Source of the DNA: Pseudomonadota bacterium
Lineage (GTDB): Bacteria > Pseudomonadota > Alphaproteobacteria > Rhizobiales > Rhizobiaceae
Assembly (NCBI GenBank): GCA_039198355.1
Contig: JBCCTO010000012.1
Coordinates: 8,621 to 72,620 of the forward strand
Direction of reading: 5' to 3'
Length of the DNA stretch: 64,000 nucleotides
The position numbers and the translations under genes were made by a program. Below are positions 1-64,000 of this stretch, one piece after another. Positions within the stretch are counted from its first letter, which is position 1. Each line of letters starts with the position of its first letter. Below the pieces are notes generated by a model. That model searched no databases. It was not told the DNA's origin and saw nothing but the letters and a program-made list of their open reading frames with translations.

Positions 1-1021
1 CGGGCATGGGGGCGCCGGCGTTGTGGTTGGCGTTGTCATAGGTGAGCAACGCGCGGTCCACACTCGTGGTGGCTTTCCAGATGGCGCGGATGCCGTTTTC
101 ATAGCCGGAAACATCGTCCACGGAACCGGCCACGAACAGCATGGGGACTTTCACGCCTTTGAGGGTCTCCGCATCCCAAAAGCCGAAATTCATGCCCCAG
201 GGGCCGAAGGCGACGGCGGTTTTGATGCGGTCGTCGGGCAGTGCGTTGTGGGTCTTGGAGCCGGAGAGGTGAACGCCCAGCGTGCCGTGGGGGCCGCCCC
301 AGGCATAGTCCACGGATTTTTGCGTCACCCCGCCCCCAGCGGTGATGATGGCCCCGTAGCCGCCCATGGAATAGCCGATGAGGGCGGTGTTGGACGCCCG
401 CACCAGACCGTTCAGGAAGGAGGTTTCATCCTTCGATAGCCGGTCCATTTCGTTGAGCACAAAGAGCTGGTCGAAAGGGCGGTTCACCAGCGTGGAGCCG
501 AAGGCGGCCTGGGTGCGGTAGGTGGAATCCGTGTGGTCGATGGAGGCCACCACATAGCCTTTGGACGCCAGATTTTCCGCCAGATGGGAGAGTAGGAAAC
601 GGTTTCCGGGATAGCCGTGGGAGATGATGACGAGGGGGTATGAGACGCCCCCCGCTGGGCGCGCATCGCGGCGGGCCTTGCCCACCAGTTCCACCTCTGT
701 TTTGGCATCGCGCAGATAGGCTTTCAGCGTGGTGGTGTCTGTGGCCCCGCTCATGGCCGGATACCAGACTTCCACCGTGAGCGGCCGGTCATAGGTGGGC
801 AGAGTGGCGGGCTTTTGCGCCTTTGGGTCGATTTTGAGGATGTCGATCTGTTTGGGGTTCACCAATTCGATGGTGCGCACGCCCACGGGCAGGGTACCAT
901 AGGCCGCCAGTTCCGGCGCGCCGGGCAGTTGCGTGTCGATGCGGTTTTCGGCGCTCGCCGGGATGAGCGCAAAAAACAGGCTGGCGCCAGCGGTGATGGT
1001 GAGGTGGACAAATTTCTTCAC
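1..1021 (-). CDS. secreted alpha/beta-fold hydrolase (PAF-acetylhydrolase / dienelactone-hydrolase-like); C-terminus lies beyond the window edge
   Basis: Absent from the ORF track because it is open at the window edge. Hand translation of the minus strand from GTG (1021-1019) gives VKKFVHLTITAGASLFFALIPASAEN (signal peptide) ... YPLVIISHGYPGNRF ... LIGYSMGGYG (GxSxG nucleophile elbow) ... MLFVAGSVDD. SD-like GAAAGG lies upstream. Confidence 0.7.
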   Translation of the reverse strand, partial: MKKFVHLTITAGASLFFALIPASAENRIDTQLPGAPELAAYGTLPVGVRTIELVNPKQIDILKIDPKAQKPATLPTYDRPLTVEVWYPAMSGATDTTTLKAYLRDAKTEVELVGKARRDARPAGGVSYPLVIISHGYPGNRFLLSHLAENLASKGYVVASIDHTDSTYRTQAAFGSTLVNRPFDQLFVLNEMDRLSKDETSFLNGLVRASNTALIGYSMGGYGAIITAGGGVTQKSVDYAWGGPHGTLGVHLSGSKTHNALPDDRIKTAVAFGPWGMNFGFWDAETLKGVKVPMLFVAGSVDDVSGYENGIRAIWKATTSVDRALLTYDNANHNAGAPMP

Positions 1022-1194
1022 GGTGAGCCTTTCGCAAGCGCAATTGAGAGCGAGCGGAAGCATTGGGCAAAGCCGGTTTGAATGCAAAGTGCCATCTTGT
1101 CCGCTTGTGATGGGGAAAATCGACGAAAAATGCCTTGTCAGCGCGGCTCTGGCACCGGAAACTCCCCAAAATACTCTCACTATTGAGCCGAGCC

Positions 1195-1956
1195 ATGGAC
1201 CGCTTCCACAAACTCCTCTCCGCCGACCGCATGGCTCTGTCCGGCTGGTCCGCCATGAACGACACATTCTATCACATTACGCTGGCGAAGACGGATTTCG
1301 ATGCCATCACGCTGGACATGCAGCATGGCATGGTGACGGAGGAAGGGGCCATTCGCGGCGTGGCGGCCATGTTGCCTTTCGGCAAACCCATCGTGGTGCG
1401 CATTCCTGTGGGGCGATTTGATTTTGTTTCGAAAATTTTGGACGCGGGCGCCCATGGCATCATCGCGCCTATGATTAACACGGTGGAAGACGCGAGGGCG
1501 TTGGTCTCCTTTGGCAAATATCTGCCCACGGGGGACCGGTCTTTCGGGGCGTCCCACGCGGCCCTGCTGAACGGCATGACGCCTGTGGATTATGTGAAGG
1601 GCGGGAACGCCAACACCAAGCTCTTCGCCATGATCGAAACCCAGCAGGCCGTGGACAATATGGAAGCCATTGCGGATGTCGACGGCATCGACGGCCTGTT
1701 TTGCGGCCCTGGTGATCTGTCCATTTCCATCCGCAATAATCTTCAGCCGGACCCATACGGGCCGGACACGATCGAGATCATCAAGTCTTTGGTGGCCTGC
1801 GCCAAAGACCGGAGCAAGCTTACTGCCGCGTGGTGCGGCTCTGTTGATCACGCCAAATTGGTGGCGGGCATGGGGTTTGACTTCGCGGCGTTGGGCCACG
1901 ATTCGCTTTATCTGGCGAATGGCGTGAACCGTATGGTGGCGGAAATCCGCGGGTGA
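1195..1956 (+). CDS. HpcH/HpaI-family (class II) aldolase
   Basis: ORF 1135..1956, with the start moved to ATG 1195 (MDRFHKLL). Full-length family-like pattern: DAITLDMQHG, VVRIPV, IIAPMINTVEDA, MIETQQAVDN..IADVDGIDGLFCGPGDLS. Confidence 0.8.
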   Translation: MDRFHKLLSADRMALSGWSAMNDTFYHITLAKTDFDAITLDMQHGMVTEEGAIRGVAAMLPFGKPIVVRIPVGRFDFVSKILDAGAHGIIAPMINTVEDARALVSFGKYLPTGDRSFGASHAALLNGMTPVDYVKGGNANTKLFAMIETQQAVDNMEAIADVDGIDGLFCGPGDLSISIRNNLQPDPYGPDTIEIIKSLVACAKDRSKLTAAWCGSVDHAKLVAGMGFDFAALGHDSLYLANGVNRMVAEIRG

Positions 1957-2071
1957 CTAAGCACGCTCTGTGAACTGGATTTCAGCTGCTCTGTGAAGCG
2001 TTCATGCTTGATCTTCGGTTAACAGCAAACCTGCTGACCGATTTGTGTTGGTGCTTACCTTGATACAAGGC

Positions 2072-3688
2072 CTACCAAGTCTGTTCCACAATGGGGAATT
2101 GGCGAAGGTAGTTGGGATCATCCGTGCAGACGATGTAGATCATGTTGGGGGTGGTGCTGGGGCCGCCGCGGGCGATGCCGTTGCACTCACCGCTTTGTAA
2201 CAGGCCTAAAGCGTAGTGGCGCATCGCAATGACGATTTCGCGTGGCACTTTTGATTTGCGGCCCGGCAGTTTGCGCAGGCGGCGGTCCAACAGGGCCTTG
2301 GTGAGTTTCTTGGGGCGCTCCCCAAAGGAGATGGGCTGGGAGTCGGCTGCTTTGTAGACCGGTTCCGGCTCTTCCACCTTTGCAATCTCCGGCTCCGCTT
2401 CCGTTGCCTGTGGGGTATTGTTCCGCGGTGCTTTGGGCGGCAGCACCACGGCTACCTGTTGTTCTTCTGGCTTTGTTGGTGCGGCAGGTGTTGCGGGTTG
2501 AGCAGCAGCCTCATCTTTGGGAGGCGTGTAACCCACGTTGCCAGTCACTTTCTGGCGTTCAGCGGCAGCCCGTGCCAGGCGCTTGCGTTCCGCTTCGTTG
2601 GTGGCTTCCCGAGCAGCTTGTCGGGCGCGGGCTTCTTCACGCGCTTTCTCTCTTGCTTGCTGAGCTGCCTGTTGGCGGCTGGCTTCAGCCTGTCGGCGGG
2701 CCTCGGAGGCCTGCCGAATTTCTTCGTTTTTGGCTTGGGCAGCGGCCAGTCTGGCATTTACCGCTGCGGCCGCTTCAGCGACCCGTTTGCGCTCCGCTTC
2801 TTCCGCAGCCCGGCGGGCGCGGGCTTGCTCTTCCAGCTTTGCCAGTCGCTCTTTTTCTGCTTTCAAAGCGGCCTGCCTTTGGGCTTCCTGCTGGGCCACG
2901 CGTGCTTGTTCCTGCCTGCGGGCTTCCCCTTCGAGTCGGGCACGTCGGGCCGCTTCGGTTTCACCTGTTTCTGGTGATGAGGCGGTTGTTTCTGTGGGGG
3001 CCTGAGCCGCCTGTTGTTGGGCGAGGCGGGCCTGTACCTGTTCCCATGTTAACGTCCCGCTCGATGTGGCAGGGGCTGCAGGTTGCGTTGGGATGGGTTC
3101 AGACCTGACCACCTCCACCGGTTTGGGCGCGGGTTGGGGTTGTGGTGCTGGTTGTTGTCTCTCCACCACTTCTGGTTCCGGCACGGCCTGTGGCTCTGGC
3201 TGCGTTTCCTGCACCGGCTCAGGTGCAGGGGTCCGCGCAATTTGTTTGCCCGGGCGGAACGTGGGCGTGGCTGGTCGGCGCAGTCTCGCCAGTTGGTCAA
3301 TCACGGAAACGCGGCGGGGCTTGGCAGCGCGCTTGGCCTGCTTGGGCTTTGGTGTTGGCGCAGCCGCCGTTTCCGTTTTGAAGGCGGAAAGGGGCACCCA
3401 CAGCGCAGGCTTTGCCGTGATCTTGTCACCGAAATTCGGGACAAGTTTTCCCCGGTCCAAATAGGCGGAAACCCGCGCCCAGCCCTTCTTGCGTTCCAGA
3501 ATGGTTGCCGTTCCACCCGGCTTATAGCTGTGGCCGTTGACCGCGATGCATTGGGCCGGGCACAGGCGCACGGTGATGGGTTTGTCGGTAAACGTGCGCA
3601 CCTGTTGCGCGTAGGCCGCGTTGGCAAACCAATAGGTGGCCAGCCCCATCACAACCACGATCTTTGAAAAGTCCCAAATGTAACGCAT
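2072..3688 (-). CDS. membrane-anchored protein with Pro-rich and Ala/Glu/Arg/Gln-rich (TolA-like) low-complexity core; function unknown
   Basis: ORF 2072..3769, with the start moved to ATG 3688 (MRYIWDFSKIVVVMGLATYWFANAAYA, an N-terminal anchor). The central ~300 aa are PxP-rich, then a charged coiled coil (EAERKRVAEAAAAVNARLAAAQAKNEE). The N- and C-terminal ends look globular. Confidence 0.6.
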   Translation of the reverse strand: MRYIWDFSKIVVVMGLATYWFANAAYAQQVRTFTDKPITVRLCPAQCIAVNGHSYKPGGTATILERKKGWARVSAYLDRGKLVPNFGDKITAKPALWVPLSAFKTETAAAPTPKPKQAKRAAKPRRVSVIDQLARLRRPATPTFRPGKQIARTPAPEPVQETQPEPQAVPEPEVVERQQPAPQPQPAPKPVEVVRSEPIPTQPAAPATSSGTLTWEQVQARLAQQQAAQAPTETTASSPETGETEAARRARLEGEARRQEQARVAQQEAQRQAALKAEKERLAKLEEQARARRAAEEAERKRVAEAAAAVNARLAAAQAKNEEIRQASEARRQAEASRQQAAQQAREKAREEARARQAAREATNEAERKRLARAAAERQKVTGNVGYTPPKDEAAAQPATPAAPTKPEEQQVAVVLPPKAPRNNTPQATEAEPEIAKVEEPEPVYKAADSQPISFGERPKKLTKALLDRRLRKLPGRKSKVPREIVIAMRHYALGLLQSGECNGIARGGPSTTPNMIYIVCTDDPNYLRQFPIVEQTW

Positions 3689-3907
3689 CGCCTCAACCAC
3701 ATCCTTGCGCACAAATTGCAGCACCTTCCACGAAGGAAAGCGCACGCCCCAAGGCTCATAGTTAACCAAAGGTTAAGCGCCTTGAAAAGTGAAGCTGTGC
3801 CGCAAGGTTAACGCGACCCTTGGCCATATACCTTTGAGGGGACTTTCGTGGAGGGCAGGTTCAGGCTATTTCTGGCCTCCGATAGTGTGCCAGGCGGAAG
3901 AAATGCC

Positions 3908-6070
3908 ATGACTGATAAGCCCTTTCCCCGCGATTGGTTGAACCTTGCCAGCAAGGAAATGAAGGGTGGCGAACCCGAAAGTCTCACCTGGCAAACGCCG
4001 GAGGGCATTGCCGTCAAACCGCTTTATACGGGCGAAGATTTGGAGGGTCTGGAGCACCTTGCCCCCAATGGTAGTGAGAGCTTGCCCGGCCAAGCCCCGT
4101 TTACCCGTGGCCCCAAGGCCACCATGTATGCGGGGCGCCCGTGGACCATCCGGCAATATGCGGGCTTTTCCACCGCGGAAGAGAGTAACAAGTTTTACCG
4201 CGCCGCGCTGGCAGGCGGGCAAAAGGGCCTCTCGGTGGCTTTCGATCTGGCCACCCACCGGGGCTATGATTCGGACCACCCCCGCGTCGTCGGTGATGTG
4301 GGTAAGGCGGGCGTGGCCATCGATTCCGTCGAGGATATGAAAATCCTGTTCGACGGTATCCCGCTGGATCAGATGTCCGTTTCCATGACCATGAATGGCG
4401 CGGTCATCCCTGTGCTGGCCGCTTTCATCGTGGCGGGGGAAGAGCAGGGCCATTCCCGCGCGCAACTCTCCGGCACCATCCAGAACGACATTCTCAAAGA
4501 GTTTATGGTGCGCAACACCTATATCTATCCGCCGGAACCCTCCATGCGGATTGTGGCGGATATTATCGAATACACGGCCAAGGAGATGCCGCGCTATAAT
4601 TCCATCTCCATCTCCGGCTATCACATGCAGGAGGCCGGGGCGACGCTGGTGCAGGAACTGGCCTTCACCATTGCCGACGGGCGCGATTATGTGCGCGCCG
4701 CCATTGCCAAGGGCATGGATGTGGATGCCTTTGCGGGTCGCTTGTCCTTCTTCTTCTGCATCGGCATGAATTTCTTCATGGAGGCCGCCAAGCTGCGCGC
4801 CGCCCGCACCCTGTGGGCGCGGGTTATGGATGAATTTGGTGCCAATGACCGCAGTAAAATGCTGCGCACCCATTGTCAGACCTCTGGCGTGTCTCTGCAA
4901 GAGCAGGACCCGTATAATAACGTGGTGCGCACGGCCTATGAGGCCCTTTCCGCCGTGCTGGGCGGCACGCAAAGCCTGCACACCAATTCCTTTGATGAAG
5001 CCATCGCGCTGCCCACCGACTTTTCCGCCCGTATCGCGCGCAACACGCAACTCATTTTGCAGCACGAGACGGGGGTGACGAAGACCGTCGATCCGCTGGC
5101 GGGCTCTTACTACGTGGAGAGCCTCACCGGGCAGCTTATCGACGAAGCCTGGGCGCTGATGGAAGAGTTGGAAGCCCTTGGTGGCATGACAGCAGCCATT
5201 GAGGCGGGCATGCCCAAAGCCCGCATTGAAGAGGCTGCAGCGCAAAAACAGGCCCGCATCGACAAGGGCGATGAGGTGATTGTGGGGGTAAACAAGTTCA
5301 AACCCGCCGCTGAAACGCCTGTTGAAGTGCGGGACATTGACAATGCCGCCGTCCGAGAAGCACAAATTCGGCGTTTGGAGCGCATTCGTAAAACGCGGGA
5401 TGCGCAGTCCCACCAAGCAGCCTTGAGCAATCTGGAAGAGGTCTGCCGCTCGGGCGATGGCAATATTTTGGAAGCTGCTGTGGAAGCCGCCCGCGCCCGG
5501 GCCAGCGTCGGCGAAATTTCATGGGCCATGGAAAACGCCTTTGGCCGCCACGCCGCTACCGTCGTGACGGTGGGCGGTGTTTATGAAGATGTCTATGGCG
5601 ATGATCCGGTTTTCAAAGAAACTCAAGACGCGGTGGGCTCCTTTGCGGAAGATTTGGGCCGCAAGCCCAAGGTCTTGGTGGTGAAAATGGGCCAGGACGG
5701 CCATGACCGGGGCGCCAAGGTTATCGCCTCCGCGTTCCTCGATTTGGGTTTTGATGTGACCGTTGGACCCCTTTTCCTCACGCCTGCGGAGGCCGCCGAT
5801 ATGGCCGTAGCGGAGGACGTGGATATCGTCGGCATTTCCAGCCACGCGGCAGGGCACAAAACCTTGTCACCCCTTTTGCTAGCCGAACTGGCCAAGCGAG
5901 ACGCTGCCGACAAAATTGTCATCGCCGGCGGAGTTATTCCTTCGCAGGACTACAATTTTCTCACCGAAGCTGGCGTTAAAGCCATTTTCGGCCCCGGCAC
6001 CCATATTCCCGACGCGGCCATGCAATTGCTGGCGCTGTTGAAAGAGCAAATGCGCGGGCGGAATCGGTAG
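3908..6070 (+). CDS. scpA: methylmalonyl-CoA mutase, single-chain (catalytic barrel plus C-terminal B12-binding domain)
   Basis: ORF 3848..6070, with the start at ATG 3908 ([17 protein letters not shown]). Typical MCM blocks are present: [30 protein letters not shown] and [18 protein letters not shown]. The C-terminal [18 protein letters not shown] carries the DxHxxG B12 motif. Confidence 0.92.
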
Positions 6071-6072
6071 CT

Positions 6073-6468
6073 TTATTTCACCCGCGCTGTGCCAAAGGTG
6101 CTGCTGAAGCGTTTGCAGTGGATGTGAACGCTGGAGATGGATTTGGCCAGCGCTGGGGAGATTTTGTAGGTTTGGGTCCCGGAATTGGCCCGCAATTTTG
6201 CGATGCGGCGGGAGGGAGAGCCGTTGCCCACATAAACATACAGGTCCGGACCAGATGAGGTGCGGAAGCCGGACAGACGAATGGTGCCGTTCTCCGAGAC
6301 CGTGACGGAGCCGCGCACGCTATAGCGGCCTTGGGATTTGAACGTACCCTTTTTGCCCGCGGCCTCTGCGGTCAGGGACGTGATGGGGGCTGTTACACCC
6401 GTGGCGAAAGCCGCAAGCGCAAGGGCGGCAAAGGCGCGGCGGGTGGTTTTGGCGGTGGTGATGGTCAT
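6073..6468 (-). CDS. DM13-domain protein with Tat/Sec-like signal peptide
   Basis: 131 aa. N-terminus is TTRRAFAALALAAFATG, followed by a GTFKSQGRYSVRGSVTV..IRLSGFRTSSGPDLYVYVG pattern typical of DM13 domains (recalled from memory). Confidence 0.65.
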   Translation of the reverse strand: MTITTAKTTRRAFAALALAAFATGVTAPITSLTAEAAGKKGTFKSQGRYSVRGSVTVSENGTIRLSGFRTSSGPDLYVYVGNGSPSRRIAKLRANSGTQTYKISPALAKSISSVHIHCKRFSSTFGTARVK

Positions 6469-6639
6469 GGCGAAAACCTCTCAATTAACATTGTGCACAC
6501 AGTGGCGCGCCCATGGGCATGACGCAATTCACCAAGGTTCACGCTTTTGTGGCATGGGGTCGGCAGCGCCATTGTCGCTTTCGCTTCCCGTCATCTACGC
6601 TTATGCTAGATCCGGAATTGTATTTTGCGGGGGAGCATT

Positions 6640-7659
6640 ATGATTGGCGAAAACACGGCAACCAATGCCATGATCGACCCGTTTGGCCGCACGGTTGATT
6701 ATCTGCGCGTTTCGGTGACGGACCGTTGCGATTTTCGCTGCGTTTACTGCATGGCCGAAGACATGACTTTTCTGCCTAAGCGGGACCTGTTGACCCTGGA
6801 GGAGCTGGATCGCCTCTGCACCGTGTTTATTGAAAAGGGCGTGCGCAAATTGCGGCTGACCGGCGGTGAACCGTTGGTACGCAAAAATATCATGAGCCTG
6901 ATTGAGAGCCTGTCCCGCCACCTCAGCAGCGAGGCTTTGGAAGAGTTGACCCTAACGACCAATGGTTCGCAGCTTGCTCGCCATGCCCAGCGCCTGGCTG
7001 ATTGTGGGGTGAAGCGGGTGAATGTCTCCATCGACACGCTGGACCATGAGAAATTCACCAAGATTACCCGTTGGGGGCAATTGGGTCGGGTCATGGAAGG
7101 TCTGGAGGCAGCACGCCAGGCAGGCCTTGCCATCAAAATCAATGCGGTGGCGCTGAAAGGTGTCAATGAATTTGAGATTGAGGACATGATGCGCTGGGCC
7201 CACGGTGAGGGATTTGATCTCACGCTGATCGAGACCATGCCGCTGGGGGAAATTGAGGAAGACCGGACGGACCAGTATTTGCCGCTTTCGCTGGTGCGGC
7301 GGCGGTTGGAAGAGACGTTCACATTAACGCCCAATGCCCACAAAACTGGCGGCCCTGCCCGCTATGTGGATGTGGCCGAGACAGGCGGGCGGTTAGGCTT
7401 CATCACGCCCCTGACGCACAATTTTTGCGAAAGCTGTAACCGCGTTCGCGTGACCTGTACGGGAACGCTTTTCATGTGTCTGGGGCAAGAGGATGCTGCC
7501 GACCTGCGGACGCCCCTTCGGGCTTCGGAAGGCAATGAAGTGCTGTCGGCTGCCATTGATGAGGCCATCGGGCGCAAACCCAAGGGCCATGATTTCATCA
7601 TCGAGCGCCGGGGTGAAAAAGCCGCCGTGGGGCGGCATATGTCCATGACCGGTGGCTAG
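6640..7659 (+). CDS. moaA: GTP 3',8-cyclase MoaA (radical SAM, molybdenum cofactor biosynthesis)
   Basis: CDFRCVYCM radical-SAM cluster motif, LRLTGGEPL, and C-terminal [14 protein letters not shown] second-cluster motif. GGGGAG SD precedes ATG 6640. Confidence 0.92.
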
Positions 7660-7770
7660 AGCACTGCGCATTTAACTTGAATCAAAAAAGCTGCCTCTCA
7701 AATAGCAATACGCTGTTTTCGAACGCATTTTTTGATGCATCACTGTTTTTTATAGAATGCGAGATGCTCT
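7657..7770. mobile_element. MITE-like ~113-bp element, copy A (intergenic, between two convergent stop codons)
   Basis: Aligns along its whole length with 13495..13608 (GAGCACTGCRCRTT ... CTGCCTCTCAAAYAGCA ... GCTGTTTTCGAACGCATTTTTTGAT ... GAAYGCGAGATGCTC). It has imperfect terminal inverted repeats (GAGCACTGCGCATT / AATGCGAGATGCTC) and an internal ATCAAAAAA/TTTTTTGAT inverted repeat. It is flanked by TA on both sides. Confidence 0.7.
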
Positions 7771-8032
7771 AAGTTCGCATTTTTGCCATGTGCTTGGCGG
7801 CGCGCCCGGTCACCCGTTTGCGCCACATTTTGAAACTCTTGGGTTTCATTTCCCGGCGCATGAGCGCGATCACTTCTTTTTCGCTCATACCCGTTTGCGC
7901 CTCTATGCTGTCAAAGCTGGTGTCATCGCACCATGCCAGTTCGATCATTTCGCTTGTCGTGGGCCGAGAGGGCTGGGGGGTATCGGCGTTGTGCGGAGTG
8001 GGCCAGTCGTCGGGGAAAATGGGTTTGGACAT
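7769..8032 (-). CDS. small conserved protein, TIGR03643/DUF2805-like
   Basis: 87 aa. Contains EMIELAWCDDTSFDSIEAQTGMSEKEVIALMRREMKPKSFKMWRKRVTGRAAKH, which matches my recollection of that family. Confidence 0.6.
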   Translation of the reverse strand: MSKPIFPDDWPTPHNADTPQPSRPTTSEMIELAWCDDTSFDSIEAQTGMSEKEVIALMRREMKPKSFKMWRKRVTGRAAKHMAKMRT

Positions 8033-8097
8033 ACTTGGCCGATTTTTAATGTATCAAGTGGTAGCGGTTGCATGTGTGTGGATGCCCTCACAACTTA

Positions 8098-8198
8098 CTC
8101 CCTCATCCTCGGCATTATGCCGGGGATCCATTCCGTGAAACTGAAAACGTTTTTAGTTTTGAGGAATGGATTGCCGGACTAAATCCGGCAATGAGGAG
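8098..8198. repeat. REP/MITE-like composite palindromic element, family 2, copy 1
   Basis: Two inverted units, each with its own hairpin: CTCCCTCATCCTCGGCATTATGCCGGGGATCCATTCC ... GGAATGGATTGCCGGACTAAATCCGGCAATGAGGAG. The same architecture occurs at 20187..20290. Confidence 0.65.
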
Positions 8199-8269
8199 AA
8201 AATTGGATAGTAGTCCCTTTCACCAGGAGTGGAGAGGTCGTTGATGAGGAAGCTGCGGGAAACCCGTCC

Positions 8270-8776
8270 TCAATTCAGAAACCAAACGAGCGCGAGCGAA
8301 TACAAAAGCACGCCAACGCCGATAATGGTGGCGGGGAAGGTCCACGGTACTGATTTGTTTAACTGGTCATTCACCCGGGCGAGGAGATCGGGCCAGGTGT
8401 AGGAGACGAAGTCACCCTGGGTCATGATCGCCACCACGTCGCCGGTCTCGTCCACCACCGGCAGGCGGCGGAAGCGCTCGTTGGACATGGTGCGCAGCCA
8501 GTCCACCACATCGTCATCCGCCTTTGCCACGCGCACTTCTTTTGTCATGACATCGGCCAGTGTGGTCGTCTTTGGGTCGCGGCCCTCGTTGACCACGCGC
8601 TTCATGACGTCCCGCTCGGTAAACAGGCCGCTCATTGTGCCATCTGAGCTGGTGGCAACAATGGAGCCAAAATTTCGCTCCGTCATCATGGCCACAGCTT
8701 CTGCAACCGTTGTCGAATCAACAGTCTTCAGGGGCTTTGGTTTGGAGCGAAACTCTATGCGGTCCTGAATTTTCAT
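8270..8776 (-). CDS. CBS-pair domain protein with C-terminal transmembrane helix
   Basis: ORF 8270..8797, with the start at ATG 8776 (MKIQDRI). Two CBS-like repeats (..VAEAVAMMTERNFGSIVA.., ..RRLPVVDETGDVVAIMTQGDF..). Hydrophobic tail ATIIGVGVLLYSLALVWFL. Confidence 0.8.
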   Translation of the reverse strand: MKIQDRIEFRSKPKPLKTVDSTTVAEAVAMMTERNFGSIVATSSDGTMSGLFTERDVMKRVVNEGRDPKTTTLADVMTKEVRVAKADDDVVDWLRTMSNERFRRLPVVDETGDVVAIMTQGDFVSYTWPDLLARVNDQLNKSVPWTFPATIIGVGVLLYSLALVWFLN

Positions 8777-8861
8777 GGAGGCACCTTCTAAAAACAATTA
8801 TGGAAAACAGCAGGGGAGAAACGCTATTCGGCCCGTTCAGTTCCCGCAAAATGTGCCCGGC

Positions 8862-10877
8862 TTATTCGAACTCCATTATAACTTCGTCCACCGCGAGACT
8901 GTCACCCGGGGCCGCGTTGATCTTGGCGACAATGGATTTGCGCTCTGCTCGCAGGATATTTTCCATTTTCATGGCTTCAACCGTGGCCAAGGCCTGGCCC
9001 TCCTGAACTTCGTCGCCTTCGCCCACCGCAATGGAAACCACAAGGCCCGGCATGGGGCAAAGCAATTGTTTGGACGTATCTGGCGGGACTTTCTCGATCA
9101 TGAAACCATTCAGCTCCGCGATGCGGGGCGACATGACGTTGGCGTCCACCGTGGCCCCACGATAACGTAATTGATAGCCGCCAGCCGTCTCGGTCACTTT
9201 GACGGCGATGGGTTCTCCGTCGATGGTGGCCAACAAGAGCGGGTTGCCGGGCCGCCAATCTGTCAGCACTTTGGTCTTGTCCCCCTCTTCAAACTTGATT
9301 TTAGCCCCTTCGTTTTTGGGTTTCATGCGCAGGGTGTGGGAAGAATGGTCGCCCCCGGCTTTGAGCGTGACAACCCAATCCTTGCCCACGCGACGCTTGT
9401 GGTTGGTCATGGCACCGGAAATGCGCGTGCGGCGCAATTGGGCGATCATGTTCATGACGGCGGCCACAGCGGCCAGGTCTTTACGTTGGTCCACAGTAAG
9501 GGATGCGCCCTCAAACCCTTCTGGATATTCCTCTTCAATGAACGCTGTCGTGATTTCGCCGCTCATAAAACGGGGATGGTCCATAACGGCGGAGAGGAAG
9601 GGCAGGTTGTGGCCGATGCCTTCCACCTCAAACCGGTCCAGCGCATCGCGCATGGCATCCAACGCCGCCGGGCGGTCCTCGCCCCATGTGCACAGTTTGG
9701 CGATCATGGGGTCGTAAAACATGGAAATCTCGCCGCCTTCATACACACCCGTATCATTGCGGATGATGGAGCCATCCGATAACGGGCCCTCGGCCGGAGG
9801 CCGATAACGGGTAAGCCGACCGATGGAAGGTAGGAAGTTGCGGTAAGGATCTTCCGCGTAGAGACGGCTTTCCAGGGCCCAACCGGTCAGTTTCACATCG
9901 TCTTGGTCGATGGTAAGTTTTTCGCCATGGGCCACACGGATCATCTGCTCCACCAGATCTATACCGGTGATAAGTTCCGTCACTGGGTGTTCAACCTGCA
10001 GCCGGGTGTTCATCTCCAAGAAGTAGAAATTCTTGTCCCCATCCACGATGAATTCCACCGTGCCAGCGCTGGCGTAATCCACCGCTTTGGCCAGAGCCAC
10101 GGCCTGTTCGCCCATGGCTTTGCGGGTTTTTTTGTCCAGAAACGGGGAGGGGGCCTCCTCAATCACCTTCTGGTTGCGGCGCTGGATGGAGCATTCGCGC
10201 TCGCCCAGATAGATGCAATTGCCGTGGCTATCGCCCAAAACCTGAATTTCGATATGGCGGGGCTGGGTGACGAATTTTTCGATGAAAATGCGGTCGTCAC
10301 CGAAGGAATTGGCGGCTTCGTTTTTGGAAGACTGGAAGCCCTCCCGCGCGCCCTCATCATCCCACGCAATGCGCATGCCTTTGCCGCCGCCCCCGGCGCT
10401 CGCTTTAATCATGACAGGATAGCCGATGTCTTTGGCGATCTTCACTGCCTCATCGGCATCTTCAATTAGGCCCATGTGACCCGGCACGGTGGAGACGCCC
10501 GCATCGGCGGCCAGTTTTTTGGACGTTATCTTATCGCCCATGGCCTCAATGGCACCCGGAGGCGGGCCGATGAAGGCGACGCCTTCTTTTTTCAGTGCTT
10601 CCGCAAATTTCGGGTTTTCGGACAGAAAGCCATAGCCAGGGTGGACCGCCTGAGCGCCGCTGTCGCGGATGGCTTGGATGACTTTGTCGATGACAATGTA
10701 GGATTCCGCCGCCGGGGACGGGCCAATATGGATGGCCTCGTCAGCCATTTGCACGTGCAGCGCGTTGCGGTCCGCATCGGAATAAATGGCGACAGTCTGG
10801 ATGCGCATGCGGCGGGCAGTCTTGATGACCCGACAGGCGATTTCACCCCGGTTGGCGATCAGAATTTTTTGAAACAC
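8862..10877 (-). CDS. pccA: propionyl-CoA carboxylase alpha subunit (biotin carboxylase plus biotin carrier domain)
   Basis: 671 aa. N-terminus MFQKILIANRGEIACRVIKTARRM, ATP-grasp core, and C-terminal biotinylation motif VEAMKMEN. pccB is nearby and scpA is in the same window. Confidence 0.9.
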   Translation of the reverse strand: MFQKILIANRGEIACRVIKTARRMRIQTVAIYSDADRNALHVQMADEAIHIGPSPAAESYIVIDKVIQAIRDSGAQAVHPGYGFLSENPKFAEALKKEGVAFIGPPPGAIEAMGDKITSKKLAADAGVSTVPGHMGLIEDADEAVKIAKDIGYPVMIKASAGGGGKGMRIAWDDEGAREGFQSSKNEAANSFGDDRIFIEKFVTQPRHIEIQVLGDSHGNCIYLGERECSIQRRNQKVIEEAPSPFLDKKTRKAMGEQAVALAKAVDYASAGTVEFIVDGDKNFYFLEMNTRLQVEHPVTELITGIDLVEQMIRVAHGEKLTIDQDDVKLTGWALESRLYAEDPYRNFLPSIGRLTRYRPPAEGPLSDGSIIRNDTGVYEGGEISMFYDPMIAKLCTWGEDRPAALDAMRDALDRFEVEGIGHNLPFLSAVMDHPRFMSGEITTAFIEEEYPEGFEGASLTVDQRKDLAAVAAVMNMIAQLRRTRISGAMTNHKRRVGKDWVVTLKAGGDHSSHTLRMKPKNEGAKIKFEEGDKTKVLTDWRPGNPLLLATIDGEPIAVKVTETAGGYQLRYRGATVDANVMSPRIAELNGFMIEKVPPDTSKQLLCPMPGLVVSIAVGEGDEVQEGQALATVEAMKMENILRAERKSIVAKINAAPGDSLAVDEVIMEFE

Positions 10878-11252
10878 TTAGATAAAACCCATACTTCCAG
10901 CCGCAGAAATGACAATGAACAGCGTCCATTGCGGCAATTCAAACATTTTTTGACGTTTCCAAACCACGAGCGCAATGCTCCACAAGGCAAACGCCATGGC
11001 CAGCCCAGTGCTCGCTATGGCTAGTTCCCATGCAGCGGGGAATTGGGCTGCAAGAGCGTAAAACAGCGCCATGGCGAACAGGGTGATGGTGACCATGTGC
11101 CAGCAATAGTAGTTGGTGTATTTTGAAACGCGGTGCAGATCCGCATCCAGCAGCGGTTGCACAATGTCCTTGCGGGTGGCGAAACTGTGCAAGGCGAAGT
11201 TGAAGAGCGATAGCCCGGCAGCCACCCACAGCCAAAGTGCATTGGTTTCCAT
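10878..11252 (-). CDS. four-helix inner-membrane protein, function unknown, abutting the pccA start
   Basis: ORF 10878..11294, with the start at ATG 11252 (METNALWLWVAAGLSLF). About four hydrophobic helices. Its TAA stop (10880-10878) directly abuts the pccA ATG (10877-10875). Confidence 0.6.
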   Translation of the reverse strand: METNALWLWVAAGLSLFNFALHSFATRKDIVQPLLDADLHRVSKYTNYYCWHMVTITLFAMALFYALAAQFPAAWELAIASTGLAMAFALWSIALVVWKRQKMFELPQWTLFIVISAAGSMGFI

Positions 11253-11303
11253 CGAGCCCCTCCCTTGATGCAAACCGCACTTTGGGCCGTGCAATCATTG
11301 GGG

Positions 11304-11624
11304 TCAACGCAGTTTTACGGCGGTCCCATTCATGGAAACCATCAACATGGAGCCGTTTTGGCCGATGGCCTCATAGTCAATATCCACGCCGATGATGGCA
11401 TCTGCTCCGAGGTCTTGCGCCTCTTCTATCATGTCTTCCATGGCGTGGCGGCGGCCGGAACGAAGGACCTTTTGATAGCCCCCGGCGCGACCGCCCACAA
11501 AATCGCGAATGCCGGCGAAGAGATCACGGAAGACGTTAGCGCCGAGCACGGCCTCCCCGGCCACAACGCCCAGAATTTCGCTGGTCTGACGGCCCGGCAC
11601 TTCATTGGTTGTGGAAATAATCAT
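11304..11624 (-). CDS. YbjQ/UPF0145-family protein
   Basis: 106 aa. [45 protein letters not shown] ... typical of YbjQ. Confidence 0.85.
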
Positions 11625-11633
11625 GGGGTGTCC

Positions 11634-11897
11634 TCAATGGTTGCGCAGGGCATGGATTAATTCATCTTTGGACATGGTGGAGCGGCCTTCGATTTCCAAG
11701 TCCTTGGCTTGTTCGTAAAGCTCATCCTTCGTGCGCTCTTCGTAAGGCGCGGCTTTGCCTCCCTTTTGAGAGGGATTCATGGACTTGTTGGCCTGCGCAT
11801 TGGCAATGCGCGCCGCTTTTTCTTTCGATGCGCCCTCTTCGCGAAGGGCCTCATAGGTATCGGAATTTTTGATAGAATTGCTTTGTGTGTCAGCCAT
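11634..11897 (-). CDS. small charged protein with C-terminal Rho-N/SAP-like helix-hairpin
   Basis: ORF 11634..11957, with the start at ATG 11897 (MADTQSNSIKN). C-terminus is KDELYEQAKDLEIEGRSTMSKDELIHALRNH. Confidence 0.6.
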   Translation of the reverse strand: MADTQSNSIKNSDTYEALREEGASKEKAARIANAQANKSMNPSQKGGKAAPYEERTKDELYEQAKDLEIEGRSTMSKDELIHALRNH

Positions 11898-11941
11898 TGG
11901 ATTTCTCCTTTGGCGGGACAACGGCGGCGGGAGATAATCGT

Positions 11942-12037
11942 TCAACCTTTCAGCCACTCCACCCCGTAAAACAGCACCACCAGCACGGCGATGACGCCGA
12001 GCCAGGTGGCGACGCAGGGCCAGCAGATTCTAGCCAT
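11942..12037 (-). CDS. possible 31-aa hydrophobic micropeptide (MARICWPCVATWLGVIAVLVVLFYGVEWLKG)
   Basis: Hand-found and below the ORF-track size cutoff. Its ATG (12037-12035) lies inside the last codons of the upstream gene (..GTCGATGGCTAG). It forms one predicted TM helix. Confidence 0.25.
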   Translation of the reverse strand: MARICWPCVATWLGVIAVLVVLFYGVEWLKG

Positions 12038-12395
12038 CGACCCAATTCGTCGGGTCGAAGGCTTCTGGGAAGGATTTTTCCGCCACCGCACGGTCGATCA
12101 CCAGCAAGGCGTCGTAAGAGGCCGGATCGAAGGGTTGTTCGGCGGCAATGACTTCGCGCTCGAACAGCCATGACAGGCGACCGGCATCCAGATTGCCGCG
12201 CACGAAGGGTTCATCGCCAAATTGTTTCACCAAACAGGCCATGAAGTTTTCATCCGCCGTGCGGTCTTTGGGCTGACGGTCGGCATAGCGCTTTTTGGCC
12301 ACGAGTTTGGTGGCCCCTTTGGGGTTTTCCCGCCGCAGGGTGAATTGATAATCAGTGCCCGGCAGGCGGGAGGGAAAGCCGCGATGTTTGTGCAT
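12030..12395 (-). CDS. hypothetical protein (121 aa), family not recognised
   Basis: Clean ORF on the same strand as its neighbours, with plausible amino-acid composition (MHKHRGFPSRLPGTDYQFTLRRENPKG...). Confidence 0.5.
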   Translation of the reverse strand: MHKHRGFPSRLPGTDYQFTLRRENPKGATKLVAKKRYADRQPKDRTADENFMACLVKQFGDEPFVRGNLDAGRLSWLFEREVIAAEQPFDPASYDALLVIDRAVAEKSFPEAFDPTNWVDG

Positions 12396-12549
12396 GCGCG
12401 CTATTTAGCGCGGCTTGGGCGGCGGGGGAAGTGCCACCCGGCAAGCGTCTGAGACGCCTTGTTTGACCTGGGGGCAGCGAAGGCCCCCTTAATTGATAGA
12501 GAAGGGCCGACATTCTGTCCTCGGGCTTTGCCCTAGGATGAACGCGAAA

Positions 12550-13218
12550 TTAAGCGCCGTCCCATTGGCAGGCGCGCGCCAGCGGTTTCAGGGCTGTGTC
12601 CAACCGGTGGATGGCGAAACTGGCGCGGCTGGCGGTGTCGCGGTTGGGCATGACGTGGAGTTCCAACTTCCGGCCCGTCTGCCATTGCTCCAGCAGGGTG
12701 CGGGCCTGATCTTTCTCGAACAGACCGATGGAGCGGCGGTCGATGGAGAGGACCAGTTTGTTGCGGGGCACGGTCGCGCCGTCCAGCGTGAGGCTGACCT
12801 CCACCTCATCGCCCACATTCTTCAATTCACGCCCGAAATTGAACCAAAGCGCTGTGGCCCCGTGGCGGCAGGCGGCGAAGAAGTTGAGGCGGGAGCCTTC
12901 CAGATCGCGGGGGTTATTACTGCTCTGCACCGGCAGTCCGATGATGACCCGCCCCACATCCTTGCGCGGCCCTTCATTGGTGGAAACCCGCCATTGGCCC
13001 AGATTATCGGGCCGGGCCTTCGGATCGGCGAAGAGATGGTCGTAACAGGCCAGCCGCTCTTCATTTTTGGAAATGGAAGCACAAGCCGCCGCTCCCTGCG
13101 TCACCTGCGGACCGGGAGCCGCCGGTTTGGCTGCGATGGTGGGCGCAGGGGCGAGCATGGGGGCCGCGAAGCTCGCGCCCAAAATGCCGAGGGAGAGAAG
13201 GATGGCTGGCTTTTTCAT
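12550..13218 (-). CDS. secreted protein of unknown function (weak VasI-like ERLACYD motif)
   Basis: Signal peptide MKKPAILLSLGILGASFAAPMLA, then an Ala/Pro linker, then ..CASISKNEERLACYDHLF.. and a beta-rich C-terminal domain. Confidence 0.55.
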   Translation of the reverse strand: MKKPAILLSLGILGASFAAPMLAPAPTIAAKPAAPGPQVTQGAAACASISKNEERLACYDHLFADPKARPDNLGQWRVSTNEGPRKDVGRVIIGLPVQSSNNPRDLEGSRLNFFAACRHGATALWFNFGRELKNVGDEVEVSLTLDGATVPRNKLVLSIDRRSIGLFEKDQARTLLEQWQTGRKLELHVMPNRDTASRASFAIHRLDTALKPLARACQWDGA

Positions 13219-13311
13219 GAGGCCAGTTTACGCCCCGCTTCTCAAAGGAAGGTTGCGCGGTATGGTTTATGAATGGGTAAGGGCCATAAACGCCAAACAG
13301 GAATATGCAGC

Positions 13312-14045
13312 ATGATTAAGGTCCACCACCTCAACAATTCCCGCTCCCAGCGCATCCTGTGGCTGCTGGAGGAGATGGGGGCGGATTATGAAATCGTTCG
13401 CTACACGCGCGACAAGACAACCAACCTCGCCCCGCCGGAACTGCGCGCCGTCCACCCGCTGGGCAAATCGCCCATGATTGAAATGGATGGGCGGCCGGAG
13501 CACTGCACGTTCAATCTGAACCAAAAATTGCTGCCTCTCAAACAGCATTCTGCTGTTTTCGAACGCATTTTTTGATCCGATTTGATTTTCACTGAACGCG
13601 AGATGCTCTCATCGTGGAATCCGCCGCTATCGTGGAGATGATCTGCGCCAAGTTCGCGCTGCAAATGGTGCCAACGGTCGGAACTGATGCTTACATTGAG
13701 CACCTGGAACTCATGCACTTCGCCGAAGGCAGCGCCATGATGCCCATCCTGCTAGGCCTCTACACCGTTCGATTAGGCGAAGCCGCCGACCCGCTCAAAC
13801 CGCGCATCGAAGAACATTTGCAAAGCCATTTCGCGTTCATGGAGAGCAAATTACGCGACAGCGGCCATTTCGTGCTGGACGAGTTAAGTGCGGTGGATGT
13901 GATGTTGAGTTTTCCGGCTGAGGTGGCGATGAAGCAGGGGCGGGGGGAAGGATTGCACAAGCTGGCGACGTTTGTGGATTGCGTGCACGGGCGCGAGGCT
14001 TGGAAACGGGCTATGGAGAAGGGTGGGGATTATTGGATGGGGTGA
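13312..14045 (+). pseudogene. glutathione S-transferase gene interrupted by a 113-bp MITE-like insertion
   Basis: The N-terminal part (13312..~13494, MIKVHHLNNSRSQRILWLLEEMGADYEIVRY..HPLGKSPMIEMDGR) is in frame 1. The C-terminal part (from ~13608, LIVESAAIVEMI...EAWKRAMEKGG) is in frame 0. Deleting 13495..13607 (113 nt) restores ..IEMDGR|LIVESAAIV.., a normal GST junction. Confidence 0.8.
13495..13608. mobile_element. MITE-like ~113-bp element, copy B (inside the GST gene)
   Basis: Collinear with copy A at 7657..7770, with the same length and the same terminal and internal blocks. The insertion introduces an in-frame stop (..KQHSAVFERIF*). Confidence 0.75.
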
Positions 14046-14076
14046 GCCATTTGAGCCGCCTGATAGGAGCAAAGTG

Positions 14077-15315
14077 ATGACCTTTATTTATGCGCGAAAA
14101 TTTCACGATCTTGTTTATTTGTTTGCGGATACTTTTTCGAGAAATTCTGTAAGTCAAATCGATCCTTGTCGTTTCACAAATCCAATGTTTAAGATCGTGA
14201 GGTTAAATCAACATACCGTTGTTGCATTTGCGGGCAATGCAGAGACTGCTAGAAGGCAATTTAGAACACTTTTAAAAGCGAGTTTCTCAAACACTAAGCA
14301 ATCGCTTCTCGAAATTCGCCGAAAATATATCTATGATAAAGATCGGTACGTAGAGTTTGCGCTATCAGAGATTTCAGAAAAGAGCCTTTATTTTATAAAA
14401 AATGGAGAGTTGACGGATACCAGCGCTAGTTACCTTGGAGAAAAGGCAGCATTCGAAATATTCCAGGCTTCAGAACCTCATATTGCTGATTCAACCGCAA
14501 CAAATTTTAGAATTACCTTAATGCCTGGTGGCGTCTCGCGATTGGCTGAACATAGCGAAAAGCACTTTTCTGATGATCTCCAGCGCTTTAAGTCGACTTT
14601 AGCTGCTTCCAATGTCGACTTTGGCGGGATTTGCATTGGTTACACAAATTCAGATCACCGAATTGGCTATCTGTGTGATACTGATGTTCAGCGCGGCGCG
14701 CTCGTAGAGTCCGAATGGAAGGGGCGGAAAAAATTCCCAACTAGATTTCAAGATACGATTGGGGGCGAGTTTATTGTTTCGCAAGGTGGTGATGCGAGCA
14801 GCATTACGATTTTCTATCCAACTGTATCGATAGCTGTGTTTTATGACTCTGAAAATGCAGGGCAAAGTGCATACGGCTCAGTTAAGAAGTTCGCAGATCC
14901 CTACGAATTCGACTTTTTCTGTCAAGAACATCGATTGCAAACTGTTGCCTCAACCTGGCGCTCGGAGGACAATGATTTATGGAAAATTCATCAACTTATT
15001 TCTGCAAAGCGCTTGCCAGAGGCAAAACGGCTCCTAACATCGATATTTGGATATACTGTCCATTTGATTAAAAAATCGGCTTACATAGAAGTGGGTGTGG
15101 CTGATTTGGAGTCAGGAATTTTGCCATATCTAAAGAAGGCTGGTTCCATTAAATTAAGCATTCAAGATATCAATTTTTTTCATTCTTCCGCGGAAGTTGC
15201 GAAAAAATACTATAGGCTTTCTGGGGAGCGCGACAAATCTAATATTTTTAGTGACGAGGCTGGGTTTTGGAGCGACCAAGTTTCCAAGCCAAACGTACTG
15301 TTTTCCTTCAAATAA
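14077..15315 (+). CDS. AT-rich orphan protein (412 aa); N-terminal ~130 aa resemble an Ntn-hydrolase/proteasome-beta-like fold with Thr2
   Basis: ORF 13972..15315, with the start at ATG 14077 after TAGGAG. Base composition is visibly far more AT-rich than the flanks. The N-terminus MTFIYARKFHDLVYLFADTFSR...FKIVRLNQHTVVAFAGNAETARRQF mimics the T1..(V/L)xxAADT..K(I/L)..G.A.DA pattern of proteasome-like proteins. Confidence 0.6.
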   Translation: MTFIYARKFHDLVYLFADTFSRNSVSQIDPCRFTNPMFKIVRLNQHTVVAFAGNAETARRQFRTLLKASFSNTKQSLLEIRRKYIYDKDRYVEFALSEISEKSLYFIKNGELTDTSASYLGEKAAFEIFQASEPHIADSTATNFRITLMPGGVSRLAEHSEKHFSDDLQRFKSTLAASNVDFGGICIGYTNSDHRIGYLCDTDVQRGALVESEWKGRKKFPTRFQDTIGGEFIVSQGGDASSITIFYPTVSIAVFYDSENAGQSAYGSVKKFADPYEFDFFCQEHRLQTVASTWRSEDNDLWKIHQLISAKRLPEAKRLLTSIFGYTVHLIKKSAYIEVGVADLESGILPYLKKAGSIKLSIQDINFFHSSAEVAKKYYRLSGERDKSNIFSDEAGFWSDQVSKPNVLFSFK

Positions 15316-15333
15316 TAAACTAAGCTTCTCGCC

Positions 15334-16866
15334 TTACAAAGGCAAATTGTCATGCTTCTTCCACGGGTTTTGCAAATCCTTGCCCCGCAGCATCGCAAAG
15401 GCCCGGCATAGCCTTACTCGTGTCTGGCTGGGCATGATGACATCATCAATGAAGCCCTTCTCCGCCGCCACGAACGGGTTTGCAAACCGGTCTTCGTATT
15501 CCTTTGTGTGCTCGGCGATTTTTTCGGCATCGCCCAAATCCTGACGGTAGAGAATCTCAACCGCCCCTTTCGCTCCCATCACCGCAATCTCCGCCGTGGG
15601 CCAGGCGTAGTTTACGTCGCCGCGCAGGTGTTTACTGGCCATTACGTCATAAGCGCCGCCATAGGCTTTGCGGGTGATGAGCGTCACTTTGGGCACGGTT
15701 GCCTCGCCGTAAGCAAACAGTAGTTTGGCGCCGTGTTTGATGACGCCGCCATATTCCTGCGCCGTGCCGGGCAGGAAGCCGGGGACGTCCACAAGCGTTA
15801 GGATGGGAATGGAGAAGGCATCGCAAAAGCGGACGAAGCGGGCGGCTTTGCGGCTGGAGTTGATGTCCAGCACGCCTGCCAGCACCAGCGGCTGGTTGGC
15901 CACCACGCCCACGGTCTGACCTTCCAATCTCATAAAGCCGGTGATGATGTTCTTGGCGAAATCCGCCTGAATTTCGAAAAAATCCCCCTCATCGCCCAGC
16001 TTGGCGATGAGTTCGTGCATGTCATAGGGCTGATTGGGATTGTCAGGGATGAGCGTATCGAGCGAAGGCTCCACCCGCTCCGGGTGGTCGAAAAAGGGCC
16101 GCACGGGGGGCTTTTCGCGGTTGTTGAGGGGCAGGAAATCGTAGAAGCGGCGCATTTGGCGGAGCGTCTCCACGTCATTGTCGAAGGCCCCGTCCGCCAC
16201 GGAGGATTTGGACGTATGGGTCTTGGCCCCGCCCAATTCTTCCGCCGTGACGATTTCATTGGTGACGGTCTTCACCACGTCCGGCCCGGTGACGAACATG
16301 TAGGACGTGTCGCGCACCATGAAGATGAAGTCGGTCATGGCGGGGGAATAGACGGCCCCGCCGGCGCACGGCCCCATGATGACGGAAATCTGCGGCACGA
16401 CGCCGGAAGCCAGCACGTTTTTCTGGAACACATCGGCATAGCCGCCCAGCGAGGCCACGCCTTCCTGAATGCGCGCGCCACCACTGTCGTTGAGGCCGAT
16501 GACGGGGGCGCCGTTTTTCATGGCCATATCGAGAATTTTGCAGATTTTGGCGGCATGGGTTTCGGAAAGAGATCCGCCCAGCACGGTGAAATCCTGCGCG
16601 TAGACATAGACCAGACGGCCATTGATGGTGCCCCAGCCGGTCACCACCCCGTCACCGGGAATCTTCGTCTCCTCCATACCGAAGTCGGTGCAGCGGTGGG
16701 TGACGAACATGTCGTATTCTTCAAACGACCCCTCATCCAGCAAAACTTCCAGCCGCTCTCGGGCGGTGAGCTTGCCCTTGGCGTTTTGCGCAGCAATGCG
16801 CTTCTCGCCGCCCCCCATGCGGGCATGGTCACGGCGAGTTTGGAGCTGGTCGATGATTGTCGTCAT
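15334..16866 (-). CDS. pccB: propionyl-CoA carboxylase beta subunit (carboxyltransferase)
   Basis: ORF 15334..16947, with the start at ATG 16866 ([48 protein letters not shown]). Full-length carboxyltransferase pattern. Confidence 0.92.
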
Positions 16867-17003
16867 GGCAGTAGGAACCGGTAGTAGGATCATTGGCGCC
16901 ACTATTGCAGACGATGCGCGTGTTGCAAGACGCCTTGCGGACCACAAACGAAAAACGCCGGAGCTTTTGGCCCCGGCGTTTCAGTTCGGCGATGCTCTTT
17001 TGA

Positions 17004-17282
17004 TTAGAGAATGTCAGCATCCTTCGTGTTCATCAGCAATTGCTCTGCGCGGGCATTGTCGATGCGATTGGTGAGAGATTTGCTCTCCTCCACGTCGCGC
17101 AGGGTCTTGGTTAGGGCGACGGAGGTGTAAACCAGCATGATGGAAGCCATGGCGTAGAAGCCCTTGGCGGAGAACGAGGCTTCCAGGAAATAGATTCCGC
17201 CTGCCATCATGCTCGCCGCCAAAACGAAAGCGGCGCAGGTGAATGTGGTCCAGATTTGGGCTGTGGTGGATGCATTGTTCAT
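17004..17282 (-). CDS. YiaA/YiaB-type two-helix inner-membrane protein
   Basis: 92 aa. Two TM helices (IWTTFTCAAFVLAASMMAGGIYF, FYAMASIMLVYTSVALT) and a charged tail. It lies directly downstream of the PspA-like gene. Confidence 0.7.
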   Translation of the reverse strand: MNNASTTAQIWTTFTCAAFVLAASMMAGGIYFLEASFSAKGFYAMASIMLVYTSVALTKTLRDVEESKSLTNRIDNARAEQLLMNTKDADIL

Positions 17283-17312
17283 GGGATTGGTCCTTTTCTT
17301 TAGCGGGTTGGA

Positions 17313-18005
17313 TTACTTGGCTTTGGTGGTTTTGGCCTTTGCTTGAAGGCGGGCAAGAACGTCATCGGCGGATGAATTCACGGGGGTGCCAAGCCCTTTG
17401 TCAGCCATGCGTTTGGCGATGGTGGAGGGATTGGCTTCCATCTCCAGTTCCCGCCGGGCTTCTCGTGTCAGGTCCGCTGTACGCTGGCGTTCTTCCAGAG
17501 CGGCGAGGGTGCTCTCGGCCTCTTCAAGACTGGACGTGTTTTGCGGGGCCACTTTGGTTTGCAGCTTCTGCGTGACGGCATTGGCGGTTGCGACGCGCTG
17601 GCCGCGCTTGAGATTGTTGATGCGGCTTTGGGCTTCTCGCACGCGGCTGCGCAGGGTGGTGATTTCATCATCGTAGCGGGCGATAATCTTCTCGCAGGCC
17701 GTGATTTCGTCATCCAGATGGGCGATGGACTGGGCCGCTTCTTGGGCCAAGGCCTCCTCTTTCGCTTCAAGCGCGGCCAGGGCGCGGATTTCAAGATCAT
17801 CCCGCTGGGCTTTGAGACGCTCAGCGCGCTCAGCTTCCTGTTTGTGGCCTGCCATGGCCAGCGCAATGGCATGTTTGGCCGCTTCTATTTCAGCACAAGC
17901 CTCGCGCAATTGCTGGCGCAGCAAGGGCAGGGCGTTTTGGGCGGCGAAGGCTTCTGTTGCATCGGCGGCATTGCCGCGAATGAGTGTGGCAAGCATTTTG
18001 AACAT
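17313..18005 (-). CDS. PspA/IM30 (ESCRT-III-like) family protein
   Basis: ORF 17313..18029, with the start at ATG 18005 (MFKMLATLIRGNAADATEAF). Continuous heptad coiled coil of about 220 aa, typical of PspA/IM30. Confidence 0.8.
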   Translation of the reverse strand: MFKMLATLIRGNAADATEAFAAQNALPLLRQQLREACAEIEAAKHAIALAMAGHKQEAERAERLKAQRDDLEIRALAALEAKEEALAQEAAQSIAHLDDEITACEKIIARYDDEITTLRSRVREAQSRINNLKRGQRVATANAVTQKLQTKVAPQNTSSLEEAESTLAALEERQRTADLTREARRELEMEANPSTIAKRMADKGLGTPVNSSADDVLARLQAKAKTTKAK

Positions 18006-18021
18006 GGGCTGTTTCCTCGAT

Positions 18022-18093
18022 TTGAACATTGTTCACAAATGCACCATACATAAGTTTGAACGTTGTTCAAGGATCTTCTTGAACAACGTTCAA
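18022..18093. promoter_or_regulatory. three copies of a 14-15-bp palindromic operator (TTGAAC-R-TTGTTCA) in the pspA-like/tetR divergent region
   Basis: The sites are 18022-18035 TTGAACATTGTTCA, 18056-18070 TTGAACGTTGTTCAA and 18079-18093 TTGAACAACGTTCAA. The last two also form a perfect 16-bp inverted repeat (18056-18071 / 18078-18093). Confidence 0.7.
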
Positions 18094-18176
18094 TTTTTCG
18101 ATGGCCAGTGGTTAATCAAACCGGTAAGAGGGGTGAGTGGGAGAAATTCCCATGCGTAGGTCCAAGAGAAGTCACC

Positions 18177-18794
18177 ATGTCCAAAACCACCGAAAGAAGG
18201 GCGAAGCTGGCCGCCACCTTGGTGGACGCTGCCCGAGCGCGCATTGCAGCAAGCGGGGTTCACCACCTCCGCGCCCGCGATCTGGCGCAAGATGTGGGGT
18301 GCTCCGTCGGTGCGATCTATAATGTGTTCGACGATCTCGACGCGCTGATCTTGCAAGTGAGCCTGGGCACGTTGCGTGATATTGACAAGACGATGGCTGC
18401 TGTGGGCGCGCAAGCTGTTCAAAATGAGGACAAGCCGGTGGAGACAATGATCGCGCTGGCCAATGCCTATTTTCAATTTGTGCAAGAAAACACAAACCTC
18501 TGGCGCGCCCTTTTCGACCACGATATTCCCGAGGATTATGTGCTGCCCGAACCCGTGCGGGCGGAACAGAACGCCTTGTTCCGGCACATTGAAAAGCCCC
18601 TCAGCCTTTGCATGCGGTCCGCCCCCGAAGAGCAATTATCCGCCGTCGCCAAATCTCTCTTTTCCGCCGTCCACGGCCTTATCACCCTGTCGGTGGAGCA
18701 GCGGATTGCCGGTGTCTCGGTGAAAGAGGTTAAACCCCAAATGGATTTCCTGCTGCGCACGTTTGTGGCAGGTTTGGGGGCTGAAAAGGAGTAA
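18177..18794 (+). CDS. TetR/AcrR-family transcriptional regulator
   Basis: ORF 18063..18794, with the start at ATG 18177 (MSKTTERRAKLAATLVDAARARIAASGVHHLRARDLAQDVGCSVGAIYNVF, an HTH). Confidence 0.85.
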   Translation: MSKTTERRAKLAATLVDAARARIAASGVHHLRARDLAQDVGCSVGAIYNVFDDLDALILQVSLGTLRDIDKTMAAVGAQAVQNEDKPVETMIALANAYFQFVQENTNLWRALFDHDIPEDYVLPEPVRAEQNALFRHIEKPLSLCMRSAPEEQLSAVAKSLFSAVHGLITLSVEQRIAGVSVKEVKPQMDFLLRTFVAGLGAEKE

Positions 18795-18881
18795 GCGGGC
18801 GCATTTGAGTGCGTTTGGGAATGAAAGTCGCGTTGTTTGGCTGTCTGAAGGTGCTATTGTGGGTAAAAGAGGAGTCGACCC

Positions 18882-20132
18882 ATGCTGACCAAAGCTGATA
18901 ATGCTGAACTTATTCAGGACCACCAAAACACGCCGGAATCGGCGCGGGCTAAGCCGCCGCAGCTGAACTGGGAAGACCCGTTTCTGCTGGACGATCAGCT
19001 CACCGAAGATGAGCGGCTGATCCGCGATACGGCACGGGATTATGCGCAAGCCAATCTGGCAACGCGGGTGTTGGAAGCCAACCGGCATGAGACGTTTGAT
19101 CGGGCTATCATGGAAGAGATGGGCCAGTTGGGACTGTTGGGCGCCACAATTCCTGAAGAGTATGGAGGGGCTGGTGCCAGCTATGTGTCCTACGGTCTCG
19201 TGGCGCGGGAAGTGGAGCGGGTGGATTCAGGCTATCGTTCTGCCATGTCGGTGCAGTCGTCTTTGGTGATGCACCCGATCTTTGCCTATGGCTCGGAAGA
19301 GCAGCGCAGGAAATATCTGCCCAAACTGGCCAGCGGTGAACATGTGGGCTGTTTTGGCCTCACCGAGCCGGACCATGGCTCTGACGCCGGGGGCATGTTG
19401 ACCCGCGCCACGCCGGTGGATGGCGGCTACAAAATTTCCGGGGCCAAGAACTGGATCACCAACTCACCCATCGCCGACACGCTTGTGGTGTGGGCCAAGT
19501 CTGACGCCCATGACGGTAAAATTCGCGGCTTTATTTTGGAGCGGGGCATGGCGGGGCTGGAAACGCCGAAGATTGAGGGCAAGTTTTCCCTGAGGGCCTC
19601 CGTAACAGGCATGATCCAGATGGATGAGGTGTTTGTGCCGGAAGAAAATCTGCTGCCCAACGTGTCGGGTCTGTCCGGCCCGTTTGGCTGTCTCAACCGC
19701 GCCCGTTACGGCATTTCTTGGGGCGCCATGGGGGCTGCGGAATTTTGCTGGCACGCGGCGCGCAGCTATACGCTGGAGCGCAAGCAATTTGGCAAGCCGC
19801 TGGCGGCCAATCAACTGATCCAGAAGAAACTTGCTGATATGCAAACGGAAATCGCGCTCTCCCTACAAGGCTCCTTGCGTTTGGGCCGCATGATTGATGA
19901 GCACAATGCGCCTGCCGAACTCATTTCGCTGATGAAGCGCAATGCCTGCGGAAAGGCGTTGGACATTGCCCGTAACGCCCGTGACATGCATGGGGGCAAC
20001 GGGGTGAGCGACGAATATGGTGTGATCCGCCATGTGATGAACCTGGAAGCCGTGAACACCTATGAGGGCACCCACGATATTCATGCCCTGATTTTGGGCC
20101 GTGCGCAGACGGGCATTCAGGCGTTTATGTAA
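18882..20132 (+). CDS. gcdH: glutaryl-CoA dehydrogenase (acyl-CoA dehydrogenase family)
   Basis: 416 aa. Contains [52 protein letters not shown] and C-terminal [20 protein letters not shown]. Confidence 0.85.
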
Positions 20133-20186
20133 GCCCACAAACTCGAAGATCGTCATCCAGGGCTTACCATCATGCCTTTCAATTAT

Positions 20187-20290
20187 CCTCCTCATTGCCG
20201 GGTTCATCCCGGCAATCCATTCCGCTGGACCGAATACGGCTTCATTGTAGAGGCATGGATGCCCGGAACAAGTCCGGGCATGAGGGAGAG
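20187..20290. repeat. REP/MITE-like composite palindromic element, family 2, copy 2
   Basis: CCTCCTCATTGCCGGGTTCATCCCGGCAATCCATTCC ... GGCATGGATGCCCGGAACAAGTCCGGGCATGAGGGAGAGG. It sits between two convergent genes. Confidence 0.65.
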
Positions 20291-20309
20291 GTGGTGGTGA
20301 AATTGTGCT

Positions 20310-20900
20310 TCACCCACAAACCCCACCATCCCCGTCTCTTATCCGCTCAATAATGCTGAACGCGGTTGAGGTGCCGCTGGCGATGCCGATGACCTGGCTG
20401 CCTTTCACCGTGGTGGTGATGACCGGTGCGCCGGACATGCCGGGTTCGACGGGGCATTCCATGCGGGCGCTGCGTTGGGCGGGTTGTAAATAGCAAGAGA
20501 GCGTCACTTGCCGGTGGGGGCGGCTGCGGGGGTAGCCGGACGTGTTGACCGGAACAACTTTCGAGCCGTTCAAAGTTCGGTCCACCGCCATGGGTTTGAT
20601 GCGGGAGCGTTTGTTGAGGCACAGGGTTGCCACATCTTGCGTGGGGTGTTTGTGGATGGATTTAATGCGATGCAGTTCCACCCAATTACCCCGATCATAG
20701 CCCAGCACCAGCCGTAAGTCGCCCTTGGGCCATCGGTCCACACAGTGGCGGGCGGTCATGACGGTTTTGGGTCCGGTGAGGAAAGCCGTGCAGTGGGCGC
20801 GGTCCCGCAGGCCCGCATAGTTGAGCCGCCCGATGGCGTTTTCCTGCGCAAGGACAGGGGCAGAAATTAAGCCAGACAGGAACAGGGCGCGAACGATCAT
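20310..20900 (-). CDS. secreted trypsin-like (S1) serine peptidase
   Basis: Signal peptide MIVRALFLSGLISAPVLAQ, His motif TARHCV, and Ser motif EPGMSGAPV. Confidence 0.75.
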   Translation of the reverse strand: MIVRALFLSGLISAPVLAQENAIGRLNYAGLRDRAHCTAFLTGPKTVMTARHCVDRWPKGDLRLVLGYDRGNWVELHRIKSIHKHPTQDVATLCLNKRSRIKPMAVDRTLNGSKVVPVNTSGYPRSRPHRQVTLSCYLQPAQRSARMECPVEPGMSGAPVITTTVKGSQVIGIASGTSTAFSIIERIRDGDGGVCG

Positions 20901-22186
20901 GAAGCGCCCACATGGATGGCACGGAAATCGTTCACATTGGTGCGCGTGGGGCCGGTGGTGACCAGATCGCCCAGCTTTTCAAAAAACGTGTAGGCATCAT
21001 GGCCATCCAGCATGGCCTGGGGGTCTAGACCCATGGCCCGGGCCCGGGCCAGCGTGTCGGGTGTGATGATGGCCCCGGCATTGTCCTCGCTGCCGTCAAT
21101 GCCGTCTGTGTCCGCTGCAATGGCGTGAATATGGGAAGCACCGTTGAGTGCGATGGCGAGGGCGAGCAGATATTCGCAATTGCGGCCTCCGCGCCCGCAG
21201 GGAGCGTTGGGCGCGACGGTGACGGTGGTTTCGCCCCCTGAAATAATCAGACCCGATTCAGCAGCGAGGGCCATAAGAGCGTGCTCCCGGCCCACGTCTC
21301 GCGCCTCGCCCTCCAGGTCTGCGCCTAAGGAGGTGATGGTAAGGTCTTTTGCTTCGACGCTGGCCTCCACCGCTTCGATCATATGGGCCGGGGTGGCGAT
21401 CATCTTGAACTCGGTTCGTTCAAAGAGTGGATCGTCGGGCTTGGGAGTTTCCGATGTGGGTTGGTTGAGATGGGCCATGACGCTGGCGGGCAGGTCTATG
21501 CCATAGCGGGCAATGATTTCCTTGGCCTGTTCCCGCGTTGTGGGGTCGGGCACGGTGGGGCCGGAGGCGATGGTACTGGGGTCGTCAAAGGGTACGTCAG
21601 ATATGGCGACAGTAACGACTTGCGCAGGCATGGCAGCTTGCGCAAGCCGACCACCTTTTACTGCGCTGATATGTTTGCGCACCGCGTTCATTTCCCCGAT
21701 GGGCGCACCGGAACGAAGAAGCACTTTATTGACGGCTTTCTTTTCGTCCAACGAAATACCGTCCGCGGGCAAAGCCAATAGGGATGAACCGCCGCCGGAG
21801 ACGAGGAAGAGCAAGAGGTCGTCTTCACCCAATTGGGAGACTTCTTGCAGCAGTTTTTGCGCTGCCACATGACCACGATCGTCAGGCACCGGGTGGGCGG
21901 CTTCAATCACTTCAATGATTTCGCAAGGAAGACCGTGTTCGTAGCGCGTTAGGGCAGTGCCGGAAAAGGGAGCATGGGCGGGCCAAGCCTCCTCTGTCGC
22001 TTTGGCCATGGATGCGGCGGCTTTTCCCGCCGCAACAATCAGTGTTTTGCCCCTTGGCGGTTTTGGAAGATGGGGTGCAACAATCTTGAGGGGATCTACG
22101 CTGGCCACCGCTTCGTCAAAAAGCGAGCGGAGGAAGTTTTGGACTTCGCACGATTTGAGCGCGGAGGATGGGGGGGCAGGGGACAT
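20897..22186 (-). CDS. glycerate 2-kinase / hydroxypyruvate reductase (DUF4147 plus MOFRL, TtuD-like)
   Basis: ORF 20897..22261, with the start at ATG 22186. Contains LIVAAGKAAASMA, LVSGGGSSLL, ISGGETTVTV and a C-terminal TGPTRTNVNDF pattern. A 4-nt ATGA overlap joins it to the downstream protease gene. Confidence 0.8.
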   Translation of the reverse strand: MSPAPPSSALKSCEVQNFLRSLFDEAVASVDPLKIVAPHLPKPPRGKTLIVAAGKAAASMAKATEEAWPAHAPFSGTALTRYEHGLPCEIIEVIEAAHPVPDDRGHVAAQKLLQEVSQLGEDDLLLFLVSGGGSSLLALPADGISLDEKKAVNKVLLRSGAPIGEMNAVRKHISAVKGGRLAQAAMPAQVVTVAISDVPFDDPSTIASGPTVPDPTTREQAKEIIARYGIDLPASVMAHLNQPTSETPKPDDPLFERTEFKMIATPAHMIEAVEASVEAKDLTITSLGADLEGEARDVGREHALMALAAESGLIISGGETTVTVAPNAPCGRGGRNCEYLLALAIALNGASHIHAIAADTDGIDGSEDNAGAIITPDTLARARAMGLDPQAMLDGHDAYTFFEKLGDLVTTGPTRTNVNDFRAIHVGAS

Positions 22187-22285
22187 CAGCAAAGAGGGCA
22201 GGTGTTTGCAGTCGCAGGTGGGGACACTATAGAGGGCGTGGTATTGATGGCCAGACGTCACCCCTCTTGTGAGATTGGTTTTGCC

Positions 22286-22630
22286 ATGCGCGCTACGGAA
22301 ATTCGCCTGTCGAATGATAAATGCCTGCTGACGGTCGGGTTTGACACGGGCGAGCGGTTTGAGATGAGCGCCGAATTGTTGCGGGTGGAATCACCCTCTG
22401 CCGAAGTGCAGGGCCATGACCCCAGCCAGAAAAAGCTCATTACCGGCAAGCGCCATGTCACCATCACCACCATTGAGCCGGTGGGCAATTATGCTGTGCG
22501 GCTGGTGTTTGATGATGGGCACGATACGGGCATCTACTCCTGGTCGGTGCTCTACCGGTTGGGAAGTGGCGCTGATACGCTCTTCAAAACCTATCTGGAA
22601 AAGCTGAAGGCGGCTGGCCAATCCCGCTAA
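22286..22630 (+). CDS. DUF971 (gamma-butyrobetaine-hydroxylase N-terminal-like) protein
   Basis: This is the real part of ORF 21974..22630, starting at ATG 22286 (MRATEIRLSNDKCLLTVGFDTGERFEMSAELLRVESPSAEV...YAVRLVFDDGHDTGIYSWSVLYRLG). Confidence 0.8.
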   Translation: MRATEIRLSNDKCLLTVGFDTGERFEMSAELLRVESPSAEVQGHDPSQKKLITGKRHVTITTIEPVGNYAVRLVFDDGHDTGIYSWSVLYRLGSGADTLFKTYLEKLKAAGQSR

Positions 22631-22692
22631 GCGCAGGCGGCAGAATTAGTGTTCAGCATTGTCTGAATTGGATTCCGACAATTTTAAGACTT

Positions 22693-22705
22693 CAACCTAT
22701 AGTTG
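22693..22705. promoter_or_regulatory. 13-bp palindromic motif CAACCTATAGTTG, site 1 (34 bp upstream of the PBP gene start)
   Basis: The same 13-mer is at 28387-28399, and a one-mismatch version is at 30146-30158. The 20-mer context TTCAACCYATAGTTGTAT is shared with site 3. Confidence 0.6.
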
Positions 22706-22738
22706 TATTTAATCGAAAATGCGCGAACAGGTGTCATT

Positions 22739-23548
22739 GTGAAGAAAAGTCTTTCCGCTCTCGTTTCCGCCGGTGCCCTATCGGTTTCGTTCATGCCACC
22801 CATGGCGAGTGCGGAAATTCGCACTTTGCAAGTGGTGGGCACGGGCGACGGTATGGAATTGGTCCGATTGGTGGGGGCCGCTTATACCAATGAAAACCCT
22901 GATCGTCCCGTTGTGGTGCCCCCCAGCATTGGGTCTGGGGGCGGCATTGCTGCGGTGGGGGCGGGCAAAGCCTATCTGGCTCGGGTGGCTCGCCCGCTGA
23001 AGCCTGCGGAAAAGGAGACGGGCCTGGTGTCAAAAGGGCTGTTTCGCTTGCCCACGGCCATTTATGTCCATCCTGAACTGGACGTGGAGGGCTTAACCAC
23101 CGATCAGTTGGCGGGCATTTACGAAGGCACGATTACCAATTGGGCCGAAGTGGGTGGGCCGGATATGCGCATTAAGGTGGTTCGGCGGGAGGATACGGAT
23201 TCCTCTTTGGCCGTTTTGCGTGGCTCCATGCCCGGCTGGAAGGATTTGACGTTTACCACCCGCTCCAAAATTGCCGTGACCACGCAGGATGCGGTGCAAA
23301 CCGTGCAATCGGTCAAAGGGGCTATCGGTTTTGGCCCGTTTTCGCGGCCTTTGGAAGAGAGCGTGCGGGTCATGTCGATTGACGGGCGGTACCCCACGGA
23401 CAAGGCCTATCCCAGTGCGGTGACCATTTCGCTGGTGTGGCGGGTGGGGGCCATGCCGGACCACGCCAGCGCTTTTCTTAATTACGGTCTTTCCCCCAAA
23501 TCCCAGGCCCTTTTGAAAGCCCATGGTGCTTTACCGGTGAGCCGGTAG
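22739..23548 (+). CDS. periplasmic PstS-like (PBP type 2) substrate-binding protein, probably sensory
   Basis: ORF 22703..23548, with GTG 22739 (VKKSLSALVSAGALSVSFMPPMASA, a signal peptide). Contains GTGDGMELV, SIGSGGGIAAV and LTTDQLAGIYEGTITNWAEVGG, typical of phosphate-binding-like PBPs. Confidence 0.7.
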   Translation: MKKSLSALVSAGALSVSFMPPMASAEIRTLQVVGTGDGMELVRLVGAAYTNENPDRPVVVPPSIGSGGGIAAVGAGKAYLARVARPLKPAEKETGLVSKGLFRLPTAIYVHPELDVEGLTTDQLAGIYEGTITNWAEVGGPDMRIKVVRREDTDSSLAVLRGSMPGWKDLTFTTRSKIAVTTQDAVQTVQSVKGAIGFGPFSRPLEESVRVMSIDGRYPTDKAYPSAVTISLVWRVGAMPDHASAFLNYGLSPKSQALLKAHGALPVSR

Positions 23549-23589
23549 GGGAACTTGTCATCAAATGGGGCAGGCGGGAGCGCAAGCCT

Positions 23590-25452
23590 ATGGAAGATGT
23601 GAAATATTGGGGCCTGTCTGGCCGCCTCGCCCTGATGGTGCTGGCGGCAGTGGGCATAACACTGGTCATTTTCTTTGTTCTCACGGTTTGGCGGTTGGAA
23701 TCCGGTGCCATCCGCCATGGCAAGGCGGTGGAAGAGTTAGCTTGGCAGCGCATTGATGCGCAGATGCGCCTTCAGCACCGTTTGGTTGAAGCGGAATTGG
23801 CGCAAATCAAGCAGACGGCGGCACGCCAGATGCGTCAACTGGCCGGACTTCAGGAGACGGGGCGGGTGATTGCCCGGGGCAATGTGGTGGCCATTGATCT
23901 GATGGCCCAGAGCATCGCACAGGGTGCGCAAATGGATGGGGTCCTTGTGCTGGATGCACAGCTGAATGCGCTGGGCTCCCACCAGCCCGGCTTGCCTTTG
24001 GTGAAGGCGAACCGGGCTTTTTCCGAAGCGGGCTTTGCGCCCCTGGCTCGCGGTCTGATCGATGCCAATGATCGGGATAAACCCCGAAGCTACACCGACT
24101 ATGCGGCCCTCGGCCCGGCTGTGCTGGCTCGCCTGGGCAGCCCCGATGCTGCGCGCCAGATGGTTCTGCTCTCCCTTCATGTGGTGTTTGACGATTTTGG
24201 CGATCCCATTGCCCTTCTCGCCGGGCATCGGTTGATGAACCGTCCCTGGCCTGCCATGGAGCGCTTTGCGCGGGAGGAGCATCTGCGTTTGACCGTTCAA
24301 GATGAAGGGGATGTGTTGGTGGACATTGCCCCGGACAAGGCCATTAAACTTGCCGATGCCAGTCAGATCATCAATGGGCGCATGGGCATGAACCGCGAGG
24401 GGGATACCTTGTTTCGATGCAGCCCATTCGGGCAAGCATGGCAGCTCTGCATTACCCAACCTTTCATGGATTTGAAGGTGCTCACCGAGCAGTTGAGCAC
24501 CCACATCGCCAGTGAAAAAAACTCGCTCATCCTCTGGCTTGCAGCGCTTGGTTTGGCCGGTTTGATTGTAGCGGTGTTGATTACAGCCTATGTGGCGCGG
24601 CGTGTTTTGGCCCCGCTGGGGCAGATCACCAGTGCGGTACGGTCTGTGGCCAAGGGCAATTGGCTCGTCCATGTGGCGGGTCAAAGGCGTAGCGATGAAG
24701 TGGGCGCCATTGCCCGTTCGGTGACCGTCTTGCAGCAATCCATGAAAGAGCGGGAGCGGCTGAAAGCCGATATGGCCGATGTGGATGAACTGCGTGCCCG
24801 ATCCTCAGCCATGGTGGCCGCCGGTGAGAAGTGCCGCACGCAATTGCGGCGGGAACTCTTTGTACTCTCGGAAATGGCGGACGCCATGGAAGGGGATTTG
24901 GCGCAATTAAGCGAATTGTCCAATGAGGTGATGGGTGAAGCGGATGAAACCATGTTAGCGGCCCGCCGCGTTTTGGCCGCGCCGTCTTCGGGCAAAGGCG
25001 CTGCGCGGGCGGAGGATGTGTTTGCTTGCATTGACCGCGTGACCGGCTCCATTGCCGCCATCACCGAGGCTAATCATGGGCTTTCCCGCCACGGCCATGC
25101 CATGGCCGGGCGATTGATGGCGGTGGAGCGTGCGGTGGAACAATTCAACCAAATCATTCGGGAAGACGCCATCGAACAAGCCCGCGCGCCCAGGTTGGGG
25201 GTGGAGGCACCGTCCTTGGAATCGCCTCTGCGCGAGGCCGAACCCAAGCCTATCCACAACAGGCGGGCCAGCGACCGGGCCGTGGGAGAGGACTGGTCCA
25301 CCCGCAACCTGCCCTCCGCTTTGTTAAGGGCAAGCCGCCTGGCTTCCGCTCAAATCGGTGGCCATGGGGGTGTTGAGACCAGTGTTCAGGCAAAGGTTGT
25401 GAAAAATCGGCGCGCTGGTGGGCAAAAAATTGCCGTTGATCCTGTTTCCTAA
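23590..25452 (+). CDS. membrane sensor-like protein: 2 TM, periplasmic domain, HAMP, long coiled coil; no recognisable output domain
   Basis: TM1 is LALMVLAAVGITLVIFFVLTV and TM2 is LILWLAALGLAGLIVAVLITAYV. HAMP follows (ARRVLAPLGQITSAVRSVAKGNW...DEVGAIARSVTVLQQSM). The C-terminal helical region lacks the MCP tip motif and any kinase or GGDEF signature. Confidence 0.65.
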   Translation: MEDVKYWGLSGRLALMVLAAVGITLVIFFVLTVWRLESGAIRHGKAVEELAWQRIDAQMRLQHRLVEAELAQIKQTAARQMRQLAGLQETGRVIARGNVVAIDLMAQSIAQGAQMDGVLVLDAQLNALGSHQPGLPLVKANRAFSEAGFAPLARGLIDANDRDKPRSYTDYAALGPAVLARLGSPDAARQMVLLSLHVVFDDFGDPIALLAGHRLMNRPWPAMERFAREEHLRLTVQDEGDVLVDIAPDKAIKLADASQIINGRMGMNREGDTLFRCSPFGQAWQLCITQPFMDLKVLTEQLSTHIASEKNSLILWLAALGLAGLIVAVLITAYVARRVLAPLGQITSAVRSVAKGNWLVHVAGQRRSDEVGAIARSVTVLQQSMKERERLKADMADVDELRARSSAMVAAGEKCRTQLRRELFVLSEMADAMEGDLAQLSELSNEVMGEADETMLAARRVLAAPSSGKGAARAEDVFACIDRVTGSIAAITEANHGLSRHGHAMAGRLMAVERAVEQFNQIIREDAIEQARAPRLGVEAPSLESPLREAEPKPIHNRRASDRAVGEDWSTRNLPSALLRASRLASAQIGGHGGVETSVQAKVVKNRRAGGQKIAVDPVS

Positions 25453-25459
25453 AACCAAA

Positions 25460-25495
25460 CCGCTCCCCTGACCTGCCTGATGGTCAAGGGAGCGG
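25460..25495. terminator. hairpin between convergent genes (CCGCTCCC-20 nt-GGGAGCGG)
   Basis: 8-bp perfect stem seen by eye. The loop is large and there is no clear U-run. Confidence 0.3.
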
Positions 25496-25562
25496 CTGCG
25501 CCCCGATTTCGCCAAACCCGTCGCCGCCGCCGAATTTGGGGAGGGTATTTATCGAGGGGCGA

Positions 25563-26564
25563 TCACATGCGCCGCAAAAAATTGCGCCCCCTTTGCAGCA
25601 GAGTTGGTTTTGTTGTGGCGGCAGTGAACGGGTCCGCATAGCAGCGGGCGCGGGCGGCAAGAGCGCGCGTTTTAACCCGTTCCACCATGGCTGGATTGCC
25701 GGCCACATGCAGACTGGTGGTTTCGTTCAATTGGGGCAGGTGAGAGTCCGCCTCGCCTTGCTCCAGTGCCATTTTTCCCAAAGTCTTGCCCTCGGCCCCG
25801 TTTTGGGTGGAGACCGTGATGTCCTCTTTGCCATGGTCGCGCAGCCAGTCGAAAGCGGGTCGCATATAGGCATCATCGGGCGTGCGAATGCCGGCGATCA
25901 CGGACAAACTGCGGTTGCGGTCCGCCAGGGTGGCAGCCCGGGCCAGCGCCCAGATGGGGCCAAATCCCGTGCCAGAGGCTGTGAGCACCAGCGGTCCGTT
26001 CTCTTGTGTGCGCAAATAGGCGTGACCGAAGGGCCCCGAGACTTTAACCGCGTGGCCCAAATCAATGCCCTTACCCAGCGCAGTGGAAACTAGGCCCTGT
26101 CGCAGAATGCGGATTTGGAAGATCAGCAGGTCGGGTTCCAAGTCAGTCTGCATGGGGGCAGAGAAGGAATAATCCCGCGCGGGAAAACCGGCAAAGCCAA
26201 GCCGTGCGTATTGACCGGGACGGTATGCGAGGGGGTTGCGCAGGCGAATGGCCAGTTCCACCACGCGCGGGCCAAGTTCGGTGATGGCTTCCACCACGCC
26301 CTTCTCGGTGACCGGGGCGGGCAGTTCTTCCATGGTGATGGCCACATCGCCGATAATACGGGCCTGACAGGCCAGTACCGTATCGCCATAGCTGGTGCCG
26401 CGATCGTCCACCGAACCATGGGCCACGCGCACCCGGCAGGTTTCGCACTGGCCGGTGGCACAATCATGGGGGATAAGCACCCCTTCCGACAGGGCCGCAT
26501 CCACCAGCGTTTCGCCGAAGCGGGCGGGCATGGTTCGCCCGTTGATGTTGAGGTTCAGCGGCAC
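25563..26564 (-). CDS. 2Fe-2S ferredoxin fused to FAD/NAD(P)-binding ferredoxin-reductase-type oxidoreductase
   Basis: N-terminal plant-type ferredoxin Cys pattern (DCATGQCETCRV...ACQA), then RxYS-like ARDYSF and a GTGFGP nucleotide-binding motif. Confidence 0.8.
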   Translation of the reverse strand: MPLNLNINGRTMPARFGETLVDAALSEGVLIPHDCATGQCETCRVRVAHGSVDDRGTSYGDTVLACQARIIGDVAITMEELPAPVTEKGVVEAITELGPRVVELAIRLRNPLAYRPGQYARLGFAGFPARDYSFSAPMQTDLEPDLLIFQIRILRQGLVSTALGKGIDLGHAVKVSGPFGHAYLRTQENGPLVLTASGTGFGPIWALARAATLADRNRSLSVIAGIRTPDDAYMRPAFDWLRDHGKEDITVSTQNGAEGKTLGKMALEQGEADSHLPQLNETTSLHVAGNPAMVERVKTRALAARARCYADPFTAATTKPTLLQRGRNFLRRM

Positions 26565-26572
26565 GGGACGGT

Positions 26573-28345
26573 CTAGGGTTCAATGTTCAGCGTGATGGGC
26601 CGCTGATGGCGGGTGTGGCGGATCTGGTTGTGGTCGAAAACAGATACCCACGCGTAGAGGCGTGTGCCGGGGATAAAGGCGGTGTCGAAGGCGCTTTTTG
26701 TGTCCAGTTTGCGGGCCACCTCCAGCGTCCAGACACCGTCTTTCCATTGAGCCCCAGAGCTTAGATCGGCCCGGTCACCCGCATAGGAGTGGATGTTGAG
26801 GGTGGAAGGCAAGATGGTGCCAATGGGAATGGCGGCGTCCAGTGCCGGATCGTAGGGGATGGAATTTTCCCGCGTAAACCACCATTGGCTGCCCTCGTCG
26901 TTCTGTCCGTCAGCATGGGTGGGCACCGTGCCCAATTGCACCCGCATGGCAGCCAAATCGAGGGGTAGGCGTTTTATAGCCACTGGGCCGTTATAGGCGG
27001 CGCGGGTGGGTGTTTTGTAATTGTATTCGTAGATTTTCTTGCCTGGATCGGCGTCATAGCCGGCGGCGTAACGTTTATCCCCAAGCTTTTGGGCGGCACT
27101 GGCGGCTTTGGGTGGGCCAATGTGCATGTCGTCGGTGTGGCCCAACAGGCCACCCCGCGTGGCCTTCCACTGCCACAGGTCGAGCATGCGCCCGTCATCG
27201 GTATAGTGCATTCCGCGACGGTGGGGAGATTTGGCATAGGTGGGCAGGGGGTCCTCACCCAGAAAGGTGGAGCCAGCCCCACCGGCTTTGTCCGCATGGG
27301 CGAAGAGGACCGCGAATTTATCTTCATAATAGTCCACCACATCCGCCTCCGCGGCGCGCTTGGCCATGACATGCCAGCCATCCGCTTTTTTAATGAGGGG
27401 ATTGCGCATGAGAGAGCGGGTGGGGTCTTGCCATTGGAAAGCAAAATAGATGTTGGTTTCATCACGCACCGCCCGGGTGGTGACCTGCGATATGCCCTCT
27501 CCGGGATTGGTTGCACCGAGATTTGCGCCCTGATGGGTGCGGGTGGTGGCAGGCCTTGCCCATTCCCACGCGGGGTCATCCAAAACGCCATCAAGGGCTG
27601 GGGCAGTTTTCACTTTTGCGACATTGATCGTGTCACGGATGCCCATGTCTGCGGCGTAGAGGCCGCCAGCAACCACTGTGCCCATACCCAAAGCAAAGGC
27701 CATGGGCCATGTCTTTGAGTCGGGCGTTTGCGCCAGGGGGCGAGGTCGAAACAGGCGCAAAAGCTGCGCAATGCCACCGTATAAAAAATGGGCGAGGGTG
27801 TGGATGGCGATGTAAAACACCATGGTCCAAGCCAAGGCCCGATGGACTGTGAGGGAAAGCCCGCCATGGCCCAGATAAAGCAGAACGCCCGTAACCGTCA
27901 GCGCAGCAATGGCGCCGTATGCTAACCAGTGGAGAGCTACATTGATGGCGCGCCAGCGCAGCCTTTTATTGGTGGGCGGGGTGAGGGTTTTGAACCGTCT
28001 TGGGCCATTGCGTGCGCCCAGATCACCCCGGCGCAAGTAGATATAATAGGCCCCCACGGTGAAGGTGAGAAGGAGAGAAGCCAACAGGTGCCATGTCCAC
28101 ACTTCCCCTTGGGGTAGTACTGCTGTCACGGCGGCGGCCCATGGCGCGTTCATGCCGTCGGCAGAAATGCGTAGGCCTGTCAGCAGGCTCGCTACCATTG
28201 AGATCACTGCAAGCCAGTGCAGCACGATCGTGCCGCCATCGCTGCCCAGTTTTTCGGGCGCGGGCGGTTTTGGCTTAACAAAGGTCACGCCATCGGCGTG
28301 GTCCATGGCATCGCGCACCGGCTTGGTAAAATGTGAATCGTTCAT
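26573..28345 (-). CDS. membrane cytochrome b (b561/Ni-hydrogenase-type, 4 TM) fused to a periplasmic ethylbenzene-dehydrogenase-gamma/DOMON-like haem domain
   Basis: ORF 26573..28375 (GTG); ATG 28345 (MNDSHF) is preferred. The N-terminal half has His-bearing TM helices (IVLHWLAVISMVASLL, NVALHWLAYGAIA, IAIHTLAHFLYGG). The C-terminal half has VKTAPALDGVLDDPAWEWA...IYFAFQWQDPTRS. Confidence 0.7.
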   Translation of the reverse strand: MNDSHFTKPVRDAMDHADGVTFVKPKPPAPEKLGSDGGTIVLHWLAVISMVASLLTGLRISADGMNAPWAAAVTAVLPQGEVWTWHLLASLLLTFTVGAYYIYLRRGDLGARNGPRRFKTLTPPTNKRLRWRAINVALHWLAYGAIAALTVTGVLLYLGHGGLSLTVHRALAWTMVFYIAIHTLAHFLYGGIAQLLRLFRPRPLAQTPDSKTWPMAFALGMGTVVAGGLYAADMGIRDTINVAKVKTAPALDGVLDDPAWEWARPATTRTHQGANLGATNPGEGISQVTTRAVRDETNIYFAFQWQDPTRSLMRNPLIKKADGWHVMAKRAAEADVVDYYEDKFAVLFAHADKAGGAGSTFLGEDPLPTYAKSPHRRGMHYTDDGRMLDLWQWKATRGGLLGHTDDMHIGPPKAASAAQKLGDKRYAAGYDADPGKKIYEYNYKTPTRAAYNGPVAIKRLPLDLAAMRVQLGTVPTHADGQNDEGSQWWFTRENSIPYDPALDAAIPIGTILPSTLNIHSYAGDRADLSSGAQWKDGVWTLEVARKLDTKSAFDTAFIPGTRLYAWVSVFDHNQIRHTRHQRPITLNIEP

Positions 28346-28386
28346 GGAACGGGCCCTAAAATGAATCAGAGACACATTATAAAATG

Positions 28387-28399
28387 CAACCTATAGTTG
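28387..28399. promoter_or_regulatory. 13-bp palindromic motif CAACCTATAGTTG, site 2 (upstream of the cytochrome b-DOMON operon)
   Basis: Identical 13-mer to site 1. On the gene strand it sits between a TTGCAA-like -35 and a perfect TATAAT (28382-28377). Confidence 0.6.
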
Positions 28400-28413
28400 C
28401 AATAGAAAATTTA

Positions 28414-30111
28414 CTAATTTGAAGCGATGTGTTCGCCTGCAGCCAAAAAGCGGGTGATGGCTGTTAAATTCTCTGGTGGCAACGGCCGGGAATGGACGAA
28501 CCCCTGAACACCGCAATCATAGGGTTTCAACATAGCCAGTTGCACTTCATCCTCGATCCCCTCAACGGTGATGGCCCCCCCCAGTTCACTGCCCAAATGG
28601 AGGATGGCACGCACAATGGCACAGGCTTTGGGGTCGTGGGGAAGACCATCGGAGATGGATTTGTCGATCTTGATTTTATCGACGGACAATCGCGTAAGAT
28701 TGCTGAGCGATGTGAAACCTGCCCCAAAATCGTCCATAGCCACACTGACGCCGATGGCGCGCAATCGTGCGATAATGCGCTGGCTGCGGTCGAAATTTTC
28801 AATCAACGCATCTTCGGTGATTTCTATTTCCAACCGGCCCGGGTCGATGCGGGCGCGACGCACGGTTTCGCGCACCATGTCCACCAGTTCACCGGTTAAC
28901 TGCTCCGGCAAAACATTGATGGCGAAGGAAATGCGCTCGGGCCAGCGGGTCATTTCGGCAAGGCAATGCTCCATGACCGCATAGGTTAAAGGCGCCAGCA
29001 TTTTTCGACTGCGGGCGATGGAGATGATGTGGGGGGGAATGACATAGCCTAATTTGGGGTGGGTCCACCGAATGAGCGCTTCAAAGCTCAATAGTTTACC
29101 CGTCTGGGCATGGATGACCGGTTGAAAATGGGGGGCGATGGCCCCTTGGGTGAGAGCGGCTGCAAAGTCTTGCGACAGGGCAATCCGTCTCTCCTTCTGG
29201 ACGGCCAAGTCCTGATTGAAAATAATGGGTTGGCTCTTCTCCTCTGCCTTTTCCACAGCAAGGCCAAGGGCTTGCATCAATTCCAAGGCGTTATTTCCGT
29301 GGGCTGGATAGGTCGCTAAACCCACTGCTGCGGGGCGGTGGGGATTGCGCTCGCCCAAGCAACGGCGGCTCACCTGCGCCAATTGGCGAAGGTTATGGCG
29401 TGCTTCCTCATCCTCCTCTTCGAGACCATCAGGGGGGGCATGGCGCAGGGGACAGGCTATCCGAATGCTGCGTTGACAGGGGCCGAGGCCGAGGACAATT
29501 CTTTCGCCAAGATCATGGGAAAGGCGCTCGCTCACGGCGATGAGATCATCTACCCGGCTCTCATGTTCTTCGTTGCTGGACCAGTCCTGTGGGCCTTGCG
29601 ATGTCATGGCCATGCGCGGCAGGCGGATCATGCCCAGCCATGCCCTTTGATGGGCATGTAACATGCGCTCCATTGCCTGCTGGAACGGGGCGGTCAACAA
29701 AAGGCCTGTTTGAGGATCGCGGGTTCTGGCATGGGCCAGGGCTTGGGCGGTCTGAGTGAGTTGTGTGCGATCTTCAACTTCAAGCAAGGTGACGTGGGGT
29801 TGTATAGGCCACCGGCGGCCGCGTAGATGAAAAACTTTGCCGCGTGTGTGAAGGGTCGTCGTACCCCCTTCGGGACCAAACAGAGCTTCATGATTGTTGA
29901 GACCTGCCAAATGGTCAATCAGCATGCGGCCGTTCAAAGGTGGGCACAGGCGCAGACATTGGGCGAAGGCGCGGTTGGCTGTGACGATTTCAAACCCCTC
30001 GCACAGAGCCATAGGTTGCACAATGTCCCCATAGGCCAGCTGAAATTGTGCTGCGATGGCCTGCCGACGCTGCCGGGGTGTGGCGGTGAGTTCCTGTAGA
30101 AATGGCATCAC
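28414..30111 (-). CDS. c-di-GMP phosphodiesterase: N-terminal sensory region, degenerate GGDEF-like middle, EAL domain
   Basis: EAL signature blocks are present: FEALIRW, NVLPEQL, EITED, DDFGAGFTSLSNL, KIDKS and EGIED. No GGDEF/GGEEF motif was seen in the middle domain. Confidence 0.85.
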   Translation of the reverse strand: MMPFLQELTATPRQRRQAIAAQFQLAYGDIVQPMALCEGFEIVTANRAFAQCLRLCPPLNGRMLIDHLAGLNNHEALFGPEGGTTTLHTRGKVFHLRGRRWPIQPHVTLLEVEDRTQLTQTAQALAHARTRDPQTGLLLTAPFQQAMERMLHAHQRAWLGMIRLPRMAMTSQGPQDWSSNEEHESRVDDLIAVSERLSHDLGERIVLGLGPCQRSIRIACPLRHAPPDGLEEEDEEARHNLRQLAQVSRRCLGERNPHRPAAVGLATYPAHGNNALELMQALGLAVEKAEEKSQPIIFNQDLAVQKERRIALSQDFAAALTQGAIAPHFQPVIHAQTGKLLSFEALIRWTHPKLGYVIPPHIISIARSRKMLAPLTYAVMEHCLAEMTRWPERISFAINVLPEQLTGELVDMVRETVRRARIDPGRLEIEITEDALIENFDRSQRIIARLRAIGVSVAMDDFGAGFTSLSNLTRLSVDKIKIDKSISDGLPHDPKACAIVRAILHLGSELGGAITVEGIEDEVQLAMLKPYDCGVQGFVHSRPLPPENLTAITRFLAAGEHIASN

Positions 30112-30145
30112 GGCTTTCTCCTTCGTGAGTCATTTCAGCAATATA

Positions 30146-30158
30146 CAACTATGGGTTG
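30146..30158. promoter_or_regulatory. 13-bp palindromic motif, site 3 (CAACTATGGGTTG; reverse complement CAACCCATAGTTG), 35-38 bp upstream of the EAL gene
   Basis: One mismatch to sites 1 and 2. The flanks match site 1 (TTCAACCCATAGTTGTAT). Confidence 0.55.
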
Positions 30159-30286
30159 AAATTTTTGTAAAAGATGAAGGGCATCCCATTGTGGATGAAG
30201 TCGCCTTCCCAAGTGCGCCGCCTTGCAGGAATGGTAGGAAGGGTACTGGCAAATCACGGGCAGGCGATCCGCAGGCGGGAAAGAGC

Positions 30287-30892
30287 GTGGCAAAACTCTA
30301 TTTCAATTACTCTTCCATGAATGCAGGCAAATCCACCGTGCTGCTTCAGGCTTCCCACAACTATCGGGAGCGGGGCATGCACACGCTGCTTTTAACGGCT
30401 GCCCTGGACGACCGTGTTGGAAGGGGGAAAATTGGCTCCCGGATCGGCTTGACGGCAGATGCGCAGACCTTTGCTCACGAGGATGATTTGTTTGGGCTGG
30501 TGGAGAAGGCCCATGATGAACAAAACCTCAATTGTGTTTTGGTGGATGAGGCCCAGTTTTTATCTGAGAAGCAGGTGTGGCAATTGTGCCGGGTGGCGGA
30601 CCGGCTGGGCATTCCGGTCATGACTTATGGTCTGCGGACTGATTTTCAGGGCAAGCTCTTCCCCGGTAGCGCGGCGCTCTTGGCGCTGGCGGACAGTCTG
30701 CGTGAAATTCGTACCATTTGCTGGTGCGGTCGCAAGGCCACGATGGTGGTGCGCTTGGATGGCGAAGGGCGGGTGATCGATGAGGGCGAGCAGGTCTCCA
30801 TCGGTGGAGAGGAGAGTTATGTCTCCCTGTGCCGCCGCCATTGGGAAGACCGCGATATTGGCCCTTCGAGCCAATTGAAAATGTTCCTATAG
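30287..30892 (+). CDS. tdk: thymidine kinase
   Basis: This is the real part of ORF 30056..30892, starting at GTG 30287 (VAKLYFNYSSMNAGKSTVLLQ, a P-loop). Contains VLVDEAQF and the C-terminal zinc ribbon CWCGRKAT...LCRRH. Confidence 0.9.
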   Translation: MAKLYFNYSSMNAGKSTVLLQASHNYRERGMHTLLLTAALDDRVGRGKIGSRIGLTADAQTFAHEDDLFGLVEKAHDEQNLNCVLVDEAQFLSEKQVWQLCRVADRLGIPVMTYGLRTDFQGKLFPGSAALLALADSLREIRTICWCGRKATMVVRLDGEGRVIDEGEQVSIGGEESYVSLCRRHWEDRDIGPSSQLKMFL

Positions 30893-31177
30893 CACCGATT
30901 ATCGGGTGCGATGGTTGGAGTATGGATTTTCAATCCAGCGTCAAAGAAGCGGTTATCGTTTTAGTTTGAATGGAAATTGCGCTAAAGGCGGTCAATTTTG
31001 CCAAGGCCTTGCTCATGCCATTGGCAAGTTTGGGGCGGCGGTTAAGCGCCCCTTAACCATAAATTTGCACGTTGGAGGCTCCGTCTTCAGGACCGCGCCG
31101 CCCTTGGTGCGTCCGCTATTGGCGGAAGGGCGGACCGCCATCGGGGTGGCCGCAGGGCAAAATGTGTGGGCGTGTTC

Positions 31178-34100
31178 ATGGCCGGTCGTTTCAAATCCAT
31201 CTTCAAATCCTCACCGGAGGCTGTGCCTGTGCCTGTGAAGGAAAAGCCTTTGATGCGGGCACTGGAGCCGCGTATTTTGCTGGATGCCGCAGCCATGGAG
31301 ACCTATGTGGATTTTGCCGGTCGTGCTGCCCACAACCAACTGGCCGACGACTTTCTGGCGGAGCAAAAGGGCCCGGTGGACGCTCCGGCTCCCGCTTCAG
31401 ACAATACTGTCGCTGTGGACAATACGGGCGTCATTGAGCCGGTGGCGGGCGAAGCTTTTGTGACGGAACCCTTAGCGGAAGAAGGTGCGGCGCCCGGTGG
31501 TATCGAACGGGAGATCGTCTTCATCGATGCCGGAGTGCAAAACCCTGACGGCCTGATCGCATCCCTTCAGCCCGGCGTGCGCATCGTTATGCTGGATGCC
31601 GACGAAGACGGCGTTTTGCAAATGGCCTCAGCATTGGAAACCGGTGGGCCTTACGATGCTGTCCATATCTTCTCCCACGGTGCAGCAGGCGCTTTGCAGC
31701 TGGGCAATGGCACACTCAATGAGGCCAGTATTTCCGGAGAGTATCGCGCTGCCCTGATGGGTATCGGGCGCAGTTTGAGCGAGGACGGCGATATTCTCAT
31801 CTACGGGTGTGATTTTGGTCAGGGGGAGCAAGGCCAAAGGGCAGCGGGCCTACTGGCAGGCATAACCGGCGCAGATATTGCGGCCTCGGACGATTTGACG
31901 GGGTCTGAATCCCTCGCCGGGGATTGGGATTTGGAATTGCACCTGGGTCAGGTGGAGACCCCGGCATTCTCGGCGCCGGATTGGGAAGGCATCCTGTCGG
32001 GCTATGTGATCGAAGCGCAGGGCGCGCCGGTGATCGGTCACATCGATGGTGGTATTGTTGGCACGGCCGGTACAACGGCTTTGTGGGCCAATGCGGTGAG
32101 TCTGGACGATGGCATGGGTGGCACCACCCTGTTTGATATTCGCGCCACGCTGATCGGCCAGACGCAATTTGCTGCCACCACGTTTGAGACCACAAATGTG
32201 GACAGTCCAACGGCTGACGACTTTCGCGTGGTGCTCACAAATACGGGTCCACAAGACCCCAATGGTGTTGTGCCCGGTGCCCTTGTGCCGGCGGAAGCAG
32301 CGGTGCGATGGCAAATTTTGGAGGCGGGCACGGACAATCCCGCGCCGCCCGACCAGATCAATATTTTACTCGACGATATTGTCGGCAGGGGCGGCGTCGC
32401 TTTGTCTGACCAGGTGGTCACCGTGGAAGCGCAGGAAATCTCCCGCTACACGGTGGAGAGCAGCAATGATCTGGACATTAGTGGTGACGAGGACGGTTTT
32501 ACCATATCTGGTACCACAGAATTTGCCGACGAACGCGACCAGATTGCCATTGAATGGGAAAGTGCCAACCGCTTCGTGGTTGTCTATCGGTCCACGTCGC
32601 TCATCAACAATTTTGACATGGCCGGAACAGATGATCTCAGTTCCTTCAGCAATCCCGATACGGTGGAAGCGCGCTCCGTTGACCTGAACGGGCCAAGCGA
32701 CCCGGGCAATGACTACACGACGACCTACGTCAATGTGTCCTCGGTGGCGGAAGTGCCTGGCATGCCGGAAACCTTCGACGTGCCGGTTTCCATCACCGAT
32801 CTCGATGTGGAAATTTTCGATCTGGATAACGCCTTTATCGAAGGGGCGACGATCACACTCACCAATGCGCAGGCAGGCGATCAGCTCAATTTTGATACAA
32901 CGCTTTTGAACACGCTGAAGCTGAGTGTGAACAGCTTCACCATTCCCGGGGCACCCGGCAATCCCGATCAAATTGTGGTGGAACTGCAAAACTCGGCGCG
33001 TATTTCCAATTACCTGACGGCCATCCAGTCAATCACTTACTCCAACGGTTTGGCGGATGGTGCCTTTAATACCGGACCCCGTTTCATTGATGTGACCGTC
33101 AGCGACGGCGTGGCGTCATCGTCAGCGACGACCACCGTGTTGGTGGGCTCTGCGGGTCTGGGTCCCATTACGGGCAATACTGTTTATGTGGCGGACGAGG
33201 GTGGGACGATCTCGGCCACTGCTGTCACGGGCATTTTGGGCGATGACCGTGACGGAAATGGCGATGATCTCGATGTCATTACCGTGACCGACGCCATGGG
33301 CGTTGCGCTCATTCCTGAAATGGTGATGGGGGTGTCCACCGGCTATCTGGTCAACCCTACCGATCCCATATCGGGCGAATCCACCTTGACCAATGGAGCG
33401 TCGCTGCGGGTGAATATGGAAGATGGGTCTTTCACTTACACCCCTTCACCATTTTACAATGGCTCGGAAACGTTCGGCTATCAGGCCAGCGATGGCACTT
33501 TCAGCACGGACGGGTTTTTCACCTTTAACATTCAGCCGGTGGCCAACGATGTGACGCTCACAATCATTGGCCCGGACCCGCTCACCGATCCGGGCACGGA
33601 TGAAGACCGACCCACCCAGACCATCTCCGTCAATGCGTCATCGCCCGATGCCAACGAACAGATTTTCTATCTGGCCGATAGCATACCTGTGGGCGTGGTT
33701 CTCACAGATGGTCTCAATCTTTTCCGCTCCACGGACGATGAGCGGGAGGTGGATATTACAAACTGGAACCGCAACGCATTGCGCGTGCTGCCCATCGAAA
33801 ACAGGGATGATGAAATCAGCATCACATTTATTGCCACCAGCGTGGAAGTGGATGGGTCGTTTACCGAAGAATTGGAAGTGGCCACGTTTAAGGTGAACGC
33901 GGTGGCTGACCTGCCCACCCTGATTGTCAATGAAGCGCGGGCCGGGATTGATGAAGATGTGGATCTGTCTTCCATCATCCAGCCTCAGCTTTTCGACACG
34001 GATGGGTCTGAACAATTCACTGATATCACCATTTCGAACATTCCCGCTGGATCGGAAATTCTGGTGGATGGCATTTCGCGCCCCATTGTGGGTGGCGTGG

Positions 34101-37100
34101 TTTCGCTGACGCCCCTTGAACTGCCATTTCTCGTTTTTCGCCCGCCGCAAACCGGTGCCATTGTTACCTATGTGATGCAGGTTTCCGCCACAGCGACGGA
34201 AGTGAACCCCAATGGGGATGTTTCCGTCCTTTCAGCCACCCAAAGCGGCATTGCCCTTGAGGTGACACTGGACAATGTGAGTGAGCCAGTCATCGCCGTG
34301 GACGATACGGCCAGCACGTTTTCCGGCCAGCCGGTGACGATCAATGTGTTGGGCAATGATACGATCAATGATGGCACACCCATCATCACCCAAGTGAACG
34401 GCATTGGCATTGACGTGCCTACCCCAGTCACATTGGCGGGTGGTGAGGGGATTGTGCGCATGGATGGCCTTGGTGCTTTGATCTTCGAACCAAGCCCCAA
34501 TTTCTCCGGCGATGTGAACTTCACCTACACCGTGCAGGATGTGGATTTTGATGAGGATACGGCCAATGTGACAGTATCCGTTTTGCCGCGCTGGCTGATT
34601 TCCAGCAACGGTACGGTGGATGAGGATAGCGGAACGGCGCAGGCGGTGTTCACCATCGAACTGGAGGGGGCCATCGATCAGGGTGATATTATCACCGCCG
34701 ATTTGACCCTCGTGGACGGGAATACCGATGCCGCTGACCGCCAAAGCCTTGCCGATGCCATTGCTGTTTCCATGGCCGGGCCGCCGGTTGAAGAGGATTT
34801 CAGCTTTAACGGCACCACGCTTTCATACTCAGCGCCAGATACCAATTATGACGTGGTGTATGACCCTTCGGGCGGTGGTTTTGTTAACATTCAACCCACC
34901 GGCATTCCTGTGCCCTTGGGTGATGATGGGCTGACCCAGCAATTTCTGGGCTTCAATTTCAAATTCTACGGCGAAACCTACGATCGTATTTTCATTTCTG
35001 CCAATGGCTATATGAGTTTTGAAAATACCACAGCAGCCATCGACGGTGAGACGCTGGATGGGACGGCTCTTGGCGGGCGCACGGTGCTTGCACCCTATTG
35101 GGACGATCTGAACACAACAGCCGGTTCCGTTTTTGTGGAAACCCGCTTCAACGCGCGGGGTCAGCAGGAATTCATCGTGCAATGGCACGATGTGACAAAC
35201 AAACAAGGGGGTGCCGAGCGCGGTACGTTTCAGGCCATTTTAACGGCAGAAACCGGCGAGATCCGCTACAATTATCTGGATGTGGATTTTGCCAATGCGG
35301 GCAGCGATGGCGGCACAGCCACCATTGGATTGCAAAGCGGCAGTGGGGTGGCAGATGAACACGCTCACAATACACCCAGCAGCGTGGTGAGCGGGTCGAG
35401 CCTCACGTTTACGCGGGGTGCTATCTCCAATCCCAGTTTCACCATCAATCTGGACATTTATGACGACCCCAATTTTGAGCTGGCAGAAAATTTTGCCCTG
35501 GAATTCTCCAACCCATCGGGTGCTGCCCTTGGGGATACCCGGGCAAATGTTGTCATCGATGTGAGCGATAACATGGCCCCTGTCGCAGCAGATGATGTGG
35601 CCAGTGTGAGCGAAACGGGCACGGTTATCCTGCAAGTGATTGACCCGAACCCGGGCACAACCGGGGAAGCTGGGGAAGACAGTGACGCTGAAGGCCATGG
35701 GTTGGAACTGGCAACCGTTGAAGGCAATCTTATCAACGGGACAACTATTATCGGCCTGGCAGGTGGCTCCACACTAACGGTGGAACCCGACGGCACGATG
35801 ACCTACGACCCCAATGGCAAGTTCGCCTCCTTGGCTGTGGGCGAAACGGCCACTGAGACCATAACCTATTTTGTAAGGGATGAATTTGGCGAGGTGTCGT
35901 TGACGCCGGGCACATTGACGATCACGATCAATGGTGAAAACCAAACCGCTGAGGTGGATTTGGACGCGGGTACTCCGTCTGTCCAAAACACGATCACCAC
36001 AGACTATCCGCCGACAGCTAACGCCCAGGCGATTTTGGCAGATCCAGCCGTCGTTGTGGATGTGGATGACAGCGACGTCACCGGCATTCGGCTTGATCTT
36101 GGTGGGTTTGTTCAAAGCGGCACCGAGTTTTTGGCGGTCGGGAGCGCCAGTTTCCAGATCAACACCACTCCCGGGCTTCCCTCCACGCAAAATGCCACCA
36201 TTGGCGGGGTAACGCTTGAAATCAGCTATAACGGCTTCGACAGCATATCCCTGGTCCGAGACCCGGCGGGGGAGTTCACCACCGCTGAAGCGGCGGCGAT
36301 TTTGGCGGCAATCACCTACGAAAACACCTCCACCGAAGACACACCGGGCCTGCGCACCGTCGATATCCGCATTGATGACGGGCAGGCCTTGGGCGATCCT
36401 TCTACCGTTTCGGTCATGGTGCTCGGCAATAATGTGGCGCCCAACGCGGTGGATGATGGGGATGTGACACCTTTCCCCGTGGTGGAAGATACGCCCACAG
36501 ACTTCCCTGTGGCCGATCTTCTGGCCAATGATTTTGATACGGATATTGGCGACAGCATTACGTTTGTCTCAGCCCAGGATGGGCCGGATGGTACGGTGAG
36601 CTATGATCCCATGGCGCAAACCATCACCTTTACGCCCAATGCCAATTTTACCGGTCCCACCTCTTTTACCTACACCATTCAAGACAGCCAATTGGTGACA
36701 GCAACCGCGACCGTGTTCGTGGACGTGAACCCCGTTAATGATGCGCCGGATGTGGACTTGAACGGGGTCGATGGCGGCACGGACTATGCCTTTACCTTTG
36801 ATGAAAATGATCCCCTCACGCCCATTGTTGCTAGCGATGCCACGGTGTTTGACATCGATTCTGCCAATTTGACGGGCATGGATATTGTTATGACCGGCGG
36901 GCAGGCTGGCGATATTTTGTGGCCGCTGACCCTGCCAGGCTCGCTCACTCTCACGGCTATTCCACCCAATGTGGAGAGCGGGCTCATCAGCCCCACCACG
37001 GTGACCCTCGAATTACGAGGCAACGCATCGCCAGCAACCTATGACATTGCGCTCAAAATGATCCGCTTTGGCAGCCCGCTGGAAGAGCTGGATGAGACGC

Positions 37101-40100
37101 CGCGCGTCATTTCGGTGACAGCCACCGATGGTGCGCTCACCTCCACCGTTGCCACCACCACCATCACCGTCAACAACATCAATGATGAGCCGGTGGCCAA
37201 TGACGATAGCGGCTTTGAGCTGGATGAGGACACGTTTATCGTCATCCCGCAGGCGGACTTGCTGGCCAATGATACGGATATTGAGGGCGATACGCTTTCC
37301 GTCGTGTCCGTGGACAACGCACCCATCGGGGCCAGTGTGGGCTTTAATGGGGGGGGCGACATCGTCTTTGTGCCCGCCGCCAACCAGTTTGGACCCATGA
37401 GCTTCACCTATACGGTGGCTGACGGGAATGGTGGACAGCGGGTGGGGCTGGTGGAACTGACTGTCCGCTCTGTCAACGATGCCACCGTCATTGATCTTGA
37501 TAGCAATACGGTGCTCGACGGCTATGTGGGCGCGTATACGGAAGACGCGGTGCCCGCACCTCTGGTGGATCCCACTTTCACCATTACCGATGTGGACGAT
37601 ACCTTTATGGAGAGTGCTACCATTGTGCTCACCAACGGTTTTGCTGGTGATTTTATCAACGCTTCTAGCGTTGTGGCTCCTATTTCAGCGAGTTTTTCCA
37701 CCCCTGTTCCCCTCACAACAGATGGGCCGCTAACGCTCACGCTGTCTGGCACGGCGACCCGGGCGCAATATGCCGATGCTATTCGTAGTTTGAGCTTCCG
37801 CGTGTTGACTGACGCGCCGGTAGAGGCGGACCGTCTCTTCGATATTTCGCTTTTTGATGGGGATGATTCCTCCAATGTGGCCCGCTCGCTCATTACGGTC
37901 ACGGCGGTCAATGATGCGCCCGTGGCCGATGATGATACGCTCACCGATAGTGCAGAGGATGTCTCTCGCACTATCCAACGCGCCGATCTTCTGGGCAATG
38001 ATGTTGACCCGGATATTGAACCGGTGACCATCGTCGCGGCGGTGCTCGACGACCCGCTGCACGGCACGCTGGTGTTGAATGGAGACGAGAGCATTACGTT
38101 TACGCCTGCGGGGGATTTCTTTGGCGCGGTGAGCTTCACCTATACCATTGAAGATGCTGCCGGTTTACAGGACACGGCTGTGGCCACTTTCAACGTCACG
38201 TCAGTCAATGACTTGCCGGTGATTGATCTGGACAACGATCCGCTTAACGGGACAGGCTTTGCTACAGGCTACAATGAAGACGATACGGTTGGCGTTGCCA
38301 TCGTAGACCCGAGTGTTGTGTTGCAAGATGTGGATGATGTGCAGTTTTCGTCTGCGCGCATTGTCATTGCCGATGCTCAAGTGGGCGACCAGCTGATCGC
38401 AACGGGTCTACCGGGCGCAATCACCGCCAATTTTACACCGCCCACTTTGCCGCTCACGGTCGCGCAGCCCATCACGGTGGATTTGATTGGGGCGGCCTCC
38501 CTGGCGGATTACCAGACCGCCCTGCAGGGCTTGCGCTTTCTCTCCAACAGCGACGCACCCACACTGGTGAGTGTCACACGCACCATCAATATGAGTGTCA
38601 ATGACGGGCAGGGGGATTCAAACCTGGCCACCACCACGGTGACCATTACGCCTTCCAATGATGCTCCGGTTGGAGCCACCGAAACGTTCACGATGGACGA
38701 GGACACAACCCTGCCGCTCACCAAGGCTGCGTTGCTGTTTAACGATGTGGACCCGGATGGGGATGTGCTGGATATCTCCGCCGTGGGCAATGCCGTCAAT
38801 GGTGCCGTGTCTTTGGTGGGCAGCCAGATTTTCTTCCAGGCGGACCCGGACTTTTTCGGCACGGCCAGTTTTGACTACACCGTAGAAGACCCTGACGGCA
38901 TTTCAGACACCGTTACCGTGACGCTGGATGTGCAGCCCATCAATGATGCGCCCGTGGCTGATCTGGCCGGGTCTGACCCGCTCAGCGATGGCTATACCGA
39001 CCGCTATGTGGAAGGGGATGCGCCTTTGGCCGTGGCGGATACGGATGTGGTGTTCAGCGATATTGATAACGCCAATCTGGCGGGTCTCACGGTGACCATC
39101 ACGAATGGCCAAGTGGGCGATTTGTTGAGCGTGGGCGCCTTGCCACCGGGCATTAGCGTCGCATCGGCCCCCGCTGGTCCCGCGCTTATTCCAAGCGTGG
39201 TGGAACTGCGCCTGACGGGGGCGGCTTCTTTGGCCGATTATCAGGCTGCTTTGCAGGCCATCGGCTACTCATCCGCCTCCAATGACCCCAGCACGATCGA
39301 TCGGTCCATCGCCATCACGGTGACGGACGGCGCGCTGAGTTCATCCCCTGTCACCACGATTATGGAAGTGGAATCCGTCAATGATGCGCCGGTGTCCGGT
39401 GCGGACGGTGTGTTTACTTTTGACGAGGACACGAATTTCACCATCGCTGACGCGGCCCTGCTGCTGAACGATACGGATGGTGAAAACAATCCGTTGACGA
39501 TTACCGGCGTGGGGGCTGCCGCCAACGGCACCGTTACGCTGGTTGGTGGTCAGATCACCTTTGTGCCGAACCCCAATTACAATGGGCCTGCTTCCTTTGA
39601 ATACACCGTGACGGACGGCTTTGACCCTGTGCAGGGCACGGTAAACCTGTTCGTGGCTGCGGTGGATGATCCGCCTGTCTTCACCAATGGCAATGGCTAT
39701 GTGGTGCGGCATACGGAGGATGGTGCCAGTGTTGCAATCGTCGATGCGGTCACAACTCTCCAAGATGTTGATACCGCTCAACTCAGCGGTGCCAACATTG
39801 TGCTCACCAATGGTCAGGTGGGTGATTTGCTCACCGTTGGCGCACTTCCCGGTGGCATTACGGCCAGTGCCAGCCCAGCAGGCGCGTTGACCGTGGCTCA
39901 GTCTGTCACCATCACCCTTTCAGGCCAAGCTGACGTGGCGGATTATGAAGCGGCCTTGCAGCAGATCACGTTTGAAACGGGCTCCAACGCGCCCAGCGAA
40001 ACAGACCGTGTTTTCGCCATTACCGTCAATGACGGCACGACAAACTCCGCGCCACTAAACACAACGGTTGAAGTGCGGGGCGTGAATGACGCCCCCACCG

Positions 40101-43100
40101 TGGTGGATGACGGGCCTTTCACACTGGACGAAGACACCCCTTTCCAGGCGGCTGCGGTGAACTTTTTGTTCAATGATAGCGACTTTGAGGGCGATGCGCT
40201 TTCCGTTGTGGCGGTTGGCGGCGCGGTGAACGGATCGGTGGTGTTGTCTTCCGGCGGCATCATCACGTTCACGCCTGATCCAAACTATTTCGGCCCCGCC
40301 AGCTTCACCTATGATGTGCGCGATGCTCTGGGCAGTATCAGTACGGGCACGGTGAACCTGATTTACACTTCTGTGAACGATGTGGTGGAGCTTCGCTTGG
40401 ATGGCACGGCGGGTTCAGACCAGCGCCTCACCGCCTACACGGAAAATGATGTGGGGCGTGTGCTGGTGGAGGCGGCTGCCACGCTGGTGGACGTGGATAA
40501 TCCCACTCTCTTCGGGGCAAATGTTACCCTATTCGACGGTAAAGCGGGCGACACCCTAGGTGCCGGGTCCTATGCCGGGCCATTGACCATCACCACTGTA
40601 CCTCCCGCCGGAACACTGGGCGCAGATGGGCTTTTGCAATTGACCATCACCGGGGCCGGCACCCAGTCGGACTATTTAGCTGCGCTGCAAGCAGTCACCT
40701 ATTCGTCCACGTCGGAAAATCCTGACACGTCCACCCGGGCTCTCCAAATCTACATTACTGATGGCATCGATACTTCCGCCCCCGCTGAGGTGCTGGTGGC
40801 CATCACGGCGGTAAACGATGCGCCGGTGGGTGTTGATGATGGTGTGTTTACCTTTGACGAAGACACGGTCATGGAACTGCCGGTGGCTACGCTCACCGCC
40901 AATGATACGGATGCGGAAAATGATCCGCTGACGATCATTGGGGTCAACGCGCCTGTGAACGGTACGGTGTCGCTGGATGCGGATAATGTCATTCGGTTCA
41001 CACCAGCCCCTGCTTATTCTGGCCCGGCCTCGTTTGACTATACCATGCGCGACCCTGCTGGTCTGACCAGTACAGCCACGGTGAACCTGTTTGTGACGGC
41101 CGTGAATGATGCGCCGATCATTGATCTTGATGGGCTTGGCACGCCTGCCACAGGCTTCTCCGCCACCTATGTGGAAAACGCGCCAGCCATCGCCATCGTG
41201 GACCCCACGGTGAGTGTGTTTGATGAAGACCATGGGGCGCTGCAAAGCGCACAGGTGGTACTGACCAATGGTGCGCCCGGTGATGTGCTGGAACTGGGCC
41301 TCGTGCCTGGCACTATCAGCGCCAGCGTCGCGCCGGCTGCGCCTCTCACGAGCGCTGGCACTGTTACCATCACATTTACGGGCAATGCAGCGCTTGCGGA
41401 CTATGAAGCGGCGCTTGCAGCCATCACTTATCGCTCAACCTCCGAAAACCCGGATACGACCGACCGGGTGATCGAAGTGACGGGCTTTGATGGGCAGAAT
41501 AATTCGGCAGTTTCGGTGAGTACGATTTCGATCTCGGCAGTCAATGATGCGCCGGATGCGGTGGACGACGGTACGCCGGTGGCGATCACGCTGCTGGAGG
41601 ACACGCCTTTTGCCTTCAACCCTGTGGCAAGCAATGACACGGATTTTGAAGGGGATGTGCTCACCATAACTGCCATCAACGGCAACCCCATCGCCCTTGG
41701 CGGGAGCGTGACACTGCCGGAAGGGACTGTGGGGCTTGCGAGCGACGGTCAAACGCTGACCTTTGCCCCTGCGCTCAACACGTTTGGTCCCGTACAGTTT
41801 GATTATACCATCACCGATGGCGCACTGACGGACACGGCGACGATCGATCTGAACGTTTTCCCGGTCAACGATGCGCCTATTGCCGTGGATGATGGGCCTG
41901 TGGTGTTGGTGGAAGATGGTTCCGCCACGTTTGACCCCATCACCTCCAACGACAGTGATGTGGAAGGCGACCCACTCTCCATTGCAGAAATTATGGGTCA
42001 GCCCATCGCCTCCGGTGGGACGGTGACGACAGTGTTTGGTGATGTCTCGCTGGGGCTTGATGGCCGCACGCTGACCTTCACGCCCAAAGCCGATTTTGCC
42101 GGTCAGGCTCTCATCACCTACGGCGTAACGGATGGGGCTGATATAGGCACGGCGACCATTACATTCGATGTGACGCCCGTTGACGATCCGCTGGTAATCA
42201 CCGGCAATCCTGGGACCGTCGCGCTGAATGATGGCCAGTTGGTGAACCTTTCCATGGCGGCTTTTGTGACGGATGTGGATGGAGATGCACTCACCTTTGC
42301 AGCCACCGGTTTGCCTACAGGCCTGTTCATCGATGCCTCCACCGGCATTATTTCCGGCCAGGTGGCCGCTGACGCGTCCCAATCCTCGCCGTATGGCGTG
42401 ATGATTACGGTAGGCGACGGCATTTCTTCCACGGAGAGCTTTGGTTTTGCCGTTGAGGTGAGCAATACGGTGCCCATGCCAACAGCCGGGCAGACCGTCA
42501 TCCTGCCTGAGGGAGATGACTTTGCTGTCCCTGTGGCAGATTACTTTGATGATGCCGATGGTGATACGCTCACCTTTGATGCTCAAAACCTCCCCTCATG
42601 GGTGAGTTTCGATGGTGAGATGCTCACGGGTACTGTTCCCGCCGATGCAGCCCTTTTCGGCACAGTGACGATCCAGCTTTTGGCCGATGATGGGCAAGGG
42701 GGCACTGCCAGTGCCGATTTGACGCTTGATCCGCGCAATGTTTCTCCCATCCAAGTGGGCACCCTTGCCGACAAGATTGTGATGGAGGGCGATGCGGTCT
42801 CCATCTCCCTTGACGGTGTGTTTGAAGATGGTGGCAATGACGGGGATGTGCTGGTGAGCAGCGTCACCGGCCTGCCCGATGGCTTGGCCTTCGACGCTGA
42901 TAGCGGCGAAATTTCCGGCACTGTCACCACCCCGTCGCCGACGCCCTATGTGGTCAGTGTCATGGTGACGGACGGGCAGGGCGGTGCGGTGAGCACCACA
43001 TTCTCCATCACCGTCAACGCGCTCCCCATTGAGCAAGTACCCGATGAGCCTTTAAACCCCGTGAACTCAGGGGATCCCGTGGACCGGGGCCCGCAAATCT

Positions 43101-43933
43101 TCAGCGATTTTGTGCTCGAACAGGATGATGCTGAACAGGACAACGGCCAAAATGCGCTGTTTGAGGACTTGGTGAATTTTGAGCCGGAGCAGACGGAAAT
43201 TTCCACCATTGACCCGCTCTCCATCATTTCCATGATCGACCAGATCGCGGGTTTGAACGGCACGACGTCCGTCGAAGAAGGTGGGGCCGTCAATGAAGCG
43301 GTGGACAAAATTCAATCGCTCAATGGTGCTGTGCCACCCTCCAATGGTGCCGGTGGCGATAATGGCAATCCCGCTTTCCAACTGGCCAATTGGGTGGGCA
43401 ACACGTCGAACGGCGTGTCCAATGGGGAGTCCAGCCTCACCTCCAGCTTTGTGGAGCCCGCCACCCTTATTCCCACCAATGATCGGGAAGAAGAGGAGGA
43501 TAAAGAGATCGAGTTGCAGGAAAAGGGCGATACCCGTCTTGCCCGCTTCTCGCTGGCCGCCACAGAGCGGGCTGGCAAACTCTATTTGCAACTCACCAAT
43601 GCCCTGCACGCCACCCGTGACGGCAAACTTGCCAGCGCCGAGGTGACCACCACCGATGGCAAGCCTCTGCCGGACTGGATGAAGGTGATCCGCTCCGATT
43701 TCGTGACGGCTGAACCGCCGGTGGGTCTGGAAAAATTCGCCCTGCGCATTTCGATTGAGCTGGAAAGCGGTGACAAACTATCGAAACTCGTTGTGGTGGA
43801 CGTTGCCACAGGTCAGGTGACGGCGGCGACCGTGAAAGAGGCCATGAGCGTTGATAGCGATGCGCGCGACGCGTTGCGCACCGGCGCTGCGCCTGTCCAG
43901 CAACCCACTGGTGAGCGGGCAAGCGCGGGATAG
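31178..43933 (+). CDS. giant (4,251 aa) surface adhesin-like protein: N-terminal DUF4347, many cadherin-like/tandem-95-type modules, a NIDO-like insert, C-terminal dystroglycan-type (He_PIG) Ig modules
   Basis: A single uninterrupted ORF. The N-terminus has MRALEPRILLDAAA then EIVFIDAGV..HIFSHGAAGALQLG..ILIYGCDFGQG..ADIAASDDLTG..GDWDLE, read as DUF4347. At least 16 VNDAP-type module junctions were counted by eye. LTFAATGLPTGLFIDASTGIISG-type repeats lie near the C-terminus. Confidence 0.88.
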   Translation: MAGRFKSIFKSSPEAVPVPVKEKPLMRALEPRILLDAAAMETYVDFAGRAAHNQLADDFLAEQKGPVDAPAPASDNTVAVDNTGVIEPVAGEAFVTEPLAEEGAAPGGIEREIVFIDAGVQNPDGLIASLQPGVRIVMLDADEDGVLQMASALETGGPYDAVHIFSHGAAGALQLGNGTLNEASISGEYRAALMGIGRSLSEDGDILIYGCDFGQGEQGQRAAGLLAGITGADIAASDDLTGSESLAGDWDLELHLGQVETPAFSAPDWEGILSGYVIEAQGAPVIGHIDGGIVGTAGTTALWANAVSLDDGMGGTTLFDIRATLIGQTQFAATTFETTNVDSPTADDFRVVLTNTGPQDPNGVVPGALVPAEAAVRWQILEAGTDNPAPPDQINILLDDIVGRGGVALSDQVVTVEAQEISRYTVESSNDLDISGDEDGFTISGTTEFADERDQIAIEWESANRFVVVYRSTSLINNFDMAGTDDLSSFSNPDTVEARSVDLNGPSDPGNDYTTTYVNVSSVAEVPGMPETFDVPVSITDLDVEIFDLDNAFIEGATITLTNAQAGDQLNFDTTLLNTLKLSVNSFTIPGAPGNPDQIVVELQNSARISNYLTAIQSITYSNGLADGAFNTGPRFIDVTVSDGVASSSATTTVLVGSAGLGPITGNTVYVADEGGTISATAVTGILGDDRDGNGDDLDVITVTDAMGVALIPEMVMGVSTGYLVNPTDPISGESTLTNGASLRVNMEDGSFTYTPSPFYNGSETFGYQASDGTFSTDGFFTFNIQPVANDVTLTIIGPDPLTDPGTDEDRPTQTISVNASSPDANEQIFYLADSIPVGVVLTDGLNLFRSTDDEREVDITNWNRNALRVLPIENRDDEISITFIATSVEVDGSFTEELEVATFKVNAVADLPTLIVNEARAGIDEDVDLSSIIQPQLFDTDGSEQFTDITISNIPAGSEILVDGISRPIVGGVVSLTPLELPFLVFRPPQTGAIVTYVMQVSATATEVNPNGDVSVLSATQSGIALEVTLDNVSEPVIAVDDTASTFSGQPVTINVLGNDTINDGTPIITQVNGIGIDVPTPVTLAGGEGIVRMDGLGALIFEPSPNFSGDVNFTYTVQDVDFDEDTANVTVSVLPRWLISSNGTVDEDSGTAQAVFTIELEGAIDQGDIITADLTLVDGNTDAADRQSLADAIAVSMAGPPVEEDFSFNGTTLSYSAPDTNYDVVYDPSGGGFVNIQPTGIPVPLGDDGLTQQFLGFNFKFYGETYDRIFISANGYMSFENTTAAIDGETLDGTALGGRTVLAPYWDDLNTTAGSVFVETRFNARGQQEFIVQWHDVTNKQGGAERGTFQAILTAETGEIRYNYLDVDFANAGSDGGTATIGLQSGSGVADEHAHNTPSSVVSGSSLTFTRGAISNPSFTINLDIYDDPNFELAENFALEFSNPSGAALGDTRANVVIDVSDNMAPVAADDVASVSETGTVILQVIDPNPGTTGEAGEDSDAEGHGLELATVEGNLINGTTIIGLAGGSTLTVEPDGTMTYDPNGKFASLAVGETATETITYFVRDEFGEVSLTPGTLTITINGENQTAEVDLDAGTPSVQNTITTDYPPTANAQAILADPAVVVDVDDSDVTGIRLDLGGFVQSGTEFLAVGSASFQINTTPGLPSTQNATIGGVTLEISYNGFDSISLVRDPAGEFTTAEAAAILAAITYENTSTEDTPGLRTVDIRIDDGQALGDPSTVSVMVLGNNVAPNAVDDGDVTPFPVVEDTPTDFPVADLLANDFDTDIGDSITFVSAQDGPDGTVSYDPMAQTITFTPNANFTGPTSFTYTIQDSQLVTATATVFVDVNPVNDAPDVDLNGVDGGTDYAFTFDENDPLTPIVASDATVFDIDSANLTGMDIVMTGGQAGDILWPLTLPGSLTLTAIPPNVESGLISPTTVTLELRGNASPATYDIALKMIRFGSPLEELDETPRVISVTATDGALTSTVATTTITVNNINDEPVANDDSGFELDEDTFIVIPQADLLANDTDIEGDTLSVVSVDNAPIGASVGFNGGGDIVFVPAANQFGPMSFTYTVADGNGGQRVGLVELTVRSVNDATVIDLDSNTVLDGYVGAYTEDAVPAPLVDPTFTITDVDDTFMESATIVLTNGFAGDFINASSVVAPISASFSTPVPLTTDGPLTLTLSGTATRAQYADAIRSLSFRVLTDAPVEADRLFDISLFDGDDSSNVARSLITVTAVNDAPVADDDTLTDSAEDVSRTIQRADLLGNDVDPDIEPVTIVAAVLDDPLHGTLVLNGDESITFTPAGDFFGAVSFTYTIEDAAGLQDTAVATFNVTSVNDLPVIDLDNDPLNGTGFATGYNEDDTVGVAIVDPSVVLQDVDDVQFSSARIVIADAQVGDQLIATGLPGAITANFTPPTLPLTVAQPITVDLIGAASLADYQTALQGLRFLSNSDAPTLVSVTRTINMSVNDGQGDSNLATTTVTITPSNDAPVGATETFTMDEDTTLPLTKAALLFNDVDPDGDVLDISAVGNAVNGAVSLVGSQIFFQADPDFFGTASFDYTVEDPDGISDTVTVTLDVQPINDAPVADLAGSDPLSDGYTDRYVEGDAPLAVADTDVVFSDIDNANLAGLTVTITNGQVGDLLSVGALPPGISVASAPAGPALIPSVVELRLTGAASLADYQAALQAIGYSSASNDPSTIDRSIAITVTDGALSSSPVTTIMEVESVNDAPVSGADGVFTFDEDTNFTIADAALLLNDTDGENNPLTITGVGAAANGTVTLVGGQITFVPNPNYNGPASFEYTVTDGFDPVQGTVNLFVAAVDDPPVFTNGNGYVVRHTEDGASVAIVDAVTTLQDVDTAQLSGANIVLTNGQVGDLLTVGALPGGITASASPAGALTVAQSVTITLSGQADVADYEAALQQITFETGSNAPSETDRVFAITVNDGTTNSAPLNTTVEVRGVNDAPTVVDDGPFTLDEDTPFQAAAVNFLFNDSDFEGDALSVVAVGGAVNGSVVLSSGGIITFTPDPNYFGPASFTYDVRDALGSISTGTVNLIYTSVNDVVELRLDGTAGSDQRLTAYTENDVGRVLVEAAATLVDVDNPTLFGANVTLFDGKAGDTLGAGSYAGPLTITTVPPAGTLGADGLLQLTITGAGTQSDYLAALQAVTYSSTSENPDTSTRALQIYITDGIDTSAPAEVLVAITAVNDAPVGVDDGVFTFDEDTVMELPVATLTANDTDAENDPLTIIGVNAPVNGTVSLDADNVIRFTPAPAYSGPASFDYTMRDPAGLTSTATVNLFVTAVNDAPIIDLDGLGTPATGFSATYVENAPAIAIVDPTVSVFDEDHGALQSAQVVLTNGAPGDVLELGLVPGTISASVAPAAPLTSAGTVTITFTGNAALADYEAALAAITYRSTSENPDTTDRVIEVTGFDGQNNSAVSVSTISISAVNDAPDAVDDGTPVAITLLEDTPFAFNPVASNDTDFEGDVLTITAINGNPIALGGSVTLPEGTVGLASDGQTLTFAPALNTFGPVQFDYTITDGALTDTATIDLNVFPVNDAPIAVDDGPVVLVEDGSATFDPITSNDSDVEGDPLSIAEIMGQPIASGGTVTTVFGDVSLGLDGRTLTFTPKADFAGQALITYGVTDGADIGTATITFDVTPVDDPLVITGNPGTVALNDGQLVNLSMAAFVTDVDGDALTFAATGLPTGLFIDASTGIISGQVAADASQSSPYGVMITVGDGISSTESFGFAVEVSNTVPMPTAGQTVILPEGDDFAVPVADYFDDADGDTLTFDAQNLPSWVSFDGEMLTGTVPADAALFGTVTIQLLADDGQGGTASADLTLDPRNVSPIQVGTLADKIVMEGDAVSISLDGVFEDGGNDGDVLVSSVTGLPDGLAFDADSGEISGTVTTPSPTPYVVSVMVTDGQGGAVSTTFSITVNALPIEQVPDEPLNPVNSGDPVDRGPQIFSDFVLEQDDAEQDNGQNALFEDLVNFEPEQTEISTIDPLSIISMIDQIAGLNGTTSVEEGGAVNEAVDKIQSLNGAVPPSNGAGGDNGNPAFQLANWVGNTSNGVSNGESSLTSSFVEPATLIPTNDREEEEDKEIELQEKGDTRLARFSLAATERAGKLYLQLTNALHATRDGKLASAEVTTTDGKPLPDWMKVIRSDFVTAEPPVGLEKFALRISIELESGDKLSKLVVVDVATGQVTAATVKEAMSVDSDARDALRTGAAPVQQPTGERASAG

Positions 43934-43964
43934 TTACACGCGATCCCATTATGACTGACGTTTG

Positions 43965-43999
43965 AGCGCCCTGCGGTTTTCACCGTGGGGCGCTTTTTC
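43965..43999 (+). terminator. Rho-independent terminator after the adhesin gene
   Basis: AGCGCCCTGCGGTTTTCACCGTGGGGCGCTTTTT, a GC-rich stem followed by a T-run, 32 nt after the stop codon. Confidence 0.65.
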
Positions 44000-44028
44000 G
44001 TTCTGGGTCTCAATGATCCCCGTTAACC

Positions 44029-44049
44029 CTTTGTTCATAATGAACAAAG
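44029..44049. promoter_or_regulatory. perfect 10-bp-arm palindrome CTTTGTTCAT-A-ATGAACAAAG upstream of the TolC-like operon
   Basis: Seen by eye. It lies about 117 bp upstream of GTG 44166 and downstream of the adhesin terminator. Confidence 0.5.
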
Positions 44050-44165
44050 TCACAAGAAATCGATTGCTCTTAAGCCTTCATTAGGCATGAGGAGCGATAG
44101 TGAAACCAACGAAAACGGCATCCCCCGATTTCGTGGGCGACAGTATTTAGTACGGGGAATATCCA

Positions 44166-45914
44166 GTGAAGCGTATCCTTATAATATCGGCCCTGGCGTT
44201 GAGCGTCAGCGCCTGCACCGTCACTCCAAAGCCCCTCACGACGGGTTCCCTGAGCAAATTTGCATCCAACAGCCTGGCGCGGGTGACCGCGGGGCAGCAG
44301 CCTGTCACCAACTCCATCGACCTTTATGAGGCCATGGCGCGGGCGCTGAAATACAATCTCGATTTCCATGTGGAACTCTACAACGAGGCGCTGGCCAGCA
44401 AACAGCTGGAAGCGGCCAGGTTGGATACACTGCCCAATCTGATTGCGTCGGCGGCCTATACGGGGCGCAATAATGACAGCGGTAATCTGGGGTCCTCCGT
44501 ATTCCCAGATCGGGAGAAATTCCAAAACGACATCAATTTGTCGTGGAACATTCTGGACTTCGGCCTGTCCAAAGTGCGGGCCGAGCAGGCTGCGGATGAG
44601 GTGTTGGTGGCGCGGGAAAACCGCCGCAAAATCATCAACCGTGTGATTGAAGATGTGCGCACATCCTATTGGCGCGCCGTTTCGGCCGACCGTTTGGTGG
44701 TTGGACTGCGCCGGTTGGAGGGCCGCACCAAGCGGGCCATGGCCAATGCCAAGGCGCTGGAGGATGAGGGCCAAACTTCACCGCTCACCTCGCTGACCTA
44801 TCAGCGGGAATTGGTGGAAATTCAGCAGCGCATTCAGCGGCTGCAAAAAGACCTGTCACTGGCCAAAATGCAGCTGGCGGCTCTCATGAACATCCGTCCG
44901 GGCGAACACTTTACGCTGGCCCAGCCCGTGCGTCGCGCCACGTCCACCGATCTGGTGATGACGGGCGAGGAAATGGTATTTGCCGCGCTGGAAAACCGGC
45001 CGGAAATTCGTGATATTCAGTATAAGCTGCGCATCAATTCCAAGGAGGCCCGCCGGGCATTCTTGCAAATGCTGCCTAATGCGAACCTGTTCGCCACGGC
45101 CAATTTTGACAGCGACAACTATCTTTATAATTCCAACTGGGTGGGCTGGGGCGCCAAGGCCACTTGGAACCTGCTTTCCATTTTCAAATATCCTGCGCAA
45201 AAGCGGGCCATTGAGGCCCAGTCGGACGTTTTGGACCAGCGGGCGCTGGCGGTGACCATGGCAATCATGACCCAGGTTCACGTCTCCCGCGTGCGCTACC
45301 GCCATTCCAAAAAGCTCTATCTGACAGCGGCCAAGCATTTGCAGGTGCAAAAGCGCATCGTGCAGCAAATTCGCGCCAGCCATGCGGAAGAGCAGGCCAG
45401 CGAGCAGACCTTGATCCGCGAAGAGATGAACACGCTGGCAAGCCAGGTGTCTTCCGATATCGCTTATGCGGACCTGCAAAACGCTTATGCGAATATCTAC
45501 GCCTCCATGGGCATTGACCCCTATGCAGATGATCTGCGCCACAGCCACAGCGTGGAAGAATTGGCGGCAAGCCTGCGCAATGTGTGGATTGAGCGGGGCG
45601 ATAATTCCGGTGCCATCCGCGCCCACCGGTCTGCTAAAGCGCACCGCATAACCGACAGCATGGCCACCCATGGCATTCGCAAGGGCACTGGTGGTCAGCA
45701 CAAGCAAGTGGTGACCGGTTCGGTGAAAGTCGCGCCAACCGGTCAGAGCGGATGGCAGAATTTTGGGAGCCAGGCGGTGCCCGCATCACCCAAGCCACCA
45801 GCCGCCGCAAAGCCCCAAGTGGTCGATGTGCCGGCCAAGAAAAAGGTTGGGTTCTTTGCCTCCCTTGCGCGTGGCGGAGACCGGTCGAGGCCCGTGAGAG
45901 ACGATAACCGCTAG
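44166..45914 (+). CDS. TolC/NodT-family outer-membrane factor lipoprotein with low-complexity C-terminal extension
   Basis: Lipobox MKRILIISALALSVSAC. Two OEP-type repeats (YEAMARALKYNLDF..., AALENRPEIRDIQYKLR...). The basic/Pro-rich tail is about 120 aa. Confidence 0.8.
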   Translation: MKRILIISALALSVSACTVTPKPLTTGSLSKFASNSLARVTAGQQPVTNSIDLYEAMARALKYNLDFHVELYNEALASKQLEAARLDTLPNLIASAAYTGRNNDSGNLGSSVFPDREKFQNDINLSWNILDFGLSKVRAEQAADEVLVARENRRKIINRVIEDVRTSYWRAVSADRLVVGLRRLEGRTKRAMANAKALEDEGQTSPLTSLTYQRELVEIQQRIQRLQKDLSLAKMQLAALMNIRPGEHFTLAQPVRRATSTDLVMTGEEMVFAALENRPEIRDIQYKLRINSKEARRAFLQMLPNANLFATANFDSDNYLYNSNWVGWGAKATWNLLSIFKYPAQKRAIEAQSDVLDQRALAVTMAIMTQVHVSRVRYRHSKKLYLTAAKHLQVQKRIVQQIRASHAEEQASEQTLIREEMNTLASQVSSDIAYADLQNAYANIYASMGIDPYADDLRHSHSVEELAASLRNVWIERGDNSGAIRAHRSAKAHRITDSMATHGIRKGTGGQHKQVVTGSVKVAPTGQSGWQNFGSQAVPASPKPPAAAKPQVVDVPAKKKVGFFASLARGGDRSRPVRDDNR

Positions 45915-46002
45915 GCCCTTTTTAACCGCCGATTAACCCTCCGTTCAGCACACTGGCCCTTGTTTGGGACCTGTCGGGACGGCAGCGAAGAAAGACATTT
46001 TG

Positions 46003-46812
46003 ATGGAAACGCGCACTCTTTTTGCAACGCTTCTTTTGTCCGCAAGCCTTGGCACCTCGTCGGTTTTTGCGCAAAGCGCCGTGCAGGCCGTGGATGGTGG
46101 TACGATTGACCCCATGGTCACCGGTTCGGTGAAAACGCCGGGTGGGTTTGACGCCCGTGGGGTGGTGATGGCCAATGCGGAGATTACGCTGGGGGCTGGC
46201 CTTGCCGCGAAAATCAAGTCCATGCCGTTTAAGGCAGGGGACAGTTTTTACGAAGGCGATCAGCTCGTCTCTTTTGACTGCGCCAAGCAGCAGGCGGAGT
46301 TACGCGGGGCCAAGGCCACGCTGGGCAAAGCAGCCTCTTTCTATTCCGGCAAAAAGCGGCTGTTGAACCGGGGCGCTGCGGGCAAGCAGGAAGTGCGGGA
46401 GGCCGCCGCAGATGTGGCTGCCGCAAAGGCAAACGCCGATGCGCTGGCGGAAACCATCAGCCTTTGCAGCATTGCAGCACCTTTTTCCGGCCGCGTGGTG
46501 GAGCGCCATGCGGAGACCCATGAAATTCCGGCTGCCAATGCGCCCATCATGACCGTTGTTGACGACAGCGCATTGGAATTGGACCTGATCGTCCCCTCCA
46601 CCTGGCTGCGCTGGGTGAAGAAGGGCTCCACCTTCAACTTCTCCGTGGATGAGTTGGGCGCAGGCTTCAACGCCAAGGTGATCCGCATTGGCGCCAAGGT
46701 GGATGCCGTGAGCCAGACGGTGAAACTGACCGGCACGTTTGTGAATAAGCCAGGCAGTGTGCTCGCCGGTATGAGCGGCACAGCCAATTTCAACGCGCCA
46801 GCCTCTAACTAA
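46003..46812 (+). CDS. periplasmic HlyD/MFP-type adaptor (biotinyl-lipoyl plus beta-barrel), signal-peptide form
   Basis: ORF 45964..46812, with the start at ATG 46003 (METRTLFATLLLSASLGTSSVFAQ). Contains SFYEGDQLVSFDC, a coiled-coil hairpin, APFSGRVVERH and VKLTGTF. Confidence 0.75.
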   Translation: METRTLFATLLLSASLGTSSVFAQSAVQAVDGGTIDPMVTGSVKTPGGFDARGVVMANAEITLGAGLAAKIKSMPFKAGDSFYEGDQLVSFDCAKQQAELRGAKATLGKAASFYSGKKRLLNRGAAGKQEVREAAADVAAAKANADALAETISLCSIAAPFSGRVVERHAETHEIPAANAPIMTVVDDSALELDLIVPSTWLRWVKKGSTFNFSVDELGAGFNAKVIRIGAKVDAVSQTVKLTGTFVNKPGSVLAGMSGTANFNAPASN

Positions 46813-46875
46813 ATCTCCCCGCCCGGATTGTAGCAGACCGGGCGGACCACTCCTTGGCCGGGAAGGCAATGCACC

Positions 46876-48402
46876 ATGGTTCAGCACATGCCCCGGCCAA
46901 CCCCCCAAAACCAGCCAAACGCGCATCAGCAAGCCGCTAAACCCTCTGTGAACGGGGCGGATGCGGCGCGGCTCTTGCGCCAAAAGGCCAGTCGCCTTTC
47001 GCAGGCTGGTGGGGCAGGGCAGGCAGCGCCTGCACCCCAAAAGCAAGCGGCTGTCTCTACCAAACCCAAGCCTGCCCGAGAGGCCGATCTGGCCAACGGG
47101 CTTTTGGCGCTGGAGCGGGAAGCGCGTCAGGCGCAGACGGAAGCGGAACTGGGCTATCTCATCGTCAACGGCTCCCGCGTGGGGGTGCAGTACCGCCAAG
47201 CGATCTTGCTCATGCGTTCTGGACCTGGCGGCCATCGGGCGGAGGCGGTCTCTTCGCTCTCCGCCATTGACCGCAATGCCACGTTTATCCGGTGGGTGGA
47301 GCGGCTGGCCAAGGATAAGCTGAATAAGGAAACGATGGCTAAAGTGCTGTCGTTCGACGCCAAGGCGGAAGCGGCTTCCAGTGATCTGGACGCATCGTCT
47401 TACCCGTTTGGGCAGATAGCGCTGCTGCCCCTTCAATTGCGGGACGGCACGGTGTTTGCTCACCTGATGCTCACCCGGGAATCCCAGTGGGATGAGAAGG
47501 CGCTGGTTTCCGCCGCACGGCTTTGCGAGACCTACTCCCATGCGTGGGAAGCACTGACCGGGCCGAAGCGGGCCAAGCGGAAATTGCGCTCTAAGACATT
47601 GCTGTGGACGGCGCTCGGTGTTGGCATTCTGGCCGCCGGATTCTGGCCCACAAAGCTCTCCGTGCTGGCCCCGGCGGAAGTGTCTGCGGCCAATGCCTAT
47701 GTGGTGGCCTCTCCCATCGATGGAACCATTGAGACGGTGGAGGTTGACCCTAATACGAAGGTGACGGCGGGGCAGGTGCTGTTCACCTATAATGACACGG
47801 AATTGCGCAATCAGGTGGAGCTTGCAGGGCAAGCGGTGGGCGTGGCCGAAGCGCGCTATCAGCAGTCGCTGCGCACATCATTTGCCGATCCCAAGGCGAA
47901 GCGGGAATTGGCCATCGTCCAGTCCGAATTGCGGTTGAAGGCGGGGGAATATGATTATGCCCGCGAGTTGCTGGCCAAAACCAAGGTCATGGCCCCCCGC
48001 GATGGGCTGATTATTTTTGCCGACAAGGACACTTGGACGGGCCGCCCCGTTTCCACCGGCGAACGCATCATGCGTATTGCAGACCCGGCGCAGGTGGAGC
48101 TTTCCATCAACCTGCCGGTGGCCGATGCCATCGTGCTGGAAGAGGGCGCAGAGGTTCAGTTGTACCTGGACAGTGACCCGCTGAAGGCCATTGATGCGAA
48201 GCTGGAAAGCGCCTCGTTCCACGCCACCCCGGATGGTGAAAACGTGTTGAGCTACCGCGTGAAAGCCCGCTTTGACGGGGAGAACAATGCCCCCCGTATC
48301 GGACTTCGCGGTACAGCGAAGGTTTACGGCGAAGACGTGACGCTGGCCTATTTCCTCTTCCGCAAACCCCTCGCAGTGATCCGGCAATGGACGGGGCTTT
48401 AA
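46876..48402 (+). CDS. inner-membrane-anchored HlyD-type adaptor with ~230-aa cytoplasmic N-terminal domain
   Basis: Disordered N-terminus, then a globular segment (GYLIVNGSRVGVQYRQAILLMRSG...), TM helix LLWTALGVGILAAGFW, then HlyD blocks (VASPIDGTIETVEVDPNTKVTAGQVLF, VMAPRDGLIIF). Confidence 0.7.
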   Translation: MVQHMPRPTPQNQPNAHQQAAKPSVNGADAARLLRQKASRLSQAGGAGQAAPAPQKQAAVSTKPKPAREADLANGLLALEREARQAQTEAELGYLIVNGSRVGVQYRQAILLMRSGPGGHRAEAVSSLSAIDRNATFIRWVERLAKDKLNKETMAKVLSFDAKAEAASSDLDASSYPFGQIALLPLQLRDGTVFAHLMLTRESQWDEKALVSAARLCETYSHAWEALTGPKRAKRKLRSKTLLWTALGVGILAAGFWPTKLSVLAPAEVSAANAYVVASPIDGTIETVEVDPNTKVTAGQVLFTYNDTELRNQVELAGQAVGVAEARYQQSLRTSFADPKAKRELAIVQSELRLKAGEYDYARELLAKTKVMAPRDGLIIFADKDTWTGRPVSTGERIMRIADPAQVELSINLPVADAIVLEEGAEVQLYLDSDPLKAIDAKLESASFHATPDGENVLSYRVKARFDGENNAPRIGLRGTAKVYGEDVTLAYFLFRKPLAVIRQWTGL

Positions 48403-50540
48403 AGGCGGAGACCAAGGAAGCCGTCCCGCTTCCCATCCTGCGGGATGATTTGGAAATTGTGCCCGCCGCCGCGCAAACCAATGGCGCGCCCGCTTGGGTT
48501 ATCTACGACCCCGTAGCCAATCGCTACTTTGAGATTGGGCGGGAAATTCTGGACATGTTGCTTTTGTGGCGGGTGGGCACGGTGGATGTGCTGATCCGCA
48601 AATTGCGCAGCGAATTCGGCAAGGTGGTGAGTGAAGAGGAAGTGTCGGACACGATGCACTTTCTCATTTCCAATGCGCTGGTGCGGGATATTCCCGGCAA
48701 TGATTATCGCACCATGGCGCAGAAAGAGGCGGAGAAGAAAAAGAGCTGGCTGTCCACGGCCATGCACTCCTACCTCTTCTTTCGCATTCCGCTCTTTCGC
48801 CCGGATCGGTTTTTGCATGCCACATGGCCGCTAGTCTGGCCATTGTTCACGCGAGCGGCGGTCTGGGTTTATGTGCTTATGGGTCTTTTCGGCCTCTATT
48901 TGGTGTCGCGCCAGTGGGACCAGTTTACGGGCACGTTTCAATTTATGATGTCATGGCACGGGGCGGCGCTGTACTTCGCAAGCCTTGTGTTCGTGAAGTC
49001 TATCCACGAATTGGGCCACGCCTATATGGCCGTGCGCTACGGTTTGCGCGTGCCCACCATTGGCATCGCCTTTATGGTGCTGATGCCGGTTCTGTATACG
49101 GATACGTCAGGCGCATGGCGGCTTCCCTCCCGCCGCAAGCGGTTGATGATCGACGGGGCGGGCATTTTCACCGAACTGGCCATGGCCTCCATCGCCACAC
49201 TGATCTGGGTGTTTTTGCCCGACGGGGGCCTGCGCCTTTGCGTGTTTGCTATCGCCACCACGTCTTGGGTCACATCTTTGGTGGTGAACCTGAACCCGCT
49301 CATGCGGTTTGACGGCTATTACATTCTCTCTGACACGCTGGGCTTTGGGAACCTTCAAAACCGGTCCTTCGAGATGGCCCGCTGGCGTATGCGCGAATTG
49401 CTGTTTGGGCTGGGGGAGGCACCGCCAGAGCAATTGTCCACCCGCATGCGGCGCATGGTGATCGTCCACGCCTGGGCCACTTGGATTTACCGCTTCTTCC
49501 TCTTTTTGGGCATCGCACTGCTCGTCTACACGTTTTTCATCAAGATCGTCGGCATACTCTTGTTTGTCGTGGAAATCCTCTGGTTCATCCTCATGCCGTT
49601 GGGGCGGGAGGTGGCCCATTGGTGGAGTATTCGGAGGCAGATTATGGCTGCAAAACGTATTCTTGTAACCGGGTCCGTGATGGCCGGGCTGGTGGTTCTC
49701 TCCATCATTCCCTGGTCCACCCACATCACCGTGCCCTCGCTGATGACGGCCCAACAGGAGCAGCGCCTGTTTGCGCCTTTCCCGGCGCAGGTGGTGACCA
49801 TGAACCTTTCCGAAGGGGCACAGGTGCGCGCAGGGGACGTGCTGGTGGAACTGGCTTCCCCCAAATTGGAGCGGGACCATGCCTTGGCACTGGAGCGCAA
49901 GGCGTTGCTGGAAAATCGTATTGACCGCACCAGCGCCGATGCTGAAGACCGCGCTTCGCTGATCGTGCTGGAAAATGAGTTGAAAGAAGTGCGCGAAGAA
50001 CTGGACGGCTTGGAAAGGGTTCGGGCCAAAATGGTCGTGCGCGCGCCCTTTGATGGCACGCTGTCCGATCTGGACCCGGAATTGCATACGGGTCTTTGGA
50101 TCAACCCCAAGACCCCGCTGGGCATGGTGCGCACGGCGGGTATTAGTCGAATTCGTGGTTATGTGAGTGAACGGGAAGTGTTTCGCTTCAAGGAGGGGGC
50201 TAAGGCCACCTTTATCCCCGACAATCCGGAATTACCCGAGATTGAAGCGCGTGTCGCCAGCGTGGCGGAAGCATCCGCCGAAAAGCTGCGCGAGCCCTAT
50301 TTGGCCATGACCTATGGCGGTTCCATTGCCGTAGCGCAGGGACCGGGCAGCGGTGGCGACAGCAAGGCTTTACGTCCCATGGAGGCGGAATATCCCGTGG
50401 TGTTGGCTCCGGTGAGCGAGACTGCCATGCCCGCCATGGCGGTGCGTGGCGTCACCCGCATCACCGGCAAACCCCGCAGCTTTTACAGCCGTGCAAAACA
50501 GCAAGTGCTGAAAGTATTGGTTAGGGAGATGGGTGTGTAA
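48387..50540 (+). CDS. fusion protein: PqqD/RRE-like N-domain, M50 (site-2-protease) polytopic core, C-terminal HlyD-like periplasmic domain
   Basis: HELGH and NLNPLMRFDGYY (M50 motifs) lie within about 6-8 TM helices. The N-terminus is WVIYDPVANRYFEIGREILDMLLLWRVGTVDVLIRKL..EEEVSDTMHFLISNALV. The C-terminus has LFAPFPAQVVTMNLSEGAQVRAGDVLVEL, a coiled coil, then VRAPFDGTLSDL. It overlaps the previous gene by 16 nt. Confidence 0.8.
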   Translation: MDGALKAETKEAVPLPILRDDLEIVPAAAQTNGAPAWVIYDPVANRYFEIGREILDMLLLWRVGTVDVLIRKLRSEFGKVVSEEEVSDTMHFLISNALVRDIPGNDYRTMAQKEAEKKKSWLSTAMHSYLFFRIPLFRPDRFLHATWPLVWPLFTRAAVWVYVLMGLFGLYLVSRQWDQFTGTFQFMMSWHGAALYFASLVFVKSIHELGHAYMAVRYGLRVPTIGIAFMVLMPVLYTDTSGAWRLPSRRKRLMIDGAGIFTELAMASIATLIWVFLPDGGLRLCVFAIATTSWVTSLVVNLNPLMRFDGYYILSDTLGFGNLQNRSFEMARWRMRELLFGLGEAPPEQLSTRMRRMVIVHAWATWIYRFFLFLGIALLVYTFFIKIVGILLFVVEILWFILMPLGREVAHWWSIRRQIMAAKRILVTGSVMAGLVVLSIIPWSTHITVPSLMTAQQEQRLFAPFPAQVVTMNLSEGAQVRAGDVLVELASPKLERDHALALERKALLENRIDRTSADAEDRASLIVLENELKEVREELDGLERVRAKMVVRAPFDGTLSDLDPELHTGLWINPKTPLGMVRTAGISRIRGYVSEREVFRFKEGAKATFIPDNPELPEIEARVASVAEASAEKLREPYLAMTYGGSIAVAQGPGSGGDSKALRPMEAEYPVVLAPVSETAMPAMAVRGVTRITGKPRSFYSRAKQQVLKVLVREMGV

Positions 50541-50550
50541 CCTGCCTTGG

Positions 50551-50580
50551 CTGTCATCCCCGCCTATGCGGGAATGACAG
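50551..50580. repeat. REP-like hairpin CTGTCATCCCCGC-CTAT-GCGGGAATGACAG after the M50 gene
   Basis: 13-bp stem with one mismatch, 11 nt after the stop codon and with no U-run. It resembles common alphaproteobacterial intergenic palindromes. Confidence 0.45.
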
Positions 50581-50691
50581 TGTGCTATTTGGCACCTGGC
50601 AGGACCTACTCCACATCATCATGCTGGCAAAACGTCGCGGTGGCTCTATATTAGTGTTAGCCCTAAATGCCCCCGCCCGATGGAGACCCCC

Positions 50692-51780
50692 ATGGCCAGC
50701 CTTGCCAAATTTGACAGCCAGATCGAACGTACCCGCTCCACCGTGGAGGAGATGCGCGAAAAGATAAAGCAATCCGGCGTGGTGCTGGAAAAGATGGCCA
50801 AGTCAGAAACCATCGGTGAGGCGGATTTCGACATTGAAAACGCCCGCATTCAGGACGTGTTGCGCCAGCAGCAGGTGATGGAGGGCAATATTGCTGATCT
50901 CATCATCGGGCTGGAGGATGCCACCAATGTGTTTGGTTCCGAATTCGAATCCATGAAGTCCTATACGGGCTATGAGAAGTTTATTTCCATCTTCTCCAAA
51001 CAACGTGCCCAGCGCATGCGCACGGACCGGGTGCGCAACATGTCGCTTTCCGGCAATTTGCAGGAATTGCTCACCAAGTCCGACACGATCACGGGCATTT
51101 TGCAGGAGCAGGAGAAAATTCTCACCGAGCGCTACGACCAGTCGGAAAATTCCCTGCGGGAGGTGATCGAGCGGCGCAAGGGCACCATCAACATGCTGGA
51201 AGAAACCCAAAACCGCATCGAAGAACTGAACCCCATGCTGCTGGACTTGGAAAACCAGATTTCCGTGGCCACGGATCAGACCAAGCGGGCGGAACTGGAA
51301 GGCCAGCGCTCCGAAATGGCGACCGAATACAACCAGCTTCAGGCCAAGGAGCAAGAGCTCTTGGCGGAAAGCCAGACGCTGGAGCGCTATACATCCATGT
51401 TCCAGACCTTTGTGGATTCGTTGAATAATCAGAAAGCAGCGCAGGCCACGCTCATCAACAAACTGACCATCGATACCGAGCAACGCATCGTCCTCTACAA
51501 GGCGCTGGAAGACTCATTGAAAACGGCCGCCCAACAGGACGTGGCTCACAAAATCAACACGCTGGGCAATCAGGTGGACACGGCAGCTGAAAGCACCATG
51601 GCTGGCATCGGTGCGGCGGCCCAAAGTCATATTGGCGATCTGCTGGAAATGCATGAGAAAAACATGGTGTCTACGCAAGACATCCAGCGCCGTAAACAAT
51701 TGGCTGATGATGCATTTGCCCGCCGCTTCGCCGAGGTAATGGAGAAGCACAACAAGGCGGATTATGTGGCCCAAAGTTAA
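50692..51780 (+). CDS. all-helical coiled-coil protein, TelA/YaaN-like (tentative)
   Basis: ORF 50680..51780; ATG 50692 is preferred (GGAGA 5 nt upstream). Heptad-rich along its whole length. The segment YEKFISIFSKQRAQRMRTDRVRNMSLSGNLQELLTKSDTITGILQEQEKIL resembles the TelA core as I remember it. Confidence 0.55.
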   Translation: MASLAKFDSQIERTRSTVEEMREKIKQSGVVLEKMAKSETIGEADFDIENARIQDVLRQQQVMEGNIADLIIGLEDATNVFGSEFESMKSYTGYEKFISIFSKQRAQRMRTDRVRNMSLSGNLQELLTKSDTITGILQEQEKILTERYDQSENSLREVIERRKGTINMLEETQNRIEELNPMLLDLENQISVATDQTKRAELEGQRSEMATEYNQLQAKEQELLAESQTLERYTSMFQTFVDSLNNQKAAQATLINKLTIDTEQRIVLYKALEDSLKTAAQQDVAHKINTLGNQVDTAAESTMAGIGAAAQSHIGDLLEMHEKNMVSTQDIQRRKQLADDAFARRFAEVMEKHNKADYVAQS

Positions 51781-51801
51781 TGTAAGCGCCGGGGCCAACG
51801 T

Positions 51802-53001
51802 TTGCGGAATGACCCTGTGAGCGATTTGAAAGAGAAAATGGAAGCTCCAAAGGGGCGTGCGGATAGCGAGGCTGCAGCCGAACGCTATTTCCGCGCCATT
51901 GATGCGGCGCTGGAAGGGTTGGACACCTATTTGGGGGACGAGCAGGAGTCACCTCTCTACAATCACCAACTCACGGGCGCCATTCTGGAAAGCTATATTG
52001 ACCGGATGCGCCAGTCTTTTCGCGCTTGGGAAGACCGGCTGGCCTTTTCCAGCCGGTTTCGCATCAACCGCGCCGAAAGCGGCTATCCCCTTCTTCAGCA
52101 TGTGATGGAGTTGGACAAAGACGCGCGCGATGCCTCCAAACAACTTGCGGCGCTGCCGTCCGCCGACCAGTTGCGCAAGGACATGGTGGATTTCATTCTG
52201 CTGAAGAATAAGTTCCCTGCCGAGGTTCAAAAGACGCTGGCGCGGCGTATGTATCTGGAAGAAGTGGAGGGACGAGAGGTATTTCGCCCCTTCATTCTGC
52301 CCCAGAGCGTGCGCGTTGGGTTTAACGAGAAAAGCAAACGTCCCTTTTATGTGGTTCACTGGGGGGCGTTTGATGGGGCCGCCCATCTGCCCCTCGTTTA
52401 TGTAGCCGTGATCGAAGATTCCTCAGGCACCATGGCCAAACTGCTGCTGGAAGGCGGTAAGTTGAAGGAGGATTTGGATGTTCCTTTTCCGATCGGCGGC
52501 CTGTTGAACCCTGATTTGGCCCACCAGTTCGACGATTTCTGCGAGAAAAACTCTGCCTACGGGCTGACGCTGATGACCATCGCCGACAATATGGACAAGG
52601 ACTTCGAGCACCTGCACCCCACGCAATTGCGCCGCATTGTGATGGGCCCTTTCTATTCAGCCGGTGTCACCAGCCATGGCGGGTTGGTGACCGGAATTCT
52701 CGATCAGGTCCATAATACGAAAAACGCCTGGATGCTCACATGGACCCAGCAGGAGCTCTATTCCATCTCGGAAACCCCCGCGAAATGGGGCTTGTTTTCC
52801 TCAACACCCGCGCGCCAGACTTACCATATCGAAACCGGCGATCTGGAAGCCGTGCGACAGGGCGTGAGTGCCTATGAACGCCACGCTCTGGTGCCACACG
52901 AGGCCTATCAGGCCATCTATGCCAGTGGGAAACGGGATGCGGTTTTTGGGGGGTACAAGACCCATGTCGTGAGCGGGCGGCAGGTGTTGCGGGACTTTTG
53001 A
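51802..53001 (+). CDS. hypothetical protein (~390-399 aa), family not recognised
   Basis: Long ORF with the same strand and composition as its neighbours. TTG 51802 is in the track; GTG 51817 and ATG 51838 are alternative starts. Confidence 0.6.
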   Translation: MRNDPVSDLKEKMEAPKGRADSEAAAERYFRAIDAALEGLDTYLGDEQESPLYNHQLTGAILESYIDRMRQSFRAWEDRLAFSSRFRINRAESGYPLLQHVMELDKDARDASKQLAALPSADQLRKDMVDFILLKNKFPAEVQKTLARRMYLEEVEGREVFRPFILPQSVRVGFNEKSKRPFYVVHWGAFDGAAHLPLVYVAVIEDSSGTMAKLLLEGGKLKEDLDVPFPIGGLLNPDLAHQFDDFCEKNSAYGLTLMTIADNMDKDFEHLHPTQLRRIVMGPFYSAGVTSHGGLVTGILDQVHNTKNAWMLTWTQQELYSISETPAKWGLFSSTPARQTYHIETGDLEAVRQGVSAYERHALVPHEAYQAIYASGKRDAVFGGYKTHVVSGRQVLRDF

Positions 53002-53052
53002 GGGTGGTACCGTTCCTGTTTTTTCCTATGTCAAGGATTGAAGGAGAGTGAC

Positions 53053-53238
53053 ATGAGCTTTGAAGGTGAGATCGATAAAGACAACTGGGATGAGTATCGT
53101 GCTCTGGAAAAACAGGTCTCCGAGCGCAACATGCGAAGGTCTGCTGCTTACCGAGACTGGCATGACTGGGCAAGACTTGGCGTTCTCACCTGCGTTGCGT
53201 TCATAGTCATAATTCTCGCTGACTGGTTGTTGAATTAA
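53053..53238 (+). CDS. tail-anchored microprotein 1 (61 aa: acidic/charged N-part plus C-terminal TM)
   Basis: AAGGAG SD lies 7 nt before ATG 53053 (the track ORF starts at TTG 53038). Sequence is MSFEGEIDKDNWDEYRALEKQV...LGVLTCVAFIVIILADWLL. The segment is more AT-rich than its flanks. Confidence 0.5.
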   Translation: MSFEGEIDKDNWDEYRALEKQVSERNMRRSAAYRDWHDWARLGVLTCVAFIVIILADWLLN

Positions 53239-53424
53239 GTGGACTACACTGACGATGATCTGGACGATGAGCTCAAGCGTCGAAAAATTTATGAAAGTCG
53301 AGCTTTAGCGGACAAATACAGGGCAGAAACCGAATATATTCGCGCTCAAACCAAATATTATGCCGTATTTATTGCAACTGGCTTGGCAGCCGCTGTTCTA
53401 GCTTTCGTGAAATTGGTTCTTTGA
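53239..53424 (+). CDS. tail-anchored microprotein 2 (61 aa, same architecture)
   Basis: The GTG start comes immediately after the previous TAA. Sequence is DYTDDDLDDELKRRKIYES...YYAVFIATGLAAAVLAFVKLVL. Its stop lies 1 nt before the AAA+ ATG. Confidence 0.45.
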   Translation: MDYTDDDLDDELKRRKIYESRALADKYRAETEYIRAQTKYYAVFIATGLAAAVLAFVKLVL

Positions 53425-53425
53425 T

Positions 53426-55330
53426 ATGGACGCTTCCCTCTCCACCCTTTCCGAACAGGATATTGAAAAGCACATCCCTGTCGCTGCATCTCTTATCAAG
53501 CGGTTTGTGCAGGTGCAGGTGGGGGGCAATGAAAACCGCACTGAGATTGCGGGCACGCGGCGGCGTTTTGTATCCACGGTCTCCACAGGCGGCACGAAAT
53601 CTACCCGTGAGGTGGAGTTTTCTCAGACTGTTACCGCGCTCAACAACGGGGATGCGCTGCTGTCTCCTGCCCAGCACGCCCTGATCTACAATACCCGCCG
53701 TGGGCTGGCGGTGGCTCTGGCTGTGGGTGATCTGTTTGCCGATCAAACTGGGCTTGATGCGCTTACACAACGCAACAAGTCTGGTGATCTTTCCAGTGAG
53801 GACACCTCGCGTTTTCGGGCCTTGGTGGAATCCTCTGCCTATGTCGTGGCATTCACCGCGGCGGCCTATCTGCTGCAAATGCTGCCCGAAGAGGGGGAGC
53901 TGGCCAGCGATGTGGCCGAACCGGAATTTCTGTTCGACACGCCGCAAGATGCGCTCAAAGGGTTGGTTGCTGCCTTAAACACCGCAGTGGAGGGTGCTGT
54001 AGACGACAAGGTGATGGTGGCCCGCGCTCGTCAGGCAGCACGACTAGCACTTGATGATTTGCTCTCCCGTCGCGCGCGCTTCACCGGCCTTGGCCCCTTT
54101 GAAAATGTGCATTTGCGGCTGGAAAGCGATGGGTTCGAACTAAATGGGTTTGATGTTGCCCCCGGGGCCAAGCGCACCAAGCTGGTGATGCAGTTCAAGA
54201 AGCCTAACGAAATCATTGGCAACCACATCGCGAAATATCAGGCCATGAAACTGGCCAAAATGCTTATGGCCTATGACTTTGAGCGCCAGATGAACCCCTT
54301 TGTGGACCTGGGCGGTTTCCTGTTCACCTTCATCGGCGATGGCGCGCCCGGCACCGGTAAGACCATCCTGATCCAGATGATTGCCGGGATGATAAACGAT
54401 TACTGCCAGATGGCAGGCTATGGGTTCACCTATGAGAATTTTGGGGTGGATCAGATTTCATCCTATCAGGGTAAGTCGGGCCAGAACTGCAAACAGTTTG
54501 TTTCCAATGTGCTGAACCCCAAGACCATCGGGTTTGGCACCATTGACGATATTGACCAAGTGGCCGCGAAACGGGCCGATGATCGCTCCTCCGCCGGTCA
54601 GCAGGAAGTGACCGCCGTGCTGATGGAGAGTTTCGCCGGGGCCAACACGGTGGTGCGCGGCAACTGCACCTTTGGCATGTTCTCCAATTATCCAGAAAAC
54701 GTGGACGATGCCCTGCGCCAGCGGGCCGGGAGTCGCTGGCTGGTGGACGGGCCGCAGACGCGGGCGGACTATATCGATATTTTCGCCCTGCTGGCGGGCA
54801 AGAACCATTCTATCCAGCTGGGCGATCATGATCTTTACGAAGCCCAAGCCATCGAACGGGCGGTGAACGAGGCCTATTCCGATTACAGCAAGCCGCAAGA
54901 GGAAGGTTTGAAAACGGTCTATGACCGGTTTCTGAACGATCACGGAGAACCGCAAACGATCACCGATATCGGCACCTATCTGCACATGATTAAACTGGCC
55001 GAACCCCGCTTCACCGGACGGGCCATCAAAAACATCACCGATGCCATCAAAATGCGCGCCATGGATGTGGAATTGCCGGACGAATGGTTTGAAAAGCCCG
55101 AAGCCTTCGTGGGCAAGGACTATGACGGCAAAAAAGCCATGATCGAGGAGCTTCGGGGGCCATTCACCATGGACATGGTCATGCAGGAGATCAACCGCTA
55201 CGCCGACTCAGAATTCCGCTACTCCGACCGCAGCGATAGCGCTGCGGTGGAAGAGATTATTCGGCGTGAGAGGCAACGGGAACGGGCCATTGGCGAGATC
55301 GAGGCCATGAAAGCCGAGGGGCGGTGGTAG
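53426..55330 (+). CDS. AAA+ ATPase (classical AAA clade-like) with ~300-aa unknown helical N-terminal domain
   Basis: Walker A is GDGAPGTGKTIL and Walker B is GFGTIDDIDQ. Sensor/arginine region is NYPENVDDALRQRAGSRWLVDGP. The C-terminal helical tail ends ..RERAIGEIEAMKAEGRW. Confidence 0.85.
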   Translation: MDASLSTLSEQDIEKHIPVAASLIKRFVQVQVGGNENRTEIAGTRRRFVSTVSTGGTKSTREVEFSQTVTALNNGDALLSPAQHALIYNTRRGLAVALAVGDLFADQTGLDALTQRNKSGDLSSEDTSRFRALVESSAYVVAFTAAAYLLQMLPEEGELASDVAEPEFLFDTPQDALKGLVAALNTAVEGAVDDKVMVARARQAARLALDDLLSRRARFTGLGPFENVHLRLESDGFELNGFDVAPGAKRTKLVMQFKKPNEIIGNHIAKYQAMKLAKMLMAYDFERQMNPFVDLGGFLFTFIGDGAPGTGKTILIQMIAGMINDYCQMAGYGFTYENFGVDQISSYQGKSGQNCKQFVSNVLNPKTIGFGTIDDIDQVAAKRADDRSSAGQQEVTAVLMESFAGANTVVRGNCTFGMFSNYPENVDDALRQRAGSRWLVDGPQTRADYIDIFALLAGKNHSIQLGDHDLYEAQAIERAVNEAYSDYSKPQEEGLKTVYDRFLNDHGEPQTITDIGTYLHMIKLAEPRFTGRAIKNITDAIKMRAMDVELPDEWFEKPEAFVGKDYDGKKAMIEELRGPFTMDMVMQEINRYADSEFRYSDRSDSAAVEEIIRRERQRERAIGEIEAMKAEGRW

Positions 55331-55441
55331 CTTTAGGGCTTATCCAACAAGCGCTTCGAACTCACTTCAAGTCTCATCGGGGTCTGGTATTGGTAACACT
55401 TCCTTTTTCAGCCCCACTTGCCTGTCCCAGATTTGTGGAAG

Positions 55442-56149
55442 TTAGATGAGTTCCCAGGACCAGCCGAGATACGAACCGTAATCCCAGTAATACGCCAATT
55501 GTGCGTACCAACCGACGTGCCATCCAACCGTCCATCCCACGTGCCAACTGACGTTCCAGCCGTAAGCCCAGCCCTCATACCAAGCCCAACTCCAGCCCCA
55601 TCTCCAACTGGGTGCTTCGCCATAGATGCTGCGGGAAGTGTCTAGGTAGTAAGTATATTCGTATGCATAATAGTTGCCGTAGTAATAGCCCACATTCCAT
55701 CCCAGGTTCCAGCCGACGTGCCAGCCCACGTTCCAACCGTAGCTCCAACCTGTAGAGTAGCTGTCTTGGTGCCAACCGTACTGCCAGCCAAGAACATAAG
55801 TCCAGCTTTCAAAATTGGTTGTTTGAACTTGTAATACGTAATCAGACTCAGCTACTGCGAATGCGTCTACTGCAATATACACAGTTTGTGCGCCAGTAAA
55901 CTCAACGGTCATCCCTTCGCTGGCAGCGCCTCTTTGCGTGCCAGAACTTTTAAGCACGTATTCATCATCGTAGACGTAGAGATCTAGATCCTCGTATAGG
56001 CGCTGCAACGTTATGGAGATAATCCCGCGCCCGGACACATCGATTGAAAAGTAATCCACCGGATCAAACAAATCGACGCGATCTTCCACAATCCCATAGT
56101 CGTTTGGTAGTGGTATGGGACGGGCTGTTGCGAAAGAGTTGTCGGACAT
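55442..56149 (-). CDS. PPC (pre-peptidase C-terminal)-like domain fused to an extreme Trp/Gly/Tyr-rich tetrapeptide-repeat region
   Basis: ORF 55442..56206 (TTG); ATG 56149 (MSDNSF) is preferred. The N-terminal half has DPVDYFSIDVSGRGIISITL...DLDLYVYDD..., which is PPC-like. The C-terminal 124 aa hold 22 Trp (hand count) in GWxVGW-type repeats (GWSYGWNVGWHVGWNLGWNVG ... GWAYGWNVSWHVGWTVGWHVGW). Confidence 0.7.
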   Translation of the reverse strand: MSDNSFATARPIPLPNDYGIVEDRVDLFDPVDYFSIDVSGRGIISITLQRLYEDLDLYVYDDEYVLKSSGTQRGAASEGMTVEFTGAQTVYIAVDAFAVAESDYVLQVQTTNFESWTYVLGWQYGWHQDSYSTGWSYGWNVGWHVGWNLGWNVGYYYGNYYAYEYTYYLDTSRSIYGEAPSWRWGWSWAWYEGWAYGWNVSWHVGWTVGWHVGWYAQLAYYWDYGSYLGWSWELI

Positions 56150-56234
56150 TTTGATATTTCCAGATTGGAACGTAGACCCAGCGTGCCAGAATTTGAGGCG
56201 TTCCAATAGACTCTAAAACCCTCTGTTTTGCACT

Positions 56235-56345
56235 TTAACGCCCAATCTCCCGCTCTGCAGCTTGCGCTAAAAACCCGGACCGCGTCATCTTTCTTTGCGC
56301 CGCGGCTTCATCTACCGCTTTCGGCAATCCATTGTATGAAGTCAT
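56235..56345 (-). CDS. 36-aa ribbon-helix-helix-like ORF or antitoxin fragment (MTSYNGLPKAVDEAAAQRKMTRSGFLAQAAEREIGR)
   Basis: Hand-found. The ..AVDEAA...M(T/S)RSGFLAQAA.. pattern resembles the RHH C-terminal part of CopG/HicB-type antitoxins. It is too short to be a complete protein of that type. Confidence 0.3.
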   Translation of the reverse strand: MTSYNGLPKAVDEAAAQRKMTRSGFLAQAAEREIGR

Positions 56346-56377
56346 AGTGATACGCGTTGACTTGTCCGCAATGCGGA

Positions 56378-56454
56378 GCGGTGGAAGAGACTATCTGAAG
56401 CGGGAGCGGGCTATTGGAGACGTTCAGGCGACGGAGGCCGAGGGGTGGTGGTGA
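56378..56454 (+). pseudogene. displaced, frameshifted copy of the 3' end of the AAA+ ATPase gene
   Basis: 56401..56454 (RERAIGDVQATEAEGWW*) aligns codon for codon with 55277..55330 (RERAIGEIEAMKAEGRW*), with 40 of 54 nt identical by hand alignment. The upstream GCGGTGGAAGAGA block is also shared (55244 vs 56378), but with a 10-nt length difference. Confidence 0.6.
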
Positions 56455-56512
56455 TTGAACTTTGCACCCTGTGAGCCTATGTTGGCTAAGTTGGCCAGAA
56501 TGGAAATTTGCG

Positions 56513-56767
56513 ATGTCTGTGACGGTTGGAACCTACGAAGCCAGAAACAATTTGAGCGCTCTTTTGGACAGGGTCGAACGAGGCGAAAGCGTAACGATCA
56601 CGCGCAATGGTAAGCCCATTGCAGAACTGCGGTCTCCGCAACAGGTCCATGATCGTGCGAAAGCGCAGGCAGCTGCAAAGCGCATGCTGGAACGGCGTGC
56701 AAAAATTCCGATGCCGAAAAGAGGCGATCCAACCATACGCGAAATGAGAGAAGAGGGGCGCATGTGA
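56513..56767 (+). CDS. Phd/YefM-type antitoxin
   Basis: ORF 56462..56767, with the start at ATG 56513 (MSVTVGTYEARNNLSALLDRVERGESVTITRNGKPIAEL). It overlaps the PIN gene start by 4 nt. Confidence 0.8.
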   Translation: MSVTVGTYEARNNLSALLDRVERGESVTITRNGKPIAELRSPQQVHDRAKAQAAAKRMLERRAKIPMPKRGDPTIREMREEGRM

Positions 56768-57183
56768 CCTATGTGCTTGATGCTTCGGTTGCTGCTTCAT
56801 GGACTTTGCCTGATGAGGCAGACGCCTATGGCGACGCGGCATTGGAAACGCTTTCAGCGCACGGGGCCGTAGCGCCGGAGTTTTTCATTGTGGAAATTGC
56901 CAATGTTTTGAATTCAGCCATTCGGCGAAATCGCATATCAGAAGAAGATCGTGATGGTTCTCTTAATGACTTGATGGACAGCAATATTTCTTATTATTCC
57001 ATTGATCGAGATATTTGCTGGCGCACGATAACTAAACTCGCCCACAATCAAATGCTGTCAGTGTATGATGCCATTTATATTCATACCGCTAAACAAACAG
57101 GACTGCCGCTGGCTACACTGGACAAAAAGCTGGCTCGCGCGTGCTCGCCGGTTGGCGTCTCTCTGTGGAAACCAACCCCATGA
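56764..57183 (+). CDS. vapC: PIN-domain toxin (VapC-like)
   Basis: GTG start. Contains YVLDASVAASW (first acidic residue), ..EIANVL.. and ..VYDAIYIHTAKQTGLPLATLDKKL... The stop overlaps the next ATG (ATGA at 57180-57183). Confidence 0.85.
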   Translation: MTYVLDASVAASWTLPDEADAYGDAALETLSAHGAVAPEFFIVEIANVLNSAIRRNRISEEDRDGSLNDLMDSNISYYSIDRDICWRTITKLAHNQMLSVYDAIYIHTAKQTGLPLATLDKKLARACSPVGVSLWKPTP

Positions 57184-58472
57184 AACGCCTTGAGGATAAC
57201 GCGCTCATCTTTGGGCGGATGATGCGGGTGGCGGAGCCGCATTTGATTGAGCGGTACAATGAGGCGCTCACCGGCTTTAATTTGCCGCCCACCAAGCTCA
57301 AATCATTTCGCATTGATTTGACGGGCTTTTCGCCGGAGGTGGCGGATGAGCTGGGGGATCGGCAGTATCTCGATCCCCACGGGGTGAATCGGCGCTTTAT
57401 AATTCTCTCCCCCAGTCAGCGGGAATTGCCGGTGGTGCATACGGCATTTTCCAATACCGGCCAGCTCATGCACGAGTTTTTTGATGCCAACAGCCGGGTT
57501 ATCAACGCGCTCACCATCAAGGACGTGATCTTCGGGGAGATTGATGACCCCGTGCTGGAGGCGCGGGATATTGATGATCTGCTCTCCATCGAACAGGTGG
57601 AATTTAAGGTTTCCACCGGGCGGGATGTGGCGGGGCAGGCGCTGAAATTGCGGCGTATGATCGACCGAGTTCTGAAGGAGCCGGATGGCTGGCGCGATGA
57701 TGCCATGCTGGAAGAGATGGTGGAGATTTCCAAATCCACAGGCGACATCCGCGCCAATGAACTGGTGCCCCAATCAGTGATCTTTCGCCATGATGCGTTT
57801 TGGACCAGTCATTTTGGCGGGCTTTACGTATTCATCGATGAAAAAGACACGACGGTGATCGGCGATCCCGCTGCCCCGGGTTTTCGCCGGTCTCGGCCAT
57901 GGCAGGTTAGCTATATCGACCGCAAGGATGCCGATCTGGTGTTCCGCTTCCTCACGGAGACCGGGCGGGTTGACCTGCCGCGCGGGTCCTGGATTGAGCG
58001 GTCGGGCTATCTCAAGCATCGCATCCACATGCTCATCACCATGCTGGCTTTCCTGGAAGACCCCGATGACGACCACGAACCCCATTCGGGTAAGTGGCGG
58101 CGGCACTGGACGCGGCGCAACAGCAAGCTGATCGAAAAAGAGGGCACGCTCCCATTCCTGGAATGGGCGCAGCGGGAATATGAAAGCTGGGCCACGCTGG
58201 ACTTGAACGAAGTGGATGCACGGGGGCGTTTCATCCTCTCCCGCGCCAAGCCGGGGCATGAGGACCAATGGCTGGTGAACAGGCTTATCAGCGATTATGT
58301 GCCGTTTGATTTTGTCTCCCGCTATATTTTCAACAAACCCAGCTTCTATCCCGATTATGAAGGCTGGCGCGAAGAGCTGCGGGAATATGTGGTGGAAACC
58401 ATCCAGCATCTCTATCACAGCGATAAGCGCGGGTTCCGCCGCCGCTTGTACGGCCATCACGGCTCAGACTAA
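57180..58472 (+). CDS. hypothetical protein (430 aa), family not recognised
   Basis: ORF 57141..58472, with the start at ATG 57180 (MKRLEDNALIFGRMMRVAEPHLIERYNEAL). Soluble-looking, with host-like composition. Confidence 0.6.
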   Translation: MKRLEDNALIFGRMMRVAEPHLIERYNEALTGFNLPPTKLKSFRIDLTGFSPEVADELGDRQYLDPHGVNRRFIILSPSQRELPVVHTAFSNTGQLMHEFFDANSRVINALTIKDVIFGEIDDPVLEARDIDDLLSIEQVEFKVSTGRDVAGQALKLRRMIDRVLKEPDGWRDDAMLEEMVEISKSTGDIRANELVPQSVIFRHDAFWTSHFGGLYVFIDEKDTTVIGDPAAPGFRRSRPWQVSYIDRKDADLVFRFLTETGRVDLPRGSWIERSGYLKHRIHMLITMLAFLEDPDDDHEPHSGKWRRHWTRRNSKLIEKEGTLPFLEWAQREYESWATLDLNEVDARGRFILSRAKPGHEDQWLVNRLISDYVPFDFVSRYIFNKPSFYPDYEGWREELREYVVETIQHLYHSDKRGFRRRLYGHHGSD

Positions 58473-58505
58473 AGTCCGCCCAACGGAGCGGCAAAGGATA
58501 CGACC

Positions 58506-59633
58506 ATGCTCGACCCAATCGTGAATTTCTTCGTGCGCGTGTTCAATATGATTGGGCGTGGCATTGGCTGGGTGATCGCTGCGATCCTGTTTCCGTTTGT
58601 TTGGATCACGCGCTGGGTTCGCAAAAGGGGGTTCGCCTTAAAATCCGCTTTCGCGCTGTTGTTGATCGGCATCGTTGCTGGCTACTTTTACCTCATCTGG
58701 CAGACCCAGCGGTATCCCAGCTTCGATATTGCCTATACAGATCGTTATAACTGGACCTCTCGCAGCCTCTCCGCTGGTGAGGAGGTTGTGGCTGAAGGGG
58801 AGACCAGCGGGGCAGGGGAGACGAAAACCTGTGCACCATCGGCCATTGTGCAGGTGACGCGGGATTTGATCGACTTCAACGTCAATCAAAACCAGTGGGT
58901 GCCCTCCATGCTGTTCCAAAAGCTGGGCTTCTTCGGGCTGGATTGGAAATACACCCCCTTTTTCGACAATAAGGCCGCGTTTCAGCGGGGCATTAATCAG
59001 GCGGTGCGGCGCACTTCGGCAGAATTGATTGACCGCCTTGGTCGTGTGCGGGGCACAAGCCAGTTGGACGGTGATTTGCAGAGCGCCCGAGAGGCGGTCT
59101 TTTATCCTGAAGACTTGTGGTATGTGTCTGGCCTGCGTCCGGTGCAGCCGACGCCCAGCCGGTTCCGCGCAGCCATACCAGCGCTGGAAAAATTCAATGA
59201 TCGTCTTGTCAAATGCGAGGCCACGTTCGACCCGCGCGCTGACAACCTGGTGCAGTTTCTGGACAGGGTGACATCGGATATTGGCTCCACGTCTGACATT
59301 CTGCGCGAGCAGACAGAGCGTTCCAACGCAGGGTGGTTCGACTTTCGGGCAGATGACCGTTTCTGGTTCACCTTTGGGCAGCTTTACGGCTATTCCGGCA
59401 TCATGCGTGCCGCGCGGGCGGACTTTAACTCGGTGGTGGAGACGCGGGGTCTTGCCAGCGTGTGGGCGCGGCTGGAGCAGCAATTTGAGCAAGCCCTCGC
59501 CATCCAGCCCCTAGTGATCTCCAACGGCGCCGAGGACGGTTTCATCATGCCCACCCATTTGGCCACAGAGGGGTTTTATGTGCTGCGCGTGCGCTCCAAT
59601 CTCGTGGAGATGCGGGATATTCTGGATCGCTAA
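58506..59633 (+). CDS. membrane-anchored protein, DUF2333-like (tentative)
   Basis: Two N-terminal TM helices (IGWVIAAILFPFVWI, ALLLIGIVAGYFYLIW) and a ~300-aa domain with WVPSMLFQKLGFFGLDWKYTPFFDNKAAFQRGINQ. The DUF2333 assignment is from memory only. Confidence 0.55.
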   Translation: MLDPIVNFFVRVFNMIGRGIGWVIAAILFPFVWITRWVRKRGFALKSAFALLLIGIVAGYFYLIWQTQRYPSFDIAYTDRYNWTSRSLSAGEEVVAEGETSGAGETKTCAPSAIVQVTRDLIDFNVNQNQWVPSMLFQKLGFFGLDWKYTPFFDNKAAFQRGINQAVRRTSAELIDRLGRVRGTSQLDGDLQSAREAVFYPEDLWYVSGLRPVQPTPSRFRAAIPALEKFNDRLVKCEATFDPRADNLVQFLDRVTSDIGSTSDILREQTERSNAGWFDFRADDRFWFTFGQLYGYSGIMRAARADFNSVVETRGLASVWARLEQQFEQALAIQPLVISNGAEDGFIMPTHLATEGFYVLRVRSNLVEMRDILDR

Positions 59634-59764
59634 GACAGGCTTTCTCCAAGAAATTTAGCAATTCGGTTCATTTCCCTTAACTCTTCGTTTACGAATACAA
59701 CTTATAAGTGTATTGATCGAAGAAACAACGGATTACGATTCGAAGCATAGGAAATTCAAGAACA

Positions 59765-59825
59765 CTGTTACCGATCCCCTGCTTTTCCTCGGTAACAGCG
59801 TGACCCGCTCCAAGCGGGTTTTTTG
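59765..59825 (+). ncRNA. candidate small-RNA 3' module: 9-bp hairpin with C/U-rich loop plus Rho-independent terminator
   Basis: CTGTTACCG-ATCCCCTGCTTTTCCT-CGGTAACAG, then ACCCGC-TCCAA-GCGGGTTTTTT (59803-59825). It lies 130-190 nt beyond the nearest upstream stop codon. The 5' end is unknown. Confidence 0.25.
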
Positions 59826-59924
59826 AGGGAGACCGATCATCCGCCCGATGGGTTTTCTTCTCCACGAAGCCGCTTGCTGTAGGGCATTCCTGCTACCCGC
59901 CCACAGCCCGCGTTTCGGCAAAAT

Positions 59925-59964
59925 GGGGTCGTGTATCTGCCCGATGCACGACCCCTCTTTTATT
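59925..59964 (+). terminator. second orphan terminator-like hairpin (GGGGTCGTG-13 nt-CACGACCCC plus TCTTTTATT)
   Basis: Perfect 9-bp GC-rich stem followed by a U-rich tract, with no credible ORF ending upstream of it. Confidence 0.45.
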
Positions 59965-60115
59965 CCCTCTCACTTTTTCCCTCACGGCAATTCGGCTTTG
60001 CCGAACACCTGCGGGACGCAGCAAACGCTTGCCAGGCGGCTCTTCGCCGCCTTTACTTTCGGGGCAGTGGCATAATGCACTTGCCAAACTTCGTTTGAGC
60101 GCGTTAGCTAACGCT

Positions 60116-60157
60116 ATGAACATCCAATTGAACATTTCCTGGTGGTGGGCGCTTTAA
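60116..60157 (+). CDS. trpL: trp leader peptide MNIQLNISWWWAL (three consecutive Trp codons)
   Basis: Hand-found 13-codon ORF, followed 37 nt later by a hairpin plus T9 terminator and then trpE(G). It resembles the rhizobial trpL peptide (..NIS.WWWA.) as I recall it. Confidence 0.8.
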   Translation: MNIQLNISWWWAL

Positions 60158-60193
60158 CGCGGCATCGGGAGAGACTTGTTTGAAAACAACCCA

Positions 60194-60224
60194 GGCCGCT
60201 CCAAATTCGGGGCGGTTTTTTTTT
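60194..60224 (+). terminator. trp attenuator terminator
   Basis: GGCCGCTCC-AAATTC-GGGGCGG followed by nine T, located between trpL and the trpE(G) start (60336). Confidence 0.8.
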
Positions 60225-60335
60225 GCCATGACGCTTCGCGCATAGAGCAAAAATGTATCGGAAAATGCGCAGCCTTGGCGCAGTTTCCGGTTCGTTTCGC
60301 GCGATACGTCGACCGGCATAAACGGAGAAAGAGCT

Positions 60336-62504
60336 ATGGCAGGTCAGGAACAGCCCTTCCGCTACAGAACCGAGGGCGGCATTGAAGTAACCCGGCACCG
60401 CTCGCCCACCGACTATGCGGGAGCGGTTGAGGCCTATGTGAGCCAGTTAGACACGCGGCGCGGGGCAGTGTTTTCGTCAAACTATGAATATCCGGGCCGT
60501 TACACGCGCTGGGATACGGCCATGATCGACCCGCCCTTGGGCGTTTCTTCCCGCGCCCGGGCGGTGAAGGTTGAGGCTTATAATGAGCGGGGGCGGGTGC
60601 TCCTGGACATGATCCAGCCCGTGCTGGAAGCCCATGAGCATTTTGAGGATTTTGCGCGCGAGGGCGATCTTCTTCGCCTTAGGGTGAAAGAGCCGGAAGG
60701 GGTGGTGAGTGAAGAAATGCGCTCCCGCGCACCCACCGTCTTTTCCGTGCTACGGGCCATTGTGGACCTCTTCCGGTCCGACGCCGACCCGTCCTTGGCG
60801 CTCTATGGTGCCTTTGGCTATGACCTCTGCTTTCAGTTCGACCCCATCGACCTGCGGCTGGAGCGTCCGGAAGATCAGCGGGATATGGTCATGTTTCTGC
60901 CCGATGAAATTCTGGTGGTGGACCACCACGCGGCGCAGGCCTGGCATGAGCGGTATGATTTTGCGTTAGAAGACGCTTCCACTCTAGGGCTGGCGCGCGG
61001 CGGGCCGGAAGTCCCGTTCGTGCCTGCCGATCACGATCCGGGTCGGGGTGACCACGAGCCGGGGGAATATGCGGCGCTGGTGCACAAAGCCAAGGAGAAA
61101 TTTCTGCGCGGTGACCTGTTTGAGGTAGTGCCGGGACAAGTATTCACTGAGCGCTGCGCTAACCCGCCTTCCGCCATTTCGCGCAAACTGAAGGAGATCA
61201 ATCCGTCCCCCTATTCCTTCTTCATCAATTTGGGGGAGGGCGAATATCTGGTGGGGGCAAGCCCTGAAATGTTCGTGCGGGTGAATGGACGGCGGGTGGA
61301 AACTTGCCCCATTTCGGGCACCATAAAACGGGGGCGTGACCCCATCGAAGACAGTGAGCAAATTCTCAAACTGCTCAATTCCAAAAAGGATGAGTCGGAA
61401 CTGACCATGTGTTCCGATGTGGACCGGAACGACAAAAGCCGCGTGTGCGAGCCGGGCAGTGTGAAAGTGATCGGGCGGCGGCAGATCGAGATGTATTCGC
61501 GGCTCATCCACACGGTGGACCATATTGAGGGCCGCTTGCGTGCGGATATGGATGCGTTCGACGCCTTCCTCTCCCACGCCTGGGCAGTGACGGTGACGGG
61601 TGCGCCGAAACTCTGGGCCATGCGGTTTATCGAACAGCACGAGCGGAGCCCCCGCGCTTGGTATGGCGGGGCCGTGGGCATGGTGGGCTTCAATGGCGAC
61701 ATGAATACGGGGCTCACGCTTCGCACAGTACGTATCAAAAACGGTATCGCGGAAGTGCGGGCCGGAGCCACGCTTCTTTATGATAGCGTTCCCGAGGAAG
61801 AAGAGGCGGAGACGGAGCTGAAAGCCTCCGCCATGTTGCAGGCCATCCGCGACACGACATTGGGAAATGGGGCCGGGGGGGTGCGCAAGGCGGCCCGGGT
61901 GGGGGAAGGCGTGAAAATCCTGCTCGTGGACCACGAGGACAGCTTTGTGCACACGCTGGCCAATTATTTCCGCCAGACGGGGGCAGATGTGGTGACCCTG
62001 CGCACGCCTATTGCCGAAGCGGCGTTTGATGAAATCAAGCCCGATTTGGTCGTACTCTCCCCCGGCCCCGGCAATCCGCAGGATTTTGATTGTGAGGCGA
62101 CCATCACAAAGGCCCGCGCGCGCAACCTGCCGCTCTTCGGCGTGTGCCTTGGGTTGCAGGCGCTGACGGAAGCCTATGGGGGTCAGCTGGACCAGTTGAA
62201 AACGCCCATGCACGGCAAGCCCTCACGCATCAAATGCCAAGACAATTCCATTGTGTTTTCCGGGCTGGAAGATCAGATCACCGTGGGCCGCTATCATTCG
62301 CTCTTTGCTGATCTTGCCCATCTGCCGGACGATATTCGCGTGACGGCGGAGACGGTTGACGGTGTAATTATGGGGATTGAGCATAAGACAGAGCCGGTCG
62401 CTGCCGTGCAGTTCCACCCCGAAAGCATCATGTCGCTGGGGCAGGACGCGGGGCAGAGGATGATTGAAAACGTGGTGGCCCATTTGGGGAAAGGTGCGCG
62501 GTAG
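60336..62504 (+). CDS. trpE: anthranilate synthase, fused component I plus glutamine amidotransferase component II, TrpE(G)
   Basis: 722 aa. The TrpE core has [26 protein letters not shown] and [24 protein letters not shown]. The C-terminal GATase has [19 protein letters not shown] and [18 protein letters not shown] is present. Confidence 0.92.
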
Positions 62505-62563
62505 GCAAGGTCTGTATCTAACCGGCATCTTTTTCATTGCAGCTGCTGGGGCTGCGCTGTGGG

Positions 62564-63035
62564 TTACAACACCCTCGTCATAAACGTGCTGAACGGGTCC
62601 AATTCATAATTCGCAAACGGACCGCATTCCTTAAAGCCGTTGCGCTTGTATAGCCTCCTCCCAGGAAGAAAATCATCAGTGGAGCCGGTTTCGAGGCTTA
62701 GCCTTTCATAGCCACGGCTGCGGGCTTCTTTTTTCCAGCGTGTCGTAAAGAGCCTGACCAATGCCCACTCCCCGGCGCACTTGCCGTGTGTGCATGGATT
62801 TGATTTCGCCGTGGGCGGGGTCCAGTTCGGATAGGGCAACGCAGCCCACCAGTTCTCCATCCAATTTCGCGCTCCAGAAGGTGATGTTGTCGGCGCGCAG
62901 GGCATCCAAATCCAGCGCGTGGACGCTTTCGGGCGGGGAGATGGAGCGCATGAGGTCCAGATGGGTTTCCAGCAGAGCGGCGATTTCTCTGCCCTGCAAG
63001 TCGTCCGGTTTAATGACGAGCGCTGCTGGTGTCAT
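62564..63035 (-). pseudogene. GNAT-family N-acetyltransferase with a +1 frameshift in an A6 (T6 on the plus strand) homopolymer
   Basis: Two overlapping ORFs (62706..63035 and 62564..62905) carry the N-part (..HTRQVRRGVGIGQALYDTLEK) and the C-part (EARSRGYERLSLETGSTDDFLPGRRLYKRNGF) of one GNAT fold. The frames switch at the T6 run 62729-62734. Confidence 0.7.
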
Positions 63036-63041
63036 GGGAAA

Positions 63042-63419
63042 TCAGCCCTCTTCCGTGGGGCCGCCAGCTTCCTTCCACGCGCCAAAACCTCCGATATTCG
63101 TGACGTTGGTGAAGCCCATATCCTTGAGCGTTTTGCCCGCCAGCGCAGCTTGGCCGCCCGCGCCGCAGATCAGATAAATCTCCGCATCCTTTTTCAGCAC
63201 GTCTTTATGCATGGGCGTGTTTTCGTCGGCGTAAAATTCGATCATGCCACGGGGAAAGCGATGGGCGTTTTTGATGGTGCCGCTTTCCGCAATGGCGGCG
63301 CTGTCGCGCACATCAATGAAAACGCCACCGCCTTTATGATAGGCTTCAATGGCCTGTTCAGGGCCCATTTTCGGGACACTGGCGTTAGCCTCATCCATAT
63401 AATCTTTGGCGCTCTTCAT
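63042..63419 (-). CDS. single-domain rhodanese-like sulfurtransferase
   Basis: 125 aa. Contains FIDVRD and the active-site loop ICGAGGQAALAGKTL. Confidence 0.85.
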   Translation of the reverse strand: MKSAKDYMDEANASVPKMGPEQAIEAYHKGGGVFIDVRDSAAIAESGTIKNAHRFPRGMIEFYADENTPMHKDVLKKDAEIYLICGAGGQAALAGKTLKDMGFTNVTNIGGFGAWKEAGGPTEEG

Positions 63420-63791
63420 GGGGAATATCCTGTGGTTTTCAGCCGATGCGGAATTATGGGCAAAGACTGCCAGATTCGGAAGTCACCCAGCTTTAGGGAG
63501 TGAAAAAAGCGCTAAAGGCGGCCGGACGGGGCCGAGGTGTTCTTTAGTCTGATATGAGACCGGCCATCGGCGGCAACCGCCGGTATTTCCACGCAAAAAG
63601 CGACAATTTGCCGATGCAAGATTGTCGCGCAGGCCTATGAGCGCTGGACAAGACACCCATATGATGGCTAGACGAACCGAGAGGGATGCCGGTTGTGTTT
63701 GCACGCAAAACTAGTGTCAAAATGTCAGCTTTTCGCTGAATAAGCAACACAACAAAGGGCCCTTAAGGGTATTATCCGCAGAGGACGTAAT

Positions 63792-64000
63792 ATGAGTGAT
63801 GTAGACGCCGGCGAACCGACCCGCCGCGATTTTCTTTACATAGCCACCGGCGCCGCCGGTGTGGTTGCTGTGGGTGGCATTGTGTGGCCACTGGTTGCGC
63901 AGCTGGCCCCCAATGAGCGGGAGAAGGCTGCTGGTGCACCGGCAGAAATTGACGTCTCTGCAATCGAGCCCGGTATGCAGATCGTGGTGACCTGGCGTGG
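63792..64000 (+). CDS. petA: ubiquinol-cytochrome c reductase Rieske iron-sulfur subunit, N-terminal part (runs off the window)
   Basis: Hand translation gives MSDVDAGEPTRRDFLYIATGAAGVVAVGGIVWPLVAQLAPNEREKAAGAPAEIDVSAIEPGMQIVVTWR, the typical Tat motif/TM anchor and start of bc1 Rieske proteins. Confidence 0.85.
   Translation, partial: MSDVDAGEPTRRDFLYIATGAAGVVAVGGIVWPLVAQLAPNEREKAAGAPAEIDVSAIEPGMQIVVTWR

Follow-up and report, generated by a model that had tools for sequence, protein, structure and literature searches.

A TolC-like lipoprotein, two adaptors and an RRE-protease-adaptor fusion as a possible leader-guided export or processing system for giant bacterial surface proteins

Type I systems, represented by LapA/LapBCE, SiiE/SiiCDF and HlyBD-TolC, combine a TolC-family outer-membrane factor (OMF) with membrane-anchored adaptors that have cytoplasmic N-terminal domains, and a giant repetitive adhesin without a Sec signal is encoded adjacent. 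Sets of adaptors and an OMF also accompany bacteriocin exporters. In the PCATs, a cytoplasm-facing peptidase in the inner-membrane part of a tripartite exporter removes the N-terminal leader during export. LapA-type adhesins have a retention module at the N-terminus, and in the LapA/LapG/LapD system a dedicated protease handles this N-terminal element whilst an envelope protein carries a cytoplasmic ligand-sensing domain. Site-2 proteases (S2P) classically act in signalling. The daptide enzyme MpaP/DapP (NF041824) is an intramembrane site-2 protease with a RiPP recognition element (RRE) fused to its N-terminus, and it removes the leader (bioRxiv 10.1101/2023.03.08.531785). A further group, the LEPR-XLL giant proteins (NF012209), includes Cag_663 and Cag_665 of Chlorobium chlorochromatii, which are 20,647 and 36,806 aa long. 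One LEPR-XLL protein is also reported with C-terminal RTX and serralysin domains, and the leader is therefore not always a substitute for a type I signal (genome note PMC10868602).

The locus described here lies in a window of 64,000 nt, the whole stretch of DNA that was analysed, in which four ORFs on the + strand occupy positions 44166-50540; all features given below are on the same strand. The four-gene architecture is confirmed. A sequence-only reading had described four co-directional genes, the last two overlapping by 16 nt, and the coordinates, the strand and the overlap (48387-48402) were all verified. Its list of duct parts, namely an OMF lipoprotein, a signal-peptide adaptor and a TM-anchored adaptor, agrees with the domain and signal matches, and its architectural interpretation is supported. 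Chance is ruled out by the profile matches together with conservation across hundreds of genomes. The gene of a giant adhesin ends 232 bp ahead of the module, and a terminator-like hairpin (43964-43995), with a 14-bp stem containing 9 G-C pairs and a T run, is found in the gap. The distance of about 230 bp that had been given between the adhesin terminator and the cluster holds for the gap between the genes but not for the hairpin, from which the module starts approximately 170 bp in the 3' direction. Because this hairpin stands between them, the adhesin gene and the module do not form one transcript here.

The first gene (44166-45914) encodes a TolC-like outer-membrane-factor lipoprotein of 582 aa that matches Pfam OEP in two stretches (1.6e-36), with an N-terminal lipobox, LSVSAC, and about 110 additional residues of low complexity at the C-terminus. 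At 57 of the 80 loci surveyed, the OMF gene is kept beside those of the adaptors. The second gene (46003-46812, with the longest ORF running from 45964) encodes a short periplasmic adaptor, 269 aa long when counted from the ATG. The protein contains a cleavable signal peptide, METRTLFATLLLSASLGTSSVFA, and matches HlyD_3 (7.8e-15), HlyD_D23 and the NCBIfam RND_mfp family, for which its 104 bits exceed the cutoff of 94.9. It was found in 74 of 85 loci.

The third gene (46876-48402) specifies a longer adaptor of 508 aa, which adjoins the fusion in 82/85 loci. Its adaptor domains (residues 262-484; HlyD_3 1.1e-17) are periplasmic and are preceded by a basic stretch and hydrophobic helix at residues ~232-258, with the single TM helix at residues ~241-258 (nt 47596-47649), in line with the earlier description of a TM anchor behind a cytoplasmic domain of some 230 aa. 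The N-terminus is disordered, and no Pfam family matched the N-terminal 230 aa. Residues 70-230 were modelled by AF2 with pLDDT above 93, and the model gave 290 Foldseek matches in the PDB at E<=1e-3, of which the best 50 are almost all GAF-containing. As modelled, the ~230-aa cytoplasmic part is a GAF domain (residues ~69-228, nt 47080-47559), an identity that had been overlooked.

The fourth gene (48387-50540) encodes a fusion protein of 717 aa. Its cytoplasmic N-terminal domain (residues ~14-100, nt 48426-48686) is predicted by AF2, with pLDDT of about 90, to consist of three strands and three helices, and the nine best Foldseek matches in the PDB are all RREs (TbiB1, CteB, lasso B1 and SkfB), with probabilities of 0.75-0.99, TM-scores of up to 0.68 on the target and weak E-values, the best being 0.04. 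No match to this domain was obtained with PqqD sequence models or by profile search against PDB sequences, so that the PqqD/RRE-like character first ascribed to it is borne out by fold but not by PqqD sequence models; more distant plasmid homologs are labelled 'PqqD family' by PGAP. The S2P/M50 membrane core (residues ~140-445, nt 48804-49721), delimited by hydropathy, topology and motifs, contains HELGH (residues 207-211, nt 49005-49019) and NLNPLMRFDG (nt 49287-49316), with NLNPLMRFDGYY spanning residues 301-312. The catalytic residues of HExxH and NxxPxxxxDG are kept in at least 97% of 80 distinct homologs, which bears out the M50 assignment, whilst the Pfam M50 score of 25.4 is under the curated cutoff. 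The remainder, residues 446-717 (nt 49722-50537), is a periplasmic adaptor domain that is HlyD-like as proposed, with HlyD_3 at residues 550-636 and profile matches among PDB sequences to ZneB (6.5e-11), HlyD (5e-10) and MacA; the TM and lipoyl region aligns to HlyD of the HlyB/D complex (8dck).

Residues 36-397 of the fusion, covering both RRE and S2P, match NCBIfam daptide_HExxH at 1.3e-45, although the score of 156 is below the family cutoff of 300. As in MpaP/DapP, an N-terminal RRE is followed by an S2P core with HExxH, and the job proposed for the fusion is the same, that is, recognition and removal of an N-terminal leader at the membrane. Unlike the daptide enzyme, the fusion has an additional TM helix as well as a periplasmic adaptor domain of 270 aa, and it occurs in Gram-negative bacteria alongside an OMF, with no short precursor or tailoring enzymes nearby. 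The presumed substrates also differ, since the complete ones range from 1,400 to over 4,400 aa whereas the daptide is a peptide of about 30 aa.

The presumed substrate at this locus is the giant adhesin (31178-43933), of 4251 aa from the ATG at 31178, the longest ORF starting from a GTG at 31166. It comprises 11-12 tandem Big_9/Cadherin_4/Cadherin_5 repeats together with He_PIG domains, as identified by Pfam and NCBIfam. Its N-terminal sequence has no Sec signal and, as had been noticed, RTX repeats are absent, with zero GGxGxD motifs. What had been missed is a leader: preceded by a basic stretch, the LEPR-XLL motif ALEPRILLDAAAMETYVD is located at 31259-31312 (residues 28-45 from the ATG) and passes the NF012209 cutoff of 17 with 20.1 bits. 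The motif, L-x-x-L-E-P-R-h-h-(F/L)-D-A-A, is found ahead of a DUF4347 domain (PF14252, 4.2e-47), which follows the leader at 31514-31975. Within DUF4347 a His (SHG) and a Cys (YGC) are invariant (alignment columns H72/G73 and C116); they are 44 residues apart, a spacing that is constant in 26 of 27 proteins. We propose that the LEPR-XLL leader is the recognition and cleavage signal.

A survey of genomes for neighbours, as the sequence-only reading had suggested, found 80 loci via the fusion in Alpha- and Gammaproteobacteria and Nitrospira, of which 49 had at least 3 kb on both sides. In 39 of these well-flanked loci, or 41 with two divergent cases included, a giant adhesin-type ORF is no more than 2 kb away from the block. 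Three arrangements were recorded, with the giant protein encoded upstream on the same strand (24), downstream (17) or divergently (8), and a giant protein likewise adjoins the module on Burkholderia, Azospirillum and enterobacterial plasmids. Among the giant neighbours 27 distinct N-termini are intact, and every one of them carries the leader, as L-x-x-L-E-[PQS]-R-h-h-F-D-A-A, ahead of DUF4347. At eight of the 49 the adaptor-adaptor-fusion core has no giant protein beside it, and in five of those eight no OMF was detected. The reciprocal test started from 80 metagenomic DUF4347 proteins, 73 with the leader and 7 without. At least one module gene was found in the available flank of 51 of the 73 leader-bearing proteins (31 of 39 where the flank was at least 6 kb) and beside none of the 7 leaderless ones (Fisher p=5e-4). 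A Phaeobacter DUF4347 protein serves as a natural control, in which the leader and the module are both absent and 13 RTX repeats are found, as opposed to zero in the leader-bearing neighbours. Comparative genomics thus strongly supports the earlier suggestion of an export or processing route for the adhesin.

No pump was found among the annotated ORFs of the window, each large ORF tested belonging to housekeeping or unrelated families, and related loci agree with the earlier observation that the cluster has neither pump nor ATPase. The only nearby ATPase, of the AAA type, is encoded 2.9 kb downstream of the module (53426-55330), and its synteny is limited to the closest clade. Nor is an ABC protein conserved beside the module: ABC-like ORFs occur at 12 of 85 loci, and two of the eight scanned against Pfam are of the exporter type. 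In E. coli the five genes, the adhesin gene included, form an IS-bounded cassette, seen both on an IncF plasmid of 69 kb and within a chromosome; 24 of 5426 complete genomes carry it. This island has no exporter gene, regulator or pump, and none of its components is known as a translocase or energy source. The place of a pump in the inner-membrane part of the duct is thus occupied by the fusion with its intramembrane protease. The contrast with type I systems is in the lack of an ABC transporter, in three different adaptor proteins rather than one, and in a substrate whose conserved signal is N-terminal and paired with a protease, the neighbouring adhesins having no RTX repeats and no match to type I C-terminal signal models.

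It is somewhat more probable than otherwise, in our judgement, that the four genes and the adhesin gene constitute one dedicated, leader-guided, TolC-dependent export and processing system for a giant surface protein. The adhesin would enter by way of its basic stretch and LEPR-XLL leader, followed by DUF4347. The cytoplasmic RRE-fold domain, which resembles the leader-gripping fold of RiPP enzymes, may bind the leader, and the S2P core, whose active site is predicted to lie at the membrane's cytoplasmic face, may cut it, probably in the small-residue stretch after F-D-A-A, a job equivalent to that of the RRE-S2P daptide peptidase MpaP. The C-terminal domain of the fusion, the GAF-anchored adaptor and the soluble adaptor could then form a mixed ring that docks the TolC-like lipoprotein, and the adhesin would exit via the resulting duct, with the GAF domain gating or tuning the process on a small-ligand signal. 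The logic of leader recognition and removal as the cargo leaves is shared with PCATs that work with an adaptor and OMF, but here the peptidase is a zinc S2P with an RRE rather than a C39 cysteine peptidase, ABC domains are absent and the cargo is a giant protein. Weighing against export is the need for a 4251-aa protein to traverse the inner membrane with no ATPase or known pump accompanying the system, and S2P enzymes are not known to act as protein-conducting channels; an unlinked ABC transporter or other host factor may be behind the transport. No paper describing this system was found in the literature, and the locus points to an undescribed route for exporting or processing the largest bacterial proteins.

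The energy problem disappears if the adhesin is exported otherwise, for instance C-terminus first by an unlinked type I ABC system, and the module only tethers and releases it. With its leader gripped by the RRE in the cytoplasm, the adhesin would stay threaded in the adaptor/TolC duct, and so attached to the cell, until GAF-controlled S2P cleavage frees it; the arrangement would be functionally analogous to LapG and LapD acting on the LapA retention module. The leader and folded DUF4347 are indeed at the N-terminus, in the retention-module position, an adaptor carries a ligand-sensing GAF domain, and c-di-GMP genes are nearby, with an EAL protein in the window, a PilZ protein at the related locus L005 and, on the plasmid that bears the E. 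coli cassette, a diguanylate cyclase; the LEPR-XLL protein with C-terminal RTX repeats also fits. LapG is a periplasmic cysteine protease and LapD a GGDEF-EAL receptor, both of which are absent here, where an intramembrane protease is found and a GAF sensor is fused to an adaptor. Against a tether, no ABC gene is conserved near the module or found in the E. coli cassette, the neighbouring adhesins have neither RTX repeats nor a match to type I C-terminal signal models, and a dedicated OMF with three adaptors exceeds the needs of a tether. We regard this explanation as unlikely, though the likeliest of the alternatives.

The sequence-only reading had also entertained cleavage-coupled export of a peptide; if that were a small ribosomal product encoded nearby (a RiPP or a bacteriocin), the adhesin would be a coincidental neighbour. 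Leader removal from RiPPs is a known activity of RRE-S2P enzymes, and the exporters of bacteriocins have comparable adaptor and OMF sets. As had been found before, the intergenic regions hold no convincing precursor: their small ORFs overlap the hairpin and are unconserved beyond relatives of 96% identity. No tailoring enzymes are present near the module, and across 80 genomic and 80 metagenomic loci the only conserved partner is the giant leader-bearing protein. As stated, this idea is not supported, and we give it very little credence. The two earlier hypotheses become one, since the adhesin's own LEPR-XLL leader is most likely the peptide that is recognised. It is also improbable, if less so than a small-peptide exporter, that the module is regulatory or unrelated to the adhesin, the S2P cleaving another membrane protein such as a signalling or anti-sigma factor whilst the adhesin is just co-regulated, or the adaptors and OMF serving an unlinked small-molecule pump. 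The signalling role of S2P proteases, the eight loci without a giant neighbour and the labelling of the proteins as efflux adaptors by annotation pipelines are consistent with such a role, but it leaves unexplained the RRE fold on the protease, the lack of a regulator or pump in the mobile cassette, the strict pairing with leader-bearing and not leaderless DUF4347 proteins, and an adjacency that is kept through three gene orders and across phyla.

The module lies at positions 44166-50540 on the forward strand and opens with the gene for a TolC-family outer-membrane factor (OMF) lipoprotein of 582 aa (44166-45914), in which the Pfam OEP family matches two stretches (1.6e-36) and the lipoprotein signal ends in LSVSAC. 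The short adaptor that follows (46003-46812, 269 aa) has a cleavable signal peptide and a HlyD_3 domain, and scores above the NCBIfam RND_mfp cutoff. The long adaptor (46876-48402, 508 aa) has its HlyD-type domains at residues 262-484, preceded by a basic stretch and a single hydrophobic helix at about 232-258, and its gene overlaps by 16 nt with that of the 717-aa fusion protein (48387-50540). Pfam finds HlyD_3 in three of the module proteins. The four-gene, pump-less architecture proposed in the sequence-only reading is confirmed in its coordinates, OMF, adaptors and overlap, and no pump was detected among the large ORFs of the window that were tested. None of the four proteins has a dedicated model in NCBIfam release 20, and annotation pipelines name them as generic efflux adaptors. 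Beyond its two OEP repeats the OMF extends for about 110 aa of low complexity, rich in Lys, Pro and Ala (residues ~470-582; 45576-45914), and the E. coli OMF homolog is also long, at 639 aa.

The fusion starts with a domain of the RRE (RiPP recognition element) fold, followed by a site-2 protease (S2P) core with its HExxH motif. The RRE fold is exposed only by the predicted structure, whereas sequence searches are blank: residues 1-138 match nothing in Pfam or NCBIfam, PqqD (PF05402) included, even at E<=10, and a profile of 50 fusion homologs, compared with all PDB sequences, retrieves neither a PqqD nor an RRE chain. An AlphaFold2 model built from 53 sequences has a pLDDT of ~90 over residues 11-100 and consists of three strands and then three helices. 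Its nine top PDB structure matches, the E-values of which are weak (best 0.04), are all RiPP recognition elements, among them TbiB1, CteB, lasso-peptide B1 and SkfB; TbiB1 with a bound leader peptide is matched with a probability of 0.99 and a TM-score of 0.66-0.68 on the target. The domain had originally been described as PqqD-like, a description that survives at the level of the fold but not at that of the PqqD profiles. It is best considered as sharing the predicted RRE fold, with no claim made to PqqD family membership. More distant fusion homologs on plasmids are labelled ‘PqqD family peptide modification chaperone’ by the NCBI pipeline.

The NCBIfam model for the daptide biosynthesis intramembrane metalloprotease (NF041824) matches residues 36-397 of the fusion (1.3e-45). 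The daptide enzyme is described as an intramembrane site-2 protease with an RRE fused to its N-terminus, which removes the leader peptide (bioRxiv 10.1101/2023.03.08.531785). The fusion is related to this peptidase but scores only 156.2 bits, under the curated cutoff of 300, bears an adaptor domain in addition and lacks a neighbouring peptide precursor. The score against Pfam M50 (PF02163), 25.4, is slightly below the cutoff of 27.2, and PF02163 is precomputed for most fusion homologs. When a 12-homolog profile was compared with PDB sequences, the M. jannaschii site-2 protease mjS2P (3b4r) aligned at the HExxH helix (E=0.0045), and the C-terminal third matched the solved adaptor proteins ZneB (6.5e-11), HlyD (5e-10) and MacA, with the HlyD match (HlyB/D complex) taking in the TM helix of the fusion. 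Of the features recognised in the sequence-only reading, the HlyD-like C-terminus is upheld by this profile search and the M50 core is supported.

Residues H207, E208, H211, N301, N303, P304, D309 and G310 are each shared by at least 97% of 80 distinct homologs, and the membrane-embedded K204, E263, K386 and E396 are equally conserved. As this covers the HExxH and NxxPxxxxDG motifs, the protease is expected to be active. The hydropathy and Arg/Lys distribution fit a topology with a cytoplasmic N-terminal domain, seven TM helices plus one re-entrant segment and a periplasmic C-terminal domain; both zinc-site motifs would lie at the cytoplasmic ends of out-to-in helices, in the style of the RseP-type site-2 proteases. 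The family is large and without a name, with 3,562 clusters (50% identity) at E<=1e-30, the best 150 of which are nearly all full-length (~700 aa), and at least 521 loci in a scan of one genome per species.

The long adaptor also has an N-terminal extension that can be recognised from its predicted structure. Its N-terminus has no sequence-profile match to GAF. The model of residues 1-255 has a pLDDT above 93 over residues 70-230 and matches 290 PDB chains at E<=1e-3, with a TM-score of ~0.65 to single GAF domains; the best 50 of these 290 matches almost all contain GAF domains and include phytochromes, sensor kinases and a cAMP-binding GAF. Because the model is confident and its structure matches are to GAF domains, the long adaptor is read as having a predicted GAF - TM helix - adaptor architecture, which was out of reach of the sequence-only reading. 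Genes linked to c-di-GMP occur near the system in unrelated hosts and, together with the GAF domain, hint at second-messenger control. In the window an EAL-domain protein is encoded upstream of the adhesin (28414-30111, reverse strand), past a thymidine kinase gene, and is not conserved in distant loci. A PilZ protein directly precedes the short adaptor in locus L005 (7251-7664), and a diguanylate cyclase is encoded on the E. coli plasmid NZ_CP081687.1 (8006-9388).

The gene for the 4251-aa adhesin (31178-43933, forward strand) ends 232 bp ahead of the module, and a strong terminator-like hairpin (43964-43995) lies within this gap. The protein carries DUF4347, 11-12 tandem Big_9/Cadherin_4/Cadherin_5 units and He_PIG domains. 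Ahead of DUF4347, residues 28-45 form a leader, ALEPRILLDAAA, which is recognised by the NCBIfam LEPR-XLL model (NF012209) with 20.1 bits against a cutoff of 17. In each of the 27 different giant neighbours whose N-terminus is intact, a basic stretch is followed by L-x-x-L-E-[PQS]-R-h-h-F-D-A-A-x-A-A-T, about 115-120 residues ahead of the ‘SHG’ motif of DUF4347. LEPR-XLL proteins are described in a 2026 study as being without known transport signals; they include the largest proteins known from bacteria, reaching 36,806 aa. The one statement on LEPR-XLL function that was found deals with the giants of Chlorobium chlorochromatii. GGxGxD repeats number zero in the window adhesin and in eight other module-linked adhesins, and no match to a type I C-terminal signal model was found.

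The association between module and giants was surveyed in the best 80 genomic loci, from Alpha- and Gammaproteobacteria and Nitrospira, plus five previously fetched ones, by comparing six-frame ORFs with the window proteins. The long adaptor adjoins the fusion in 82 of the 85 loci, the short adaptor is found in 74/85 and the OMF in 61/85, with many of the missing OMFs falling at contig ends. Where at least 3 kb is available on each side of the block (49 loci), an adhesin-type ORF or one of at least 1500 aa lies within 2 kb in 39 cases, and two further well-flanked loci have divergent ORFs of at least 1000 aa. In 24 loci the giant gene is upstream of the block and on its strand, in 17 it is downstream, and in 8 it is upstream but transcribed divergently; the adjacency has therefore outlived rearrangement. 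These counts go against a lack of co-occurrence, which the sequence-only reading had named as a refutation, and its second hypothesis, a route for the neighbouring adhesin, gains support from the adjacency and the invariable leader. Five loci (L004, L020, L032, L056 and L057, with the fusion at about 10001-12100) have the short adaptor, long adaptor and fusion only, and neither an OMF nor a giant gene lies within 10 kb; in these genomes the missing parts may be encoded elsewhere or the core may be used otherwise. In L003 (3555-6951), from a contig of 4.45 Mb in a relative with 69% identity, a truncated adhesin gene and a 170-aa OMF remnant are separated by a nest of IS elements, and the system appears to be inactivated.

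The reverse survey began from 80 metagenomic loci fetched with the leader-plus-DUF4347 alignment. The leader is carried by 73 of these proteins, and at least one module gene is present in the available flank of 51 of the 73, or 31 of the 39 with at least 6 kb of non-adhesin flank. The remaining seven proteins are leaderless, starting with DUF4347 or a Sec signal, and none has a module gene. The association of leader with module is significant overall (Fisher p=5e-4), with p=0.055 in the flank-restricted set, which holds only two leaderless cases. Forty Phaeobacter plasmid records have a DUF4347 protein and no fusion; one such protein that was read starts at DUF4347 and ends in 13 GGxGxD RTX repeats, with the module absent nearby. 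DUF4347 as the specific partner of the module was rejected, since leaderless DUF4347 proteins (Phaeobacter with RTX, cyanobacteria and the seven metagenomic cases) occur without it; the partner is the leader. The giants with DUF4347 are thus of two kinds, one leaderless with RTX repeats, the classical type I substrate, and one with the leader, no RTX and a paired module.

The function of DUF4347 itself (window 31514-31975) may be that of a protease. In the alignment, the His of ‘SHG’ and the Cys of ‘YGC’ are invariant and exactly 44 residues apart, within a pattern of alternating strands and helices. This recalls the His-Cys dyad of the caspase/CHAT-type (clan CD) peptidases, so that DUF4347 could be a self-processing protease. 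The sole match of its profile in the PDB is an unannotated DUF4347 chain (9qpe_G, 1e-5), with no caspase or CHAT match.

Plasmids from E. coli, Kosakonia, Burkholderia anthina and Azospirillum carry the same five genes, adhesin and module, in identical order, and tblastn places the adhesin N-terminus and the fusion 5-19 kb apart on replicons of Citrobacter, Hafnia, Tistrella and Cupriavidus. IS elements flank the five genes in E. coli, on a 69-kb IncF plasmid as well as in a chromosome, and 24 of 5,426 complete E. coli genomes contain the cassette. Genes for a ‘tail fiber protein’ of about 205-228 aa flank the cassette in several hosts: three, with lipoprotein-like signals, in Kosakonia (L090, 22128-24235), two copies in Azospirillum (L087, 6-1865) and one in Burkholderia anthina (L091, 5445-6059). 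On the 35.8-kb plasmid pMSR-1 of Magnetospirillum gryphiswaldense (L092, 9520-17106) the OMF-adaptor-adaptor-fusion series is preceded by a 492-aa ELWxxDGT-repeat protein, with no giant. No leader is seen at the start annotated for this protein, which could be a remnant left by truncation or another type of cargo. The annotation as ELWxxDGT repeat protein is also given to some cyanobacterial DUF4347 proteins.

No tripartite pump transporter (RND, MFS, ABC or PET) is found in the cluster or the window, and none is conserved in the related loci. Among the large ORFs of the window that were tested, no RND, MFS or ABC exporter was detected, Pfam found neither ABC_tran nor ABC_membrane in those scanned, and the remainder have housekeeping roles, such as those for methylmalonyl-CoA mutase, propionyl-CoA carboxylase and anthranilate synthase. 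A search of six-frame ORFs for Walker A plus LSGGQ gave ABC-like ORFs in 12 of the 85 loci, and only two of the eight candidates scanned with Pfam are of exporter type. A full reading of the annotation shows no exporter gene in the E. coli chromosomal island and none annotated on the plasmid; this IS-bounded cassette argues against the need for a dedicated pump in addition to the five genes. An ABC transporter encoded elsewhere in the host genome could conceivably move the adhesin across the inner membrane. The small-peptide route also considered in the sequence-only reading finds no support, for the module has no conserved short ORF nearby: none was found in its intergenic gaps, the small precursor candidates were rejected as overlapping the terminator hairpin and not being conserved, and the neighbours are the OMF, adaptors and giant adhesin, with no tailoring enzymes or short precursors. 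The recognised ‘peptide’ is most likely the leader of the adhesin itself.

The main rival to export through the module is that the module tethers the adhesin N-terminus, with regulated cleavage freeing an adhesin that is exported by another route, as in LapA/LapG/LapD. The LapG-type cysteine protease and LapD-type GGDEF-EAL receptor of that system were not found among the cluster genes. With type I secretion (ABC-MFP-OMF) the module shares its adaptors and TolC-family OMF, but no ABC transporter was found in the window ORFs scanned or the E. coli cassette and none is conserved in the related loci, and the C-terminal signal or RTX repeats usual in type I substrates were not found in the adhesins examined. 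It would work similarly to the peptidase-containing bacteriocin exporters and the type I systems for giant adhesins but belongs to neither, as an ABC transporter and a C-terminal signal were looked for and not found. The module is rated as a putative new variant of the tripartite TolC-dependent systems. No account of it was found in the literature on the module architecture, DUF4347, LEPR-XLL, daptides or PqqD.

The analysis shows the parts with their predicted folds, a conserved catalytic site and a genomic link to giants that bear the leader, and a mechanism of export through the module can be proposed. Bound by the RRE domain in the cytoplasm, the leader would be cut at the S2P site, probably within the stretch of small residues that follows F-D-A-A. 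The OMF would dock onto a mixed ring of the three adaptor domains, the adhesin would exit through this adaptor/OMF duct and the GAF domain would regulate export or processing. In a stronger and more tentative reading, the drive would come, with no dedicated ATPase, from translation itself (co-translational export), from the proton-motive force, with Glu396 and Lys386, both invariant and embedded in the membrane, as candidate residues, or from folding of the repeats outside the cell. That this represents a new Gram-negative, ABC-independent secretion pathway, with an N-terminal leader, RRE capture of a nascent or unfolded giant, an S2P as ‘signal peptidase’ and a three-adaptor ring with a TolC-like channel, serving as the route of the LEPR-XLL giants generally, the largest bacterial proteins known among them, is a tentative and rather doubtful proposal. 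If true, it would explain the purpose of the LEPR-XLL motif and the surface route of the giant proteins, give the RRE a role outside natural-product biosynthesis and the site-2 protease a role in secretion, and pose a question of energetics for a TolC/adaptor assembly that dispenses with all four pump classes known. Plasmids from E. coli, Citrobacter, Hafnia and Kosakonia contain the compact, IS-bounded five-gene cassette, so that the system is testable in a standard laboratory host, and it is of possible relevance to biofilm formation and colonisation through plasmids.

Downstream of the module (window 50680-59633) lie genes for a 366-aa coiled-coil protein, a family-less 399-aa protein, an AAA ATPase (53426-55330), DUF6638 and DUF2333. 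The set trails the module in every relative that is at least 54% identical (the Ahrensia/Rhizobiaceae-like clade) and is missing beside the module in all other lineages. As the synteny is confined to these relatives, the five genes were rejected as parts of the system, and they probably form a separate lineage-specific cluster. Elsewhere in the window, the G+C content falls to 0.47 at 14001-16000, compared with 0.55-0.61 elsewhere. A 447-aa ORF in this stretch (13972-15315) matches no Pfam family, and the gene may be a recent acquisition.

Follow-up and report, generated by a model that had tools for sequence, protein, structure and literature searches.

A recurrent, modular C-terminal domain rich in tryptophan, tyrosine and glycine (GW module) is shared by many paralogs of a small protein encoded in the window, i.e. 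the whole stretch of 64,000 nucleotides analysed here. In the window protein the module follows a PPC-type beta-sandwich (Table 1), and it appears to be a domain that has been undescribed so far. With a paralogous family at hand, the question shifts from an odd orphan to a C-terminal module of exoproteins. We infer a hairpin fold for the module, type I secretion system (T1SS) export for the window protein and an anchoring role. As the best explanation, which we hold tentatively, we propose that the GW module serves the C-terminal export and surface retention or assembly of type-I-secreted exoproteins.

Table 1. Location of the window gene, its two halves and the proposed parts of the GW module
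Feature	Coordinates	Strand	Basis
Complete CDS, 235 aa plus stop	55442..56149	minus	ATG start at 56149
PPC-type (pre-peptidase C-terminal / collagen-binding-domain-like) beta-sandwich, residues ~10-111	55817..56122	minus	Pfam, AF2, Foldseek, profile relatives
C-terminal Trp/Tyr/Gly-rich GW module, residues 112-235	55445..55816	minus	composition, lag statistics, paralog alignment
Proposed hairpin arm 1, residues 133-169: GWSYGWNVGWHVGWNLGWNV tetrads into Tyr-rich strand GYYYGNYYAYEYTYYL	55643..55753	minus	register analysis
Proposed turn, residues 170-175 (DTSRSI)	55625..55642	minus	register analysis
Proposed hairpin arm 2, residues 176-216: YGEAPSWRWGWSWAWYE then GWAYGWNVSWHVGWTVGWHVGWYA	55502..55624	minus	register analysis
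C-terminal tail, residues 217-235, ending ...GWSWELI	55445..55501	minus	sequence

The window gene is real and protein-coding, and it is under purifying selection. It stands alone; the gene of an AAA ATPase is convergent with it, the Phd/PIN and DUF6638 genes are divergent, and no other ORF of this kind occurs in the window. Its ortholog at locus L001 of the MAG Pseudomonadota isolate J06621_16 (GCA_038525315) is likewise a 235-aa protein, 83% identical. Length is conserved, and pN is approximately 0.10 in the PPC half and in the GW half alike. An identical protein is present in the independent assembly SRR22824307. One might suspect that the ORF is spurious and merely overlies a DNA repeat, or that the gene is a pseudogene in decay, as the composition resembles low complexity, GC3 is below that of the neighbouring genes, and a promoter and terminator consensus scan of the gene found nothing. 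Comparison with the ortholog by codon position and frame effectively refutes this suspicion, and its probability is negligible. The two genes align without a gap at 73% nucleotide identity, differences at codon positions one, two and three number 29, 23 and 138, respectively, and all alternative frames are interrupted by 5-22 stops each. Moreover, the homologs P0003, P0015 and P0004 retain both domains at only 33-40% identity. Since the frame is under purifying selection, the gene itself is real, and the coding frame chosen in the original prediction stands, with third-position changes dominating and stops in all other frames. No conservation upstream of the gene was found against the MAG ortholog, and no Rfam element was matched in positions 52000-64000 of the window.

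The gene had also been regarded as acquired cargo inside an insertion, a claim of which only a part survives. In MAG J06621_16 the ortholog occupies the equivalent position, with the gene of a 634-aa AAA ATPase on one side and DUF6638-DUF2333-trpE(G) on the other, and this syntenic position means that the GW gene is not a fresh insertion. The only indel between the two loci is the Phd/PIN toxin-antitoxin pair at 56462-57183. What stands is the unusual composition and divergence of the gene. GC3 is 0.56 in the window GW gene and 0.51 in its ortholog, as compared to approximately 0.70 in the flanking genes; for the GW paralogs in the MAG the values are 0.62 vs 0.71. Between the window and the MAG locus, the protein identity of 83% compares to 95-97% for the flanking genes, the fraction of differing 4-fold silent sites is 0.73 (saturated) as compared to 0.38-0.43, and pN is 0.10 as compared to 0.02-0.03. 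Divergence is concentrated in the GW gene as compared to its flanks. Recombination may have exchanged the gene as a cassette, or it may simply be fast-evolving. PADLOC, applied to the neighbourhood with a defence island in mind, gave no meaningful match.

The N-terminal half has the PPC/collagen-binding-domain fold and is homologous to recognised PPC members via profile relatives, in agreement with the PPC or collagenase-type beta-sandwich first suspected. The Pfam PPC family (PF04151) matches residues 31-94 over HMM positions 2-68 of 70; the score of 23.1 bits (E = 1.4e-4) narrowly misses the cut-off of 25.9. AF2 models this half with a pLDDT of 70-82, and the best Foldseek matches are the PPC domain of Bacillus anthracis collagenase (5sv5) and the ColG collagen-binding domain (1nqj, 2o8o), with target TM-scores of 0.62-0.72. 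A profile search against 1.84 billion representatives yielded 1314 matches, nearly all at profile positions ~10-120. Many of the matched proteins are giants in which this segment recurs, in as many as 24 copies. Four sampled relatives are bona fide PPC-repeat proteins with 2-7 PF04151 repeats each. Fold and profile relationship are thus shared with PPC and clostridial collagen-binding domains, whereas the architecture differs: PPC domains usually follow a protease or form tandem arrays, and the window protein has a single N-terminal copy with the GW module as its sole partner. At E ≤ 10, no Pfam family other than PPC was found in the window protein.

Composition and periodicity set the C-terminal half apart. 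The last 124 residues contain 22 Trp (17.7%), the number counted in the original prediction, together with 21 Tyr and 18 Gly; at a background of 1.4%, 22 or more Trp would be expected with a binomial probability of approximately 6e-18. Trp-Trp pairs number 14 at lag 4 and 12 at lag 8, whereas 5000 shuffled sequences gave 3.6 on average and never more than 10, and at the odd lags 1, 3, 5, 7 and 11 there is not a single pair in the window module. The peptide blocks quoted earlier as evidence of a 4-residue periodicity are present, and the lag statistics show this periodicity to be real. Its reported 12-nt counterpart in the DNA was recovered by Tandem Repeats Finder at 55687-55755. When the window module is aligned with 14 paralog modules, 13 W/G columns are invariant. 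Neither Pfam nor NCBIfam nor the PDB sequences, the latter queried by single-sequence and profile searches, gave a match to the GW module, and no description of GWNVGW or a comparable repeat was found in the searched literature; the repeat was rightly called unrecognised. It was also rightly distinguished from the Listeria GW module, since no GW or cell-wall-binding Pfam family matched at E ≤ 10.

The pattern search that had been suggested did find the family. A pattern scan of one genome per species and tblastn of contigs, followed by an ORF scan of the loci, recovered at least 30 ORFs in MAG J06621_16 and Aliiruegeria genomes that end in the same (G-W-polar-Y/V)n module. At least 21 of these are distinct ORFs of the MAG and at least nine belong to Aliiruegeria sabulilitoris and A. 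lutimaris. The HMM searches suggested along with it largely failed: GW profiles returned 2-7 matches from large protein databases and missed even the query's own protein, presumably due to composition and bias correction. A JGI metagenome scan added one true new member, L028, which combines M10 with the GW module; the other metagenome matches were rejected as simple DNA repeats that read as (GWNV)n in frames that do not look coding. The family is rare and confined to a narrow roseobacter-type lineage, within which it is strongly expanded. Across 645 family tetrads the consensus is G (73%), W, a polar residue (N/Y/H/D/S) and Y (46%), V (18%) or L/F. The window module is atypical in that its turn region is extended and Tyr-rich.

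Within the family the GW module is always found at the extreme C-terminus, and its partners vary. Pfam identified PD40 propeller repeats, RTX HemolysinCabind, CARDB and Peptidase_M10 in the N-terminal parts of the paralogs, all of them domains of exoprotein type; other members carry PPC. In paralogs at L008, L011 and L012 RTX repeats (PF00353) lie upstream of the GW module. GW ORFs of MAG J06621_16 often form tandem arrays (three at L007, four at L008, three at L010). Pure-repeat ORFs, which consist of 20-26% Trp and up to 32% Tyr, also occur in tandem arrays, and in two genera small pure-GW genes adjoin an S8 protease gene and a sulfotransferase-like gene. Beyond this pair and generic ABC ATPases, a search across all GW loci found no recurrent neighbour.

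Two loci lie close to tryptophan biosynthesis genes: the window gene is located 4 kb from the trpE(G) fusion gene, and paralog P0004 is located 3 kb from trpF-trpB-trpA. One might therefore think of a Trp sink, a Trp reserve or a translational sensor of charged tRNA-Trp. This is very improbable. More than a dozen other paralog loci are found in unrelated contexts without a recurrent neighbour, the window gene and trpE(G) are on opposite strands with two or four genes between them, the partner domains are extracellular types, and the region holds no Rfam leader or attenuator. Given the unrelated contexts of the other paralogs, we rejected the trp-gene link as a probable coincidence.

Concerning the fold, the even-only spacing places all Trp on one face of a beta-strand and is hard to reconcile with a helix. 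Most likely, as judged from the repeat pattern, the GW module folds into a single two-stranded beta-hairpin of great length in which Trp faces Trp. Canonical family modules consist of two tetrad runs of matched length (6/6, 9/9, 9/10, 10/10, 11/11, 12/12), and in 16 two-arm modules the arm lengths correlate with r = 0.82. At the break between the runs, the two flanking Trp lie exactly 7 apart in all 17 canonical cases, with the consensus W-Y-[LF]-D-G-[TS]-G-W. The central D-G is a classic tight-turn sequence. Pairing the arms around this D-G turn makes Trp face Trp and position-4 residue face position-4 residue, and leaves one Gly and one polar residue per pair for the other face. The first face of such a hairpin would be a continuous cross-strand Trp-Trp ladder alternating with Tyr/Val pairs, similar to a giant tryptophan zipper, and each cross-strand pair of the second face would combine Gly with a polar residue.

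The window module can be read in the same way. In arm 1 every odd position from 135 to 169 is aromatic or hydrophobic, in arm 2 Trp occupies even positions from 182 to 214, including the run W182-x-W-x-W-x-W-x-W190, and the aromatic periodicity of the module is interrupted only at the proposed turn. Among the registers 343-347, i+j = 345, with its turn centre at S172-R173, gives the most W-W pairs (5) and the most aromatic-aromatic pairs (12), while the neighbouring registers give 0-1 W-W pairs. The W-W pairs are W151-W194, W147-W198, W143-W202, W139-W206 and W135-W210, and they are joined by the V-V pairs V145-V200 and V141-V204. Further towards the turn, Y155, Y157, Y161 and Y163 face W190, W188, W184 and W182, which sets the Tyr-rich strand Y155-Y163 opposite the WxWxW strand W190-W182. 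On the opposite face there is exactly one Gly per pair, from G154-Y191 through G134-H211. The module had been described as two blocks separated by a Tyr-rich linker. In register 345 it is better read as one hairpin, where the Tyr-rich segment and SWRWGWSWAW are best read as complementary strands that would extend it.

Structure prediction, proposed earlier as a check, modelled the PPC half and gave low confidence for the module, beta in one run and helical in the other. AF2 on the full-length protein (4 sequences) drew four long beta strands in the GW part with pLDDT below 50, and AF2 on the module only (10 sequences) drew an alpha-helical hairpin with pLDDT 55. These models are unconfident and mutually contradictory, and neither is usable for the GW module. 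Cross-arm side-chain-volume covariation was approximately zero (r) in the proposed register as well as in shifted registers. The original idea of a beta-solenoid or amyloid-like structure keeps its general part, as a beta-rich repeat architecture is likely; none of the tests specifically supports a beta-solenoid or an amyloid.

Structurally, the GW module would most resemble, by analogy, the designed tryptophan zippers (trpzip peptides) reportedly introduced by Cochran et al. in 2001. Trpzips share with the break consensus of the GW family cross-strand Trp-Trp pairs that flank a tight D/N-G turn. They are, however, synthetic peptides of 12-16 residues with two W-W pairs in W-x-W spacing, whereas the natural GW domain comprises 80-120 residues with W-x-x-x-W spacing and a predicted 5-12 W-W pairs.

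How do these proteins reach their place of action? A hydropathy scan of 34 sequences, the window protein together with 33 paralog ORFs, found no Sec-like hydrophobic N-terminus: within the first 45 residues no 10-residue stretch scored above 1.6, as compared to 2.26 for a signal-peptide control. In-frame upstream extension of the window ORF adds no hydrophobic segment, and the original reading, which saw no signal peptide, is confirmed. RTX repeats and M10 (serralysin-type) proteases are standard type I secretion cargo, and T1SS signals reside at the extreme C-terminus. At A. sabulilitoris locus L023, the genes of a PrtD-type ABC exporter and of a HlyD-family adaptor, the latter overlapping the former, lie directly downstream of a pure GW-repeat gene and on its strand. 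The best NCBIfam match of this exporter is TIGR01842 (type_I_sec_PrtD) with 450 bits, below the cut-off of 510, and the adaptor matches TIGR01843 (type_I_hlyD) with 313 bits, above the cut-off of 209. T1SS genes adjoin a GW gene at only this one of approximately 20 loci. In the window, TolC-like and adaptor genes are located 5-11 kb from the GW gene, and no ABC exporter was found near it. The window protein ends in an acidic residue followed by hydrophobic residues (GWSWELI), and relatives have similar endings (EYVV, VEIV, DLAS); presumably, such endings loosely recall the Dxxx motif of PrtD-type T1SS substrates.

The RTX and M10 partners, the lack of Sec signals, the T1SS-linked gene and the extreme C-terminal position together lead us to the proposal of export and retention. 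Accordingly worded, the window gene product would be a small two-domain exoprotein with a PPC-type binding beta-sandwich and a GW module, the PPC binding domain being its cargo. Proteins with a GW module would leave the cell C-terminus-first via a type I secretion system. Their aromatic face might then hold them non-covalently at the cell surface or in the extracellular matrix, with envelope polysaccharide, lipid or the pure-GW proteins of the same genomes as candidate partners.

Functionally, the closest analogies would be the repeat regions at the C-terminus of T1SS substrates and the repeats with which Gram-positive bacteria anchor proteins non-covalently. RTX/serralysin-type T1SS substrates also lack an N-terminal signal peptide and carry a Gly-rich short tandem repeat at the C-terminus, and they share with the GW family partner types (M10, RTX-bearing) and, in one case, a PrtD-type ABC and HlyD gene neighbourhood. 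In contrast, the GW period is 4 and the RTX period is 9, the GW module has no Asp-rich Ca2+-binding GGxGxD motif and an extreme Trp/Tyr content, and it is predicted to be a two-stranded hairpin where RTX forms a beta-roll. Genuine RTX repeats and the module also occur together in some paralogs, the module coming after them and not in their place; in the window protein, Pfam found RTX nonapeptide repeats (PF00353, GGxGxDxUx) to be absent. The GW modules of Listeria and the choline-binding repeats resemble our module as Gly/aromatic C-terminal repeats that tether unrelated secreted proteins, with the modular logic of many cargo domains and one shared tail. Nevertheless, there is no sequence similarity to the GW module (no Pfam match), and repeat lengths differ: the SH3-like Listeria GW module measures approximately 80 aa and choline-binding repeats approximately 20 aa, as compared to 4 aa. 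Choline-binding or cell-wall-binding repeats (CW_binding_1) had no match in the window protein, consistent with its period of 4. Moreover, Listeria GW and choline-binding proteins have Sec signals, and their ligands are teichoic acids, which are absent from these Gram-negative alphaproteobacteria.

C-terminal sorting tags such as the T9SS CTD and PEP-CTERM are found on many paralogs per genome. The GW module is similar in being one homologous C-terminal element on dozens of unrelated exoproteins, lineage-restricted and lineage-expanded, and dissimilar in that T9SS CTD and PEP-CTERM use an N-terminal Sec signal and a sortase-like partner, neither of which was found for GW. Two further classes were compared. 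The marks of an outer-membrane beta-barrel or autotransporter anchor, a Sec signal and a C-terminal beta-signal ending in an aromatic residue, are lacking: there is no signal peptide, and the C-termini vary (ELI, LA, SI, AAA, GAF, among others). Those of functional amyloids of the curli CsgA or Fap FapC type are lacking too: Pfam and NCBIfam gave no repeat match, and no dedicated secretion genes were among the neighbours scanned.

Other uses of a long aromatic face have to be weighed against export and retention. The continuous hydrophobic face must be buried somehow, and the hairpins could stack via their aromatic faces into cross-beta fibres or sheets, i.e. act as a self-polymerising block. 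Pure-GW proteins would then build a matrix or fibre in which GW-tagged enzymes and binders co-assemble, which would suit the tandem arrays of pure-repeat ORFs with up to 26% Trp and 32% Tyr; the S8 protease and sulfotransferase-like gene beside small pure-GW genes in two genera hint at processing. We consider such polymerisation unlikely, as there is no homology to the curli, Fap or chaplin systems, the neighbours scanned include no genes dedicated to amyloid secretion, and the defined length, the conserved turn and the tetrad-specific residues (e.g. GWG at fixed tetrads) suit a discrete domain better than an open-ended aggregator.

W, Y and F show the strongest membrane-interface preference on the Wimley-White scale. 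Together with the strict alternation of a hydrophobic/aromatic face (W, Y, V, L, F) with a Gly/polar face and the four long strands of the full-length AF2 run, this would agree with a membrane-active amphipathic beta-hairpin that sits in or inserts into the outer membrane as an anchor or pore. Several copies might even combine into a beta-barrel, like the stems of beta-pore-forming toxins or the 4-strand trimeric autotransporter anchors. Yet the arms comprise 24-48 residues (6-12 tetrads) and far exceed a membrane-spanning strand, and the side facing the lipid would be almost all W/Y instead of aliphatic. The classical outer-membrane-protein pathway needs a Sec signal and a conserved terminal aromatic residue, and GW proteins have neither. 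Pfam found no toxin-like partner domains in the N-terminal parts of the paralogs. A membrane hairpin is rather unlikely on these grounds.

The planar aromatic strip could also be directed at insoluble marine polymers and not at the producer cell. As a carbohydrate- or substrate-binding module it would resemble type-A CBMs or choline-binding repeats, and an aromatic ladder fused to M10 proteases and to the binding domains PPC and CARDB would make sense in this role. The repeat of cellulose and chitin is 10.3 Å, which is at odds with a spacing of ~13 Å between successive Trp. Similarity to any CBM or cell-wall-binding family was not found, and the module is also present without a catalytic partner or as a whole protein. 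We regard polymer binding as unlikely, even though the Gly/aromatic choline-binding repeats of LytA do form beta-hairpins (PMC4471590).

Beyond export and retention as such, the module might represent an undescribed autonomous fold, a giant Trp-zipper ribbon of ~100-150 Å that defines a lineage-specific export and display system, a reading that we find conceivable but doubtful. Dozens of type-I-secreted proteins per genome, the PPC protein included, would use their aromatic ladders to dock at the cell surface or on a scaffold of pure-GW proteins with 20-26% Trp. In a remoter variant the stacked indole ladder itself would have a physical function, e.g. adhesion to hydrophobic surfaces or long-range electron hopping.

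Since composition-corrected HMM searches largely missed the GW family, similar aromatic-repeat families may be systematically under-detected. If the inference holds, the GW module would be a new protein architecture with the longest natural tryptophan ladder, in which the most expensive amino acid makes up as much as 26% of residues. It would offer structural biologists and protein designers a natural, evolvable scaffold of a hyper-stable hairpin. As a recognisable tag, the module would help to predict the exoproteome of a roseobacter lineage. For the bacteria themselves, it would be a new Gram-negative way to keep Sec-independent, type-I-secreted enzymes and binders attached instead of losing them to the sea.

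The clear indel at this locus is a Phd/YefM antitoxin and PIN toxin gene pair, not the GW gene, whose product ends in the Trp-rich (G-W-polar-Y/V)n repeat that we call the GW module. MAG J06621_16 is otherwise syntenic here (locus L001) and is missing the pair, with only ~255 bp between its GW gene and DUF6638. GC3 is 0.45-0.52 in the pair versus ~0.70 in the flanks. The GW gene together with both flanking spacers forms a divergence hot spot. Between the window and L001, the fraction of differing four-fold silent sites reaches saturation in the GW gene (0.73) as compared to 0.38-0.43 in the adjacent genes, and amino-acid identity is 83% for the GW gene versus 95-97% for its neighbours. The spacers on either side of the GW gene do not align at all between the two loci. 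Allelic replacement or locally fast evolution are possible causes of the hot spot.

The GW gene is flanked by a conserved block encoding a 366-aa ORF, a 399-aa ORF, an AAA ATPase (634 aa), DUF6638 and DUF2333; the copy in MAG J06621_16 carries an additional YARHG/DUF4453 gene. The 366-aa and 399-aa ORFs have no match in Pfam, and PADLOC returned nothing meaningful in the block. At lower window coordinates lies a run of an adhesin gene, a TolC-like OEP gene and three membrane-fusion genes, among which no ABC exporter gene was seen. The third membrane-fusion gene is a fusion with a HExxH intramembrane protease, the protease part giving a weak M50 match and a daptide_HExxH-like match of 156 bits, below the cut-off.

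Coordinates of features at the GW locus and at related loci (window positions unless a locus is named)
Feature	Position	Strand	Remark
Adhesin-to-membrane-fusion gene run	31166-50540	+	
Adhesin (4255 aa)	first gene of run	+	DUF4347, Cadherin_4/5, Big_9, He_PIG
TolC-like OEP gene	44166-45914	+	after adhesin
Membrane-fusion genes (three)	45964-46812, 46876-48402, 48387-50540	+	
Conserved block	50680-55330 and 57180-59633	+	common to window and MAG J06621_16
Divergence hot spot	55331-56461; L001 9747-10761		
Phd/YefM-PIN pair	56462-57183	+	no counterpart in MAG J06621_16 locus
trpE(G) fusion gene	59634-62504 (region)	+	4 kb from GW gene
trpF-trpB-trpA	L003 4321-7411 (region)		another MAG; 3 kb from GW paralog
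Pure GW/YGW-repeat ORFs	L023 3-8187 (region)		Aliiruegeria sabulilitoris
Pure GW/YGW-repeat ORFs	L019 4841-8811 (region)		MAG J06621_16

Pure GW/YGW-repeat ORFs contain up to 26% Trp and 32% Tyr. Downstream of the repeat gene, L023 carries genes for a T1SS ABC protein and an HlyD adaptor, then two small ORFs rich in Gly and Pro, and then a Sulfotransfer_3-like gene and one for an S8 protease. At L019, three pure-GW ORFs (91-132 aa) lie beside the orthologs of these S8 and sulfotransferase genes. Such surroundings hint at processing or Tyr sulfation.

Four metagenome or MAG contigs (L022, L031, L036, L040) with perfect (GWNV)n runs were rejected as false positives, the motif being mimicked by simple 12-nt DNA repeats; the ORFs that contain the runs otherwise look non-coding, are Arg/Gly-rich and lack domains. 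In P0154, a small JGI metagenome protein of 113 aa, (GWxNGW)n repeats come after a clear Sec signal peptide. This is a Trp tetrad repeat distinct from the GW module, and it uses Sec export.

Genes for trp lie near GW genes in two cases, and we judge this closeness to be probably coincidental; Rfam gave no match in the 700-bp gap before trpE(G).

Composition and bias correction presumably explain why searches of 5.8 billion proteins with the GW-module profile missed even the protein from which the query came. Standard HMM pipelines are likely to under-detect aromatic-repeat families such as the GW module.
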